DNA of 64,000 nucleotides from Lepidodermella squamata (taxonomy: Eukaryota; Animalia; Gastrotricha). The stretch covers positions 1,364,001 through 1,428,000 of the forward strand of contig JBLDXI010000011.1 in assembly GCA_047495785.1 (NCBI GenBank), in the 5' to 3' direction. The notes under the pieces are model-generated. The model had not been told where the DNA came from. It did not search any database and was given only the letters and a program-made list of their open reading frames with translations. Within the stretch, counting starts at the first letter, position 1, and every line of letters begins with the position of its first letter. The position numbers and the translations under genes were made by a program. Below, one piece after another: positions 1 through 64,000 of this stretch.

Positions 1-108
1 AGCAACAGCTGCAGTGTGTAATGACATCTCGTGTCACCGGATGGAAGAGGCGCGACATTCTGCTAGTAGACTTCAAAAGCGTCTCCCTGAACTGATTCTC
101 AAAACATT

Positions 109-2340
109 GTGGCATTACTTATAGTTTCTGTATTAGCAGCCTTCTCGAAAGCAATGTTTTCCACCGCCGTCCTCTTAATCCCCAATAGTCCAGGAGCTGT
201 GCTAGCTTCAAGATCTTTCTTCCCATTTCTGCGTAAGTTCGATGACTCGAGTTCGAGTTTATCATCACTCGTATCCCCGATCGTTCTCGGACCTACAGTT
301 GCCTGCCAAAGTGTGACTCATTCGTTGAAAATGAACTATTTCACGGAATATACGCAGCAATGCAACGGGCCCTATCTGTTGGCGCGAAAAAGTATTTTCA
401 CAAATCTGTACAGATTCGTCTCGCCATCTGAATGGAACAAAGCTACGGCAATTTTGTTCCAGATGAAAGTAGGAGGCTGGAAGCAAACAGGAATCCTAAC
501 CAACAACATCAACGCAAATGACTTCTTAAACGCCCTATCAATTCAGCGAATAGCAGCAGAGAATGGGATTGATACCGTGTTTTTCGGTATGGACGATAGC
601 ACGGTAACTGATGAAGTGATGGCAGGTCTGCAAAAGAGCCAAGCTCGGGTTGTGATTCTAGTCACATCCTACATTCAAACATGCATCAATTTCCTATGCC
701 AGACCTACAAGTATGGCTTAGGAGCTCCTCAGTACGTCTTCATAATGGGCTTCAGCTGCTTTTATACACCGAATAGTCCTAGCCTTAATCTGCCGAAAGG
801 ATGCACTAGAGACATGCTGACTGAGCAGTTGAGAGTAACTCTTTGGTATGGGTTGTATCGTGGAACTATTCAAACTTCGATGAATACAAGTTTGGGCTAC
901 GATGCACGCTGGTTCACCGAAAAGGTAGACCAGGCATTACAAGGCGTGAAAGCTTCGGACGATGATAACCGCCCTATTTGTCACGATTTAGCTATGAGTG
1001 CTGTGATTGTTCTGAACAAATCAGAGGCGATTCTTAAGAAAGACTACAACACCTCGTTGAAGGAATTTCCTAACCAGCCAGCTCTAATTTCGCGAATAGT
1101 CAACCAAACCTCGGCTGAACTTGACGTTATCGGCTTTCGAATAGGACGAATCAAATGGACGTCGACCCTTGAATTATCGAACGATCGACTGCTCCTTGGA
1201 CAATGGAATGCTGCAACTGGTTCAGTCGACCTACTCTACGAATTTCGGTTGAAAGATGGAGTGTCCCCGCTTTTGACTTCTTCCTTTGAAATGATTGAGC
1301 TCAAGAAGCCAAAGTGGACGACTAGGAATGGACTCCCTCCAAAAGATCTGTCTCAAGTTACCTACTACGATGAACTGTGTCCCGCAGCTGCCTACATAAC
1401 TTTGGTTGTAATCGCCTGTTTCAGCGCATTTCTTCAGATTTTTGAAATTTCGACGATTCTTCTCAAAGGCGTCCGAGATTTCTCGAAAATCGCGACGTTC
1501 TTAGGATGTTTGATACTAGATGTTTCTTCAATTACTCTGGTTCTTGACAGCTTCATTCCGCTTATAATTGGCTGCCATTTGAAGTTCATCCTTATCACGT
1601 TAGGATTCACGTTGGTAGGCTCGGGTCTCCTATCTCAGGCCTTTTGTTTTCGGAAAGGTTTGAAAAGTAGGACACGTAACTTTCGGCCTCGAGCGGACAC
1701 AATAGGCTCAAAATCTAGCATTCGTAGCTCTGGGATGGAACAAGTTACTTTCAAGTTACCGAAAAATTCTAAACTTTTCACAATTATCGAATTATTGTTG
1801 TCATCGTTGATTTTGATCACTTGGCTAGGAATCGCCGATCCCTTATCTGTTGAGAGAAAAGTTTCCGACATTAGCTATGACGAAACATCCGATAGCTATA
1901 TCGCAAATGTCGCTTTTTCTTGTAATTCGAATCATTTGATCTACTGGCTAGGGTCGCTGCTAGCTCTCCACGCTTGCAGTCTCTTGGCGAGCTGTTTTCT
2001 CGCCTACTGCATCAGACACATAGCCATCTCCGGAAATGTTTATCGACTGGCAAAGGCGGTGCAAATATCGATACTCAATATTTCAGTCGCGTTCCTAGCA
2101 ACTGTTCTTATCTTAGTAATCATTGCAGCGTCGAAAAATTTCACAGCATGGTTTCCAAATGTTGTGCTATCATTGGCTGGTTTACTGATCTCAATCTCAA
2201 CAAGCTCTCTTCTTGCCTATCCGTTGCTATCGAGGAATGTTGAGACCAATCGTATTACCACTGTGGCAATGGGAGCTACATTTGTCGCTCATTCCACTGT
2301 TTCAAATTCGGTGTCCAGAGGGCTTGTTCCAGTACATTGA
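109..2340 (+). CDS. Class C (GABA-B-receptor-like) GPCR with Venus-flytrap ectodomain and 7TM; 5' end probably incomplete
   Basis: 743-aa ORF with VFT-like motifs (SPIVLGP, GWKQTGIL, ARVVIL, GAPQYVFI, W..GLPPKD) and seven hydrophobic helices. Similarity to the 8551 paralog begins near a likely acceptor (cccaatag|189), so the first exon may lie upstream of the window. Confidence 0.8.
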   Translation: MALLIVSVLAAFSKAMFSTAVLLIPNSPGAVLASRSFFPFLRKFDDSSSSLSSLVSPIVLGPTVACQSVTHSLKMNYFTEYTQQCNGPYLLARKSIFTNLYRFVSPSEWNKATAILFQMKVGGWKQTGILTNNINANDFLNALSIQRIAAENGIDTVFFGMDDSTVTDEVMAGLQKSQARVVILVTSYIQTCINFLCQTYKYGLGAPQYVFIMGFSCFYTPNSPSLNLPKGCTRDMLTEQLRVTLWYGLYRGTIQTSMNTSLGYDARWFTEKVDQALQGVKASDDDNRPICHDLAMSAVIVLNKSEAILKKDYNTSLKEFPNQPALISRIVNQTSAELDVIGFRIGRIKWTSTLELSNDRLLLGQWNAATGSVDLLYEFRLKDGVSPLLTSSFEMIELKKPKWTTRNGLPPKDLSQVTYYDELCPAAAYITLVVIACFSAFLQIFEISTILLKGVRDFSKIATFLGCLILDVSSITLVLDSFIPLIIGCHLKFILITLGFTLVGSGLLSQAFCFRKGLKSRTRNFRPRADTIGSKSSIRSSGMEQVTFKLPKNSKLFTIIELLLSSLILITWLGIADPLSVERKVSDISYDETSDSYIANVAFSCNSNHLIYWLGSLLALHACSLLASCFLAYCIRHIAISGNVYRLAKAVQISILNISVAFLATVLILVIIAASKNFTAWFPNVVLSLAGLLISISTSSLLAYPLLSRNVETNRITTVAMGATFVAHSTVSNSVSRGLVPVH

Positions 2341-2431
2341 CTATTATTCATACTGAAAACTGTAAGAGCAATAAAAAAGCAATTTTTGAAATTTTTTCGA
2401 ACTTATTATTTCTTCTCATCGGAATGTGGCT

Positions 2432-5140
2432 TCACATCTCACAAAACCCTGGATCGTCTTCAAAATTGTCGCGATGGTCGAAATAGTAGTGTGACCAGTA
2501 CATGATATTGAAAACCATAAAAGTCAACGGAAACAGCCATCGTGACGCAACTTCGATTCGACTAGGCAACTTGGCCAAGCTTCGAAATCGCTCCTCGCCA
2601 CAAAGAATTCGACAACAGCTACCCGCATAGTCGTGGTTAGATTTACACCGCGAATTATCTTCATCATCGCCAGAGGACTCCAGTCTCTTCAAAATCGACC
2701 GTCTTTGGGCTAGACTGTTACGACTTTCATCACTCTCCCGAATCGTCTCTTCAACAGGGCTGAAAATCGTTGTGATAATCGCCTCGCCGTCTAGTGTGAA
2801 TGAAAGCCTGGACTGGCGCCGTTTTTGCAGTTGTTTCAAAGAATTGCCAAGTGTCGATATCGGAGGTTTGTGGGGCCGGGAGAATTTAACGGTTTTACTA
2901 ATAGCTTGTGGGCATGTACTAATGTCGCAGAACTGTTTGCTGGCGTAGGATACAATTGCGTACTCGACTAGGACAAGAAACACGAATAGGAAGCAAGTCA
3001 TGTGGAACAGGTCGAGAGCTTTGAGGTAGGAAAGTTTCGGTAGTGAGGAATGATAGTCCTGCAGGGTCAGAGTTACCACAGTCTGAAAAAAAATTCCGAT
3101 AATACCGCTAAAACCCGAAATATCCCAATCCTTACCAAAACTGTGGTCACGCTCAACGTAATCCTAGCCGGGGCGGAATTTCGAGAAATCCAGAACGAAA
3201 TCCAACTCGTGACGACCATCAATGTAGTTGGTAGATAGACCTGAATCAAATAGAATCCAAGACTTCTCGCGAAGTAAATGTTGAGAATAATCCTTGAATG
3301 GTTGAGACCGTCGTGGCTTATCTCGAACTTCTCTTCCGCGCTGTAGCCGATGATTGAGAGATGGGGTAAGGTGGAGACATTCGGGTGGAAACCAACCGCT
3401 CGGCCTATGGCTCTTCCAAACGCTTCTTGCGTGAGATTTCGCCATTTCGGGTCGATCCGGAATAGAGTTTCGTCTCCGAACGAAGAAACTCCATCATCTT
3501 CGCTCCAAAAGTAGACAATGTCCTTTTCTGGTAATGAGAATGACTCAACTGGAAAACATGAGAAACTGGTTGAATGCCTATCTGTCCAAAATCATAACTT
3601 ACTTGCTAGACTACACTTTTGATGGTCGAGAGGGAAGAAACTGAAGTCCATAAGCTGAGAAAGGGTTATACAAGGGTTCAAGTTTTTCAATAGTTTTGAA
3701 GTTATTTACGCAAGATGCTGTAACTGTGATGCGCATGCTTTGTGTGACGAATCCATTTGGTCGGATACGGATGAAGCCGTTGTGGCGGGTGACGTGATGG
3801 AACGAGCTGTCGTGTTTAGCGTTGATGAAGTACGTCGGTGGCCGCCATAGATAGTCCATGTAGTCAGCAGGGATGCTGATGAAGCCGCCGTTCAACGATC
3901 CTTCTCTACCTCCACCGACCTAGGTAAATAACAAATATCAGTTCAAACTTTATCCTATAGGTGGAGAATAAAACTCTCCATTCAGTGATTATGGAGGTGG
4001 AAGCGAGCTATCTAAAGAATGTCTCTCGGGTGATAGCTGGGTGACTCACGTAAAGGTCCTTCTGAGAGTCCAACCCTTGCAATCTCGAGTGAGCCGTGGC
4101 CCTACTAGTGACCCTTTTTATTTTGGAGCCCAAAGAGGATTGTGTTATTGGTATATATAAGGGGGATCCCCCAGGGTAATCTATCAGGGTGATTCAAGGG
4201 TTTCTCTTTAAAGGCAAGCATGGAGCTTCTCTTTCTAATGCTATTCTCCGCATCGTTGAACCAACGGCAATCTCATGAACCTTAATGGAACCCAGGGTGA
4301 CCTCAGAGGGATCACCTATAACGGTCCTCAAACCTGTAACCTTATAAGGTTACCCTGAATCACTATAGATGCTCCCCACAAACCACAAATGACCCCAGGT
4401 TTCCAAAAATCACCCCTTTGAGTCACCCAAGTTAGTCCTATAGGGGTTAGGGTTTTTCTTACTTCCACAGCCGACGCATTGTAAGCCAGCCGATAATCAA
4501 GCCAAGACTGTCTGAAGTAGAAGTCCAGCGTGTAATCCATATTGGTCTCCGAAACCGAGCTAATCGACCCGATGTACGCCGAACAGTAGACCATCACCCG
4601 TTTTCCGTGGTAATGCGGCCGAAATCTCGTATCATAGTACGCGCCACTGCCATCGTCCTGCCGGCCGGCCCATAACCGTTGGAAAAAATCAAGAGAAGAC
4701 CTAGCCGCTGATTCATCCTGTGGAGCCTCGTCATTTTCACCCGTAAATTCGTTGAAACCATGGCCCCAAGTATCGCTGTACGAAGTCGTGTCTTGGAAAT
4801 AAATATCAAGCTTTTGCTTCTTTTGCTCCTCAGGTTGCTTCATTGGTACCGTAACGAGTTTCCGCTTCATTGAACCTTGCTTTCGCGGTTCTTCGTCGAT
4901 GTCTGGCGTTATCTTATTCATGACCCCGGAGTATGTCGGAATGGGCAGTTTTACCCGGTTGATTTTGTTTGGCCTCGGAGTTGTAGTCGGCGCTTGGGTT
5001 GTTGTGTCTCCCGTTTTACCGTTTCGATAAGCTTCTTGTTGCGTGAGGCGGTGTGAGGAATCGAACAGCTGAAGAATGATTGATTGGCCCGCAATAAAAT
5101 CGATAATTAGCAATAAAATTGAGAAAGTTCGTAAAATCAT
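2432..5140 (-). CDS. Cys-loop ligand-gated chloride channel subunit (GABA-A/glycine/GluCl superfamily), 5 exons
   Basis: Exons 5140-4463, 3919-3710, 3654-3603, 3548-3136, 3082-2432, all GT-AG and in frame. Signal peptide, YDTRFRP, DYTLDFYFRQSW, Cys loop CLMDFSFFPLDHQKC, M1 GFYLIQVYLPT, anion filter PAR, M2 ITLSVTTVLT, SYLKALD, M4 SRWLFP. Confidence 0.92.
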
Positions 5141-5928
5141 TTTTTAATAAATATTACGCTGAAATGAAAACAATTTAATTTATATAAAATTTTCAAAATC
5201 AATTAAAAATTATAAACCAATTATATGAATTATTGATTTATCTTATTATTGAGACGCGCCGTATGAAAAGGCACCTTAAATAAGCTATTAGATAAGGATT
5301 TGATAGAGGTCTATTTTGCTAGTATATTTATTAGTGCGTAGTCACCCCAATTATGTGACGCAACAGAAACTTAAGGTCCCTTTTAATTTAGCGCGTCTCA
5401 ATTAAATTAAATTATTAAAATAAATATATGTAAGAAAAATTTACGAATTTTCGTATGCACCTATCAATCATTGTTTACCACGAAAAAAATCTTGATATAT
5501 TAGCCTATAATATTATTATAAAATAAATGCAGCAAACAATAACGATGCGATTCAATATCCAATTATCATTCACTTGCGCGCGCGCGTTTTTATTTTCAGC
5601 CCGATTGATTTTTAAAAGCCTCTATCCGATAATAAAAGGTCGTAATATAATATTTGGTTGCCCTGCTCTCTCATTTAATTGAGCGCGCACGCCTAATGCG
5701 CCACATTTATTTGTACACACCCAATATATAATGGGGGTATAATAAATAGATCAGCAATAAGCAATACCGTTAAGCACCTGGGAGAATCTCTAACCGCAAC
5801 GAAAAAAAAACCTATATCATTGTTTTATTGCGTAAAATCTGGGGACATTCTTTTTTGCTAAAATATATCGGAAAATTTCCAAGTTCGTCGCAAGATTATA
5901 GCTAATTATAGCCGTTGATTAGGCGTAT

Positions 5929-7683
5929 TCACTCGGCTGCGGTCTCTTCTAGCTCCTCAGCATCGCTGTCTTCGTAGGCTGGTACCATTGAGTCACCTTG
6001 CACTTGGCTCTCAGGTGCAAACGCGGGGGATTCGGGTGAAGCCGGTTGGAAAGATAGCGATCGCTCGCAGAGTGCGTGCATGGCCTCGACAAAAGGCGGC
6101 AAAATATTGCACGCTACGTCATTCCAAGCGTGATGCTGAAAAATTGGAAAAATAAAATTTCAAAAAAATAAATAATTAAATTTTTGAAAATAATTTAAAA
6201 TTTAAAAACTCAAGTTTTAAAATTTGAAATTTTTACAAAAATTTAAACTATTTTTTAAATTAATTATTACGTAAGTCATGCATAGCATGCGGTCGCAGAA
6301 TGCAGCACAGTTTTCGGGTTCGGTGGATTTTGGCCAGTTGTCCGGCTGCTCCGGCGCCCAGGGTGACTTGTGGTTATTGTTGCCAGACAAGGCGGCATCG
6401 AGCCCACTGCCATCGGGCCATTGCCAGGGTGCGGATTCGGATTTGCGGGTCAAGGCCACTCGAAAATTGCTCACATTGAAGCGCCAATCTGTAGAATTTA
6501 GAATCATTATTAAAATTATGAAAGATGAATGCTGACAGGGGAACTTACAATCGATCGCCATTTGAGCGAATTTGAACTCGTGATGGGTGCGTAGTTGGGC
6601 CAATCGACCGCCATGCTTCTCGCAGGCCGATTCTGCCTCGGCCTGGGTGAATCGCCCGGAGACTGGGTAGAAGAACTTGCCAATTGTGAACGCACCGCTA
6701 ATAGCCGCTGCGGCTAAACGAGCCAGGCCTGAGCCCTGACTTGGTTCCGAACCATGCGGATCCACCTTAAATAATATTTCAAACTACTACTGGATTTGAG
6801 AAATAAGGTATATTACCACTGCAAGAAAATCGATTTGACCGTTCGGAATGGAAATTGGAGCCTGGACTGGTACCGGTACTGGAACCGGATTCAGTGAACG
6901 CGCCGGAGCTGGAACCGGGGCGGGGGCAGGTGGTGGGTTTGTTGCGGCGACTGGAGCTGAGGTCGACTCTTGAGCTGGAACCTGAGCTGGTACCGGTACC
7001 ATTGCTGGAACCGGTGTTTGTTGAGCCTCGACTATCTTTACAGTTTGAGCCTGGGTTGAAGTAGCAACTTGACTGGGCGCCGTGGAACCCGATCCGGCCG
7101 GTTCCGGTTGAACTGGATTTGAGGTCACCCCATGGGTGACTGCGGGTTTCTGGGTGTCCACAGCCACATGGATGATCTTGCCACCAGGGGTAGTCGCCTT
7201 GGCTTTCTTGTTAGCAGCTACTTTAGCGCCCTTCGTGGCACCCTTCGCAGCCTTGGTTGCTCCCAACTTTCCAGTGACACCCTTACCAGCACCCGTCACC
7301 CCTTTTTTCGTGGCCTTCCCGCCAGCGGCAGCTCCTAGTTTAACGGTCGCTCCGCCCTTCTTAGTGGTACCAGCCACCTTAGCCGCTCCAAGTTTGATCG
7401 CCTTAGTGGACCCAGCTTTCTTAGCAGCACCCAGCTTGATCGCAGCCTTGGTGGTCCCCTTTTTGGCTGCTCCCAACTTGACCGCCGGAGCCGCGCCCTT
7501 CTTCGTGGTCGCCTTCTTAGCCTGACGTTTCGCGACAAAACCTTCAGCTAAAATGTCGCTTTCCAGCCGCCGCTCTTCGTCGAACTCATCAATCCGCTCA
7601 ACATTGTCCTCAAAATCACCCTGGGCCCTGGTACAGGCAATTACCAGGGTGATTATGAATGCGGCGAAAATCCTACTATTCAT
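5929..7683 (-). CDS. Secreted C-type lectin with Lys/Ala/Gly-rich and Pro-rich N-terminal regions
   Basis: Signal peptide MNSRIFAAFIITLVIAC. CTLD motifs AESACEKHGGRLA, WQWPDGS, WAPEQPDN, ENCA, then WNDVAC and ALCER in a last exon (6136-5929) that the ORF track misses. Confidence 0.85.
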
Positions 7684-8550
7684 AGAAACAAAATTAAGAA
7701 ACTAAGATAAATCGTCGCCCGTCCACCTTAAATACGAGCATTACGAGCGCGGCCAGGTGTGTGCGCGCGTGCCCGGCCACCTTAATTGCAGCCGACAGAC
7801 AAAATGATCATCACCAACTCTTAATTGATAGCAATTAATTACCGAACAGCCTGTTATATTTTCGCTCTGGTTACAAAAAAATTACTTGTCACCATATTTT
7901 CAGCCAGCAGACAGCAGCCAGACAGAGGAAACCATTTTTTGTTTATAAAACCAGTTAAAATTTCGAAAAAAATTTCGAAAAATTTCCTCTGCCTGGATCC
8001 TTCAACCAAACCTTTGGGGAAATCGAAACCGTCACGGAACCAGTAAAAACAGAATCGATTATTTTGTTTACCTTTTCTCCATGCGCCGATGAATCAGCAG
8101 ACCATCTGGTGCCCGCATGGCGTGGCACCCTTTTTCTCGTGAGCAAGCAGTCCATCCTAAATTATGTCTATGCCCCACTCACATACACTAATTCGTTAGC
8201 TCCTCTTGCGAAAACGATAAAAGATAAAAGATGAGCCAGCTGAGCCAAATCGTATCAAAATCAGCTGAATCCTGGCTATACTTATTCGCAACAAATATTC
8301 AGTTGCTCCCCATATCCTATCTCCTGCGATTGAATATATTTGATTGAGAGAATAAACAGAAAACAAGTCCTTTCCATTTGACGTGCTCTGAGTGGGCGAT
8401 AATTTATGCTAATTATCTGATCGGAAGATCGGATTATGAGGCGGATGATAACTAATCAGGAGGGCTGACGAAACATGTAAGAAGCTCGATTTCAAAACGC
8501 AAAAGCCTGTTCGCTAGTTTTTGCCATATCACAACATTGAACTTGTAAAG

Positions 8551-10950
8551 ATGCGTCATCCTAGATTTTTGTTCCTCGTTTTACTGGGTCTGTTCGAAAC
8601 TTCAAATTGCCAAACAGCTGTTTCGAAGCCGTATCAGCTTTCAGTGTTCAGCTCGTTTCTCATAACAGGTGCGGAACCTTCAACATCACAATGCTGCATG
8701 GCCGCCACAAAATTCGTAGTAGAAAACATCAATAATCGAACTGACATTCTACCAGATTATCATATCGATTTGTTTATCGATGACGAAAAAGTCAACAATT
8801 GGATGGGGCCAAGGCTTTTCATGAAATACCTTGACAACTACGAGAAACAAGCCGCGGATGGTCGCACCTACTTGTCACCAGTTATGCTAGGCCCAATGTC
8901 AGTTTGCAACAACTTTGCACTCGCCGCTAGAATTTCAGGATTCACCATGTTCTCACCGCAGTGCAGCAGCCCTCAAATTGCCTGGAAGAGGTCACTTTAC
9001 CCAAATGTTTTCAGCAGCCGAAGTTTTTCCGATGAGAACGCATCTGCTTGGATCATGCTCGTCAAGAAAGTAGGACGGTGGAAGCAAATCGGAATGCTTC
9101 ACAACTCTGCTAATGCTAACGATATCGCTGGTACGCTAGCCCTCGAGCGATTCTTTGTTGCAAGTGGTGTCGATGTTATCCATTCAGATGTCACGATTCT
9201 TTACACTGAAGAGTACGTAATCGCTGCGAAGCAAAGCAGAGCTCGGATATTTTTCATCGGATCTTCGCAACTTGCGTCATGTCTGGCGCTGCTGTGTTTG
9301 GCTTACAAGCATGGGATGCGAGCTCCTCATTACGCTTTTATCGTCAATGTCTACTGCCATTTCCAACCTAATGCTGTGACCGCATGCCCGTCAGAGCATC
9401 TCATAGCCATGCTGAGAATTACTTTTTTCGTAGGAATTTTCACCAATCCTTTAAGGCCGTTAGACATTCGAACGAGCTTAGGATATACGGCTCGACAGTA
9501 TGAAGAAAGTTTTTTCAAGTTCAACAATAATTCTCGTTGCTTTGACTGGGAGTTTCGACTCTACTGCCATGATTCAGCCATGACTGGATTGGTCGCCCTT
9601 AACAGGACTGAAACTTATCTACGGCAAAACTTTAACAAAACTCTGCGTGATTTCAAAGAAAATCCGGAATTATTTACTCGCATTGTCGGCAACAGTGCGA
9701 TTGAGCCTGAAATGTCCGGGGTAATTCGAGGTCCGATAAGGTATTCAAAATCCCGAGACCTGATTGGAGATACAGTGTTCATAGCACAACGCTGGTCGCA
9801 AAATTTGTTGAAATTATACTATACGGTGGAAAGAATTGACCCAAAGATAACATTGCCAACAAATTACTCTAATTACGAGTTGAAACGATTTCCGACAAAT
9901 GATACGCTAATTTGGTTGACCAAATCAGGCCGACCCCCGAAAGATCTATCAGAAATTCAACAACGCGTAGTTGTCTATCCGGTTAAAACTATGATTGTAG
10001 CCATAGTGATCTCAGGAATTTGTGCAGTTTATCTCCTTATTTTGACGGCCCTTTCGCTAAAGAGGAAATTATCTCGGCAATCTTCATGCTACTTTGATTA
10101 CCTCAACAACACAATCCTCGTAATTGGGTGTCTATTCATGTGTGTCCAATCAATTTTAATGGTTGTTGGTCTGAGTTTTTTCCCAGAGGAGCTGTGTAAC
10201 TGGAGGAAGGTTTTCCTATTGCTTGGTATGGCTCTAATCAACGGGGTTTTGTGCTTCCGAATGATATTTTTACCAAGTTTCATCCGCAATCATGGAAAAA
10301 GGAAGAAGGCTCAGAAATTTGCCATAAAGGAGACAACTTTAGTAGTTGTTGACGCTACGAAAGACAATCAGTCTTCATTTCGCTCGAATTCAGCTTTTCG
10401 AAGCGAAAATACAGTAACAATGAGTGAAAACGAGACAATTTCAGGAAAGAAATCTTCTGGTGCAGAGAAAAACGTCTTCTACGGCACTTTGTTCATCATT
10501 GTACTGACGCTCGTTGGCTTGATTGTTTGGTCCCTACTACATCCAATTCGTCTGGTATCCCGCGTTTCATCTCTTCAATTCGATGATGAGGAGGATACGT
10601 ATTTTGAAATTCAAGACGAGCTATGCCACTCGCCGTATCAAATCTACTGGACAGCCGCATTTTTGACCATCCACGTTTTCCTGCTAATTATCGGATGCAT
10701 CTTCGCGTATGAAACACGCCATGCTAAGGTTGTCAAGGAATTTCGGATGCATGTTAGATTAGCTAGGTTGTCCGTTTTAAATGCTGCTACCATTGCTATA
10801 GCAACTATTTTGCTGGTCTTTTCGTTACCAGGAGCTGGGGTCTATCTTCAGATTTCTGCTTTAGCGTTCTGCTGCTTGATATATGCCACAAGCTCTGCGT
10901 CTATCGTCTTATTTCCAGTTTTCAAGGTTCAAAAACTGACGCTGAATTAG
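8551..10950 (+). CDS. Class C (GABA-B-receptor-like) GPCR, intronless
   Basis: Signal peptide MRHPRFLFLVLLG, INNRTDILPDYHI (VFT start typical of GABA-B/ANF-receptor domains), GRWKQIG, RPPKD, 7TM with AYETRH. Paralog of the 109..2340 gene. Confidence 0.85.
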   Translation: MRHPRFLFLVLLGLFETSNCQTAVSKPYQLSVFSSFLITGAEPSTSQCCMAATKFVVENINNRTDILPDYHIDLFIDDEKVNNWMGPRLFMKYLDNYEKQAADGRTYLSPVMLGPMSVCNNFALAARISGFTMFSPQCSSPQIAWKRSLYPNVFSSRSFSDENASAWIMLVKKVGRWKQIGMLHNSANANDIAGTLALERFFVASGVDVIHSDVTILYTEEYVIAAKQSRARIFFIGSSQLASCLALLCLAYKHGMRAPHYAFIVNVYCHFQPNAVTACPSEHLIAMLRITFFVGIFTNPLRPLDIRTSLGYTARQYEESFFKFNNNSRCFDWEFRLYCHDSAMTGLVALNRTETYLRQNFNKTLRDFKENPELFTRIVGNSAIEPEMSGVIRGPIRYSKSRDLIGDTVFIAQRWSQNLLKLYYTVERIDPKITLPTNYSNYELKRFPTNDTLIWLTKSGRPPKDLSEIQQRVVVYPVKTMIVAIVISGICAVYLLILTALSLKRKLSRQSSCYFDYLNNTILVIGCLFMCVQSILMVVGLSFFPEELCNWRKVFLLLGMALINGVLCFRMIFLPSFIRNHGKRKKAQKFAIKETTLVVVDATKDNQSSFRSNSAFRSENTVTMSENETISGKKSSGAEKNVFYGTLFIIVLTLVGLIVWSLLHPIRLVSRVSSLQFDDEEDTYFEIQDELCHSPYQIYWTAAFLTIHVFLLIIGCIFAYETRHAKVVKEFRMHVRLARLSVLNAATIAIATILLVFSLPGAGVYLQISALAFCCLIYATSSASIVLFPVFKVQKLTLN

Positions 10951-11082
10951 GATGTATTGAATCGCCATGAAAATTATTTGCTCGCACGCTATTGGTCGAT
11001 TCAAAAATGAACGCGGGAGTCACATTAATGCCGCTGCGAAACAAACTAACCTTCGAATTTACAGGTTTATGGCTAATACCTA

Positions 11083-11341
11083 TTTTGAATAATTTATTCA
11101 TAATTTCAGCAATTTTCAATTTTGAATAATTTATTCATAATTTCAGCAATTTTCAATTTTGAATAATTTATTCATAATTTCAGCAATTTTCAATTTTGAA
11201 TAATTTATTCATAATTTCAGCAATTTTCAATTTTGAATAATTTATTCATAATTTCAGCAATTTTCAATTTTGAATAATTTATTCATAATTTCAAAAATTT
11301 TCAATTTTGAATAATTTATTCATAATTTCAAACATTTTCAA
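11083..11341. repeat. Minisatellite, 7 x 37 bp
   Basis: Unit ttttgaataatttattcataatttcagcaattttcaa with internal inverted repeat tgaataa-t-ttattca. Lies between convergent 3' ends. Confidence 0.95.
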
Positions 11342-11531
11342 TCCTTTTTCAAGATTTGTAAAATAAAGACGCTTTCGAATGTCTCGAATTTATTGTTTTA
11401 TTTGTTCTGAAATCGCTGAGCCAGTTGCACACGGTACGTATAATATAATATAAATTAATATGATAACAACGACGTCGTACATCATTATATAACAGTTGTA
11501 TCGTATCATAAATACACAATAAGAGATTGAG

Positions 11532-14500
11532 CTAAAACGACGAATTGACATCTTCGTAGCCTGGCGCACCTATGGTGCCGAAGTAGGCCGTCGGCGCTGC
11601 GTAGCGCGGCACGCACACCGAGCACCGCGATATAAAATCGACGCGGCCTGCATTTTCTACCGATTTGCGGTAGACAACCGAATTAGGCCGGGCGAACATA
11701 TCATCGCCATCGCCGGCCTCGGCGAGCGAGGCTAGGTAGAAGCCTAAGCCGGTTCCGTACTGGTGGCACGTTCCGACGCCGTGGCATTCGATGAAAGGCA
11801 CCCGGTAGAAGCGGGGCAGGCATGACCCGGGTGACTCGAGGTCCTGCACCGATGACCCTAAGCCGGCTCCGACGGACATTACGAAGGAGAATCCGTCCCA
11901 AAGTCGGAGCCAGGTTTCTGGACATCCTGGCACCTCCGAGTCCTGAGAGTGGACCGCCATGGGTTGGGACGGGGTTTCGCAAACCGCGCATCGGGAGATC
12001 AGCGGGACGATCGTGGTGCCGGACGGGACCTTGGATCCCCCTGCACCCGGGACGGTGCTGTTCGTTGCGAGCCAGTAAGAATAGTCAGTTCGTTGAGCAT
12101 AGTAACAGGCCTCATCAGGGCCGCAGAATAAGAACGGCATCTGGGAGAACACCCTTAGGCAGGAGCCCGGAGCACCCAGGTCCTGGCCAGCCGAGCGCCC
12201 GTTGCCCTGAATGAAGGCCAGGGAGTATCCGTCCCATAGTAAGGCCGTGCCTAACGGGCATTTCGGGATTTCGGTTGTTTGAGAGTGGACAGTGACGAAG
12301 AACCCGTAGCCGGTGGAATGGGCCCCAGCGTCACCCGGTTCGCCATGTTGGCCGTCGATACCGGGTTCTCCATACTCGCCAAGCTCACCCCGCTCCCCGA
12401 CTCGGCCAGGCCGGCCTGAGACACCCTGGATACCCGGAATGCCATCCTCGCCAACACCGCCTCGCTCACCCTCCTCGCCGCGAACACCAGGTGGGCCCTG
12501 GTCACCCCGCTCACCCGGTGTGCCTCTGTTACCCTGCATACCGTGAAGACCACGCTCACCCTTCAAAGCTGATGAGTAGGGCCCAGGGCGACCTGGCTCA
12601 CCAGGCTCACCCTCGTCGCCCGGGTAACCTCGATCTCCCTTATCGCCGTCCATACCACGAGGCCCTGGTACACCAGGGTCACCCCTGGCACCCCTCAGAC
12701 CAGCCTCACCCTCGTCACCCCTTTCTCCAACGAAACCCGGCTTACCACGACGACCACGGGGCCCTTGCATGCCCTCTTCGCCAGGCATACCCTGAATACC
12801 GTCGACACCCGGCTCGCCACCTAGACCCTGCTCACCCCTAGCGCCTTGAATACCCGGAGCACCCAGTTCGCCCTTCGGACCCGGCGGGCCAGACATTCCA
12901 ACGCCACCTTTTTCTCCCTTCAGATGATGCACTGAAGGTGGGACGGCTCCTGGTAATCCACGATCACCCTGTTGACCCTTCATGCCCTCGAAGCCTTTGT
13001 CTCCTAGGAGACCGGGACGACCCTGCTCACCCGGTTGACCAGCAGGGCCAGGACTACCGCGGCGAGCGTTGTAAGGCCTCGCACCGGGCATACCATCAGC
13101 ACCTCGCATTCCTTTGACACCCAGTTGACCTTTCGGGCCGGAATGACCCTGCATTCCAGCGATACCAGTCTCACCACGGTCGCCCTCTGGGCCCGGTCGG
13201 CCAGCATCCCCTCTTGGACCGCGTTGGCCTCGAGGACCAGGAACCCCACGGTCACCGAGAAGACCCTCTCGACCAGGAGAGCCTGGGAGGCCCTGAGCAC
13301 CCTTTTGACCCGGTGTGCCGTTATCACCCGGACGACCCCGGCGACCTTTATCACCGAGCTCACCCCGAGCACCCGGTTGGCCATTGCGCCCATCGGTACC
13401 TGGCCTGCCGTCGTCACCCGGAAGACCACGAGGCCCTCTTTCACCAGTGTCACCCGGCTCACCCCTCAAACCTCGCTCACCATGTTCTCCGGCATGGCCC
13501 GGACGCCCTTGCATGCCAATGAGGCCCTTAGCACCCTTCGGACCTCGAGGACCCCTCAGACCAGAGTAACCTTGCTCGCCTCTATCACCCGGAGCACCTC
13601 GCATACCCTTCTCGCCGTAAAGACCGTTTTCACCCGCCTCGCCGTGCTCACCCGTGTCACCCATCGGGCCGAATGTAGTTTCACCCTTTTCACCAGGCCG
13701 GCCGCGACCACCCTGTCGACCTCGGCCACCCTCAGGTCCAGATGGGCCTGGACCTCCACGATCACCTCGCTCGCCAGGTGCTCCGATAGGGCCCTCGTCA
13801 CCCGGAATGCCAGTCTTACCAGGAAGACCATCGCGACCAATGGGGCCCTTCTCGCCTGGGACACCCCGCTCTCCCGACCTGCCATGGGCGCCTCGTTTGC
13901 CTGGGAAGCCGACATCACCCTAATCAAAAAGTTTGTTTCAGTTCGAAATTTCAATGCTGAACTTGACTTACCTTGTCTCCTGGGTCACCTGAATCGCCAC
14001 TCTCGCCATAAAAGCCAAGCGCACCCTTGTCACCTGGCAGGCCTCGTTCGCCATCAGTTCCAGGGATGCCAGAAGGTCCAGGTGCTCCGTTGTCGCCGTG
14101 CATGCCTTGCTGGCCTTGAGGGCCTTCCATACCATTGACACCCGCTTCACCCGCGTCACCCTCTTCGCCGGGTTCTCCGAGTTCACCCTTCGGACCAGGG
14201 TCACCAGAATCACCCTGGGTGCCACGCTGTCCTCGAATCCCAACAACACCAGGCTCGCCTCGGGAGCCTAGCTCACCCTTTCGACCAGGTGATCCATTGG
14301 TACCCGGCTTGCCAGGGCTTCCGTCAAGGCCACGCTCACCCGGAGAACCCTTAATTAGATCGAAGGTTAAAACAGGGTGAATATTAAATGAAAGCAGATC
14401 TTACCTGAGGACCACGTGGTCCCGGCAAACCGTTCAAGCCTCTTTCACCATCGCTACCAGGGTTACCTCGAATTCCATTTTCTCCAGCTGAACCTCGATC

Positions 14501-17500
14501 GCCTCGCTCACCTGAGAGTGCAACGCCGGGGAGGCCACTAGAAATAACAAAATTAATAAAGGATTTCATGAATAAGGGTCGACCAACATTTTGCCAGGAA
14601 GACCAGGAACACCCGGAGTACCGCTTGACCCAGGTGATCCGTTGGGACCATCCTCGCCAGGTTCGCCATGAATGCCCTCGCGACCTTTGATGCCCTGAGG
14701 CCCAGGCGGACCCGGAGGGCCCGTTCTACCCTTAGGACCTATCGGGCCTTCGAAACCAGCAATCTCCTGCTCACCCCGTTGACCTTTCGGGCCCTCTGGA
14801 CCAGGCTTACCAGGCGCACCTCGAGCACCCTTGACACCCGGGGCGCCGGGTGATCCTGGTAATGGCGGTGGCCGTTCGACAGCGAGAACACGTCCAGGTG
14901 GACCTGGGTTACCGACGTCACCCGCGCGCCCTTTCATGCCTCGAGGCCCCCTGATACCCTTTTGACCAGGTAAGGAATCTCCGATGTCACCACGGCGGCC
15001 TTTTTCTCCAGGGATACCCTGCTGACCAGTCAGACCAGGTACGCCAACAGGACCACGTGGACCCTAAAAAATAATTAGAAAATAAATTAAATAGTTCAGC
15101 AACATGGGAGAATCTTACCGGGCTTCCACCGCTTCCCATTTCGCCGAAAGGACCGCGCTGACCAGGTGGGCCCATTTCACCAGGCGTGCCTGGGTTACCG
15201 CGTTCACCCTTGATGCCTCTAAAGCCACGATCGCCTCTCGGTGCCTCTCCCCATTTGCGAACACCTGGCTCGCCTCGATCACCGCGAGCACCGGGTTCAC
15301 CCGGTTCACCAGGGCGACCCTGAAAAATGAGAAAGATAATTAATTGAACACCCTGGAGTCAAATCAACGTACCGGTTGGCCATCTCGACCAGGCTGACCG
15401 GGTTTACCCGGCTCGCCAGTAGGGCCATGCTCGCCAGGTGAGCCTTGAACACCGTCCTCGCCAGCAGCTCCGGGTAGAGCAGCTTCTCCAGGCTCACCCT
15501 TAATTCCCTTGACACCATCAGGGCAGACCGTGCAGTCGTTACCATTGTCACCCAGATCACCCTTAGGGCCCCTTGGTCCAATAAAACCTGGCTCTCCTGG
15601 GTCACCAGGGCTGCCGCGAACACCCTTGTCACCCGGAATAGCGACATCAGCGCCGATGATACCAGGTGGGCCCTGAGGACCCTGATCACCCAGTTCACCC
15701 CGGCCGCCCTTCAGACCTCGGGTGCCGTGGTCACCCTGCAACCCTTTTTCACCCTTCTCGCCGATTTCGTCATCACCCCGCTTGCCCTTCTCACCAGGCT
15801 GACCCCGATCGCCGAGAAGACCAGGACCGCCAGGTAACCCGGAGATTCCAGAATCACCCTGCTCACCCTTATCACCCCGATGGCCCAATTCGCCCTTCTT
15901 GCCAGTGCGGCCTGGTTTTCCAGCTGGTCCGTCAAAACCGTTATCGCCACCCTCGCCGCGTTGACCCTTCGGACCTTCACGACCAAGTTCACCCCGAGGG
16001 CCCTGGGCGCCTCGCCTTCCGGCTGGTCCAGGTGGTGAGACGGTGCGACCAGGAGGTGGCGCCTCTCCAAAATCACCCTGCATACCCTTCCGACCGGGGA
16101 AACCTTCAGGGCCTCGAATTCCTTTAACACCCGGTTGTCCGGGATCTCCAGGGAGCCCATCTTCGCCAGAGAGGCCCTTGGGGCCCGGGCGTCCTGGCAT
16201 GCCTGGTTTTCCAGTTTTTCCCTATTAAATGCGGAAAATTGATGAAAAATTCAGGAAAAATTCCGAGAACTTACCAGAGGACCAGGGTTGCCTTGGTCGC
16301 CTCCGCCACCCTTTTGACCCTTGTCACCTCGAGGACCCTAATAAAAACAATTATTAATATCAAATCGATTAAGGCGCTGAATTAAAGCATGCATAGCAGG
16401 CAGCAAGCGAGGAAATGATTAGGAAAATCGTGCATTTTTTCAGTCGGCACCCTTTTCATGCCGGCTTACGGGACCCGGTCTATGGCCGGTGGAGCCTTTC
16501 GGCCCAGTTTGACCCAGTTCTCCAGCGTCGCCCTTATCGCCGTCTTCAGGTCTCCGGCAGACCCCTCCGATACAGCCGGCCTCGAGTCGGAGCAGTTGGA
16601 TATAATACCCTGGCAGGCCGGGTTCTCCAACTTCGCCGAAGTCACCCTAAAAATTGTGAAAAAGCATAGGAAAGAGAAGAAGCGAATGATAAAAAAGCGA
16701 AATAGAAAGCGTATAGCGTATAAAGCAGGGCGTTTATTTGTTCGGTAATAAGAACCTGTGTTCCTCCGGAGCCACCTTCACCCGTGCGCCCAGTGTCACC
16801 CCTTGGACCCGGGTCACCCCTGTCTCCGACTTTACCCGGAAACAGGGTTTGCACATCCATTCCTTTCAACTCAGTAGCACCCGGTGGACCTCGTTCACCT
16901 GGGTCACCCTAAATTTCAATGTCATGAAAAATTAATTAATTAATTTGCTAATTAAAATTAAATGGGACATATTATGACTGGAACTTACTTTAACACCCGT
17001 TACACCTTCGCCAGTATCGCCAGGATCTCCTCGCGGTCCAAGAGCACCCTCTTCACCTGGGAACCCATCAGGGCCCTCTTCGCCGGGGTCACCCCGCAGA
17101 CCACGGTCGCCAGGCAGGCCGCGCTCACCCTTGAGACCCGGGAACCCGTAGTCACCTGGCGGGCCTCTAGGGCCCCGAGCAGCTCTCTGGCATTCGTCGT
17201 CGAAGCACTCGGTCGGGCCTGGTTCGCCCTTTTCACCTATCGTACCGCGATCGCCAGGCAGACCAGGCTCACCCGGATCACCCGTCCGGCCGTAATCACC
17301 AGAAGCTCCCTATAGAAAAAAATCATCAAACAACGATTAATTAAGTAATTTTCGATACCTACCTTAGTACCATTGCACCCATCGACACCCTTTTCACCAA
17401 TAGGGCCCCGCTTTCCAGGCCGGCCTGGTAGACCAGGCATACCAGCCTCGCCCGGTACACCCCGATTGCCGCGGAGGCCCTTGGGGCCCGGGCGACCCGG

Positions 17501-17722
17501 CTCGCCAAGGTCACCCTTATTTCCACTCCGGCCACCAGGGCCCTCGGGTCCAGCATCACCCGGGAACCCAGTGTAACCCTGATAACCAGGATGGCCCGGG
17601 TAGCCTTTATCGCCCTTAGGCGGCCGGCAGACGCACATGTCCTTGCCGCCGTTACAGCCGGGACACGCGTAACCGGCTGCTAGGCTGAGACACGCTGCTA
17701 ATAACAGCAGTTGTCGTAACAT
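11532..17722 (-). CDS. COL4A1-like: Collagen type IV alpha chain (alpha1-like), multi-exon
   Basis: Signal peptide, Cys-rich 7S region (CPGC..CVC, DGCNG), long interrupted Gly-X-Y domain over GT-AG exons, and a C-terminal NC1 with two C4 repeats (HSQ..P.CP, GQDLG.PGSC, PFIECHG.GTC, SRCSVC). Confidence 0.95.
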
Positions 17723-20071
17723 TTCGATAAAATCAGCAATCAGTCAGTAAAAAGTAGGTCAGTTGTAAAAAATGCGAATAAATCTCGCCGAAATGGTAAT
17801 AAAAAACTGAATTACCAAAATTATTCGACCATCTAAAAATTAGTAAACACAAAATATAAAATATAGTGACTGAAAATATCAGTTGACCTAATTATGGACA
17901 CTCAAAATTATGAAGCGTGAAATATTTGAAAAATCTGGAAAATCTAGAAAAATTACAAAAAATGCGTGAAAATGTGAACTACTTAGGGACATTTTAGGCA
18001 ACGCGAGGTAGGTTAAGATAGCTAAAATTCATTATTTAGGTATTATTGCAAAAATGAGTGGATCCTGAAAGCAATCTATTTAGGGTCAGCCTCAGATTTT
18101 TGCGGAGAATTTTTCGGAAAATTCTACAAAAATCATTAAAATTTGGTTATTTTCAAGAGGAGATGAGGCGCGAGCTGAAAGAGCTGAAGAAATTTCATCT
18201 CAATTTCCACCACAATTTTACAAAAAGGTAGGAAATATTTAATATCTAAAATATGAAAAATCTAAAGTTTTAAAGTAACACAGGCAAAGAAAATTCGCAG
18301 AAAATAGGTCAAAAAATCTAAAATGAGAGTCGAAGCCACATCTCATTCCTAATGATTATAAACTTATCAATGGGAATAAAAAAGCGGAGAAATTATGCCC
18401 ACCTGGGTAAAATACCGGAAATTACTAAACCAGTTACTATCGGGTTTTCGGGGTTTCTCCGGTAAATTTTTGAATTTTTTAGGTCATCTCGCAGATGAAG
18501 GCTGAAAGATGAATCCTATAGATTCGAATATAGGAAAATTGATAGGAAAATTAGTAAAAAGTTGATTTGATGGGACACAATGTAATAATTGGTAAAATTC
18601 CTATAAACAATAGCATTCTGAATTGAACCTAAAAATTGATAAAATATACCGATGAATTAATCGCAATAGGAGGTCTAGCAGCTGGATTAATGGGTATAAA
18701 TCATGTATATAATATTATAATGATTTTCAAGGATGATACTAGGATACCATCTTGCGATTTCAGTAATCACTAATCGCTACTCTTTGATTGACCGCTGTTT
18801 GTTATCACAACGGCCAATGGCTACTTTCTCAACAGCCGGCGATGATTAGTTGCAACCGCATTGCCGCTGCTATTTTTAATGCGCGCACATAAAAAAATCA
18901 CGCGTGCGTGCGCAAAAATCGCGCATATAAAATTCGCGCAATAAAAACAATAAATAAGCGCGCGCGCGGGCCGAAGGTATATACCAATATATCTGAAAGG
19001 TAGGCGGAGGCAGTATATAACCCGTAACGAAAGCGAACCGCTCGAGTGCCTGGCGTAATATATTATAGTATAGATTGTTGTGTTGTTGTGCGCTTGCATC
19101 ATCATCACGTCGCAGATAATAAAGGCATTTCGCTGTTATCGTAGCAGCAGCCGTCGATGGGCGCGACGACGGCGAACAATTGCTGCTGGCGTCTTTATCG
19201 CCCCGTGTTTGTTTGCGGTGTTTACTATATAATACAGCGCGCTCGGGTATGTCGGGGTTTTATATGAAGCGCGCGCGCGTAACAGGGCGGGTTTATATAT
19301 ATTATTATGTGTGTGACACCCGGGTGCGCGCTTTTTTCCTGTAGTAAACATGCGCGCACTTTTCGCCGCCGTCTCTTTTCATATATAGCAGCCTATGTAT
19401 GTTTGTTGATGGCTATAATAGTGGTAACTCGCTGATGGCCTCGCGGTGACACTCAACGTCTTCCGACGTCTCGTCCTCAGCCGCATATATACTTACAGCT
19501 GAGTCACCTGATGAACATGCCGCGGTTCGGTGTCTTATATAGGGTGGCCTGATTCGGGCGCGGATTATGACAGATATGCGACACAAATGATGACAATTGC
19601 TATCGCGTGGCCAATATTTCGATAAGTGTTTGCATTACGCATGTTGCTATATTTCATATTTCGTGGTATTTCGATTTCGTGAGCGCAAAAATGAATCGAT
19701 GACATTTTCGAATAAAATCACATTTTTCGCCATTTAATCGATTTTTTTTAAATTGTTGGGGAAATTCAGATATATTCATGAAATATTTCCGTTGCTAAGC
19801 ATAAATGTCTCAACGGAACCTTGATGGATGGAATTTGAAATTAACGTACTTGGTGCCAAAATGCGATTTGAGAATTGTTAAATGGGTCCAAATATTTCCA
19901 CCGCTAGGAGGTTCCAGCACTAAATATTTCAGATATTTTGCGATTTCTGCGTTTTCGGTTTTTGATCGATTCTGGTGCCCTCCTTGAACGTAGGATTTTT
20001 TATTTGAGCTATTTGGTGCCCTAAGCTACGTAGGCAAACTATCAATGTTGGGTTCCAAGACGGCTGATATC

Positions 20072-20644
20072 GGGAAAATCACTGATTTGTAAAATCGATA
20101 CTTGGAATCGATATCGGCTCTATAGGATGAATTATAATTCGTAAACTGACCGCTCATAGCGCGAAATACGCGTAACACGGAGGTCTATCGGTTAGGCATG
20201 ATAGCAAAAAAGTTGAGACTCTAGTGAAGACTAGAAATTCGGAAAACCATATTTAGGGGAAATCTAGTTGCGGTGCGGTGCGCACTTGGCACACTCTTTT
20301 TAAATATTTTACATGTATTTTAATGTTTGAATTTTTTATTAGGGCGAAAACGGGGTTAAAATTGGCATTGAGGCCTTGATTGTGCAAATTTTTTCACATC
20401 TTAATTAGTTCAAGGGTGTTCGAAGTTTGCCAAATTTGCACTGTAAATGTAGGGTTCCAGCGCTGGTTCCAGTATGTTCCAGTTTCCAGTAACTCAAAAT
20501 AGTAAGTTCCGCGATCTCTTTTTAGGAAATCAGTTCTTGTTTAACTGATAGATTTTAGTAATTTGTGTATTGCGATTTACATCAGAGGTAACGGAGCCGA
20601 TATCGATATTCCAAGTATCGATTTTACAAATCACTGATTTTTCC
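20072..20644. mobile_element. Non-autonomous inverted-repeat element (MITE-like); solo arms elsewhere in the window
   Basis: ~50-bp arm ggaaaatcactgatttgtaaaatcgatacttggaatcgatatcggctc at 20072-20120, inverted copy at ~20596-20644. Related single arms near 23642-23690, 42840-42883 and 60477-60526. Confidence 0.6.
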
Positions 20645-20939
20645 AAGACCTTGTGCGGGAACCAACTTCAAACGTTTAAAATTATTTTTTCATGACATGC
20701 GGGTATAGCTGAAATGAAAGCTGAATCAAAGTATTAGGTTGTTCTTGTTATGAAATTCAAATTATTCCCTTACCATGCCACCTTTAAACTGCTGAAAAAT
20801 TCTGTTAAGATGCAGTGATTTATTACAGCAGGAAAAAGTGAAAGCGAATATATTTTCAACTATTCAATACTTTTGAACAATTGATAAAAGGACTTATATG
20901 ATATAGATAACATCAGTCCAACTGATATCTTGAGGTGGT

Positions 20940-21952
20940 TTAGCCCTTCTTTCCGAACAGAGAACCGATGCCACTGATTACGGTGTTGGCCAAATTAGCC
21001 GACTGCGAGGCCCCGGCGTTGCCGCTAACGGCGCTCCCAATCAAGGAGTTGATGGTGCTTGACAAAAAAAAATACAAAAAAATTGAAAAGATCGGAAAAT
21101 ACAGCGATTTTTTATCAGGAAAAAAATGAAGTTTAATTGTTGTTAATTTCTAAATAATTGGTGAATTTAATTCTTAAATTATCTCACTCTTGCCCGGCGC
21201 CAACGTAGAGCAGGCCGTTGATCATGTCGGTGGTGCTGGCGGTCGATGCAAGACAGCACGACTGAACGACGATAGGGCAGATCATGCGGTTGCTGAACAA
21301 GGCCTTGATAGTATCGGAAGAACCGCCGAGCAATTTGGCGAATTGCGGCCCCAATGCCTTCATAATAGGATTCCACTTGTTATCAGGTTTCACTCCACAC
21401 CTATCACACAAAAATAAACAGAAAAATTTTGAATTCAAATATTTTTGAAAATCAAGGCAGAAATTTTAATTTAAAATAATTTAAAAAACCCATTTTCCAA
21501 ATTTCAATTTAAAATAATTTGAAAAAACCCATTTTAAAAATTTCAATTTAAAAAGATTATTCAATATGGGATCGGGAAAATGACTTACTGTTCGCCGGCC
21601 AACGAGCAGAGCAAGGCGTTACCCAGCTGGCTGCCTTGATTACCACATGGACCGCCATTCCTTTCAAAAAAACAATACTATTTAAATTTTCAAAAATTCG
21701 AAAAATAGCTAACGAGGGGCAGAAATTAGCCTGGATCTGTTGCTGAACGGACTGGGTAATTCCAGCAGCCGAAACCAGAGATAGGATGCCCGAAATCGCT
21801 GAAGTTCTGAGAATTTCAAAAAAAAATTCAAAAATATTAAAAATGTGTCCCATGATTTTTTACGCGCTCGTGTATGCCGAGCAAACGTCGGTCTGAGCAT
21901 GAGCGCCAGCCGCAATAGCTGCGACGCAAATCAAAGAAGTCGAAAATTTCAT
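20940..21952 (-). CDS. Secreted six-Cys orphan protein, paralog 3 (5 exons)
   Basis: Spliced product MKFSTSLICVAAIAAGAHA-QTDVC...GPCGNQGSQLGNALLCSLAGEQCGVK...MICPIVVQSCCLAS...GIGSLFGKKG*. All introns GT-AG and phase 2. Confidence 0.85.
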
Positions 21953-22476
21953 GTTTTTTTGTATCCTCTCAAGATTTATCCAACAGACAAAAAATGGTGT
22001 GAGCAATATGTTTTCCTCGGAAATGATTTTTTGCCGATATTTTTTTCAGCCAGCTGATTAAATCAGTGATAAGCATTTTGTGCGCTCCAGCGCCTGAGCA
22101 AACAACAAATCTTGGTTGTCGCGTTTTTTTGCGCCGTTCGGTTGACAGAAACAAACTAATTAAGGAAAAAAATTCTGCCAATTATTTTTTGATTAGCTGA
22201 TTCATGCTTGTTTGTTGATCAAGTAAGAATTTTCCGAATTGGAAGTTATTAGCAATTAAAAAAATTCCAAAAATACCAGAGTTCGGGTAGTACCATCCCA
22301 ATGTTTTCGGTATTTTTTTTCTTTCGGTAAATTTTTTTCGGTAATAATCAAAACAAGCCAGTCGAGGTTTTTGTTTGAATTTTCATTTCACAGGTAGGAT
22401 AGAAAATTCGGTTATAATGGGAAATAAAGTGTCAAAGAGATTTGTCCAATTTTTCTTCGATTTATGTTCGCATTTT

Positions 22477-23252
22477 TTAGCCAGTGAAACCGCTGAAGAG
22501 ACTGGTCAGCTGGCCGAGTTGGTTGCCGCTCAAAGCCGTAGAAAGACCGGTTACAAGTCCACCGTTAGCATCCGACAAACAGCACCTGAAAAAAATGCAA
22601 TATAAATGTAAAAAAATCCCGGAAAACCCGAAAATACCCGATTTCGGTATTTTTCAACTAACGATTGTTTGACGATGATGCAGATGATCGGCCCCTTCTG
22701 TTTATCCGCAATCAATTCGTTGAGGCTCTGGAGTCTGGGATAAAATTCAAGAAAATTTCTATGCATAAAGCTTCGATGCAATAAAAACCTACGCAGCGCC
22801 AGAAGCTTGTCCAATGACATTTGTCAACTGATTCGAAGACTGGGCGCCGCATCTGCATGAGGATAAAATCAATCATTTTCTTTATTTTTTCCCCCTAATA
22901 TTATTCCTTACTGTTTTCCGGCTATGGCGCACAGCATAACATTAGCCAGAACATTTTCCGAATTAACGCATTGGCCAGAAGCAGCTGCTGTTGCCCTGTG
23001 AAAAATTTAATTTTCATTAATTACTAAAAAATATTTCGATCAACTTTTGGCTACTGCCGAAAGCTTGTGTGAAGACTTGAAGAGATTGCGGGTTGTTCTG
23101 AAGCAAACTCAATCTGTTAATTTAAAATATCCTGCCCAATTACTTGAGAATTAATTTCGAAAAATTTACGCCTGATTTGCGTTGAACTGCTGAGCATAGC
23201 TGTAATTGATGGCTAGAAGAGCCCAAATAGCTGCCACGAGTAAATACTGCAT
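22477..23252 (-). CDS. Secreted six-Cys orphan protein, paralog 2 (6 exons)
   Basis: Spliced product MQYLLVAAIWALLAINYSYA-QQFNANQALSLLQNNPQ...GQCVNSENVLANVMLCAIAGKQCGAQ...IICIIVKQSCCLSD...LFSGFTG*. Confidence 0.85.
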
Positions 23253-23919
23253 AATTATTTCTGGTAATAATTGCTATCAATGAGGCTATGAAATAGCCGG
23301 TTCTTATTGCGGCTGCAAACAAAAAAGATCCCTCCCGTTTATCGGTTCCGCTCTGCTGGACAGCTATTGTTGCCAGAGCACGCTTTTGAAAAAACACGAA
23401 TGCCCCTAATATTATTAATCACCGGCCAAGCAGTATCAGTAGAATTTTTTGAAAAATTAATAATCTTGGTATTATCAGAGAGAAAGAAAAAAGCGCCAAA
23501 TTGTAGGCTCCAATTTTAGGCTTTTCAAATTTCACTTTTTGAAAATTTAAATTTCAAATTTTCAAATTTGTTATTTCATCATACCTACGAGTAATTTTCC
23601 TTATTACGAGTTTGTGCCCTATCGGCGATCACTTTAAGATTCGATATCGATTCCAAGAATCGATTTAAAAAATCAGTGATTTTTCCGATATTGTTAGAAT
23701 TTGTAAGCCACCGTCAGACATACCGCTGTTGAAATGGAAAGCGAATCGCGGATATAAATATAAAATTCATATGAAATGTGTATATTTTAAAACGCTCAAA
23801 AGATGAACCTCGGCAATCATCCGAATTTATTCTGCAGGTGTATTTTTTTTCTTTGATGTCATGCTGAAGAGATTCAGAGTTATGCGAGGTTTTTTTGTTG
23901 CGGTTAATTTTTGTGTATT

Positions 23920-24900
23920 TTAGCCGCCGAACATATTGCCGAGTTGAGGCAGTAGGCTGTTGATGGCGTTGAAATCCAGTCCGGACGTAGCAGCAGGGGC
24001 TGCGGCGCCTGCCGACTGTCCGCCGAAGCCGCCAAGAACGCCGGACAGCTGGCTCAGGCCAGGCTGGTTTCCGAGGAACATCTGGGCCAAGCCAGTTGCG
24101 AGTTGCGCGTTATTGCCCGACTCGGATAAGCAGCACCTAATTAGAGAGAAATTAGAGAAAAAACTGGTGAAATTTGAAAAAATTCGAATTTTTGAATTTT
24201 TTAACTTTAATTTCAAATTTTTCAATTCGCTTCGAGAATTTCTTGGAAATTTTTGGAAATTTTGTTAAATGATCTCAATAATTAGGTCATTACGATTGCT
24301 TGACGATGACGCAAATCAGCGGATTCGAGCTGATCAAGCCATTGATGCTTTGCAGCCTAAAAGAAAATGAAAAAAATTGAAATTTCAAGTTTTAAGGAGG
24401 AATTATCAAATTTTACGAGCTAGCCGCAAATTGCGAAATAACTCCAGTTAGCGGGTTGTTTGTCTGGGCACCGCATCTATAAAATGTCATATTTTTTCAA
24501 ATTTTTACTCGAAATTGAAAGACGAACTGTTTCCCGGCAATAGCGCATAGCAGGGTGTTTGCAAGCATATTGTCCGATTGCACGCATTGTCCCTGAGCGG
24601 CCGCTTGGGCACTGGAAAAAAATCGAAAAATAACGCAAAAAATTGGCTTGAAAATTTGACTCACTTTCCTGCGCCATTCAAGCCTTGTGCCAGCACTCCA
24701 AATGCTTGGGGGTTTTTTTGGAGAAAGCTCAGACTGGACAAAAAACGGATATATTATATATAGGTAATTCTATTAATTCGGCCAACATACGCCGAGGACG
24801 GATTGAAACTGCTGCCCAAGTTTCCGAAATTGCCGAATTGGCCGTTGCTGAAACTGACGGCCAAACAGGCGAAAATAGCTGCTACAAGGTAGATGCGCAT
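23920..24900 (-). CDS. Secreted six-Cys orphan protein, paralog 1 (6 exons)
   Basis: Spliced product MRIYLVAAIFACLAVSFSNG-QFGNF...LSFLQKNPQ...GQCVQSDNMLANTLLCAIAGKQCGAQ...LICVIVKQSCCLSES...NMFGG*. TATA-like tatataaaa about 60 bp upstream. Confidence 0.88.
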
Positions 24901-26656
24901 TTTTAGAACGGAACAATAATATCAAAATAATACGCGTCAGACCGAGACGGAGGGTTTTTATATACTGCAATCCCGCCCCCGGCCGGACGCTAATTCCGGC
25001 CTGTCTAAGCGGCACGCTTTGTTTGAATCGCGCACCCATCGGCTCGGTATAACATGGTTATAGTCGTGTAAATCTTCTAAAACGTGGTTCCGGGGCAAGA
25101 TGACACCTCGCTCGCTTTTTTTTCCAAGAAACAACACTCGAACTGTATTCTTTGTTTTGAATATAGCCACTCAGCCAGGTACCAATTGTTTCGAACCGAT
25201 GAAGAAGATATGGGCGAGTGTTTCGACAAACAACCGTGATTGTTATATTTTGCGTTTTTTGCGCAGGCCTCGGACAATGCACTTCCGCTAATCCCTATTG
25301 TCCTGGATATAAATATCTTTTTCCAGACGAGAACAAGAACACTTGGATTTTTTTCAGGGAAAACGAGACAATTTGTGTCCTTTTGCCGATTTTAACCTGT
25401 TATCTCACATGACGAAAATCAATTTTGAGATTGATGAAAAATTCCATAAAAATACGCCGAAAATGGAAAAATACCGAAAATTACCGAACCTTCGGGTTTT
25501 TCGGGTTTTCCTCAGTAAATTCGGGTTTTAACCGATACAGAATGCTTGCAGTAGCTTCTGTTCATAAATAGCATCCAAATCAATCGCGAAAAGTGATAAC
25601 AGGAACATGCCCGAATGATACCCCGGAAAAACCCGATCGGTAAGTTTTTCGGTAATTTCATACTACCGAATCGAAAAGTTCAACAGGTTTTGGACATGTG
25701 AGCTGCTAATTAACTTATCTCATCAACAACCCTTTTATGCCAGGGTAACTTGTAGTGTCCCACTTTTAACTATCCTATCAAAAATTCCTAGTTCCAATGT
25801 TCATCCAGCAGCCACTCCTTCAATGACACGCGACACGTGTATAATTTTACAAAAATGATATTTTTATTCAATTTTAATCAATTTATTCTATTCAATTGAA
25901 TTTTAAACAGCTTATTTACTCTCAGGTAATCTTAGCTGAAAGGAACTTTATATGCCAATGATAACTTGCTGTTGTTTTTTTCATTTACCAACTACTACGT
26001 CATCCGTGTTTTCGTGTTTTGTCACACGTTTTGCGACGTCGTGCTGATTTCGGGCGCAAAAATAATACACTCCGTGCCATCAGTAGAGGTAGGTAAAGCC
26101 TGCGTTTAGAGTAGCCTCAACACGGACAATGCGCCCGCGGGTTTGTTTTCTTTCATCAACAGCGCGCGCGCACCTATAGATTATGCATGAACAGGCCCGA
26201 CAGCGTTTTGCGCATGCTAGCAAAAATATATAAAACTTGCCTTGCGACATCAAGGCGTGCCTTCTTTCGCTGGCTGCCAGATTCGCTTTTCAGCTACGGC
26301 GCATAAGACGCCAATAAACAGCGCCATCGCATGTCTCCGGCGCCTTGAATATACAATACACCATATGTTCGGTCGCACGCTGTAGGCTTCCAAATTTGTC
26401 CTGTATAATCTGAAAACATAGGAGCCGCACTCTTGTTTTATAGCCCGCAGTCAATGCTCTGTGAACACAGATCGAGTCCTTCATTTCACATGACTGATTC
26501 ATCGCAAGCCATAAGCCACTTTAATGCAGTCGTCACAGAAAATCAGCATTCATCTATCAGACCTCAAGTGTTGCCCCTTTTGCGAGAAACCAGGACTTTT
26601 TTAATCAGTTACGTGGACGCTCTTCCTTTTTTGTGTTATTAGAGCCCTGCTTTTTA

Positions 26657-27997
26657 ATGTCTTACTGTTCGTCGAATGGCGAGACAGCTGAATTTTTCAG
26701 CAAGATGTCACCCTTCAAGCTTTTTGCCTCGCCGTCGATTTACACAAATGACAACCGTGACGCTTGCGTCGAGAGCCATATGAGCAATGCTAACACTTGC
26801 GACGACCATCTAATAGCAGCGGACAATCTTTTGGGCGGAAAAGCCGCGAAAAAGTTGGCACCCTTCGAAAACTTCGCTCTAATTCAGAGCAACGTGATCA
26901 ACGCGAGACCTGTCATTTCGTTCAAGGATGTGACAAGTTACTCGGCTAAAATCGCTTGGCATTTAGAGCCAGTTACAACGCAAGATTCGGCCCATTTGCG
27001 ATCAGCTTCTGTCGATTTGCTAACAAATGACCCTTGCCTTGCTGTTGATTTTTCCAACGCTAGATACAGCCTGTATTTCGATATCCCAGGCGATACTGAA
27101 AAGTTTCGTTTGCTGTACTACGGACCGAAGAATCGTGTCAAAATCACTGGCCTGCGTCGTTCGACAATTTACCGAGTTTTCATCAGGGCTTCGATTGATC
27201 CGAGGGGGAAAGATGTTGGAACATTCGCTGCTTTTGCTACAACACCCGAGCCTCGTTTGCTCGACGACGGCCCCAGTAATGAAAGGCGTCATTTGAAAGG
27301 ATGGCTCGCCTATGCGAATCCTAAGGAAAAAGATGAGGCTGTTCTTTCGGTTCCATCTTACCGAGCGGCAATGTGGTGCCGTAGATATTGCCAGCTAACT
27401 GAGGAACCTAAACTTGACACTGAATACACTTGGCAACACTACAAGTGGACGGCGAAGGAAAACGGCTGGAGTGAGATGAAGCGACAGAATTTCAAGGCGC
27501 TACTATTCCAAAATCTTCCCGGAATCAAATTCAACGAGCGAGACATGTGTAACATAGATCTTCAGGAATATCAGGAGGATGAAGATTTTCACACGACGAT
27601 TAAAGATGCGCAAAAAAGTTCGCTATGCTGGCGAAGTCCAGATTGCATCCCTTGCTCAATCGGAGCTCTTCATTTATGCCAAGCTCAATCGGTTGTTTAC
27701 TGGCTTTCTTGTGACTTGTGTGGTTCTGACTACATCGGTCGAACTCCGTCAAATTGCAATCTGACTGAATGCTTCAATGGCCAACATCCTTGGGTCAGAG
27801 GTCACTTCCGTGAAAATCACTCTGCTTTGTTAGGAGATGACTTATCCCACATTCACAGCGAAGACGTGATTCGTTGCTATGAAAACGTAACAGGTATCGC
27901 CTTGCAAGCTGGTGAATCGAGAGAAGGAAATTTGGGCATTTTGCAAAAATTCATTAGGCAGCTAAAGCCAACAGATAATGGACTGCAATACGAATAG
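26657..27997 (+). CDS. Intronless protein with an FN3 domain and a C-terminal Penelope-type GIY-YIG-like domain
   Basis: FN3 signature (VTSYSAKIAW...YSLY...LLYYGP..VKITGLRRSTIYRVFIRA). C-terminus CIPC...CQAQSVVYWLSCDLCGSDYIGRT...HFRENH...FIRQLKPTDN. Confidence 0.7.
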   Translation: MSYCSSNGETAEFFSKMSPFKLFASPSIYTNDNRDACVESHMSNANTCDDHLIAADNLLGGKAAKKLAPFENFALIQSNVINARPVISFKDVTSYSAKIAWHLEPVTTQDSAHLRSASVDLLTNDPCLAVDFSNARYSLYFDIPGDTEKFRLLYYGPKNRVKITGLRRSTIYRVFIRASIDPRGKDVGTFAAFATTPEPRLLDDGPSNERRHLKGWLAYANPKEKDEAVLSVPSYRAAMWCRRYCQLTEEPKLDTEYTWQHYKWTAKENGWSEMKRQNFKALLFQNLPGIKFNERDMCNIDLQEYQEDEDFHTTIKDAQKSSLCWRSPDCIPCSIGALHLCQAQSVVYWLSCDLCGSDYIGRTPSNCNLTECFNGQHPWVRGHFRENHSALLGDDLSHIHSEDVIRCYENVTGIALQAGESREGNLGILQKFIRQLKPTDNGLQYE

Positions 27998-29336
27998 CTG
28001 TGATATTCACACTTCATCCAAGTTTATTTGTGATCTCATATGTGTGACCTTAGCAGTGTGATGCGCTAAACGTTTGAAACACACCGACTACAGAATATCC
28101 GTGATTTTTGTCTCTATACAGTGGCGATTTTTAGCGATTGAAATTATCTGTTTGCTTTTTTGATCTGAATAAAATACTAGCTGATGATATCAAGACTCTT
28201 GAAACTCGCCAATCGCCAAGCCATGCAGGTAACCACACAAATCCTAGGGTAACGGCGGGTAACCAACCGCTGGCAGCTAACCAGGAAGAAAGAAGAGGAA
28301 AACTGGCAACTCCAAATTTTAAAATTTCCCGCCAATATTTTATAAATTATGCTCGATTGTTAAAATGAAATTACTAATTATTTTTGTATAATATTAAAAC
28401 AATGTGTATCAAAACCGTTCAACCGTTTTGCGGTTTTTTCAAAAAATTCAAGCTGAAGGAACCGACGAACCGACGAACCGAAAAGCCGAGGTAACAGGTA
28501 ACCTGCTTGCTGCTTGTTGCCTGGAACCTGGCAAATCAGTTAATCCATGCTGAATACAGGGATAGGTGAGAGGCGAGAGGATTATTCATAATTTTTAGGG
28601 CGTTTTGGTAGAATCCCTTTTTCCTTAGATTTTAGACTCAATCTTCACTTATGCTGGTCGACTAGAAGGAAATTTACTCATGCTCTTAGTCCCTTTTTGC
28701 TGATCTTTGTGCTGAGTGATGAATTGGTTTTAATATTTATCCTTAGAGACTATCTTGCCCTAAGTTATTCTAGCCAATAGCTCGCTTTTGCTCAGATTCA
28801 TTCAATACATGGCTGTCTTGTATTGTGTCCGCGCGTGAGGTGTTAAGTGTGAAAGAATCAATCGCCTCTGTTCCCTTTTGGGAATGGCTTCGGATAAATA
28901 TCCTGTATGTACATGCTTATCAGCTCTGAGCCAAGCATGCCGCATTTTTTTCTCCAAGTAAACAGCCAGTTGGTGGTTAGTGGGGTATGTCTTCCGTTTT
29001 CCTGCAGTTCGTGGCAGCTTTGTTATGCTTTATGCTGAGCTGAGGACTTCACTTTGTTATAAGCAGGTATCAAACTTTCCTTATCAATCAACCATTAATC
29101 AACCTGGCTGTTGATCCGAGAAAGACTCTGTACTCAGTTTGACAGCGTGACATAAAGTTTAAACTTACAGTCAGGATAGATTCGATGCTGTTTGGCTGAG
29201 GTCTTTAAATGCTCTTATAGCTATGCTTAGTCCTTTGTTTATGCATAATAACGTACTTGTTTAGCTGCTTAGTGCTTCAACGGTATTTCTTATGTTTAAA
29301 CTGTGATATTATCTTTCTGTTAGAATTACAAACGAA

Positions 29337-30167
29337 ATGCGTACTTGCGGCTCAACTTTGAGCTGCAAGGCTACGCCGATACGCACTGTTGCAAGCAGCC
29401 TCTTGAAGAAATCACGCCGGGTCGATTTCATCCGCGAATTATCATCTCGCAACCTGCATCACATCATCGAAGACAACGTACTCGTCCACCTTCAAGTGCC
29501 AGATCTAGTCAAAGCTCAGCGCGTGTCTCGTTTATGGCGAGCAGTTGTTCGAAGAAGCACGCGATCTCGAGCCATCCTAAACGAGGCGAAAAGACGTGCA
29601 ACTCTTGCTGGGAAAGAGAACGTGGTTGAGCTAGCGAAGAAATCTGCTACTCCACCAGCCCCTAAGCCAGTTGTTCAAGCTCAACTACCCAGCCGTCGAT
29701 CGTTGGGCGCTGTTCCTAATGGAGTTATGACAGCGGAAACGAGGAATAACGTGTTGTATTTGCAGAAATCTCCATCGAAATTTGACTTATTCGTAGCTGT
29801 TGGTGAGCGAATTGCAAATTCTAGGATGAAAGTCTACCGCTGCCCGATGTGTAAGTACCCGGCTTTACAGTCGACCCCGTTAACGCCGGGCACTACCAAG
29901 CGACTTCAAAGCGAGCACGAAATGATTGAATGCGTGTGTGAACGAGCGCGTTGCCGCCACCGATTTTGCGGCACCTGCCTCGCCGATCCGCACCCGTCCA
30001 AGCCGTGCTGGTTTATGAGTTCGGTCGGCGAAGCTAGCAGCGAGTTGATTCAGAATCAAAGCTATGCAATCACGCGTTTATCGCTCGAGACGCCGTCGAC
30101 TCCGCCGCAAGATCAGCTTACAATGGCCCGCCGTCAGCTATTTTCGTCGCTGAGTCGTTTTAGCTGA
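29337..30167 (+). CDS. FBXO5/43-like: F-box + zinc-binding (IBR-type ZBR) protein, Emi1/Emi2-like APC/C inhibitor
   Basis: DFIRELSSRNLHHIIEDNVLVHL..DLVKAQRVSRLWR (Emi1-type F-box), candidate D-box RRSLG, CPMCKYPA...C...CRHRFCGTCLADPH...C (ZBR). Confidence 0.85.
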   Translation: MRTCGSTLSCKATPIRTVASSLLKKSRRVDFIRELSSRNLHHIIEDNVLVHLQVPDLVKAQRVSRLWRAVVRRSTRSRAILNEAKRRATLAGKENVVELAKKSATPPAPKPVVQAQLPSRRSLGAVPNGVMTAETRNNVLYLQKSPSKFDLFVAVGERIANSRMKVYRCPMCKYPALQSTPLTPGTTKRLQSEHEMIECVCERARCRHRFCGTCLADPHPSKPCWFMSSVGEASSELIQNQSYAITRLSLETPSTPPQDQLTMARRQLFSSLSRFS

Positions 30168-33100
30168 ATGAAATGACGAAAGCTTTCCAAAATTTGAGAA
30201 CTGCCTCAATTGCTCGAAATTTGACATCACTTGCACCGAGGGAAAAATTACCAGAATAATATCAAAACACTCAACAAGAAAATTATTAAAAATGTGGAGG
30301 TTTCTTCTGAAAATTAGCCATCAAAAAATTGAAATAACTTTTTTCAAAAACAATGATTGCGTCTCTTATGAAATCATTTTTTGCGTAATATAGGCAAGAA
30401 CTCGAAATTTATTCTATATCACATAGAATTTAGATGCTCTTGGAATTTCAAAATTTTTGTTATTCCCGGGAATTTTTACGAATTTTACGAAATATTTGTC
30501 ATAAACGCGCAAATCATTTTATCAATTTCGGATTAAATTTGAGACAAGGAACAACAATTTTTTAATTTCAATTCGCGTTAGATTATTTTAGAAAAAATTC
30601 TAAAACTTAACGATTAATTTCGAAAATTCACCGAATTTTGAAAACATTGTTGAAAAATGTTGAAATTAAAATTATTCTGGTAATTTGACTTCTCCGTGAT
30701 TATACCGGTATATTAACCAAAAACTGATGATAACATTACATTGCCATTTTACCAATTGATCTTACCGATGTTATACTTTATATTATTATGTATTACTTTG
30801 TTGCCTATCTTCTTCTTGTTGGTGGTTTCAACTACCCGCGGAACTGCCGAAAAACTACACATGAACTACTATAATTTCTACTACGTTCGTTCGTTATATG
30901 TACTACACTGCTAGTACTTGGATGATACCGATGATGTTGCATTGTCTTGTCGCTCGCTTCTTTTTTTCTCGTTGCTGCTTCATTGCTCGAGTGATTTTCA
31001 GTCATGTACGATACCTACTGCATACGGATGACAACGATGACGTTATTATTCTCATCTATCTTGTCTCAATAACTAGTGAAATGATACTTATGTACAACGT
31101 TTTTTCGAAAATAAATTGCATTGAAAACTTGTTGAGTGTTTCATTTTTCTACAGGTTTGCAGTCTCGCAATGAATTGTAATAAAGATTCCTGTGCCGAAT
31201 TTAGAGCATAACATTGCTCTGAAGCGAAATTGTATCCTCAGGAAAATATTTGCAGCAGTAAGCTAATTTAAAAATGCAGCCGCTGAATTAAACCCGCAAA
31301 ATATGTATCGGAAACTAAAAGATGTTATTTTCTCGTTCAAGCGTTGCGGTGTCCATTTTTTAAGGTTTGAGCTAAACTCGATCTTTCATTTGCACCCAAT
31401 CCTACGAATCATTTTCCAGGAGATTAAAACACAGTGTTTTGAAAAATGATCAGTGTTATTTTGTTTTATTAAAAATGGTTAGTGATAGATCCAGAGTCAA
31501 AACACAAAACAATGCCGAGGTTCACAATTTACATAGAACTGACGAGGGTTTGTTTTTTTTCTAGCTTAAATTGGATTTGTCACGTGATTTCTTTGATGAT
31601 CAACTCGAGATGCTGATAATTTGAAGTCATCGAGCAGTTGAAAGGGAAACCCGTACCGGTTGGTTCCAACTTCCAAACAGGCCGCCTAGGAACATCGTCG
31701 GACAGAGCTCAGCCATTCGGTTCACGATTTCGAGTTAGCCCCAGCATTAATTCTTGTTAATCAATAATATCATAGCCTAAATGAAAAATGTGGCATTAGC
31801 ATCATTGCCACGAAGCAGTCATCGGCTTTATGTTACATGAAAAGTAGTCGAAATTTCTCCGACGGGGCTTTTGTAGATGCCATTTTGCACAATAGATGGA
31901 AGCCCGAGTGGACCTCGAAATTATGGAAAATAATTCTTTGGAAAATGGAATCGAAACTTCACTCGAAATGAGCAAATAGAACATTTTCGAATCAAAAAAT
32001 CATCATCAGACTAATGTGGTCGCCCATAAATGCCAGAAAATCAATAAAATCCCGACCGTTGACTAACCGGCTGGAAATTTTATTGACTCAGCCATGCCTA
32101 ACATAGCGAAAATGTTCCACGGATTCAACGGTTATGCGAATCATCTTAGGCTTTATACAAAAACTAAGGAAAATGACAGTGGCTCAACAAGCGCTCAAAT
32201 CCAGACCCTCAATGTTGGATGCGGAAACTGATAGAATCAGAGAATAATTCCGGGATTTGGTAAAAAATTGAAGTCTTTGGCAGTATATGCGCTGATTTCA
32301 AAGTACCACTTCAAAGCATCAGGGCGCGGGTGTGAATCTCACACATATCAAACAAATGTCTTTATTCACTTGACAACCTAAATGTGGCTCGAATCATCCG
32401 AATTTAGCTTTACTCGAAACCACGTTTTACCGATATAGATAATAAGAGAAGCTCAAGAGCTGTTTTTATCGTGGATGTTACTTCAGTAATTCCGAGGTCG
32501 ATGTTGGATGGGAAAATATAAAAATGCTCAAGTCAGGCTATTGAATGGTATAGATACCTGTTTGACTTCACTGGGCGTCATTTTGACCTACTTATCACTG
32601 TTAACCCATAGGTTTGCGCGATACTTCCTCATTTTGGTGTCGATTAGAGCTGCGGATCAAATCGAACTAACGGAATTTGAAAGTTCCTGGGCTCGGATTT
32701 TGGACAAAGTTTTAATATAGGCTAATATATTATTATTATTATTATGGATGCAGTAAGTAAGAACTCTCTATCATTCGCATGAGGCTATAGACTATCGCGT
32801 AAAAATTGTCTTTACACAGAATTCGATGCATTATGAAATTTTTGGTTGTAAATGCCCCCGCTGAACTAATACAGTATTGTTGAACTGAGCTGCTAGCTTG
32901 GCTAACTTATTCCCGGCAATAATCATCAGCTAAGCTGGCTCGCTTTTCATAGGAGCAAAGCTTGTTTAACAGAGCTCATGTTTAGCCGAGCTGACTATCC
33001 GCTAAAATAACAATGTACAACAGGCCAAAGTCGTAACATTTTAGCAAGCATGGTGACGCGACACTACACGTGTCTTCAGTAATGTATCTTAATTTTGGCT

Positions 33101-34025
33101 AGGACATGTCTGACATCGCGAGAGCTATTACAAGCAGAGTAAAACGGAAAAATCCCACTATGCGCTGCGCAAACTCGACTAGTTGGCGGCTGACCAAGAG
33201 GGTGTGGAGAAGAACACCACCGCAAGCAAACACTGCTCGGAATCCAAGGACGCCAAAATTGTTTATTTGTCAAATACTAATAAATATTCTACATTAATTA
33301 CTTGAGTAATGTTTTGTGTTTAATAAATTTGAAAAACAAACTTTGGCAGGAAATGAATGGCATTAATGCGCGATTTCTCAGTTCGGAACGATGAATTACA
33401 CTCTTTCCAGGCTAAGAAATTGCGATAAGCGATGAGCTTTGTGCGTGAAGAGTTCAGTTTATCACGCCATTAGTCATGAACGTGGGCGATTTCGGGTATA
33501 ACTTTGCTTTATTTATAGCGTGCTCGACTGTCAATGTGATGGTAACCGCACCGTGTTCAGGCTTCAAGCATGTTGGCAGAACTCTCGAGGCAATTGTTTC
33601 ATTAATTTTATATCATATTGCAAGCTTTCTATAGCTACGATATTTCTTTTGCTGGAGTACTGAGCGCGTAAACTCTCTTAAATATATTTTTACTGCCACA
33701 GGGACCTTTTAAGCGGTGTCGTGTAGCTTCTCTTGATGGCGCTCACTAACAACGATTCGTCGTTCATTGCTTAATTTTCCCAGTAATGAGTTTTCTTTTT
33801 AGGCGGGAATTAGGCATTAGGCGAGATCCGAGACCAAACTTACGACATGCAGCATGAATGAATTAGTCGAAGTTGAAAATATCTAGGTTGAAAATTGATG
33901 TGTTTTAGCTTAATAATTCCTGGTCCGTGTTCCGTTGAACGCAGTGTCTTAAGATCAAAAGGTGCTAATAGCTTATGTATTTTTTATAGATTGATGTTTG
34001 ATACGTATTAGTGTTAGCTAGTCGA

Positions 34026-37000
34026 ATGCAGTCGGCTCAACAACAAAACACTGGCGGATCGGCAGACGGTAACATGGCCATCAACCCCGAACTGATAAAC
34101 ACGGCCGCAAACGAGTCGCCAGAAGCTAAGATTGAAGCTGATATCGTCCGAGCTGCTCAATTTGGCGAACTTGATAAAGTCCGCGATCTTATAGAATCAG
34201 GCCAATATGACGTAAACCGACCAGACAAAGAGAATGTCACCCTCATGCACTGGGCAGCTATCAACAACCGCGCGGACATTGTGCGTTACCTTGCGTCGAA
34301 AGGTGCTGGCGTTGATCGTTTAGGCGGTATTTTAAACTCGACGCCTTTACACTGGGCGACCCGCCAGGGCCATTTAGGCATGGTAGTTCTACTGATATCT
34401 CTCGGGGCTGATCCAATGGCTTTGGATGGAGAGGGGTACAATTGCCTTCATTTGGTAAGAAAATATAGATTGTTTGCTGTTTTATAACCTTACTTGCTGT
34501 GTTACAGGCATCTCAATTTGGCTACTCGCCAATCATTGCTTATTTAGTATCAAAGGGCGTTGATATCGACGCTCGCGACTCTCGAGGTTGTACGGCTTTA
34601 ATGTTAACCGCAGCTCGAGTTCGAAGCCCCGACCCGGCTCGAATCCTAATAACCGTAGGCGCTAGTCTTGCCCCTCGCGATACCGCCTCGGGTAACACTG
34701 TATTCCACTACGCTGTGATGGCAGATAACGCGCCGGTTCTTGTCGAGCTAATCAAAACTACGACAGATTCGTCGCAATTCGAGAACAACGACGGCTTGAC
34801 GCCGGTTCAACTCGCGGAAAGGCGCCGGTCGTTCGCCGCCGTTTCTCTACTGAACGAATGGCGACAGGCGAGAGGGCCGAATTCCGATATTCTATCGCGG
34901 CTACGCGGCTCTTACGCTGTTAGGCGGGGCGTTACATTCGGCACAACATTCTTCGCTCTCGGCGCATTTGCGGGTAATTTCGATTTGATATTCGATTACT
35001 ATACGGTGATTATTACGCTTGAATTACCCAGTCAAAAGCTGTTTAGATCGGTTGACTGATTTCTAGCTAAACCACTTCAATTAGCTCGAAAACCACTATA
35101 CAGCTAAAATCTATGTGATTGCCATGATTTTTGACCAATTATATCAACTATTATAGATCAATTCGAACGACTTTGAATTTGACAGTTATAGAAGTGGTCT
35201 TGTGGAAATTTTTCCCAGCTAGAATAACTTAGGGCTGGAAAGTCTGAACATGATACAAATGATTTTCATCGAAATATCTTGATAGTTTCAAGTCTGATGG
35301 GTGGGGAATTAAGCTTTCCTACGGAATTACAAAGCTGGTTTCGTTACAAAATGACTGCTAAATCTTTGAAGACTGAAATTCTGGAGCACTTTCTCACAAG
35401 TTCACCACTTGTAAAACCCAAATTTGGGCCCCAGGGCTCGATTTTCCCAAACTATGGCTTTTCGTTTTGTTATATTACATCCCTCTAGGGTACCAGGTAG
35501 CTGAAATAAAAGGTCTCTGGGCCATAAGATGAGAAGGGAAAAGATCGATATTACAAAGGATTGGAAAAAATTAGTGCAATGTAACTCCAATTTTATTCAA
35601 TTTTGGGCCGAATTTGCAAAGCCATAACGGTTGGCCTGCGTTTTGGCGGGCTAGAATTGGCGCCTTCATCATATCAGGGCAGAAATCAGTAGAATTCATC
35701 AAAACCGGTCGCTTTTCGAGCCACTCGGAGACATAAACATAGCCGCTTCGTTGCTAGAACAAATCATTCAGCTGAATTTGAAGTTGAGCCCATGAAATTG
35801 TTTCAAGAAATCACGTATCAGAGCCAAGACTATAGACGATGTAAATCCCTTTGCCGGTTTCAGAATCACACAGCATATTAATTAATCCCCATCTATGAAA
35901 GAATCCACGAAGTTACAAAAATGGATGGGTTCCGCGGTATTTCTAGAGTCAGAGAGCAGCAAGATTTGCGGCCATTACAAAATTTACATGGCTGCTAATC
36001 GAGGAGAAACGTGTTCTGTTCTCATTTTTCGAGAATCAGAGATGGGCAAATAAGAAATATTTGAGGGCATTTCGGGTTTGGAAACGTATATTTTCCTCTT
36101 GCCTTCGATAGATATTTGATCCAATCGCTAGTGGTTGAGTATTACAGGGCGATCTTGAATTTTTTGAATTTTTTTCCAATATTTTTCTTGAATTTGTCTT
36201 GATTTTTTTTTCATTTTTTTTTCATTTATATTGGCAATTTTTCTATTATTTTTCTTGAATTTTTTCTTGACATTTTTCTATTATTATTTTTGTATTTTCA
36301 CAGCTATTGCCGAAGTTACGCTGCCATGGTGGGCAAAAGCCGTGCTATTCGCCGTCGTCTACTTCGGCATTCAACTCGCATACGGCGGAACAACCGGGCC
36401 GTGGCCGTCGGACCACGACTCGCTCTCCCTCTCACTCTACCTAACCGGCAAGCTGTGGGCGTACATCACGTGGTGGTGGCTGCTGTGGCCCAGCCCGGCC
36501 ATCCCCGTCTGGCTCAGCCTCGCCTTCCTACTCGTCGCAACCAGCGAAACCTACATCCACTACCGCGCGATGACGTCAGACCCAGGCAGGCTGGACAAAC
36601 TACGCGTCGAGCACAAACTCGCCGATATCCGCCAGCTCGCCGAAAAAACCGGCCAGCTCGATCTAGACCGGCTATGCCACACGTGCCTAGTCCGAAAACC
36701 GCTGAGATCGAAGCACTGTTCGGTCTGCAACGCCTGCGTCGCTAGATTCGACCACCACTGCCCGTGGATCGGCAATTGCGTGGGGCTATACACCCAGCGC
36801 TTCTTCATCGGGTTCCTCGTGACAATGCTAACGTGTCTAGTTTTGTTCCTCTACGGCGCCGGGCGGTACTACTCGCAGTGCCCGGCCGTTTCGAACGGCC
36901 TGGTCCAGAACAGCCACGGCGCCCTGGCCGGGTTTGTCAACGCGTTACTAGCCGCGCTGGACTGCTCATCGTGGCTGTTTGTCATGGTCATAATGGTGGC

Positions 37001-37373
37001 GTTGTACTTCGTCTGGATCGGCATGCTACTTGCGCAGCAGTTGTACCTCGTCGGCTGGCTCGGCATCACGACCAACGAGCAGATGAACGCGAATCGCTAC
37101 GCGTATATGAAGGTGATGGAGCACCGGCACAACCACTCGGATTCGTGCGTGGGGCGGCTGAAAACGGCCTGGGCCGCCTTCGGGTGTTGCGGCGCGAAAT
37201 CGAACCAGGTGACGGCGTTTGACCGCGGGTCGTGCCTGGCGAACCTGGCCGATGCCATGCTGTGGGACTGCCCGCCCATCCTGCGGCGGTCGGATACGGA
37301 CTGGATGCGGGTGTTCACGCTGGATGACGCGCGGCCGGGCGCGAGCTATGCCGGCCGCATTGGCACTGTGTGA
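34026..37373 (+). CDS. ZDHHC17: Ankyrin-repeat DHHC palmitoyltransferase (HIP14)
   Basis: Exons 34026-34454, 34508-34973, 36304-37373. Ankyrin repeats ([25 protein letters not shown]), [15 protein letters not shown]...FDHHCPW, TTNE motif. Confidence 0.95.
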
Positions 37374-39494
37374 TTTTTCGATCGATCTCCCTAGAATCGG
37401 GTGCCTTTTTTCCTGGACGAATCGTTACTACTGCTGCTGCTTGTTGAATGTTGGAGAGAAATAATAATGAATTTTTTAGGCCAAAAAATTAGCAAACAGT
37501 TGTTTCCTGCGAATTCTTGCTCTTCCGTGTATTTCTTACTGCATTTCACTCGAAATTTCTTGTCATAATTGGAGAAAAATATATTACACGAAAAAACGAT
37601 CAGTATATTTGTGTGAAAATTTCTTGCGAAAAAATTAGGTTGGATGTTTTTAAATTCGATTGTGTTATTGCGAAAAATACGGCAAAAAAGTCCAAATTCA
37701 GGATAAAATTTTCGGAATATCAGTTTTCATTATTTAAAAAAATGAGAATTGGGATATTGTGAAATCATATAAAAATTTCAAAAATGTCCCTCAGATTATT
37801 GACGATTCGAAGAAGAATTGAAAATTGGAAAAATTACCGAAAATATCGGGTTCCGGTATTTTTCGCCGTTCTGTGATTTTTCGTCCCCATCGAGCAAAGT
37901 TGATTCTAATTTAGTAAAATTAATGGAGGCATCAAATTATATGTCCCTTCGTAAATTGGAGGCTGAACTCGAAAATATTCAGTTTTCACGGTTCCTGAGA
38001 GAAAAATAACCAGGCTTATGGATTTTTCGGTATTTTAAGCAATTTTACATCCGTCCAATTTAATTTTCCAATTTTTCATTTCGTCCCCATTCAGAAAATT
38101 TTGAAGTTTGGAAAATTAATTATTGAGACTCCAATGGTTCCAAATTTTAAGGTGAGCTTTTGGAAAGGTTCACCAACATCTGATTTTGTCGAATTTTTGA
38201 AATTTCGAAGGTTTTCCAAATATTGAATTCGAAAGACTAAATTCCAAGTTTTTGGCAAATTTCAATTCTGAATATGGCATAATTTTGTCCGTGTTTTTTC
38301 GCGCGTATTCCATCTTATTAATCGGAAGAAAGTATTACAGATTTTACTTGAAATTGTGCGGAATTTACCGTTTGTGTAGCCTCTTGTCATTATAACTGCT
38401 TCTAGCTCTGTTCAACTTTACAAGTACAACTCGTCAACTTGAGCTCAAAACCAATATTCCTATATGTAAACTGTGTGAGAAAAAAATCGAAACGAAATTC
38501 TTGAACTGATCTTCACAATATTATAGTCACTCGCTGCTTCAAAAAAAATCACTCTTAATAATTATTGTAATAGTGTTGCACTTCAAGCACGTAATTGCTG
38601 AAACCGAATAATTTATGGTTGAATTGCGCTCCTTTCACATGACAGAAAAAAAAATGTTGGAAAAAATCGATTGAAAAAAATTGTTGTCGTTTTTTATCGC
38701 CTCGTCTCGCTCGCCGTGTAAACAAAAGTGTAAATTAAAAGCTGGTCCGTGCTATTAATTCGATCGAAATTTTTTTCTGCTGTGGTTTTTTTTCTCGCCT
38801 CAATGTGCTTTACGAGAGGAAATGGGGATTGTTAAAACTGTCTCTTTCGCTCGCCGTGTTAACATGCCACGCTTTTTGATTTGGTTGATAAAAAAAATTG
38901 TTCACCCCGCTGTTGTTTATTGTTGCTCGGTATGATAATAATAATAATATTTTGCCTGTTTTTTCTCTATGAAATCATGATTATTGTAACAAAAAAATGT
39001 TATCGATTTCACTTGTTCATGTTTGTTGTAGCGCGTTGAATTTTCGATGAGACCAGCAGAATTTGGAAGACGGCAGGCTGAAACTGCATCATGCAAAATC
39101 AATTTATCATTCTATTATCATATTATTATAAATAATAATTGGAATAAAAAGTGACTTTTCTCATTGAAGAATCGATTGTTTTTACTGATAAAATTGAAAA
39201 ATTGGGAATTTTACATTCATTAACTCGGAAAATCCGATTTCCACGAATATTCGGATAAATTTCCGGATTTATACTACAACGTGCCCCTTAAGTTGCGCAA
39301 ATTTTTGATGAAAACTGAACTAATTTTTGAAATTGAGCCCACTGAGAAAATCTATCATCCAAGATTTTACCGAAGAAAATAAAATTTTACCGGAGAACAC
39401 CCGGAAAACCCCGATGGTAAATGGTTCGGTAATTTTCGGTTTTGGGAAAATCTTACGCCGGTACCAAATTTCATTTAATTCGTTTTTCAACTGA

Positions 39495-39542
39495 TTAGGG
39501 TTAGGGTTAGGGTTAGGGTTAGGTTAGGGTTAGTTTAGGGTT
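39495..39542 (+). repeat. Interstitial (TTAGGG)n telomere-like tract
   Basis: About 8 TTAGGG/TTAGG-like units, followed by degenerate ~21-bp repeats at 39589-39646. Confidence 0.85.
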
Positions 39543-40365
39543 GAAGACTGGGTCTTCAAATTGGGGATTTGGAACTATTTGGAATAATTTGGTACGAAAT
39601 TCAATGATGTTTGGTACTGAATTCAATAATTTGGTAATGATTTCACTATATCCCTTCGGTTTTTACCCGGTTGGATCAGATTTCTTCGTATATTTTTAAT
39701 CCCATTCACAGAAGACATACTTGATTACTATTCGCATGGCATTTTGGATAATTCGATTTTTCTGGCCATGAGATATGACTTCGCCTCTCTTTTTAGAGTT
39801 TCTGATCCCTTTTCCGTGCATTTTGTGTTACTTATGGGGTACGGTGGAATTATTTACACGGCATCGAAAGCCTCCTCAATTTTTTTATTCAAAAAGGCGT
39901 TTTTGCAGTTTTGTAGATTTTTATTTTTATCGCATCATTTCGTTGTCTTTTTCTCGAATTCAAGGCTAACGTAATTATTTACAGCCGTCGAATTTCCCGA
40001 TATCGTCAATATAACAAACAATCAATCAATATTCCGATATAATAATATTCGCATGCTCGTATATAATTCAACAGGCTAAAAAAGTTGAAAATAATATCAT
40101 TAATTCGATTCCAATAATATAAGACCGTTTTCAATAATACCGAATATTATAGGCAGAATTCAGGTCATTATTAAGGTGGACTAATAATATCATCTACTTT
40201 TTCTACGCACTTTCGAAAAATTAAGCTCAATAAATCTAAATTTCGAACTATTAAGGGAGAACAAAATATTATGCCAGAACACCGAATATTTTACGGAAAA
40301 TATTTTTCGCCCAAGGTCTTCATTTTTTTCAGCAGTTTTTTCCCGGAATTTTTTGTCATGCTTGA

Positions 40366-43300
40366 TTACGCTTTCGATGAGCGGCTGTTACCGCCGGGCG
40401 ACGACGAGCCAGCCGAGCGTGACGCCTTGGCGCCATGCAGGGCTTCGTACATGATGACCTCACGCTGCGCCGCTTCCCATGACAAAACCTCGTCGAGAGA
40501 CGCGTCGATGTACGGAAAATTCCACCGCTCGTGCCAGCCGGGCGGCGAGCCAGACGGCGCCATCAGGGCCGCGTTGTCGTCCCCGCCCGCCAGGTCGTAA
40601 TCAGTGCGGAGTGGGGCGTATGGGAAGATGACAACGCCGCATTTGCGTAGCAGGGGCAGAACGGCGACGGGTAGGAGCGCGAGGGCGATTAGCACCAGGT
40701 CCATCCAGACCATTTGAATAGGGTAGGAGTGCGTGCTCAACAGGTTGTTGTCGATTTTCTCCGCCGCGTTGTAGGCGAAGTATTTAGGCGGCGCCAGCAC
40801 GCGGGCGACTACGCCAGCGCCAAGCACGAAACACGCGAGGCACGGCGACAGGAATCGCCAGAGAATTGACCAGAAGAAACAGGGCGGCTGACCCGTCGCC
40901 CGGGTGGTGGCCTGGCGCACCCTCGGCCACGAGTACACCCAGCCGAAGAGGAAGAGCTGGGCGATGGCGAGCGCCAGGGCGACGAAGGGTAGCACGTAGT
41001 CGTCCAGGCCTTGCAGTAGGTACGATCCGGTTGCGGTTGTGAAGGGGTGAGCGAAAATGAGGCAGAAGAGGGTGAGGCCGGCTGAGGCGAAGGCGGCGTT
41101 GCGAAGGGGTGACGGCAGGCGGGAGTGGCAAAGGACATTCACGGCCGCTGCTAAGTTGAACACGTGGCAACACGCCTAGAGAAAAATCAAAATTTCGAAA
41201 AAATAAAAAAATTTGAAATTTCATCTCAAAAAGGGTGGTAGTTAAAATTTTACAAAATCTGGGGTGACCCAATGGGTTCAAGGGACAGGTCCAAATATTC
41301 GAAAAAACACTCAGTCATCTGATTTAGGAAATTTTATAGCAAAAAATGTGATAAAAAAAGTTGAACAAACATTTTTTTTCGAAAAATCTCATTTTGTCAA
41401 CGAAAATTGATTTTTTAAGGAGGACTTTTTATTTTACCAAAATTAAATTCATGCGATATGTCGACTGATATTGACTAAATGGGTGGCCCGATGAGAATTT
41501 TGACCTCTAAGTTTAACCATCTGCGAATTTGATTTGTGTCTAAGGTATGTATCTCAACCTCTAACCGACGCGACACTACGGGGTGCTAACGCGAAAGCCG
41601 CGCCCTTTCAATCAAACAACACAAGAAGACTGAATCGCCACTTAGCAGTGCGGTCGAAAATTCGATCTCGAATCGATCTGACCCGATAATGCTCAATCAA
41701 GTTATTGCTCAAGCCGCCGCGGCTATTGCTCAATGCGGGTTACCGGCAATGCCGAACGATGCAATCACTCTCCGCAACTATTGCAACACTACAAATATTA
41801 TTATGGCTTTAATTATAGCCAAAAGTGTTGACATTATTGTAAATGTGGCGGCTGATGTTGTTTGTAATGTTAAATTTGATGTACATTTTGAGATTATTGC
41901 CAAGATTACCTTGCGTAAATAAAACATACCTACCTCAATAGACAAAATAAAAAATTCGCAGAAAACAAATGAATTTTTGTATATTTTTAGGACACCTTAA
42001 AATTACAAAAAATGATCTTCATTTTCACGCGATTGCTCATCACTCAACTATGCCAATCTCAGACGGCGGCAACGAGAGCAAAAAATAATGCTCGAAAGTC
42101 AATGATTCGATTCGCCATCTCGCTGATACGAATCAATGCAGCCGTTATCTTCCTTGCCATGCTGACGTTGCTGAAATTTCTAGCACTATTGACTATATCT
42201 CTCCTGCTTCAAGCAGCGTTATTTATCGTTTTAATAATGCTGATTTTTATATAACGAAAATTTTAATAAATCTGACTGATGATGATGATCCATTTTTTGA
42301 ACAAAAAAATATAATAAATTGAATAAAACATCATTTCATATTCGAAAAATGACTTGAAAAATTATGAACAAAAACGAAAAAATAGACGTAATGAGTGGCT
42401 CTTTGAAGAATGGAAATTTCAAGTCATTGAAACTGAGACAAAGACTGTACAGTTAGATTCGAACGGTCTGTGGCGTCAACTAGCATATCTCTGTGTAATT
42501 TAGAATTAATTATTTTCGCTGATTAAGGAGGACATATCTAACCTTCCGAACGGGGACCAAAATCCAGCCCAACCGGTATTTAACCATCTGCGAATTTAAT
42601 TTGTGTCTAAGGTATGTATCATGACCTTACTTCTCGATCGGTCCTCAAGGCGCTAATGCGTAAGCTGCGCCTTTTCATTCGAAAAATAAACATCACTTAA
42701 TCAGTTCACCAAAAATTCAGGGTTCCAGCACTGGATGTCCTCAATATACGAATTTTCGAGTTTCAAGTCTTCATCAGTCATCAGAGTCGAATTCTTAATT
42801 TCATGCTTAATGAGCATTCGGCGCTTATACAAGCCGATTTCGATTATCGATTATCGATTTTAAAAATTAGTGATTTTTCCGATAATAGCAATAAGTATTC
42901 CCTCTTGAGGGTACCAAATAGCTAAAATGAAAAATTCCCTGTTTTTTTACCTGTAATAAAGCTAGACAGATGAGAATAACAGCCGGCGCAATGTGGGTGA
43001 CCCATCGATTCGACGTCCAATTCGAGGTCATACCCAGAATCGCAACAAACGGCAAACTGGGCCCCATTTTCTCAATGAAATCTTCACTGCCACTGCCATC
43101 CGCGAAAGCACCCAGGCCAGTGAAGACAACGAGCAGGCACAGCAGGGACGCGACTAGGTGATGGCAAGTTAGCACGACAGCGTCTTTAGCGAAATGGTTC
43201 CGCAGCCGCAAATGAGCGCCATTCAGCCAAACAAAGCCGGACAGGGCGCCGACTGCGATGAGGCTCTGCGTCGCGGCGTCGAGCCACATTTGCGGCGACA

Positions 43301-46300
43301 CGAGTTTGTAGGCACCGTGCCATTTCAGCAGGCGTTTCATGCCTGAAATGAAAGTTTGAGGCAAGTTTGGCGCGAGAACGGCGCTGGTTATCGCACCGCC
43401 GACTAGGGTTGTGAACAGCAGGACGGCGAATGCGATGGTGAAGCCGTGGATGTGGCGGCGTAGTAGGAGCAGGAAGAAAACTAGGAGCCAGAAAAATATC
43501 ATACCAGCCAACACTTCGCAGACGAAACTGTTCGGAAAATTAAAAAATAAAATTAGTAAGATTAGAAAAAATTCGAATTTTTCAAATTTCAATTGTTATC
43601 TATTATTTTCAAATTTTCGATTTTTGATTTCCCGATTTGATGCATTTTTTCGCCACATTTTCAAGTTTAAATATTCTCGATATTTTAACGATCCTGAGAG
43701 ACGCTTGTTAAATTATTGAAAAGATCTCTTTCAAATTAAAAAATATTTGGACTCAGATTTCACCTTACCACAATCAAAGGCTCGAAATAGAAGCCCTTGC
43801 CAACGCGGGTTATTTTATTTGGCGAAGGACTTCATGATATCAAATCTTATAGCCCTCTGTCTGCTTTCAACAACAAAACAGAAATGAGACATAAATGTAT
43901 CAAAGCTGAGGCAATTAACAAGACTGTAGAAGTCAACAAAATGCATTGCGCATATCGCTGGTCATAAGTCGTTCTCCTCTTAATCTTATTCTGTTATAAA
44001 AATAAAGACACGCGCAAGATTCTGGACAACAATAGCAAGGAGCTGCGTAGCCGAAGCTAGTTAAAAAGTATTTACACTATATTTACACTATACCACCGAG
44101 ATCGAGACGGAATATTTACAAAGATTAAATAAACAACAGATGCTTAAACGCGCCCAAAGGCGTACCAGCCACCGCTTCGCACGATATATCCTTTCGGATA
44201 ACATCAGCGACAGGTCGGACATGTATTAGCGCACGGTTGCCGAAGTTACCAGCGAGTTGGACCATCCGGTCACGGAGCAGCGGTAAACCAGCACGGCGAC
44301 AGAGCTCAGCACCATTCAGGTGTTCACGCGGGTCGATTCCGAGAATGAGGCGTAGTGCCCAGTTCTGAAGAACCTCAAGCCGACGAAACTGCTTGGCCGA
44401 GACGTGCAGAAAAGTCGCACAGGCGTACTCAAGGATCGGTCTGACCGTCGTTACGTAAACCAACTTCCGCGTCTCGAAGGACACGGGCGATCCCGGATAA
44501 CAGATCGAGGCCAATCCAGCAATTCGAGACCGAGCGTCTTTGACGATTTTGTCGAAATGCAGTTTGAAGGTCTGATTACTGTCGAATAAGATGCCGAGGT
44601 ACGTAGCTGATTTCACAACAGGCAACTGTTGACCGCCAATACGGAGATCAGGGACTTCATTCGTGTTGAACGCCATCACCTGACATTTCAACGGGTTGAG
44701 AGGAAGACGCCACAGCCGACTCCAGCGCTCGATCTGCCGTAGTGCAGCTTGCACTCTCGCCGTCGCCAGACCAGCCCAACACGCCGCTTCGCAGACCAAA
44801 ACGTCGTCAGCGTAAGTAGCAGCAGAGGCGGTACCAAGGCCAGCGTCATCCGGATACAGATCTGCTGTGAAGAAAGCAAAGAGTATTGGACTCAGGGCAG
44901 AGCCTTGCGGCACGCCCGAGCCGATGCTGAACTTTGTAGGACTGAAAGAGTCACCCACCCGGACGACAAAGGATCGCCCTTCGAGGTAATAGAAGCCCTT
45001 TCGCTTAGACCTAAACACGAAATTTGAAAATTGGGAAGGATAATATAGGTTTGTTGGAGGGGCTTCAAACTTCGTTGGAAAGTGAAATTAACCATCTGCG
45101 AATTAAATTTGTGTCTAAGGTATGTATCCGATCCTCCAGTAGTGTGAGACCTAGGGGCGCTGAAGCGTAAGCTATGCCCCTTTCAAAGAAAATACAAATA
45201 CGTCGAAACTAAGGTGCTAAAGCAAGGTGCTTCAATACTTTGAATTTCACTTTCTCATGATTCCTGCCAACATAGGCCAGTAATTTAGTAATTTTAATGA
45301 AAGAGAGGCACTTCGAGATCCGATACCCAAATGAAAACGTCATATTGATAAATTGGAAGTTTTATCTATTAATCCAATTAAATGAAAAAAACCAGCTAGT
45401 TTTACGGCTATCATAGCAAAACTACTAAATTGGGACTGCAGAACATCGCCAGTTATTTTTTCCATCAATTTTCGATTTTCTGATTGAAAAAAATATCGGA
45501 ATATTTCTGATATTATAACGATCTTGACCAAGCGCTAAACTCGATTAAGATAGAAACTTATTAAATCAATGAAAAAGAATATCTTATAAATTAAAAAAGC
45601 TAGAACTCAGTTTGCACCTTGCTACGATTCAAATCTGAGCAACAAGCCCTTTCGTTATAATTCCAATCCGAAATTAGGAAATTGGAGATAATATTTCAGG
45701 TCTGTTAAAGGGCCCTAAAAATCGGTAGCGAAGTGTAATTAACCATCTGCGAATTTAATTTGTGTCTAAGAGGGTTGTGATCGAAACGAGCAAACATTTA
45801 ATCCACCTTATTCCACGCTATTCCACGCTTTATCCCACGCTATTCCTTGATTAACTTGGCGAAACCTTCTCAATTAGAGAAATTTTGCTTCAAAAGAGGT
45901 GATCGAAAGAAGCAAACACGCCAAAACGCACTCTATTTCAGAGTAAATTCAAAGTAATCGCGAATTTGTGCGAAAATAGCTGTAATTTATTTATTTTCGT
46001 CAATTTTTGAGGGATAAAACGAGAATTTTGGGGTCAAATCTGCACCCCAGTCCGGACTGTGTCATAAATTTGCTTTAAAATGAGCAAATTTAGTGAAAAT
46101 TTCAGAAAAAGCTGCGATGATTCACCGATGATTCGCCGTAAAAATTGCGCAACAGTTGACGTCAATATTGCGTTTAGATATTACCCTCGCCTCCAAACCT
46201 TTGCCGCCCGGCCTATTGGCCCAGCAAGATTAGCGCGATCTCTTTATACGGTTCAGAGCTCAACAAAGCACACCTTTAATAATCGAATTTCTGGCCGTTT

Positions 46301-48098
46301 TAGTAATAACGTGAAATCATGGATAGGTAGATTTGTGAACTAATGAATAAGCATTGATCGTTTATTAGGCTAACATCTTCACAAGTTGGAGGCGTATAGC
46401 TACCGGCAGTCGGATTTTCAATAGCGGGGAAGTTGAGATTAACCAAGTTTTTGGGGGTCATCCGACCTGAATTCGGGTCATTCACAACATCCGAAAAACG
46501 TGTTAGCGGCATTGAATAATATCAACCTAGGTAACTTCGTTGTCTTCGTCACTAATGACACCAAACATACCTTGCAAGATTTCAACACTTATTTCTATTT
46601 CTATTAGATATGATTCGCAAGGAGAAGAACACCCGCTGAAATGCGTCTTGTGTCTCGTGACATTGAAAAAATGTGCGAAAAATGCGTGAAAAATTGTTCA
46701 AATGTTACAAAATGGCACTGAATTTGCAAAATCAATCCGAATGCAGGCTTGCATTGTTACATCATAATCGCGAATATTGCGCGTCATTGGGACCATTGTT
46801 ACTGTCAACACATGAAAACTTGTACATTTCAATTTGCTATCGAATTTGTTCCGAGAATAGCGCAAACCTAATGACGGGACAAATTTACTGAGAGAAATAA
46901 CAAATAATTCTCGAAAGCTAAAATGACACAAATTATTTGCTTCTTTCGATCACAACCCTCTAAGGTATGTATCCTCTCTTCAAGTAGAGTGAAACCTAGG
47001 GGCGCTAAAGCGAAAGCTGTGCCTCTTTCTAACCAAAAACAAACATAAAAATAGCTTATCAAGGTATTTGAGTTTTTTCAAATTTACGTTCTCGCCTATT
47101 TCTGCCAACTTGAGTCAAATATCTTTCAGGAAGTTATTTTCTTTCTTTTCCCATCCAATTCGCTTGAAGAAACAATGAGAGGCAGTTCGAGAACCGAGAT
47201 CCAAATTTTGAAATGTCTCACGAATTTTGGAAATTTTGTATCAATTTTAATCCAACTTAATTTTAAAAAAATCAGCAAATTTTACGGCCTTCATAGAAAA
47301 TTTGCTAAATTTGGTCATTTTCACCTATCGGAACACCACTAAATCAAGTTTCAAAAACTTGGAATCTGTAATTTTTAAGAATTTCTTTCCAATTTTTCTG
47401 ACATCTTTTCGGACCAATATTGAATAAAAAACTTACTAGTGGCGAATGTGGGTCATTGTTTCAATGCTGGGCACGTTCCCAAACACATCGCCATGCAAAA
47501 AATCGACAGCAGCACCAGGCCGGAGGTTTTCACCGGCCTGATCGCGCCTGACCCACAGCGGCTCCTCGCTCGTAATAATCGACTCATTGCCACCAGTCGA
47601 CTTCCAGGTCGGATAGGCGAGTAGGAAAGGCGCGTCAAACAAGTGAACGAGCGAGTGCCACGAGATGGCGAACGACCACGCGGCTGGCGTTGATGCGTAG
47701 ATGACAACATATAGCATGTAGATGAAAGCTGACAGGCCGAGTCCGCACAACGCCGGGTGCAATTTCGGCCACGCCAGGTAAGACTGTGACCAAACGAGTT
47801 GGCCGACGAACAGTTCGCAGCACAGTATCGGCAGGGTGATTAGAAAGGCGCACGTGACTAGGGGCACCAGAAACGCGGCGCCGTGCCTTGCGTAGATGTA
47901 GGGCAGGCGCCATGATGACGCCGCGCTTAGGGAGTAACCGACAACTGCGAGGAGGAAATGCGGTTTGCCGAGAGCGGCGACCCGCCGGTGGGCCCTCAGG
48001 GGTGATATGGGTGCTGAAGGGGGCGGTGGGACAGGTTCACTTGGCAGTAACGGCTCGCCGGCTGAGGCCGAAGTTGTGTCCTTGATATCAGCGGTCAT
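40366..48098 (-). CDS. Divergent SLC6 (neurotransmitter:sodium symporter family) transporter, 3 exons
   Basis: Exons 48098-47437, 43527-42951, 41175-40366. Motifs WRLPY, AFLVP, ELFVGQ, WLDAATQ, FAKDA, GPSLPF, TGSYLL, FGWVY, WRFLSP. Confidence 0.88.
41513..41608 (+). ncRNA. Candidate spliced-leader/snRNA-like gene, copy A
   Basis: TTAACCATCTGCGAATTTGATTTGTGTCTAAG|GTATGTATC, then 29 nt, then GTGC-TAAC-GC-GAAA-GC-C-GCGC hairpin, then CCTTT. Confidence 0.55.
42580..42675 (+). ncRNA. Candidate spliced-leader/snRNA-like gene, copy B
   Basis: Same 41-nt head, 29-nt spacer, hairpin AAGGCGC-TAAT-GC-GTAA-GC-T-GCGCCTT. Confidence 0.55.
43799..44987 (-). mobile_element. 5'-truncated non-LTR retrotransposon (I/Jockey/CR1-like RT), recent insertion
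   Basis: Intact RT C-terminal ORF (GVPQGSALSPILF, YADD, LNPLKC, YLGI, RPILEY) ending at 44125. Flanked by a perfect 13-bp TSD AATAGAAGCCCTT at 43786-43798 and 44988-45000. Confidence 0.92.
45088..45183 (+). ncRNA. Candidate spliced-leader/snRNA-like gene, copy C
   Basis: Same head, 28-nt spacer, hairpin AGGGGCGC-TGAA-GC-GTAA-GC-T-ATGCCCCT. Confidence 0.55.
45739..47028 (+). pseudogene. Candidate spliced-leader-like gene, copy D, split by a DNA transposon
   Basis: Head at 45739-45769 and remainder at 46964-47028 rejoin into an intact unit when 45770-46960 and one TAA are removed. Confidence 0.7.
45770..46960. mobile_element. Non-autonomous PIF/Harbinger-type DNA transposon (1191 bp)
   Basis: 25-bp TIRs gagggttgtgatcgaaa(cg/ga)agcaaa, 3-bp TAA TSD (45767-45769 and 46961-46963), no transposase ORF. 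Confidence 0.9.
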
Positions 48099-48405
48099 TT
48101 TTCAGGGTAAATGAGGTCTCAAATCGCCATGGTTAATCAGCAGTTAAAAAAATCACACAAAATTAAAGCTCTAAAAAAAATGAAGAAATTCTCCTTAAAA
48201 CTGTGAAAAATGAAAAAACGGTAAATCAGCGCAATTCGAACGCAATAATTAAAGCACTTTAAAAATACTAACGTAATTCAAGATTTTATTGCACACTTTT
48301 TTTAAGCAGGTTGGCACCTCGTAGGAATAATTAAATGAATCCAGGTATTGAAATTCGACGTTGATAACATCAAAAATGCGCCTCAAAATCAGGTGGATCA
48401 GGGAT

Positions 48406-48499
48406 TTAACCATCTGCGAATTATATTTGTGTCTAAGGTATGTATCTTCGCCTCACCGTCTCGAACCCTCAGAGCGCTTACGCGAAAGCTGTGCTCTTT
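48406..48499 (+). ncRNA. Candidate spliced-leader/snRNA-like gene, copy E
   Basis: Same head, 27-nt spacer, compensated hairpin AGAGCGC-TTAC-GC-GAAA-GC-T-GTGCTCT. Confidence 0.55.
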
Positions 48500-49597
48500 A
48501 AAAACAACACAACAAATCCAGAAATTTTTTTTATGACAAACTCTGCGGAAAGTTTTCTAAAAAATGACGCTAATGCTATATTTCCTCTACAGAAAAAAAT
48601 AAAATAAATCGCATTGAGTTAAATCGGGATATAGCGCTCAGTATATCGGTGTCACGTAAAAAACTACTCAGTAGATGCGCGCATTATGCCACGCAAAAAA
48701 TCTGATGAGATTCAATAAAAAGGCGAGACATGAGAAAATATGTATCCACTTTAAAATTGGTTGTATAAACGAATCAATCACCCAGCGATAGCTGAGCAGC
48801 ATTAAAACCACTAGATAAAAAATGACAAATTTTAATATAAAAATTCCGCCTTAATAATTTGCACCAATAATAATCGAATTGGCCAGAATATAAAAAAATC
48901 TGCGTTATATTATATTGCTTGATTGAGTGTATAGTGATCAGAATAATAATAATAACAATAATACCTAATAATTACATGGACTTGGAAAAGTCGTGCGTTG
49001 TCACGGTTGTGTGAGCACGCAAAAAACCAGCACTACTGCATATGTCATGTTAATTAGTTAATTATTCATGAGAGAGCAGAGGACACGCGCCGGCCGGCCG
49101 CCTGACGCGATGTGAAAAAAACCCACTACGACGACAGCGAACCGGTCAGTTGATTTCAATACACATACCTATACTAGAAAACAGCTGTTCAAGCAACGCG
49201 CGACTCATCAAGTGTAAAAATAAATAAATAAATTCAGGTAGATTATCAAACTAATCCCGCGCACTGAGCGACAAATTTTAGGGACAATATAACAATATAA
49301 CTCGAGGGTAATAGCAAAACAAATAAAGGCGTTGTTTTCTTTCGTTGTTTTTGTTATTTCGAGGTCGCAAATGATGCGGCTCAATTTCGCGAAAAGCTTA
49401 TACCAATGCTGCGGGAAATTTCAATCATTAGATTAGAATAGATGTCGCCACCGCCGAGGGTGGCCAATACACGACTAAAAACAGCGCAAAATTAGAATAT
49501 TCAGAACGAAAAGATGAGGAATTATTTTTGCTGAACAAAAGAGCGTCAAAAACCAGAATTCACGGGAAAATTCAAGAGCGTAGAGATCCAAGAAATT

Positions 49598-49678
49598 TTA
49601 ACCATCTGCGAAATAATTTTGTGCCTATAAGGTATGTATTCCACCTCCCAATCGCGTTACGCGAAAGCTGCGCTCTTT
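49598..49678 (+). pseudogene. Degenerate copy F of the spliced-leader-like unit
   Basis: TTAACCATCTGCGAAATAATTTTGTGCCTATAAGGTATGTATT with a shortened spacer and a partial hairpin. Confidence 0.5.
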
Positions 49679-50526
49679 ACGATTGCGCTCACTCGAATTA
49701 TTAAGGCGGATTTTTTTAATTAAATTCCTTCACTATCAGAAATGCAAAAATAATGGAAAATAATGTCAAAAGATATGAAATTCTCGGTAAAATCGGACGA
49801 CCATCAATAACAATAAACAGAATAAAAAATCGGGTGCGCCATGTTGCGTCGAAGAAAACAAAAAAGCGCGCACAGGTAAAACAGAAATTCACCAGACGAA
49901 ATAATACCTTATTCATAATATTATATACATTATAGGAATTAAATAATGATAGTTTTACTAATCATAGGTAATAATAATGTTATCACAAGCGTGAGCGAAA
50001 ATTATTCCAGGCCGCATCAGCAGCCGCCGCCGCATCATCTGTTGATTATGACGGCGGTATAATGATAATAGTATAAAATGAAAGCAACAGAATTATCATT
50101 CGGATACGTGTGCCTGCCTATATATCGCAACAGCATCAACAACAAGACGGCGGTCTGTGTTTTATTTACCAATAAATACCGACCGACCTGGCACCGTCGA
50201 TAATTATTCTTTTGCCGACGCGGGCGAATCAAGGGCGTTAAACAAATCGCGATCGGGCGCACGCGGCCAGGCGTGCACAGGCTTTTATATAACAACAACA
50301 ATAATAATAACAACAGTGGCAACGATGAAATAATAATTGAAATCGTGAGGAAATTATTCGCAATTTTCGAATAAATAGTAGGTTATATTGACTAAATAGC
50401 GGCCTAATTACTACCGCGAAGTAGCCAATTTCCGCAGATTGTTTTTCGATAAAAGTAGTAAATAATAAGGTTCTATATTAAGGTGGAATAACAAAATATT
50501 ATTCCTCTCCAAAATGTATTTATTTA

Positions 50527-51385
50527 TCCGTTGAGCATTCGTTGAGCAGAATTATTTCCCGTGCTCAATATAATTTTGCAATGTTAAGCATTTCGTTGTG
50601 CAGTCATTGTGCAACCTTTAGGCGATTGTGCAGTCATTGAGCAGTCATTTACCACTCATTAAGCATTCGTGAAGCATTCGAGTAGCGAACGTTGAGCACT
50701 ATGTGCAGGGTTTACGCACCCATTGTGCAATCATCAATTTTTGCTTTTAGCACTCGTTGAGCAGTCAAATTTTTAAAAATTAGAAAGAAATTCAGAAAAA
50801 TCCGTCAGGGCCGGGAATCGAACCAGTGACTTTGACCACCAACGCCTGCAATCGAATCGATTGCGCCACTGGTTCGCTATGAAAATCAATCACAAAAAAC
50901 CGATTTAAAGTGGATTTTTTTATATTTTGCCGTATTGGCAGTAGGCATCACTGCCGGCATTGGCCGTTTTTTTCACAAACAGCCAGTTTCGGGTATCGGC
51001 AGTATTGCCATGTGCCAGTAAAATTTAAGAAAAGTAAAAAAAACTAAAAGCCCATTAAAAAATCCGTCAGGGCCGGGAATCGAACCAGTGACTTTGACCA
51101 CCAACGCCTGCAATCGAATCGATTGCGCCACCGTCATCGGGTTATTGTCGGAACTAGAAAATGACTGATCAATGATGGGGCATATTTTCAATAATTATTG
51201 GTGTGCTCAACGCGTGTCATAAGACGTGTTAAGCACATTTTGAGCACAGTTTGAGCACTTGTTGATGATTCATCCTCTGGTTAGGCTCTAGTTGTTCACG
51301 AATTGAGCGCAAATTGTGCACTGCTTTAGCACGCGTTGAGCAAATTAAGCACAGGTTTAGCAATTGAGCAAAAATGCTCAACGGA
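50527..51385. mobile_element. MITE carrying two identical tRNA-derived modules
   Basis: TIR tccgttgagcatt / aatgctcaacgga, flanked by TA (possibly TATTTA). Many subterminal ttgagca/ttgtgca motifs. Identical 74-bp blocks at 50796-50869 and 51058-51131 with A-box TGGCGCAATCG and B-box GGTTCGATTCC on the minus strand. Confidence 0.8.
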
Positions 51386-53998
51386 TATTTATTATTAATT
51401 TTTATTTAGTAAAAAATCCGAAAATATCGCACTAAATCAGACCTCGATGTTTTGGCCTGGTTACAAATTCCCAACATCCGGAACCAGAGAACTCATATTA
51501 CAGCAACTTTTGAATTCACAGGAAATTTTCAGGAAATAGGAAAATACAAATACAAAAATCCTATGAAGAGCGATCAAAGTAAATAACTTGAAGATCACCT
51601 TCGAGTTCAAGCTCCGATGCCGGTGAAAATAAAGAAAACAAACTAGTTGTCACCTTCAAAATATGGAAATCCCTAGCCGAAATATATATTCAATAGAAAT
51701 TGAAAAAATTAAGACCACCAAGGAATTAATCATTCGAGAAGACTTCACGTCTAAAAATTCAAAGATATTTTTGACAAAAATCTTCCAAATGAGACATTAT
51801 TTTCAATAGCTGAAGGTGTTCGCAGTTCCTCGTTAAAGACAAGGATATCCTTGCTCAAAAATCACAGCAACAAGACATCAAATTGGAAAAATAACTACGA
51901 TTTTCGAAAAAAATCTACATCCTACTTTTTCAGACAAAAAACACCTTAACTCAAGTAATTCAGGTCAGATTCGGCTACCAATGAATAATAGATGGGCAAC
52001 GTGTATAAAAAATTCAGCAAACGACTTAGCCCGCGCATAAAATAGCCGAAATTCACTAGCAAATTGAAAATATTGGAAAATCAGCCGGCGATATAAAATC
52101 AATCCAAAGCGACATTTCTAACGAAAAACTCGAGGAATCTATTTATGATTCATTGCTATCATGGCTAAGACTAAACAAATTTTAATTCGATTTCTCCCGA
52201 AAATATCTTCGATTTCCTTGCGAATAAATTCTAAATTTTTTATCTTCAACAAGACTGGGGTTCCCCTTGCCGCATGCTGGAAAAAAGTCTTGAAAAATCC
52301 AGGGTAATATCCGATAAAAAAAACCTGATACATTTACGGACCACCCTGAGAGAGCGACGAAATTTCTGCGACGAGCGTGTTTTTTCAAGGCGCACCAAAA
52401 TAACGCCGCGAGAATGCACCCGCGGACGGAAGTCTCGCCGGATATTAGCCTCACGCTTTTGATATACCTGGACGAGGTATCTTTCTATCTATATTATCTG
52501 GCCGAAAAAAGAAGATAATGCAACAGCCGCGCGGCGTGTTATGATAGCCGTATGCGCTGGCCAAAAAATGCGCTATGGCGTGCGCGAAAAAAACGACGAC
52601 ATCTCACAGACTTTTATACCTGATGTGCGCATTTCATTATAGAGAACTGGTAAGATTTGTTTATCCGAGGCGCTGCTGTGAGCTGAGTGAATTAATATAG
52701 GTATAGGTATTATAGAGGTAGCTATATGCTATAATAACACAAGGCGAGTGCCTGTAACAACACGCCGGAATAACAATGAGCTCGCTTTAGGTTCGGCCGG
52801 TTTTTCCGCCGCAACGCACGCACGTTATTAAGTCTCGCTAAATTCGAAACGGCCCGTAATGATGATGATGGGAGGAGGAGGAGGAGGATAACAGAAAAAG
52901 CGTTCAATAATGACGGTGACGCGACTTTTTGTTGTTTTCCATTACTATTACAGCGATACTGATAATGGTGGAAGGAGAAAAAAAACTAACACGTGAAAAA
53001 AACTAAATGGGAGTGGAAGAAAAAACGAGATTGCCGGCGGCCAGGAATAACTATAGCAATAACCACCCAAGCGTGTCACAATAATGATTTGATAATTCCA
53101 CTCAAGCATAAAATCCTAAAGATAGTTTAAATGTGCGAAACTCCATTTAAAAAGCCCACCTTAAAAATTATCGCTTTTCGTTTTACACGCGTTTTGTAAT
53201 GAGTGAAGAAGCAATAAAACGCGCTCGCAATTTACGAATCAGGTCACGGCGGCGAGTTGCGTTTTATTGAAGGTCCTCGATTTGCGTTTTACTTGCGGTC
53301 AAAACTCGCAATGCACTGAAATAAAATTGCGTTAAAGAAAGCCACAAGGAAATCGCGAGTAAAAAATCACAGCGTGTGAAAAAAAGCAGTCACAAGGGAA
53401 ACTATGCGGCTAGCTAGTGGCGAGTGTCGCAGCAAACACTCGACGTGTTGAAAAAACACTGCAGCACGCGTGCCGCTTTTAAAACAACAAACACGTTGTG
53501 ATACAGGCAATGATACTGCGCGCGCGCCTCTCGCTCTCAAGTGGCGTGCGATACATCTAGAGACAAAGATAGGGACTTATTACAATGAGAGATGCAATGT
53601 TCTTATATATAGTTTGATTGCTGCCGCCTTATAGTATAGTATAAAAGAAGCAGTGTATCGATACAAGTATAAAGTCGGTGCAGGCGCACCAGCCAAAAAC
53701 TGGCCGGACTAATAGACCAAATCTAATAACTCAATCGCCGGCGCGCGATGGAAAAAACCAGCGTCCATTTGTGCCACTCACTCATATGCACACATCATAT
53801 GTACCCTCGATTTTTTTCACATCTTGTGACCCGCGCCCAACACATCTCATATCGCTTTCTCATTTTTTCCGCACCACTGCGCTCGTTATTCATTATTTTT
53901 ATTATTTATTTCGTGTCAAAACGATGATTTCATTATACAAATGTTGTAGTTTTTCAGTGCTTGATGTGTATGTATACAAAACGAGAATGAATGCGCGG

Positions 53999-55290
53999 TC
54001 AGAAGACGAATTTCTGCGGCACGGTCACCTGCTTGGCGTTCGGCGTCGATGAGCCCGAGCCGTTTTTAGGAGTAAAAGGTGTCGTGCAGTTAGATTTCGG
54101 CGAATTCGTGCGACTTCGACCAGCATCACTGCCTCGCTTCACCTGAGTCAGCGGCGTCAGCTGCAGTAATTGAGAAAACCATCGCGGGCTCTGAAAAATG
54201 AACAACAAATTATAAAAAAAATTCACTTAACCCAGATAATAAAAAATGTGATGCTTCAAGAGCTAAAAAAAGGATTCTCACTTGAGTGAATTAAATTTCA
54301 TAAATTTTTGCCCCATTCCGACTTGACAGGCAGTCACTTGTGACTGATCGACATTGATTCTAATTTCAGAATTATAAGTGCAAAACAAAGTCCCTTGTGC
54401 TAATTTTTATGAATGAGAGTGGGATTTTTCGAAAATATCGCGTCACGCTTTGACAGGCATGATAAGTCCTAATCAGCGTTAACTTTTGACAGGTTTTTGA
54501 GAGTTCAAAAAATGTATGCCGGGACAATAAATTGCCTTAACAAATATGATAATATTAGTAATCAAGACAATTGAGAAATTTTGCTCTCGAAGGAAATAAA
54601 AAAAATCCCCCTTAAAATTTCATAATTCCTTAAATTTCTCAATTTTTGATAAAAATTGATCAAAACTCTACAAAAAATGGAAAAAAATGTCGTCAAATCT
54701 GGAAAATTTACCTCTTCTGGGATAGTATCGAGCAGCAGTTCGCCGCTTAAATCCGGCGCCGCAATGCGAATCGTCAACAGACGGCGATTTTTCGCGGCAA
54801 CAGCCGCTGTTTGTCCGTTAGTCGCTCGGTTTCGTAGTTTTCGGGCTGCTGATAGCGCAGCGGCCGGTCCTGTATTTTTCGCCGCCGCTGCAGCCATAGA
54901 CGCGGCTAGCTTTTGCTTGCCACGCCGGGTGACAATCGACGACGTCGATGGGGCTGCAGTGGTTTGACTAACAGGCACTGAAGCTGTTCGTTTCAAACCG
55001 CCCGTTGGGGGTTTCATCTTCGGCTGGTTGTAATTACTACTATGGTTCGTGTTTGAAAAACTGCTGCTGAAGTAGTAATTTCGCATTGTCGATTGCGACG
55101 AAGGTTTGTTCGATGGCGGCGCTGTTTTTTCGAACAACTGCTCGGCAAGGCGGTGGAATAGGTGGAACAAGCGCTGCTTCCCACTTTGATGCTTTGGCAA
55201 CGATTTCGGTGAATCAAACGGGACTTTATGGGCGTCATCCGACTCTGAACTTAGCGATGAATTCGAATTTGAAATTCTAACTCTAGCCAT
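53999..55290 (-). CDS. Orphan basic disordered protein with an LxxIxE motif (2 exons)
   Basis: Exons 55290-54712 and 54190-53999 join in frame (GAG|gtaaat ... ttttcag|AGC). Ser/Thr/Lys-rich, contains LDTIPEE. Confidence 0.65.
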
Positions 55291-55779
55291 TTGCGTTAGG
55301 AGGGTAAAAATACGAGAGATACTTAAGCACGAATATTGTGATTCGCTGGACCGGTAAACATGATGAGAAAACACGCAAAAGGCCGCGCATTTTACGTCTA
55401 CGCCACTTATCGTCACAACCGGGCGAAACGAATCAACACACACACCCCGCTCGACCACGCGTGTCCATCTCGGGCTGAAAAAAGAGTGATGACAGTATCA
55501 AGAAATCAACGTGTCCTCGCCTACTGGAAAGCCGTTCACTATTTATTAGCCCCTCGCTCGTGACCTCAAAAACGCGTCTGGGTCATATGGCTGGCCTACA
55601 TGTTTATTGCTGTCGAACGAATTTAGGGCTGAAAAATCGCTCTCAAAAGTGTGAGCGCGTTTTATTACAGGTCCGCGCTTTTGAAAACAGCAACTAAAAA
55701 CGCAACGTAAAACTCCAAATAATGAAAAAAAGAACTTAAAGCTTGAGCGATTTTTGTGTTTTATTTCTGGAACCGTTGA

Positions 55780-56268
55780 TTAATAAGCAATATTATCCGG
55801 CTCTTCAACAATAGTTTCAAGGCGTTTCGAAGCGGGTAATCTTGGTGGAACATCGAAATAGCGATAGAAATCTGTGATAAAAACAGCCGCTGTTGGTGTT
55901 GCGAAAATGTGCCGCGCCAATTTCCTCCGGTTATCTGATGTTGATTTATTATTATTCGCCTGGTTGCTTCTTTGATACAGCCTTTGTGGCTGCTGTTGTA
56001 AATTCTGATTTTTCGCGTACAACCGCGGTTGTTGTTTGATTTCCGCGACTGGTTGACCGATAATGTTGTCGTTCAGCAGTTTTCTAGCGTGTTTCAGCAT
56101 GGCTGTGGCGATTCGGCGGGCTGTTAACGAGGTCCGTTCGGCTAGGCGGGAAATCACGGCTCCGGTGCAGCACCGCTGCTCGGTGACCAGGGGCGGGAAT
56201 GTGAGACCAGGCGGCGCCTCGGCGAAGTAGAAACGGTAAACGATTATTGGCAATTCAACGCGGGGCAT
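55780..56268 (-). CDS. Orphan 162-aa protein ending in LETIVEEP
   Basis: Single ORF with coding-like composition, Gln/Asn-rich middle, aataaa just after the stop. Confidence 0.55.
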   Translation of the reverse strand: MPRVELPIIVYRFYFAEAPPGLTFPPLVTEQRCCTGAVISRLAERTSLTARRIATAMLKHARKLLNDNIIGQPVAEIKQQPRLYAKNQNLQQQPQRLYQRSNQANNNKSTSDNRRKLARHIFATPTAAVFITDFYRYFDVPPRLPASKRLETIVEEPDNIAY

Positions 56269-57912
56269 TTTCTACTTATTACATAAAATTTGCGTCTAAT
56301 AAACAGAAATAAAAATTGATTCTCATGAATAAAACCCAAGTATTTCCCAATTTTCCCAAGAAAAAAGGAAAAAATGAAAAAATGACCCGAGAAATGCCGA
56401 ATTTTCGGGTCACCTTGAAGTGAAAAATTCAGAGCTATGTAGAAGACTTCATTGCCCGAAACCCGAAACCCGAAACCCTCTGTTGGTTTCATGGGAACAT
56501 TTTTCATCTGCTGCTTAAGCCTGAGAGCTCCCGAGCTGACTTGAAAGAACACGTAAAAGGATCTGGTAAAATCTTGAAAAAAATGAAACAATTTCATTTT
56601 AAACGGAAATTTCTGACCTTTGAATCAAGTTTTCAGAGCCGTTTTAAATTTTTAAATTTACTCTTTGGAAACATAAAATTGAAAAATGGGGATTCAATTC
56701 AAAGCTCAAGCAAGAACCTGTTGAAAAAGCAAAAACCAACTCTAGAATTGGGATCCCTAATTTTTATGCAAAAAATTAAAATAAATTGTAAAAAAATCGT
56801 GAAATTTTCAGTTCGAGCCCTGATGATCGAAAGCAATTTCGGCATGGTTTACAATTTTTTATTAGAAAAATTACAATTGGTCACGCGAAATGGATTCTTT
56901 TTGGAGAGTTTTAACCCATTTTTCCACGATTGTCTCAAAAAATGTGCACGAGTACTCATTGAGTCGAAAATGCATTAAAAAATTGAAATTGAAGTCGATA
57001 AGGGAATTTTCTAGAGTGAACTTGAAAAATTAAGGAGGATCTTTCTAATTCAAAGTGCGCTCTGATTCTATGAGAAGATCCCTCTCGCTACTACGTCGCA
57101 CTGTGCGCGTGCAAAAAAATCTCGAAAAAAACTGAGAGCAACTCGACGCAACTTGTCACCGCGCTAATTCTTTTATTACCCGGGCCAGTGGGTGCTTCTT
57201 GTCGGAAAACACGAGTGGTACGACGTTCTTGGTCATATCGGGGGTGCAAGGTGTTTACAAGCCTATATATTATACTATATATTACAGGCGTGCGTGATTA
57301 TTGTTTGCGTGGCCAGCGCGTTCTACTTGAACATGTCGAAAAAACAAGCGGTATATACCATTATACATATTATAGCAACTACTGCTACTGCTACTACTAC
57401 TAGATCATCATCGCACATCAGCAGGTGCAAGTTGTTTTAAAAAGGTATATAAGTGAAGGTAATAAAACTTAGCGTGTCACCACATCAGCGTTGTTCATCT
57501 CAAGCGCGGAATTTTCACGAGGCCACTCGAAAAACAGCCGTGCAGCTCAGTTGAACTGTTACGACGCCGCAAAAATTTCGACGACGACTATTATTTATTT
57601 TGAATTATTTCTCTCATATATTCATCATCCTCATTATCATTACGCTGTGCTAGCCACGCTGCCGGCAACTTTGTTGTGACATCATGTCACCGCCGGGCAT
57701 CAACATTCCGGGCCCCTCATAGGACAATAAAACACTCTTCTTCAGTGGTAGTTTCTATAATAAGTGAAGTCGCACACAATGCTGATGAGTCAAGAGATAG
57801 ACGGAAAAAAAAATCAAAGTAAATATTTGCGTTGGGCGAATAAAAGGCGCGCGGGGTGTGATGTGAGGCTGATAATTATGGGATGTTAATTATTTTTTTT
57901 CACACGGTTGTT

Positions 57913-60199
57913 ATGCTTGCGCCGCACCTGGTTAGCGCTCTGCTACTGCTAGTCGGCGGCTGTGTCATCGCCGGTGCTGCTGCTGTAACGACGAAAACAA
58001 CAACAACGCTGAGTGAGTCATAAATAACCCCTCTACGCACCCTATTTTCTCAAGGGTCTCAATTTTTTAGCTGAACCAAGGATCAAGGATGAAAACAAAA
58101 AATTCAAGTTTCGAAATTATAGGAATTTGGGAAAATAATTTAAAAAGTTCAATTATAATTTGTTTACCCTAACGCTGGGTATTAGAGGTGTAAAAGGGTC
58201 ATTAGATTTCCGGGTTATTAAGTTTTCAGGGTTGAAACTTGGAAATATGGTATTTTTTGCAAAGAATTCCGCGTCTAATCAGCTTTCATTTGACATCAAA
58301 CTCAAGGTATCACAGTCGGGAAATTAGATTTTCAGGAAAATTAACAAGCTTTGGGACATTGTTTGGGACACCCTTATAGGTCGTTATGTAGTCATCAGAT
58401 ATTTTTGAAAAAAAATTGGCATTGGAAATTATTTTGCTTCTCATTTTTCTTGGGAATCGAAAGAACTACCTTAATGTTCCCGAATTTCAGGGGCAATCTT
58501 GAAACTCACAAGACGGTCGAATATGCAAATGAGGGCCCCAATAAATGTCCAAGGTTTTTATTCAAAAATCCCATTAAAATCTGTTAAAAAAAGAGAAAAA
58601 TTCAAAAAATTACAGGAATTTAGTTTCAATGTTATTTGTTTATAGTTGATTAAAAAATCATGGCCTCGTCCCTCGATGGGTGATCATATATACCGGGTGA
58701 TCATGGGTGATCCAGGTATTATTTTCCCTTTTTCGTACTTTCATTCGAAAATGACACGTTTCGTGTTTCAGTTTTGAATTTGATCATGCAATGAGGCCAA
58801 TTCGGTTCGACCTCAAAAGATACCTGTTATTTGATTCATTAAGGCGGATATTTCAAAATAACTACTGTTTGTTCAAGGATAACACGTGACTAAAAATTGT
58901 GTTGTAAGCAATGCCCTGGAAGTGCGGACTTAGATCAAGCGTAAAATCACACTCGCAGACAGGGCTAATTGTACCAATGTTAGCTAAAATACGAAAAAAG
59001 TGCGAGTTTAATTTACTCATTAGCTCCTAGACGGACAATTTTCGAGGGCTTAATTACGGATAATATGGGATAACTAACCGCGAAAATGGTCATTTTAGAT
59101 TCTCAAGTCCAGGTATGCTTGGGGGAAGGAAGTCATGCGTGGATGGCAGATACAGATGTAGATCGATGGTCATTAGGCTTGCAGCAAAATATGTAGGCTA
59201 AGCTTCGAACTAGTGAAAGATAAAATAAAAAAAAATAAAAAACTAGAAAATTTAGGATTAGAATGAAGATGGTGATTAATATTAATAAAAATTGATAATA
59301 ATAATAATAATAATTAATTAATAAATTTATCTTAATTTTTTGTAAATTTTTTAGAACCTCGCACGACTTTGAGAACAACAATTCGATCGATTTTGTCGAC
59401 AACCCGTCGCAAACAGGCCGCCGCAAGTGGTACAACAACTGTGACAACTGCACCCGTCGTTACCCTAGCAACTTTAAACACCCCATCGCCACCCACCGGA
59501 CCTCCAGCCGCGGATCTCTCGAATCTCACCGAGGAGCAGCTGCGGCAATACGGCTACAACCCATACGGCGGCTACTACAACCCGTACGGGTCCTACTACG
59601 GCGGGACGCCGGGTGTCTATCAAGTTTTAGCTCCGCCCATTTACGTACCAGCCTCTCAACTCGCTGGTTATAATAACCAGTATAACCCGTATGGTTACGG
59701 ATACCCTTACGGCTACCCGTATGGCTACCCGTATGGCGGCTACCCTTACAACTACCCGACTGGAAACGGCAACCCAGGCCCGCCGGGTCCGCCGGGTAAC
59801 GATGGCGCGCCTGGCTGGACAGGGTTACCTGGGCCGATAGGTCCTCAGGGTCCGATAGGTGAGTGATTGTCGCAAGTCTCGAAAATTGCTCGATTTGATA
59901 TCTTACCTCGATAAGGCCGACCAGGTGTGCAGGGTATTCAAGGCATTCAAGGCTTTCCGGGTATTCCAGGACGACCAGGTTCGTTTAATGTTGCGCATTT
60001 TTTACACAAACGTACACGTTGCCTCTTTTGCAGGCCCCCCAGGTTCGACTAATAAACCGAATTTTCCCGTTAAAATTGTATTTTTATTTTTCTTTCCCAA
60101 CAAATTATATCTAGGTCCGCCAGGTATCATTAAATAATATTTTAGTATTTTTCATTAATTCTTTGTTTTTTTCTTCGCTTAGGTCCACCTGGGAAGTGA
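57913..60199 (+). CDS. Short secreted collagen with Thr-rich and Tyr/Gly/Pro-rich N-terminus (6 exons, two of 9 nt)
   Basis: Exons 57913-58012 (signal peptide), 59355-59858, 59916-59978, 60034-60042, 60115-60123, 60183-60199. All junctions phase 1 and GT-AG. Confidence 0.85.
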
Positions 60200-60569
60200 T
60201 TGGGCAAGAACATTCTGGAAAAAAAATCAAACTTTTTCGCCTTCATTCTTTTGTTACTTCGAACTCCTGAATTATTGATCATCTGTTGATGAAAAAAAGA
60301 GAATAAATGTGAGAAATTAGAAAAATTTTCTGCTCTTCAATTTGCCAGCTTTCAGGAACCTTCACCTGGTTTGATATTGATTGAGGTTCTAGCGTCAAAA
60401 TGTATATAGGTACTTTTTATTAAAGATTCAAAATGTGTATCTTTGTGACTTTGACTGTTTCTTGCTAGCAGACATCGGAAAAAATCACTGATTCGTGAAA
60501 TCGATACTTGAAATCGATATCGGCTCTTTAGACTGAAGTATCCCATATCGGCCACGGTTAGTCGCGCCT

Positions 60570-60682
60570 AATCGAACCAGTTTTAGCTTGGTCGAACCTA
60601 GTCGAACCTAGTCGAACCTAGCCGAAGCTTTTCTAGCTTGGTCGAACCTATCCGAACCTGTTTTGGCCTGTTTGAACCTTTC
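60570..60682. repeat. Degenerate 10-bp tandem repeat (gtcgaaccta)
   Basis: Three perfect units at 60591-60620 plus degenerate flanking units, next to a solo MITE arm. Confidence 0.7.
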
Positions 60683-61401
60683 GGCACCGGTTAGCCGAAT
60701 CTAGGCGAAGATAATTCTGCTTGGCCGAACCTTGTAGAAGCACGTTTGAATGTTTATGAATCTTAAAATGACCAGCACTGACAGCACAAAATACACAGGG
60801 CAGCGAGATCTATCGCTAGGGATTTAAAATAAATTAAAATATTGATATAAATAAGATAAAAAAGTTGTTGTATAATCATTTAAATAAACAAAAATTAAAA
60901 AAAAAAAGGTTTTTCCTCAAATTTCTTTATTTTTGAATTTTTTCATATTTTTATGAATTTTAAATTTCAACCATTTCAATTTTTTCGTTATTTTAATTTT
61001 ATTTCGAACTTATAAATATTATATCAAATAATTTTTCCCATTAAAATTAACTTTTACTTGTTCATTTCATGCTCTATCAATTTTGGCTCGAGACATTTGA
61101 ATGCACTGGTAGTAGAACATTCTAGATATTAACTGCGTCAAGTTTTCTACCCACTATACCACTCGAGCAATAATGAGCGCGCAATTATTGTTCGATATAT
61201 AATAAAAGAAGCGCGCGCGTGACAAGTGCGATTTTTTGCGCTCTCATGCGACGCCCCCGTTGAGGCGGCCACGCGCGACTGGCACGTCGAGAGGCGAGGC
61301 GAGGCGAACAGGCGCGTGGCCTTAGCACCTGCCGCAGTGTCTACATGCAAACGGAACCTGTTAGGTAATTAAACAGCATAGGTACAAACGCACCGACGGC
61401 T

Positions 61402-62651
61402 ATGAAGTTCATCGCCACGCTTGCTTTCACGGCAGCCGCCGTGCTGGCCGCTAACCTGCCCAGTGGTCAGCAGCGAAAGCCGCATAAGCCGCCTATTGAT
61501 AGCGCCGACTGTCCGAACTGCACGGACACGACGGCAAACGCGACAAACAAGCAATTCATCAATATTTTCGGCAATCTAGGCGGCCTGAGTGGGTTGAGTG
61601 GTTATGACTCGGGCTATTCCTCTGGGTACTCCGGGTACTCCGGCTATCCGGCCTACTCCGGGTATTCGGGTTATTCGGGTTATTCCGGCGGGTCGTACAG
61701 GTATCGGCCGGCAGCTGCGGCTATAGCTGTCCCGATTTATGTCCCAGTCCCAGGGCCACCTGCGTGGAGCTCCTGGGCACCATCCCCGCCGTCTAACAGC
61801 TGGTCAGGTTGGTCTAGACCCGGCCCGCCTGGTCCGCCCGGTCCTCCGGGTCCTTCCGGAAATAACGTAAATATTTCGATTATTTTTTCGGAATTTTTGT
61901 TAAATTTTTCTATAGGGTTTCCCAGGTAACGATGGTAACACCGGCCCACCTGGTCCACCTGGTCAGAACGGTCAACAGGGTCCTCAGGGTCAAAGAGGTG
62001 AGTTGGGACCTTGAATTTCAAGTTTTTGCTGAATTTTATTGCTTTAAGGTCCACCTGGTGCGATGGGGCCGCCGGGTCAAAATGGCCAACAGGGTCAAAC
62101 AGGTCAAACAGGTGCGTGATAATATTCGACCTAATTATCACCCCACCGATTTGATTTTTTTCAGGGCCGATCGGACCACCTGGACAGAACGGACAGCCAG
62201 GCAACACAGGTAAAAAAATCCAGTTTAAATTCTGAAATAAATTAAGATTTTTTCCTATTTTACAGGGCCATCTGGACCTTCGGGTAAGATTTATCCATGC
62301 GTGACCTTTGACCTTATATGATTTTTTAAAGGACCTGCTGGGCCTCCTGGACCACCTGGTAAGTGCTAAAATTTAATTAGAAAATTTTGATCTTGAATTG
62401 CAATCTCTCAAGGTCCACCGGGTCCTCCTGGGCCCCCTGCTAGGCGCCAGGGTGGTGGGGCGAACCTTCTGAAAACGCAGACAATGGCGCCCACAACGAC
62501 ACCTACAACAACACGCCCGACTACAACAACAACGACCCGGCGCCGTGATCGCGGCACGCCGGCACCGAACAGCGCGCTCAAGCAGTTCGGCTCTGGATCA
62601 AGCAATAATAATGGCAGCAGCAACAGCAATAAAATTAACAGCAAAAATTGA
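61402..62651 (+). CDS. Short secreted collagen with (SGY)n N-terminus and Thr-rich tail (7 exons)
   Basis: Signal peptide MKFIATLAFTAAAVLAA, CPNC, SGYSGY repeats, Gly-X-Y domain over small exons (including 18 and 27 nt), TTTRPTTTTT tail. Confidence 0.88.
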
Positions 62652-62992
62652 ACCCGTGTGTGTGCTGTGTTCATTATAGCAATAACTGTGCCATTTTTTC
62701 AATAAAATACTTGACCTGAAATTTTTCTCGGGAATTAAAAAATTGTTGGCCAACAGCCAAAACTATTTTTTCATTATTTTAATTTTAATTTTTATTGAAA
62801 ACGAAATTTTTCAAAATTTTCGAAAAATTGGAGAATAAACTCTCAGCAGATTTATTGATAATTTTCGAAAAAAAATATATGTACTCTATCATATAATATC
62901 ACGAAATAATTTAATGCATTTCGATGTCATTCAACGTTTTTTTCCGTAAAATAATTATTGATATACATAGACACTAGTTCATCATTCGATGT

Positions 62993-64000
62993 TTATCGGC
63001 GTAGCTTTTTTCGTTTCTTCTTATCTTCTAAGTCTTGATCGGGGTCGATAAGTTCTTCACTGCTGCTGCTGCGCCGGCGCGGGAAGCGGCCTCTCTCGAA
63101 TTCGCGGAACAAAGCGGCGACGTAGTCGCGAATTTGAACCAGGTTCAGCCTACCCGGCGCGCCAGGCGGGCCCTGATCGCCCTTTTTGCCCTTTTTGCCG
63201 CGTGAGCCTTAATAAAAAATATAAAAATCGATATTATATTTTCTAGAAAAATAATTTAAACCGCAAATAAAAATTTCAATTTTTAAAAATTATTTTGTTC
63301 AAATCGGAATAGACAAATTTAGATATAATACAAAAATGACTCACCTTTGGGTCCTGGCGGGCCGAAGAAAATTGCCAAGGAAAAACGAAAAATTAGGAAA
63401 TTGCGAAAAATGAAATTTTGAAATCATACCCGGCAAGCCGACTCCTTTAGTGCAGAAAAAAGAGACACCGTATTTAACGACTGGAACATTTTCAGCTTTT
63501 AAATTCTTTACCTCTATCACCTTTGGGACCTTTGGTTTAAAAAAATATATTTTACTTTCCATTTCAGGGTGAAATTTTTGAAAAAATTACCTGGCGCGCC
63601 AACACCTTTGAAAATTGAAAAAAATTTAATTAATAGTTTTAATTTCAATTTTTTCAATTTATTTTACCTCTATCGCCTTTTTCGCCCTTAGTGCCTGGGA
63701 GGAAATACAAACTTGTGAAAAGAGCTTTGAAACGAGGGGCGTAAATTTACCTGGACCTGTGCCGACTATTTAGAAAAAAATTGAAAATTGAACAATCAAT
63801 TTTAAAAAATTGATCCCTTCAGTTTTACTCACCTATTGGGGTACCTAAATAAAAATGGGAGAAACTCATAATAATTAAAATAGTTAAAATTAAAGTTTAC
63901 CTGGCTCTCCTTTCACTCCTATCGACAAGAATTGAAAAATATAATTTTATGACTAGGGGTTTTTGCAGAATCTCTTACCGTCCTTGCCTAAAATAAAAAA
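62993..64000 (-). CDS. 3' part of a micro-exon collagen gene (5' end lies outside the window)
   Basis: Eight successive phase-1 micro-exons encoding GKD, GVKGEP, GTPI, VGTGP, GTKGEKGDR, GVGAP, GPKGDR, GVGLP. Then G(PPG)PK and a terminal exon 63207-62993 (GSRGKKGKKGDQ...KKKRKKLRR*). Confidence 0.85.

What the first reader, a model, noticed from the sequence alone, without database searches (positions are those of the whole stretch)
41513..49678. Cluster of six co-oriented structured ~95-nt units: candidate new spliced-leader (trans-splicing) or snRNA-type RNA gene family
Seen: six + strand units (41513, 42580, 45088, 45739/46964, 48406, 49598) lie in the introns and 5' flank of the minus-strand SLC6 gene. 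Each has a near-invariant head TTAACCATCTGCGAATnnnATTTGTGTCTAAG|GTATGTATC. In the five full copies, head variation falls only in the 3-nt loop (TTG/TTA/TAA/TAT) of a GCGAAT/ATTTGT stem; degenerate copy F has a compensatory A-T swap in that stem. A CCT that can pair over the AGG of the donor follows. The 3' hairpin has a GNRA loop (GAAA/GTAA) and covarying base pairs (GGG/CCC, AAG/CTT, AGA/TCT), then TTT and an A-rich tract. Established: SL RNAs are ~50-140 nt, with a short 5' exon, a GU donor in a stem-loop and a 3' hairpin, and they occur as repeated genes. ATTTGTG resembles the U1-type Sm site. Inference: a ~30-nt leader AACCATCTGCGAATTTAATTTGTGTCTAAG is trans-spliced onto mRNAs, with the Sm-like site unusually in the exon. 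I do not recognise this leader sequence.
Basis: partly seen in the sequence, partly recalled or inferred. Interest (0 to 1): 0.9.

Follow-up and report, generated by a model that had tools for sequence, protein, structure and literature searches.

The report
Dispersed spliced-leader RNA gene cluster
Six small genes in and beside a transporter gene of a microscopic animal (probably a gastrotrich) encode a 30-letter tag that the cell pastes onto the front of many messenger RNAs, a known process that I found no report of for this animal group, and these genes lack the usual protein-docking (Sm) site behind the tag.

Summary
Confirmed: six co-oriented ~95-nt units, each a 30-nt leader (varying only in its loop), a GTATGTATC donor, a variable spacer and a covarying GNRA hairpin. 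Four are intact, D is split by a MITE on one haplotype, F is degenerate. In a spliced-RNA run, about 1,000 contigs lie on the stretch. Depth piles on ~29 nt of the leader (60,000-616,000, against 40-65 on SLC6 exons), while the 3' halves are empty. Loose ends run into unrelated ATG-bearing sequence. A metagenome copy sits beside 5S rRNA in rDNA. They are spliced-leader (SL) RNA genes. Leader and donor stayed 38/39 identical between tandem duplicates whose flanks diverged ~30%, so the copies are constrained. Not shown: transcription of these six loci, the partners' AG acceptors, the cap, Sm binding. No Sm site lies in the intron half; the only candidate is exonic. The host is probably Lepidodermella squamata (circumstantial), and I found no paper on gastrotrich trans-splicing. 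The scan noted SL genes earlier on other DNA of this genome (rDNA spacer, acceptors); this dispersed cluster was not followed up. Verdict: new variant of a known kind.

The parts
41515..41609 (+). SL RNA gene copy A: leader 41515-41544 (loop TTG, identical to the 5S-linked copy in L003), donor GT 41545-41546, 3' hairpin 41580-41606; antisense in SLC6 intron 2
42582..42676 (+). SL RNA gene copy B: leader 42582-42611 (loop TTA), donor 42612; antisense in SLC6 intron 2
45090..45183 (+). SL RNA gene copy C: leader 45090-45119 (loop TAA), donor 45120; in SLC6 intron 1; tandem ~650-nt duplicate of D
45741..45769 (+). Copy D, 5' part (leader, loop TTA), cut by the MITE one base before the donor
45770..46960 (.). 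1,191-nt non-coding MITE, 17-nt perfect terminal inverted repeats, TAA target duplication (45767-45769 and 46961-46963; PIF/Harbinger-like by that signature); absent from a second haplotype, where D is intact
   Evidence: one search shows a DNA contig skipping 1,194 nt = element plus one TAA
46964..47028 (+). Copy D, 3' part (last leader base, donor, spacer, hairpin)
48408..48500 (+). SL RNA gene copy E: leader 48408-48437 (loop TAT), donor 48438; upstream of the SLC6 ATG
49600..49679 (+). Degenerate copy F: altered 32-nt leader, donor 49632, spacer cut to 9 nt, left arm of the hairpin base lost, no A-rich tail; probable pseudogene
   Evidence: depth 0.23 in its bin in the RNA run
40366..48098 (-). 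Host SLC6 (SNF family) gene: exons 48098-47437, 43527-42951, 41175-40366, one open frame of 682 codons plus stop; intron 1 splice seen in RNA
43799..44989 (-). Truncated LINE reverse-transcriptase fragment with an 11-bp target duplication, in the upstream flank of copy C (90 nt from the leader)

Best explanation
The units are dispersed paralogous spliced-leader (SL) RNA genes, and most of A-E are, or until recently were, working genes. Each would give a ~94-95-nt capped RNA (inferred; by analogy RNA polymerase II, ending after the hairpin at the T/A-rich tail). The spliceosome cuts at AAG|GUAUG and joins the 30-nt leader to an unpaired AG acceptor near the start of many pre-mRNAs. Shown for the leader family: RNA coverage of the leader alone, about 1,000 contigs, and loose ends running into ATG-bearing sequence. 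Inferred: the spliceosome's role and the AG acceptors. The donor block is invariant to +9; +4 to +9 (UGUAUC) is the exact complement of GAUACA in U6, which suggests an extended U6/donor helix (inferred from human U6; the host's U6 was not checked). The leader loop and the 24-26-nt spacer are free to vary and act as linkers. The donor helix with CCU and the bulged GNRA hairpin are constrained, probably as protein-binding sites. There is no Sm site in the intron half, so the snRNP either uses the exonic AUUUGUG, as proposed for dinoflagellates, or needs none (untested). The main gene copies sit with 5S in the rDNA spacer; this cluster is an old outlying array that grew by local duplication.
For:: run X2 is spliced RNA (SLC6 intron 47436-43528 removed, intron depth about 0). 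Depth is 616,211, 88,903 and 59,855 on the D, E and C leaders, width 29 nt, against 40-65 on SLC6 exons and 0-1 on the 3' halves; 1,009 contigs were laid, against 163 in the DNA run. Three loose ends reach an ATG within 9-27 nt of the leader end; in DNA the loose ends come after GTATGTATC. Leader variants with TTAA and TATA loops are abundant in RNA, exist in DNA and are absent from this window, so several variant loci are used. The L003 copy lies ~145 nt upstream of 5S, next to the 28S 3' end. Leader identity is 0.96 and donor 1.0, while the spacer is at 0.48 (shuffled 0.46). C versus D: 38/39 identical while flanks are 68-73% identical at aligned positions, P about 2e-4. Compensatory pairs in the hairpin. 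U6 sequence from PMC12467241.
Against: No contig ties expression to these six loci: their unique 3' halves have no meaningful RNA cover, and TAA/TAT depth could partly be other variants placed by ties (183 contigs fit two places). The data are contigs from a single RNA run, not raw reads. The partners' AG acceptors could not be checked, because none lies in the window. One RNA loose end (48441) continues with GTAT and may be an unspliced paralog. No leader was seen on SLC6 itself. No clear shared promoter motif upstream (identity 0.54 vs 0.50 shuffled). No intronic Sm site.
Confidence: 0.72

Rival explanations
1. The leader is a real SL, but these six copies are silent orphons or pseudogenes shed from the rDNA-linked array; all trans-spliced leader comes from other loci.
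For: No RNA cover of their own 3' halves. F is degenerate and D is MITE-broken on one haplotype. Many other copies exist (summed DNA depth on the heads about 170 times single copy, a rough figure). No clear promoter motif.
Against: Leader and donor are nearly invariant and the hairpin changes are compensatory, while spacer and flanks have diverged to near-random identity; neutral decay would not do that. Variant-loop leaders are used in RNA. An RNA-seq library is not expected to retain the short unspliced RNA.
Confidence: 0.2
2. An unspliced snRNA-type family (U7-like or SmY-like) whose Sm site is the ATTTGTG motif and whose GT is incidental.
For: The ATTTGTGTCTAAG motif resembles U1 and U7 Sm sites (from memory); size ~95 nt; 3' terminal hairpin.
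Against: RNA cover stops at the donor, and the head sits on about 1,000 contigs. The donor is invariant to +9. No Rfam family matches, even at E 10.
Confidence: 0.04
3. Termini of a Helentron/HINE-like or MITE transposon family (TT start, 3' hairpin, T run).
For: Starts with TT, ends in a GC-rich hairpin plus T run; multicopy in DNA.
Against: All six are co-oriented with no inverted partner. I saw no target duplications. Length is fixed with a randomised interior. There is a 5S-linked homologue and a 10^4-fold leader-only RNA signal.
Confidence: 0.02
4. Guide-RNA-like family in which the 24-26-nt hypervariable spacer is a targeting sequence (an earlier first-stage note).
For: The spacer has a fixed length and near-random identity between constant modules.
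Against: No match beyond 9-13 nt elsewhere in the window (only 64 kb tested). SL intron halves are generally poorly conserved (PMC3795323). The spacer shrinks to 9 nt in F.
Confidence: 0.02

Closest known systems
Metazoan SL RNAs (nematode SL1/SL2, flatworm, tunicate, cnidarian, chaetognath)
   Same: Short leader ending in WWG followed by a GT donor, ~95-nt RNA with hairpins, multicopy, linked to 5S/rDNA (PMC3795323, PMC12460157, PMC7986045). Starts with AAC like flatworm and euglenozoan leaders (PMC3795323).
   Different: Part of the leader searched as a word was found in no paper and no Rfam family matches. No Sm motif 20-60 nt behind the donor, which is the SLIDR default. It ends in AAG, not the flatworm AUG. 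I found no paper reporting SL trans-splicing in gastrotrichs.
Dinoflagellate and Perkinsozoa SL RNAs
   Same: No Sm site in the intron; an Sm-like motif in the exon has been proposed for dinoflagellates, and none is found in Perkinsozoa (PMC9399869).
   Different: Unrelated sequence; animal host; longer RNA (95 vs 50-60 nt) with a sequence-conserved bulged GNRA hairpin; the exonic motif is AUUUGUG rather than AU4GG.
C. elegans SL2 family (dispersed sequence variants beside a 5S-linked SL1 array)
   Same: A family of leader variants on dispersed loci next to an rDNA/5S-linked array (eleven SL2 variants, PMC7986045; the SL2 operon role is from my own knowledge).
   Different: Here the same leader type is both 5S-linked and dispersed. 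No operon-specific use is shown. No sequence similarity.

Membership tests
SL RNA | 5' exon found at the 5' end of many unrelated mRNAs | tested here: met
   leader-only pile-up of about 29 nt among ~1,000 contigs; loose ends into ATG-bearing sequence. Indirect: contigs from one run.
SL RNA | Canonical GT donor directly after the leader in the gene | tested here: met
   AAG|GTATGTAT in all six copies and in L003
SL RNA | AG acceptor upstream of the junction in the target genes | not testable with these tools
   Partner sequences are not in the window; only one read-laying run was allowed; SLC6 showed no leader
SL RNA | Donor within a 5' stem-loop, plus a 3' hairpin | tested here: inconclusive
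   The 3' hairpin is supported by covariation. The donor helix (AGG/CCU or ACC/GGU) is possible but invariant and weak.
SL RNA (usual form; exceptions known) | Sm site in the intron between hairpins | tested here: not met
   The only Sm-like motif lies in the leader; exceptions are documented in PMC9399869 and PMC3795323
SL RNA | Multicopy genes, often linked to 5S rDNA | tested here: met
   L003 copy beside 5S and the 28S 3' end; high DNA depth on the heads
SL RNA | Capped (TMG) ~95-nt RNA bound by Sm proteins | not testable with these tools
   Needs small-RNA or cap sequencing and immunoprecipitation
Known Rfam snRNA/SL/SmY families | Match to the family covariance model | tested here: not met
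   No hit at gathering score or at E 10 on the units
Helentron/HINE or MITE ends | Paired inverted termini and target-site duplication or empty sites | tested here: not met
   No inverted partner for any head; the only TIR/TSD element is the MITE inside copy D

The most novel reading that the evidence does not exclude
Gastrotrichs have an unreported SL trans-splicing system with two related SL RNA types. One is a large family of loop variants on dispersed active loci; it has no intronic Sm site and is assembled through an exonic Sm site or a new protein that binds the bulged GNRA hairpin, possibly with a division of labour between the types like SL1/SL2. Because gastrotrichs are close to flatworms, this would test whether SL trans-splicing is ancestral to both or arose twice.
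Probability: 0.3. Interest if true: 0.78.

Novelty: new variant of a known kind. Interest (0 to 1): 0.58.

Why it matters
The patchy distribution of SL trans-splicing in animals, and whether it arose once or many times, is an open question. A system in the probable closest relatives of flatworms, with a different leader end and no intronic Sm site, is a direct test case. The natural variation across these paralogs maps which parts of an SL RNA are constrained (leader, donor to +9, CCU, hairpin) and which are free (loop, spacer). In practice, default SL finders that require an intronic AT4-6G site would discard these genes, and gene models for this genome need outron-aware 5' ends.

Tried and rejected
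Rfam at gathering score and at E 10: nothing relevant. Literature searches for part of the leader and for gastrotrich trans-splicing: none. Viral contigs: no copy. The two marine metagenome contigs of a relative (L001, L002) keep the F-box-like/ZDHHC17 neighbourhood but show no SLC6 and no unit. Exact look-ups for RNA contigs of window genes failed, so no full leader-mRNA contig could be fetched. A shared upstream promoter motif is not significant; the sigma-70 scan is irrelevant to this host. Guide-spacer targets in the window: none convincing. Whole-unit folding energy is not significant. In one search copy D was joined one base off; this was corrected. The SLC6 exon borders were corrected.
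Full report
Observation. The six units are present as described. Taking the RNA start at AACC, they are A 41515-41609, B 42582-42676, C 45090-45183, D 45741-45769 plus 46964-47028, E 48408-48500 and F 49600-49679. All are on the + strand, and a covariance model finds no others in the window. Four exact head-plus-donor matches occur against none expected by chance. Each unit has a 30-nt leader, AACCATCTGCGAATnnnATTTGTGTCTAAG, then GTATGTATC, a 24-26-nt spacer, a 27-nt hairpin, TTT and an A-rich tail. Mean pairwise identity is 0.96 for the leader, 1.0 for the donor block, 0.77 for the hairpin and 0.48 for the spacer, whose shuffled value is 0.46. Within the spacer only C-C/T-T at positions 5-7 and one C four bases before the hairpin are fixed. 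The hairpin has three pairs with changes on both sides and is the only part that folds better than shuffles. The 5' stem and the donor helix never vary in full copies, so they are possible but unproven.

Setting. A and B lie antisense in intron 2, and C and D in intron 1, of an intact 682-codon SLC6 gene; E and F lie upstream of its ATG. C and D are a tandem ~650-nt duplication. D is split one base before its donor by a 1,191-nt MITE with 17-nt inverted ends and a TAA duplication. A DNA contig of lower depth skips exactly 1,194 nt there, so another haplotype has D intact. A truncated LINE with an 11-bp duplication sits in C's upstream flank. F has lost most of its spacer and its tail and is probably dead.

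Host. The window is from a divergent invertebrate: its ZDHHC17 is at most about 38% identical, over most of its length, to named proteins. The scan holds 1,993 windows on 147 pieces at a 62-kb step, about 123 Mb. The best DNA run is from 2024 and shares a study with a 101-Mb organism; the RNA run is from 2015. This fits the gastrotrich Lepidodermella squamata: 122 Mb, 157 contigs, 43% GC, sequenced alongside C. elegans (PMC11660948). The identification is circumstantial; no marker gene was compared.

Outside copy. The single exact head match in metagenomes is a complete unit with A's leader and its own spacer. It lies ~145 nt upstream of a 5S rRNA gene, which faces the 3' end of 28S. SL genes are typically near 5S or in rDNA clusters (PMC3795323; PMC12460157). 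The same contig holds a second SL-like unit 329 nt upstream, with a 33-nt leader, a GT donor and the same hairpin architecture. I looked for it after earlier notes mentioned two such genes in this genome's rDNA spacer.

RNA evidence (window 44950-50500). Run X2 is labelled only as probable RNA, but it is spliced: SLC6 exon 1 joins exon 2 at the predicted borders and the intron has almost no depth. Of it, 1,009 contigs lie on the stretch. Summed depth is 616,211 on the D leader, 88,903 on E and 59,855 on C, each about 29 nt wide. SLC6 exon depth is 40-65, and the 3' halves have 0-1. In the DNA run the heads are also elevated (2,855-8,777 against about 95), because other copies exist. There, however, the cover is wider (31-35 nt, a rough estimate), only 163 contigs are laid, and loose ends come after GTATGTATC. 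In RNA the enrichment is about 15,000-fold versus about 170-fold in DNA; summed contig depth is a crude measure. The RNA loose ends shown leave 2-7 nt after the leader end, probably where the partner happens to resemble the MITE start, and they reach an ATG within 9-27 nt. A fourth, at 48441, continues with GTAT and is ambiguous. Every listed insertion in RNA maps to the leader loop, giving TTAA and TATA loops that exist in DNA but not in this window, so more than one variant locus feeds leaders to RNA. This is the expected signature of SL trans-splicing. Limits: contigs only, one RNA run, acceptor sites not checked, no leader seen on SLC6, and no locus-specific transcript.

Are these six copies functional? 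Expression cannot be assigned to them. Constraint can: C and D differ at 1 of 39 leader-plus-donor positions while their flanks are 68-73% identical at aligned positions (P about 2e-4 at 25% divergence). Across copies the spacer is randomised while the hairpin is kept by compensatory change. Gene conversion limited to the head cannot be excluded, but it would not explain the hairpin. I put A-E as working or recently working genes at about 0.7, and silent orphons at 0.2.

Mechanism. Shown: leader-only transfer pattern, donor, hairpin constraint, 5S linkage. Inferred: polymerase II transcription, capping, and spliceosomal trans-splicing to AG acceptors. [quoted passage not shown] This suggests an extended U6/donor helix; the host's U6 was not checked. 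The intron half has no Sm-like run; the only candidate, ATTTGTG, is in the leader. An exonic Sm site is proposed for dinoflagellates, and none is found in Perkinsozoa (PMC9399869). The second SL type in L003 has GGTTTCTTAG just before its hairpin but no ATTTGTG in its leader, so the exonic site is not shared and stays a hypothesis.

Comparison and novelty. It works like, and by its defining trait is, an SL RNA family. It fails the usual criterion of an intronic Sm site between hairpins (PMC12582326; PMC7986045), a criterion with known exceptions. No Rfam family matches. I found no paper with the leader's 3' part or with trans-splicing in gastrotrichs; the library omits most subscription papers. 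Earlier notes of this scan report SL genes in the rDNA spacer and leader acceptors on other DNA of this genome. I treated them as leads, and my verdict rests on my own tests. Class: new variant of a known kind. Interest 0.58.

Noticed in passing
L003 1143 to about 1045, minus strand: Second SL-like unit 329 nt upstream of the first: 33-nt leader starting AGTCATC, GT donor, a U-rich GGTTTCTTAG just before a 7-bp stem with a 4-nt bulge; not present in the window.
   Followed up: partly
window 45770-46960: The MITE is polymorphic (absent on one haplotype) and multicopy (DNA depth 250-420 vs about 95). Its first base restores an exact 30-nt leader without a donor.
   Followed up: partly
window 45298-48900, DNA run X1: Two haplotypes differ strongly (e.g. 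25 substitutions and 28 gap letters in ~370 nt) and at unequal depth (about 60 vs 34-42), which could be amplification bias or uneven ploidy.
   Followed up: no
window 43799-44989: Truncated LINE RT fragment on the minus strand with an 11-bp target duplication, 90 nt upstream of copy C; not at the donor, unlike the SL-targeting LINEs of earlier notes.
   Followed up: partly
window about 39497-39540: Short degenerate run of TTAGGG repeats (interstitial telomere-like).
   Followed up: no
window 50796-50869 and 51058-51131: Two identical 74-nt direct repeats with a tRNA-like look, inside a repeat-rich element at about 50500-51400.
   Followed up: no
window 33055-33067 and 41567-41579: A 13-nt exact match between the spacer of copy A and an intergenic site upstream of ZDHHC17; within chance for six spacers.
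   Followed up: partly
window 29337, 34026 and 56268: Several genes have a TAG 3-20 nt upstream of the ATG after a T-rich tract, candidate trans-splice acceptors; not tested with reads.
   Followed up: no
L001 and L002: A marine relative keeps the F-box-like gene upstream of ZDHHC17, whose second intron appears absent or much shorter there; no SL unit found nearby.
   Followed up: partly
window 46900/46988, run X2: One low-depth contig (3.9) joins D's 3' half to the MITE end on the opposite strand; probably an artefact or pre-mRNA.
   Followed up: no

Follow-up and report, generated by a model that had tools for sequence, protein, structure and literature searches.

Gene copies in the window

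The stretch of DNA analysed here, referred to as the window, comprises 64,000 nucleotides from the gastrotrich Lepidodermella squamata (contig JBLDXI010000011.1, positions 1,364,001 to 1,428,000 of the forward strand). It contains six copies, A to F, of a small unit whose organization points to spliced-leader (SL) RNA genes, an identity that we consider likely and in which trans-splicing itself is predicted from the sequence (Table 1). The sequence GTATGTATC occurs five times in the window, always on the + strand, against 0.16 occurrences expected. Copies A to D are located in introns of a sodium:neurotransmitter symporter gene, on the opposite strand, and the three symporter exons match positions 390-518, 182-335 and 6-114 of the PF00209 profile. 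Each gene consists, in this order, of an invariant leader of 30-32 nt, a GUAUGUAUC donor, a linker and a covarying 3' hairpin; the 3' limit of the linker was set by a script locating the hairpin core, G[CT]GC. The linker lengths listed for copies A to E in the original prediction (29, 29, 28, 28 and 27 nt) were reproduced exactly, end points included. These linkers share little sequence, as it had also stated, and only C and D are alike (84% identity over 85 nt).

Table 1. Positions, within the window, of the predicted SL RNA gene copies and associated features.
Feature	Position	Strand	Details
Candidate promoter box of copy A	41481..41501	+	G-rich, then A/T element; ~32 to 18 nt upstream of AACC
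Predicted SL RNA gene, copy A	41513..41609	+	exon 41513-41544, donor 41545-41553, linker 41554-41582, hairpin 41580-41606; hairpin folded
Linker A, 29 nt	41554..41582	+	unique in genome at <=3 mismatches
Predicted SL RNA gene, copy B	42580..42676	+	exon 42580-42611, donor 42612-42620, linker 42621-42649, hairpin 42647-42673
Linker B, 29 nt	42621..42649	+	unique in genome
Predicted SL RNA gene, copy C	45088..45183	+	exon 45088-45119, donor 45120-45128, linker 45129-45156, hairpin 45154-45180
Linker C, 28 nt	45129..45156	+	unique in genome
Leader exon of copy D	45739..45770	+	severed from intron by insertion
Transposon with terminal inverted repeats, 1,194 bp	45771..46964	.	inserted at copy D exon/donor boundary
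Rest of copy D	46965..47028	+	donor 46965-46973, linker 46974-47001 (28 nt), hairpin 46999-47025; 84% identical to copy C
Predicted SL RNA gene, copy E	48406..48500	+	exon 48406-48437, donor 48438-48446, linker 48447-48473 (27 nt), hairpin 48471-48497; linker unique in genome
Degenerate copy F	49598..49679	+	altered leader (GTGCCTATAAG end), linker ~13 nt, hairpin 5' arm lost
Host gene, sodium:neurotransmitter symporter	40366..48098	-	three exons 40366-41163, 42867-43592, 47436-48098

Copy D is split by a transposon that separates its leader exon from the donor, linker and hairpin. The arms of this element span about 29-34 nt (34-nt arms are 85% complementary), and a CTAAG repeat borders it at each end; an 87% identical full-length copy lies at C16:503260, with fragments elsewhere. 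Both the split and the sixth copy, F, which is probably a pseudogene, had been missed earlier.

Anatomy of the genes and comparison with known SL RNAs

The 121-Mb genome contains at least 41 intact copies. Across 41 copies the leader is constant save for a 5-nt AU-rich loop (UUUAA in copy B, UUAAA in C, UUAUA in E); it ends in UCUAAG, and this CUAAG is followed by GUAUGUAUC. The genes present the short, conserved 5' exon with a terminal AG and an adjoining GU donor that characterizes SL RNA genes, as well as the multi-copy state, tandem arrays and linkage to small-RNA genes, and the conserved intron stem-loop, which corresponds to the 3' hairpin. This hairpin comprises 7 bp with compensatory changes at four pairs and is the only well-supported hairpin of the intron. 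One of its positions is G-C in 14 sequences, G-U in 16 and A-U in 7, and further compensatory pairs are found besides. Leader, donor and hairpin are under strong selection in every copy. The variable loop would offer a natural barcode for the gene copies that donate leaders.

The tandem arrays on C17 repeat about every 680 bp, and one of them encloses genes for U1 snRNA and a tRNA. The two C17 arrays, located 600 kb apart, have their linker in common at 92-100% identity. A search for relatives in other collections returned one metagenome contig and, with either of two patterns, none in genome_contigs. The metagenome contig carries LSU rRNA, 5S and SL genes together; 23 of the 28 linker bases are kept, and its flanks are unalignable. 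No Rfam SL family (SL1, SL2 or others) matched the window or the arrays at the gathering score, and at E values up to 10 only chance-level matches to unrelated families were obtained.

A candidate promoter, consisting of a G-rich box followed by an AAAAT box about 32 to 18 nt upstream, is visible by eye in most copies, but is weak because these boxes carry just 0.4-0.8 bit per position across 22 lineages. A TTAAGGAGGAC box upstream of copies A and B was rejected as a promoter, its distances being different (about -98 and -57) and the other copies having none. Exact-protein look-ups for some window genes returned no transcript contigs on record. We also considered leader fusions as proof of trans-splicing and rejected them: of the six sites, one is a copy-D exon and the other five join the leader to a repeat. 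A retroelement ORF is involved in at least four of these five, joined at variable positions and in one case not after AG. Insertion at the donor can produce such fusions, which thus do not prove trans-splicing.

The intron is devoid of the AU4-6G Sm site, as the original prediction had noted for the variable segment: none of 37 distinct genomic copies has an Sm-binding site (AU4-6G or RAU3-6GR) between the stem-loops. One textbook feature of SL RNAs is thus missing. Sm-type matches are localized only in the leader exon, at -19/-20, with AAUUUGA in 20 of the 37 sequences and AUUUGUG in 35, and a small predicted exon hairpin contains the Sm-like motif. This arrangement bears on how the particle assembles, and affects pipelines that demand an intronic Sm motif for calling SL RNA genes.

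Nematode SL1 and SL2 RNA genes are small, multi-copy, partly tandem and linked to other small-RNA genes. The genes described here resemble them (C. elegans sls-1, sls-2) in copy number, partial tandem arrays and small-RNA-gene linkage, in their invariant short leader ending in AG, GU donor and 3' stem-loop, and in paralogue introns that differ while the leader is kept (PMC3795323). They differ in having no sequence or Rfam similarity to SL1/SL2, a leader of 30-32 nt instead of 22, no AU4-6G Sm site between stem-loops and one well-supported intron hairpin. In dinoflagellate SL RNA the Sm site is exonic (PMC3795323). The present genes likewise have no canonical intronic Sm-type motif and carry a putative Sm-like U-rich motif in the leader exon; unlike in dinoflagellates, this motif also lies in a predicted exon hairpin, and both organisms and leader sequences are unrelated. 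Platyhelminthes are the proposed sister group of gastrotrichs, and their SL RNAs resemble the genes found here in having a leader of thirty-odd nucleotides and a total length near 90-100 nt. Flatworm leaders differ in being T-rich and 36-37 nt long (PMC3795323). They end in AUG, and the present leader in UCUAAG; no sequence similarity was seen and homology is not claimed. Our literature search returned no description of SL trans-splicing for Gastrotricha, an animal phylum for which the present genes would provide a well-resolved SL RNA gene family.

Constraints on the linker

A variable intron is ordinary for SL RNA genes, and SL introns are reported to be far less conserved than leaders (PMC3795323). 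The segment between the GUAUGUAUC donor and the 3' hairpin, initially described as a hypervariable spacer, is probably a loosely constrained stretch of an SL RNA intron. Its length ranges from 26 to 31 nt, with a mean of 28.0 and an SD of 1.38 over 22 lineages. Length constraint, one of the two readings proposed at the outset, fits this value of 28 +/- 1.4 nt across some 22 sequence-saturated lineages. Hypervariability, on the other hand, does not extend to the whole genome: the 34 distinct linker strings form about 22 lineages, three of which contain 24 of the 41 genes, and the linker is conserved compared with its flanks.

The linker is C/U-rich overall, and its 5' half is poor in G (C 38%, G 9%, versus 18% C and 18.5% G in the flanks). 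A few end positions are held, A-C-C at +13 to +15 and CUCAG immediately ahead of the hairpin, and the sequence of the 16-18 nt between them is not. Comparison of 820 gene pairs gave mean identities of 0.95 (leader), 0.98 (donor), 0.86 (hairpin) and 0.58 (linker), with flanks at 0.52-0.53 versus a random baseline of 0.48-0.50. Linkers are unrelated between old paralogues, and young copies and large arrays still have them in common. In 44 gene pairs, linkers at least 90% identical are found between flanks that are both below 0.60 and unalignable. Linkers thus change more slowly than neutral DNA, although their identity in these pairs could instead reflect gene conversion or RNA-mediated copying of the transcribed part.

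These data are best read as indicating a linker that would be constrained in length and composition while tolerating sequence change. As a spacer, it may set the distance from the donor to a hairpin-bound particle core, as suggested by length conservation alone. The G-poor 5' half would avoid sequestering the donor or the leader, and the whole linker would be discarded with the branched intron after the predicted trans-splicing.

A fixed length would also be expected if the linker formed a true stem-loop II, free in sequence and constrained in structure, the hairpin being maintained by compensatory change. Folding was compared with 500 dinucleotide shuffles, and the overall trend is weak and marginal (MFE z = -0.40, t = -1.7; internal pairing z = +0.57, t = 1.7). 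Local hairpins with more pairing than in shuffles (z = 1.1 to 3.7) are formed by the three multi-copy families and by six single lineages. Since the multi-copy families are among these nine of 22 lineages, linker structure may matter in the main genes. The C33 copy and its metagenome relative also retain a stem of 4 bp despite changes in the loop. The remaining 13 lineages, however, have no hairpin beyond shuffles, and folding energy is zero in six lineages, including copies A and E. Moreover, the hairpin position differs between linkers, RNAalifold gives no consensus pair in the linker, and the C17-family substitutions, read by eye, are not compensatory in any single register. A stem-loop II is therefore unlikely.

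Another view is that the window copies are decaying pseudogenes, whose linkers drift neutrally and have like lengths through recent common ancestry. Degeneration is clear in copy F, a transposon disrupts copy D, copies A, C and E are devoid of the CC...GG hairpin of the major families, and all copies lie within introns of another gene. But the leaders of A to E are intact and differ only in the AU-rich loop, which is variable in array genes too; their donors are identical, and hairpin pairing is kept via compensatory changes. With saturated flanks, neutral copies would have saturated leaders as well. Copy F, the sole copy with a decayed leader, has also lost the linker length. Pseudogene decay thus appears distinctly improbable for the set.

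Guide, address and mini-intron readings

The second reading proposed at the outset was a programmable specificity segment, each unit being a mini-gene that encodes its own small or guide RNA; in a variant of this reading, base pairing of the linker would direct the leader to particular targets. The architecture is suggestive, with a variable part between two constant ones and a fixed length in the piRNA/crRNA size range. In addition, every copy has an intact leader and hairpin, which argues that divergent copies are kept by selection. However, the lineages are few, with most genes in three of them, in place of a large repertoire, and between copies with random flanks the linker is conserved and not diversified. 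The first base is C in 11 lineages, U or A in 5 each and G in a single one, without a 1U bias, and the identity of the units as SL RNA genes accounts for them fully.

We performed the complementarity search that had been suggested, in which seed-only and foreign targets lie out of reach. For six linkers, neither strand of the 121-Mb genome holds another match with up to 3 mismatches, the same result as with the reversed-pattern control, and short matches are not in excess in 137 kb of sequence (mean z = 0.10). A programmable guide is therefore highly improbable.

The units had been likened to motif-driven nematode 21U loci. C. elegans 21U loci number in the thousands, each unique, with a 5' U and transcription from an upstream motif. 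The likeness to these type I piRNA mini-genes lies in a short constant motif beside a variable stretch of fixed size. It does not go further, since there are about 22 linker types here, without the 1U bias, and leader exon, donor and hairpin make up the constant parts. The published L. squamata piRNA pathway is conventional, with cluster-derived piRNAs of 30-32 nt that are not of the motif-driven 21U type (PMC6468455), which also speaks against a guide.

Linkers might alternatively act as paralogue-specific addresses, with seed-like pairing below the scan length drawing SL variants to subsets of outrons or intercistronic regions, and their fixed length would then position the seed relative to the donor. 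We give this idea very little credence; if true, it would be a sequence-programmed counterpart of the nematode SL1/SL2 division of labour.

The linker and donor were also considered as a complete mini-intron, with a pyrimidine-rich body and a YAG before the hairpin. This candidate was rejected because the real introns of the collagen IV gene in the window are AT-rich and 52-58 nt long, and because the AG belongs to the 3' hairpin, in its covarying base. The linker does not in general pair with the leader's 5' part (mean z = 0.01), one lineage (C19:1472991/1474469) being the exception with a 12-bp match between the two.

An SL RNA gene cluster

The window contains five copies of the motif GTATGTATC, all of them on the + strand, where 0.16 would be expected, and a repeat search placed each copy within a ~95-nt unit bearing two constant modules. 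Each unit begins with an invariant stretch, (UU)AACCAUCUGCGAA, followed by an AU-rich variable patch of 5-6 nt, by AUUUGUGUCUAAG and immediately by GUAUGUAUC. After this donor come the linker, a hairpin of 7 bp whose internal loop is of the GNRA type, and a CUUUA tail bordered by A-rich DNA. Such an anatomy is that of spliced-leader (SL) RNA genes, and the units together make up an SL RNA gene cluster. No Rfam family was matched at either threshold, and the genes belong to a phylum, Gastrotricha, for which we found no published report of SL trans-splicing.

Linker coordinates were derived with a script that locates the hairpin core. The lengths obtained are exactly those of the original prediction, and the resemblance among copies is indeed limited to C and D (84%, repeat family D5). 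The gene of copy D is split: a non-autonomous element with ~30-nt terminal inverted repeats separates the leader from the donor, linker and hairpin. This element occupies the very boundary between leader and donor, is flanked by CTAAG on either side, and is a member of a dispersed repeat family, of which a full-length relative (87% identical) lies outside any SL gene found. Both this split and a sixth copy, F, had been overlooked. Copy F is the single copy with a decayed leader, and there the linker length is lost too.

Copies A to D lie within introns of an SNF transporter gene, on the opposite strand. The window also encodes a type IV collagen, class C GPCRs and a DHHC enzyme, a gene content that marks the DNA as metazoan. 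Four exact-protein look-ups for window genes yielded no transcript contigs. A fragment of a reverse transcriptase (RT) ORF (PF00078) in an SNF transporter intron ends ~70 nt upstream of gene C.

Positions of the features in the window and in the genome assembly (C, contig; L, fetched locus)
Feature	Location	Strand	Length or remark
Linker A	window 41554-41582	+	29 nt
Linker B	window 42621-42649	+	29 nt
Linker C	window 45129-45156	+	28 nt
Linker D	window 46974-47001	+	28 nt
Linker E	window 48447-48473	+	27 nt
Copy D, leader	window 45739-45770
Copy D, donor, linker and hairpin	window from 46965
Copy F	window 49598-49679		mutated leader; linker only ~13 nt
Non-autonomous element	window 45771-46964		1,194 bp
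Relative of the element	C16:503260-504508
RT ORF fragment	window 44125-45018	-
Array with U1 snRNA and tRNA genes	C17:1741500-1750400		L040 3558-3717 and 3836-3907
Candidate interrupted gene	C17:1138526-1138700		L002/L039
Leader fusions	C4:652784, C7:4113099, C25:90099, C25:101046, C46:1679951		L064-L068; joined at CTAAG
Non-gene junction cores, examples	C42:4942023/4942087, C16:39425/39494/39544, C42:1199966/1200029, C9:4576029/4576111, C42:2152245-2152372, C1:1623-12509		L059 420-600 for C42:2152245-2152372
Second repeated unit	C44, C58, C93, C110, C2:2904596, C17:3876484		L069-L075, L080
SL/U2-like junction	C116:25100-26000	-	L047, ~position 435

A search of the whole assembly (121.2 Mb, 151 contigs) with at most one mismatch found the junction motif at 62 sites, versus none for the reversed control, and once all junction sites had been fetched, 41 proved to be intact genes in which leader, donor and hairpin are all present. 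Tandem arrays with a period of ~680 bp are found on contig C17, and smaller clusters on C54, C19, C11, C9, C16 and C3. One C17 array contains a U1 snRNA gene (5' end AAACUUACCUG) and a tRNA gene. Elsewhere on C17, a leader is followed by GTTTATTGTCGG... where the donor is expected, with linker and hairpin ~100-150 bp downstream; this looks like another interrupted gene of the array. Within 800 bp, a metagenome contig (JACCDR010895355.1) carries the 3' end of LSU rRNA together with genes for 5S rRNA and SL RNA. Its leader and hairpin match those of the assembly at every base. The contig represents a close relative or other strain with an SL gene in its rDNA spacer.

Constraint and divergence of the linker

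The original prediction had offered two readings of the linker, a length-constrained spacer or a programmable guide. Linker length ranges from 26 to 31 nt in the 41 genes, with a mode of 28, and averages 28.0 (SD 1.38) when 22 lineages are treated as independent, which fits the first reading. Information is near zero at 16-18 central positions, reaches up to 1.4 bits for A-C-C at +13 to +15 and amounts to 0.6-1.6 bits for the CUCAG preceding the hairpin. The 5' half contains 38% C and 9% G, versus 18% C and 18.5% G in the flanks. The linker is sequence-tolerant but constrained in length and composition.

Over all 820 gene pairs, mean identity is 0.95 for the leader, 0.98 for the donor, 0.86 for the hairpin, 0.58 for the linker and 0.52-0.53 for the flanks, with a random baseline of 0.48-0.50. 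The decisive point is that in 44 pairs the linkers are at least 90% identical though both flanks are below 0.60. Linkers of two C17 arrays 600 kb apart are 92-100% identical, and those of C11:1325064 and the C54 genes 85-92%. The metagenomic gene keeps 23 of 28 linker bases of a gene on C33, with nothing alignable outside the transcribed region. Since linkers stay alike where flanks have diverged, the linker changes more slowly than neutral DNA. The term hypervariable is therefore not justified: the 41 genes hold 34 distinct linkers in about 22 lineages, and 24 genes belong to just three (C17, C54/C11 and C19). Linkers look unrelated only between old paralogues. Divergence at the neutral rate had been named as the outcome that would count against the prediction; because linkers diverge even more slowly, the result goes beyond that outcome.

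The guide reading is not supported, given also the limit of about 22 lineages. Linkers A, B, C and E of the window, together with the two most frequent linkers, were searched against both strands of the whole genome with up to three mismatches; they matched SL RNA genes exclusively, and reversed controls matched nothing. In 137 kb of sequence, the 22 linkers found no longer exact matches than shuffles did (mean z = 0.10), and the two longest, 14 and 13 nt, occur at chance frequency. At the first linker position, 11 lineages have C, 5 have U, 5 have A and 1 has G. Small RNAs of L. squamata are conventional cluster-derived piRNAs of 30-32 nt with ping-pong, not 21U-type units (PMC6468455). Linkers could still, though improbably, act by seed-only targeting or on foreign targets.

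RNA structure and Sm-like motifs

The alternation of G-C, G-U and A-U at four paired positions indicates that the 3' hairpin is real, and RNAalifold, run on 37 sequences, predicts it as well. The same prediction includes three pairs between the leader ACC and the junction G|GU, a small leader hairpin and, within the linker, no pair. The predicted leader pairs are invariant in all sequences and hence neither supported nor refuted by covariation. The AU-rich patch, the sole variable part of the leader (TTTGA in 20 genes, TTATA in 6, TTTAA in 3, and others), forms the loop of this predicted 6-bp hairpin, in the leader at window 41513-41544 as in all others, and is therefore a natural barcode for the donor gene.

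The mean z of linker folding relative to 500 dinucleotide shuffles was -0.40 (t = -1.7); the linkers of six lineages, including copies A and E, have no fold at all. When the linker alone was shuffled within the full RNA, z was -0.13 for ensemble energy, +0.57 (t = 1.7) for linker-internal pairing and -0.06 for pairing with the constant parts. Duplexes between the linker and the leader's 5' part showed no excess (z = 0.01). As nine lineages, the three large families included, hold a local linker hairpin, a weak stem-loop II is possible in the main genes.

The absence of an AU4-6G Sm site from the linker was confirmed, and the introns of the 37 sequences also lack RAU3-6GR. Sm-like motifs of the SL RNA are confined to the leader, with AAUUUGA in 20 and AUUUGUG in 35 of the 37 sequences; the leader motif is presumably similar to U1 and U7 snRNA Sm sites. 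According to a review, the Sm site usually lies in the intron, but in the exon of dinoflagellates and of a few further sequences, and SL introns are far less conserved than leaders (PMC3795323). In dinoflagellates the Sm site lies in the exon; here, as judged from motifs, the leader alone would carry a candidate.

Leader fusions and junction-like sites

At six genomic sites, copy D and five fusions, the leader is joined at CUAAG to a sequence other than GU. In four of the fusions (L064-L067) a retroelement-like ORF starts a few nt downstream, at differing junction positions; the leader is truncated at its 5' end in three (L065-L067), and two (L066 and L067) adjoin a tRNA 3' end. We rejected these fusions as proof of trans-splicing, since they fit a donor-site insertion with subsequent co-transcription.

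The junction core TKTGTCYAAG|GTATG has 96 genomic sites, whereas its reversed control has none. Roughly 50 of these are not SL RNA genes, having neither leader head nor hairpin. Several are arranged in tandem at spacings of 50-80 nt, or as inverted sets within short inter-coding gaps, and one lies 32 nt upstream of cag|ATG. They could be outron donor mimics, decayed gene fragments or footprints of a donor-targeting element.

A second repeated unit, with at least seven near-identical copies, several of them on small contigs, has only AATTTGTGTCTAAG|GTATGT in common with SL genes; its upstream part, ending in ...GCTCCGCTCTC, and its downstream part, CCCAGCTTACGC..., are both unlike them. Finally, at one locus on C116 an SL junction and GTATGT are followed by a U2 snRNA-like 5' end (ATCGCTTCTCGGCC...), directly adjoining a stretch of LSU rRNA (Rfam positions 672-1101); the locus is either chimeric or misassembled.
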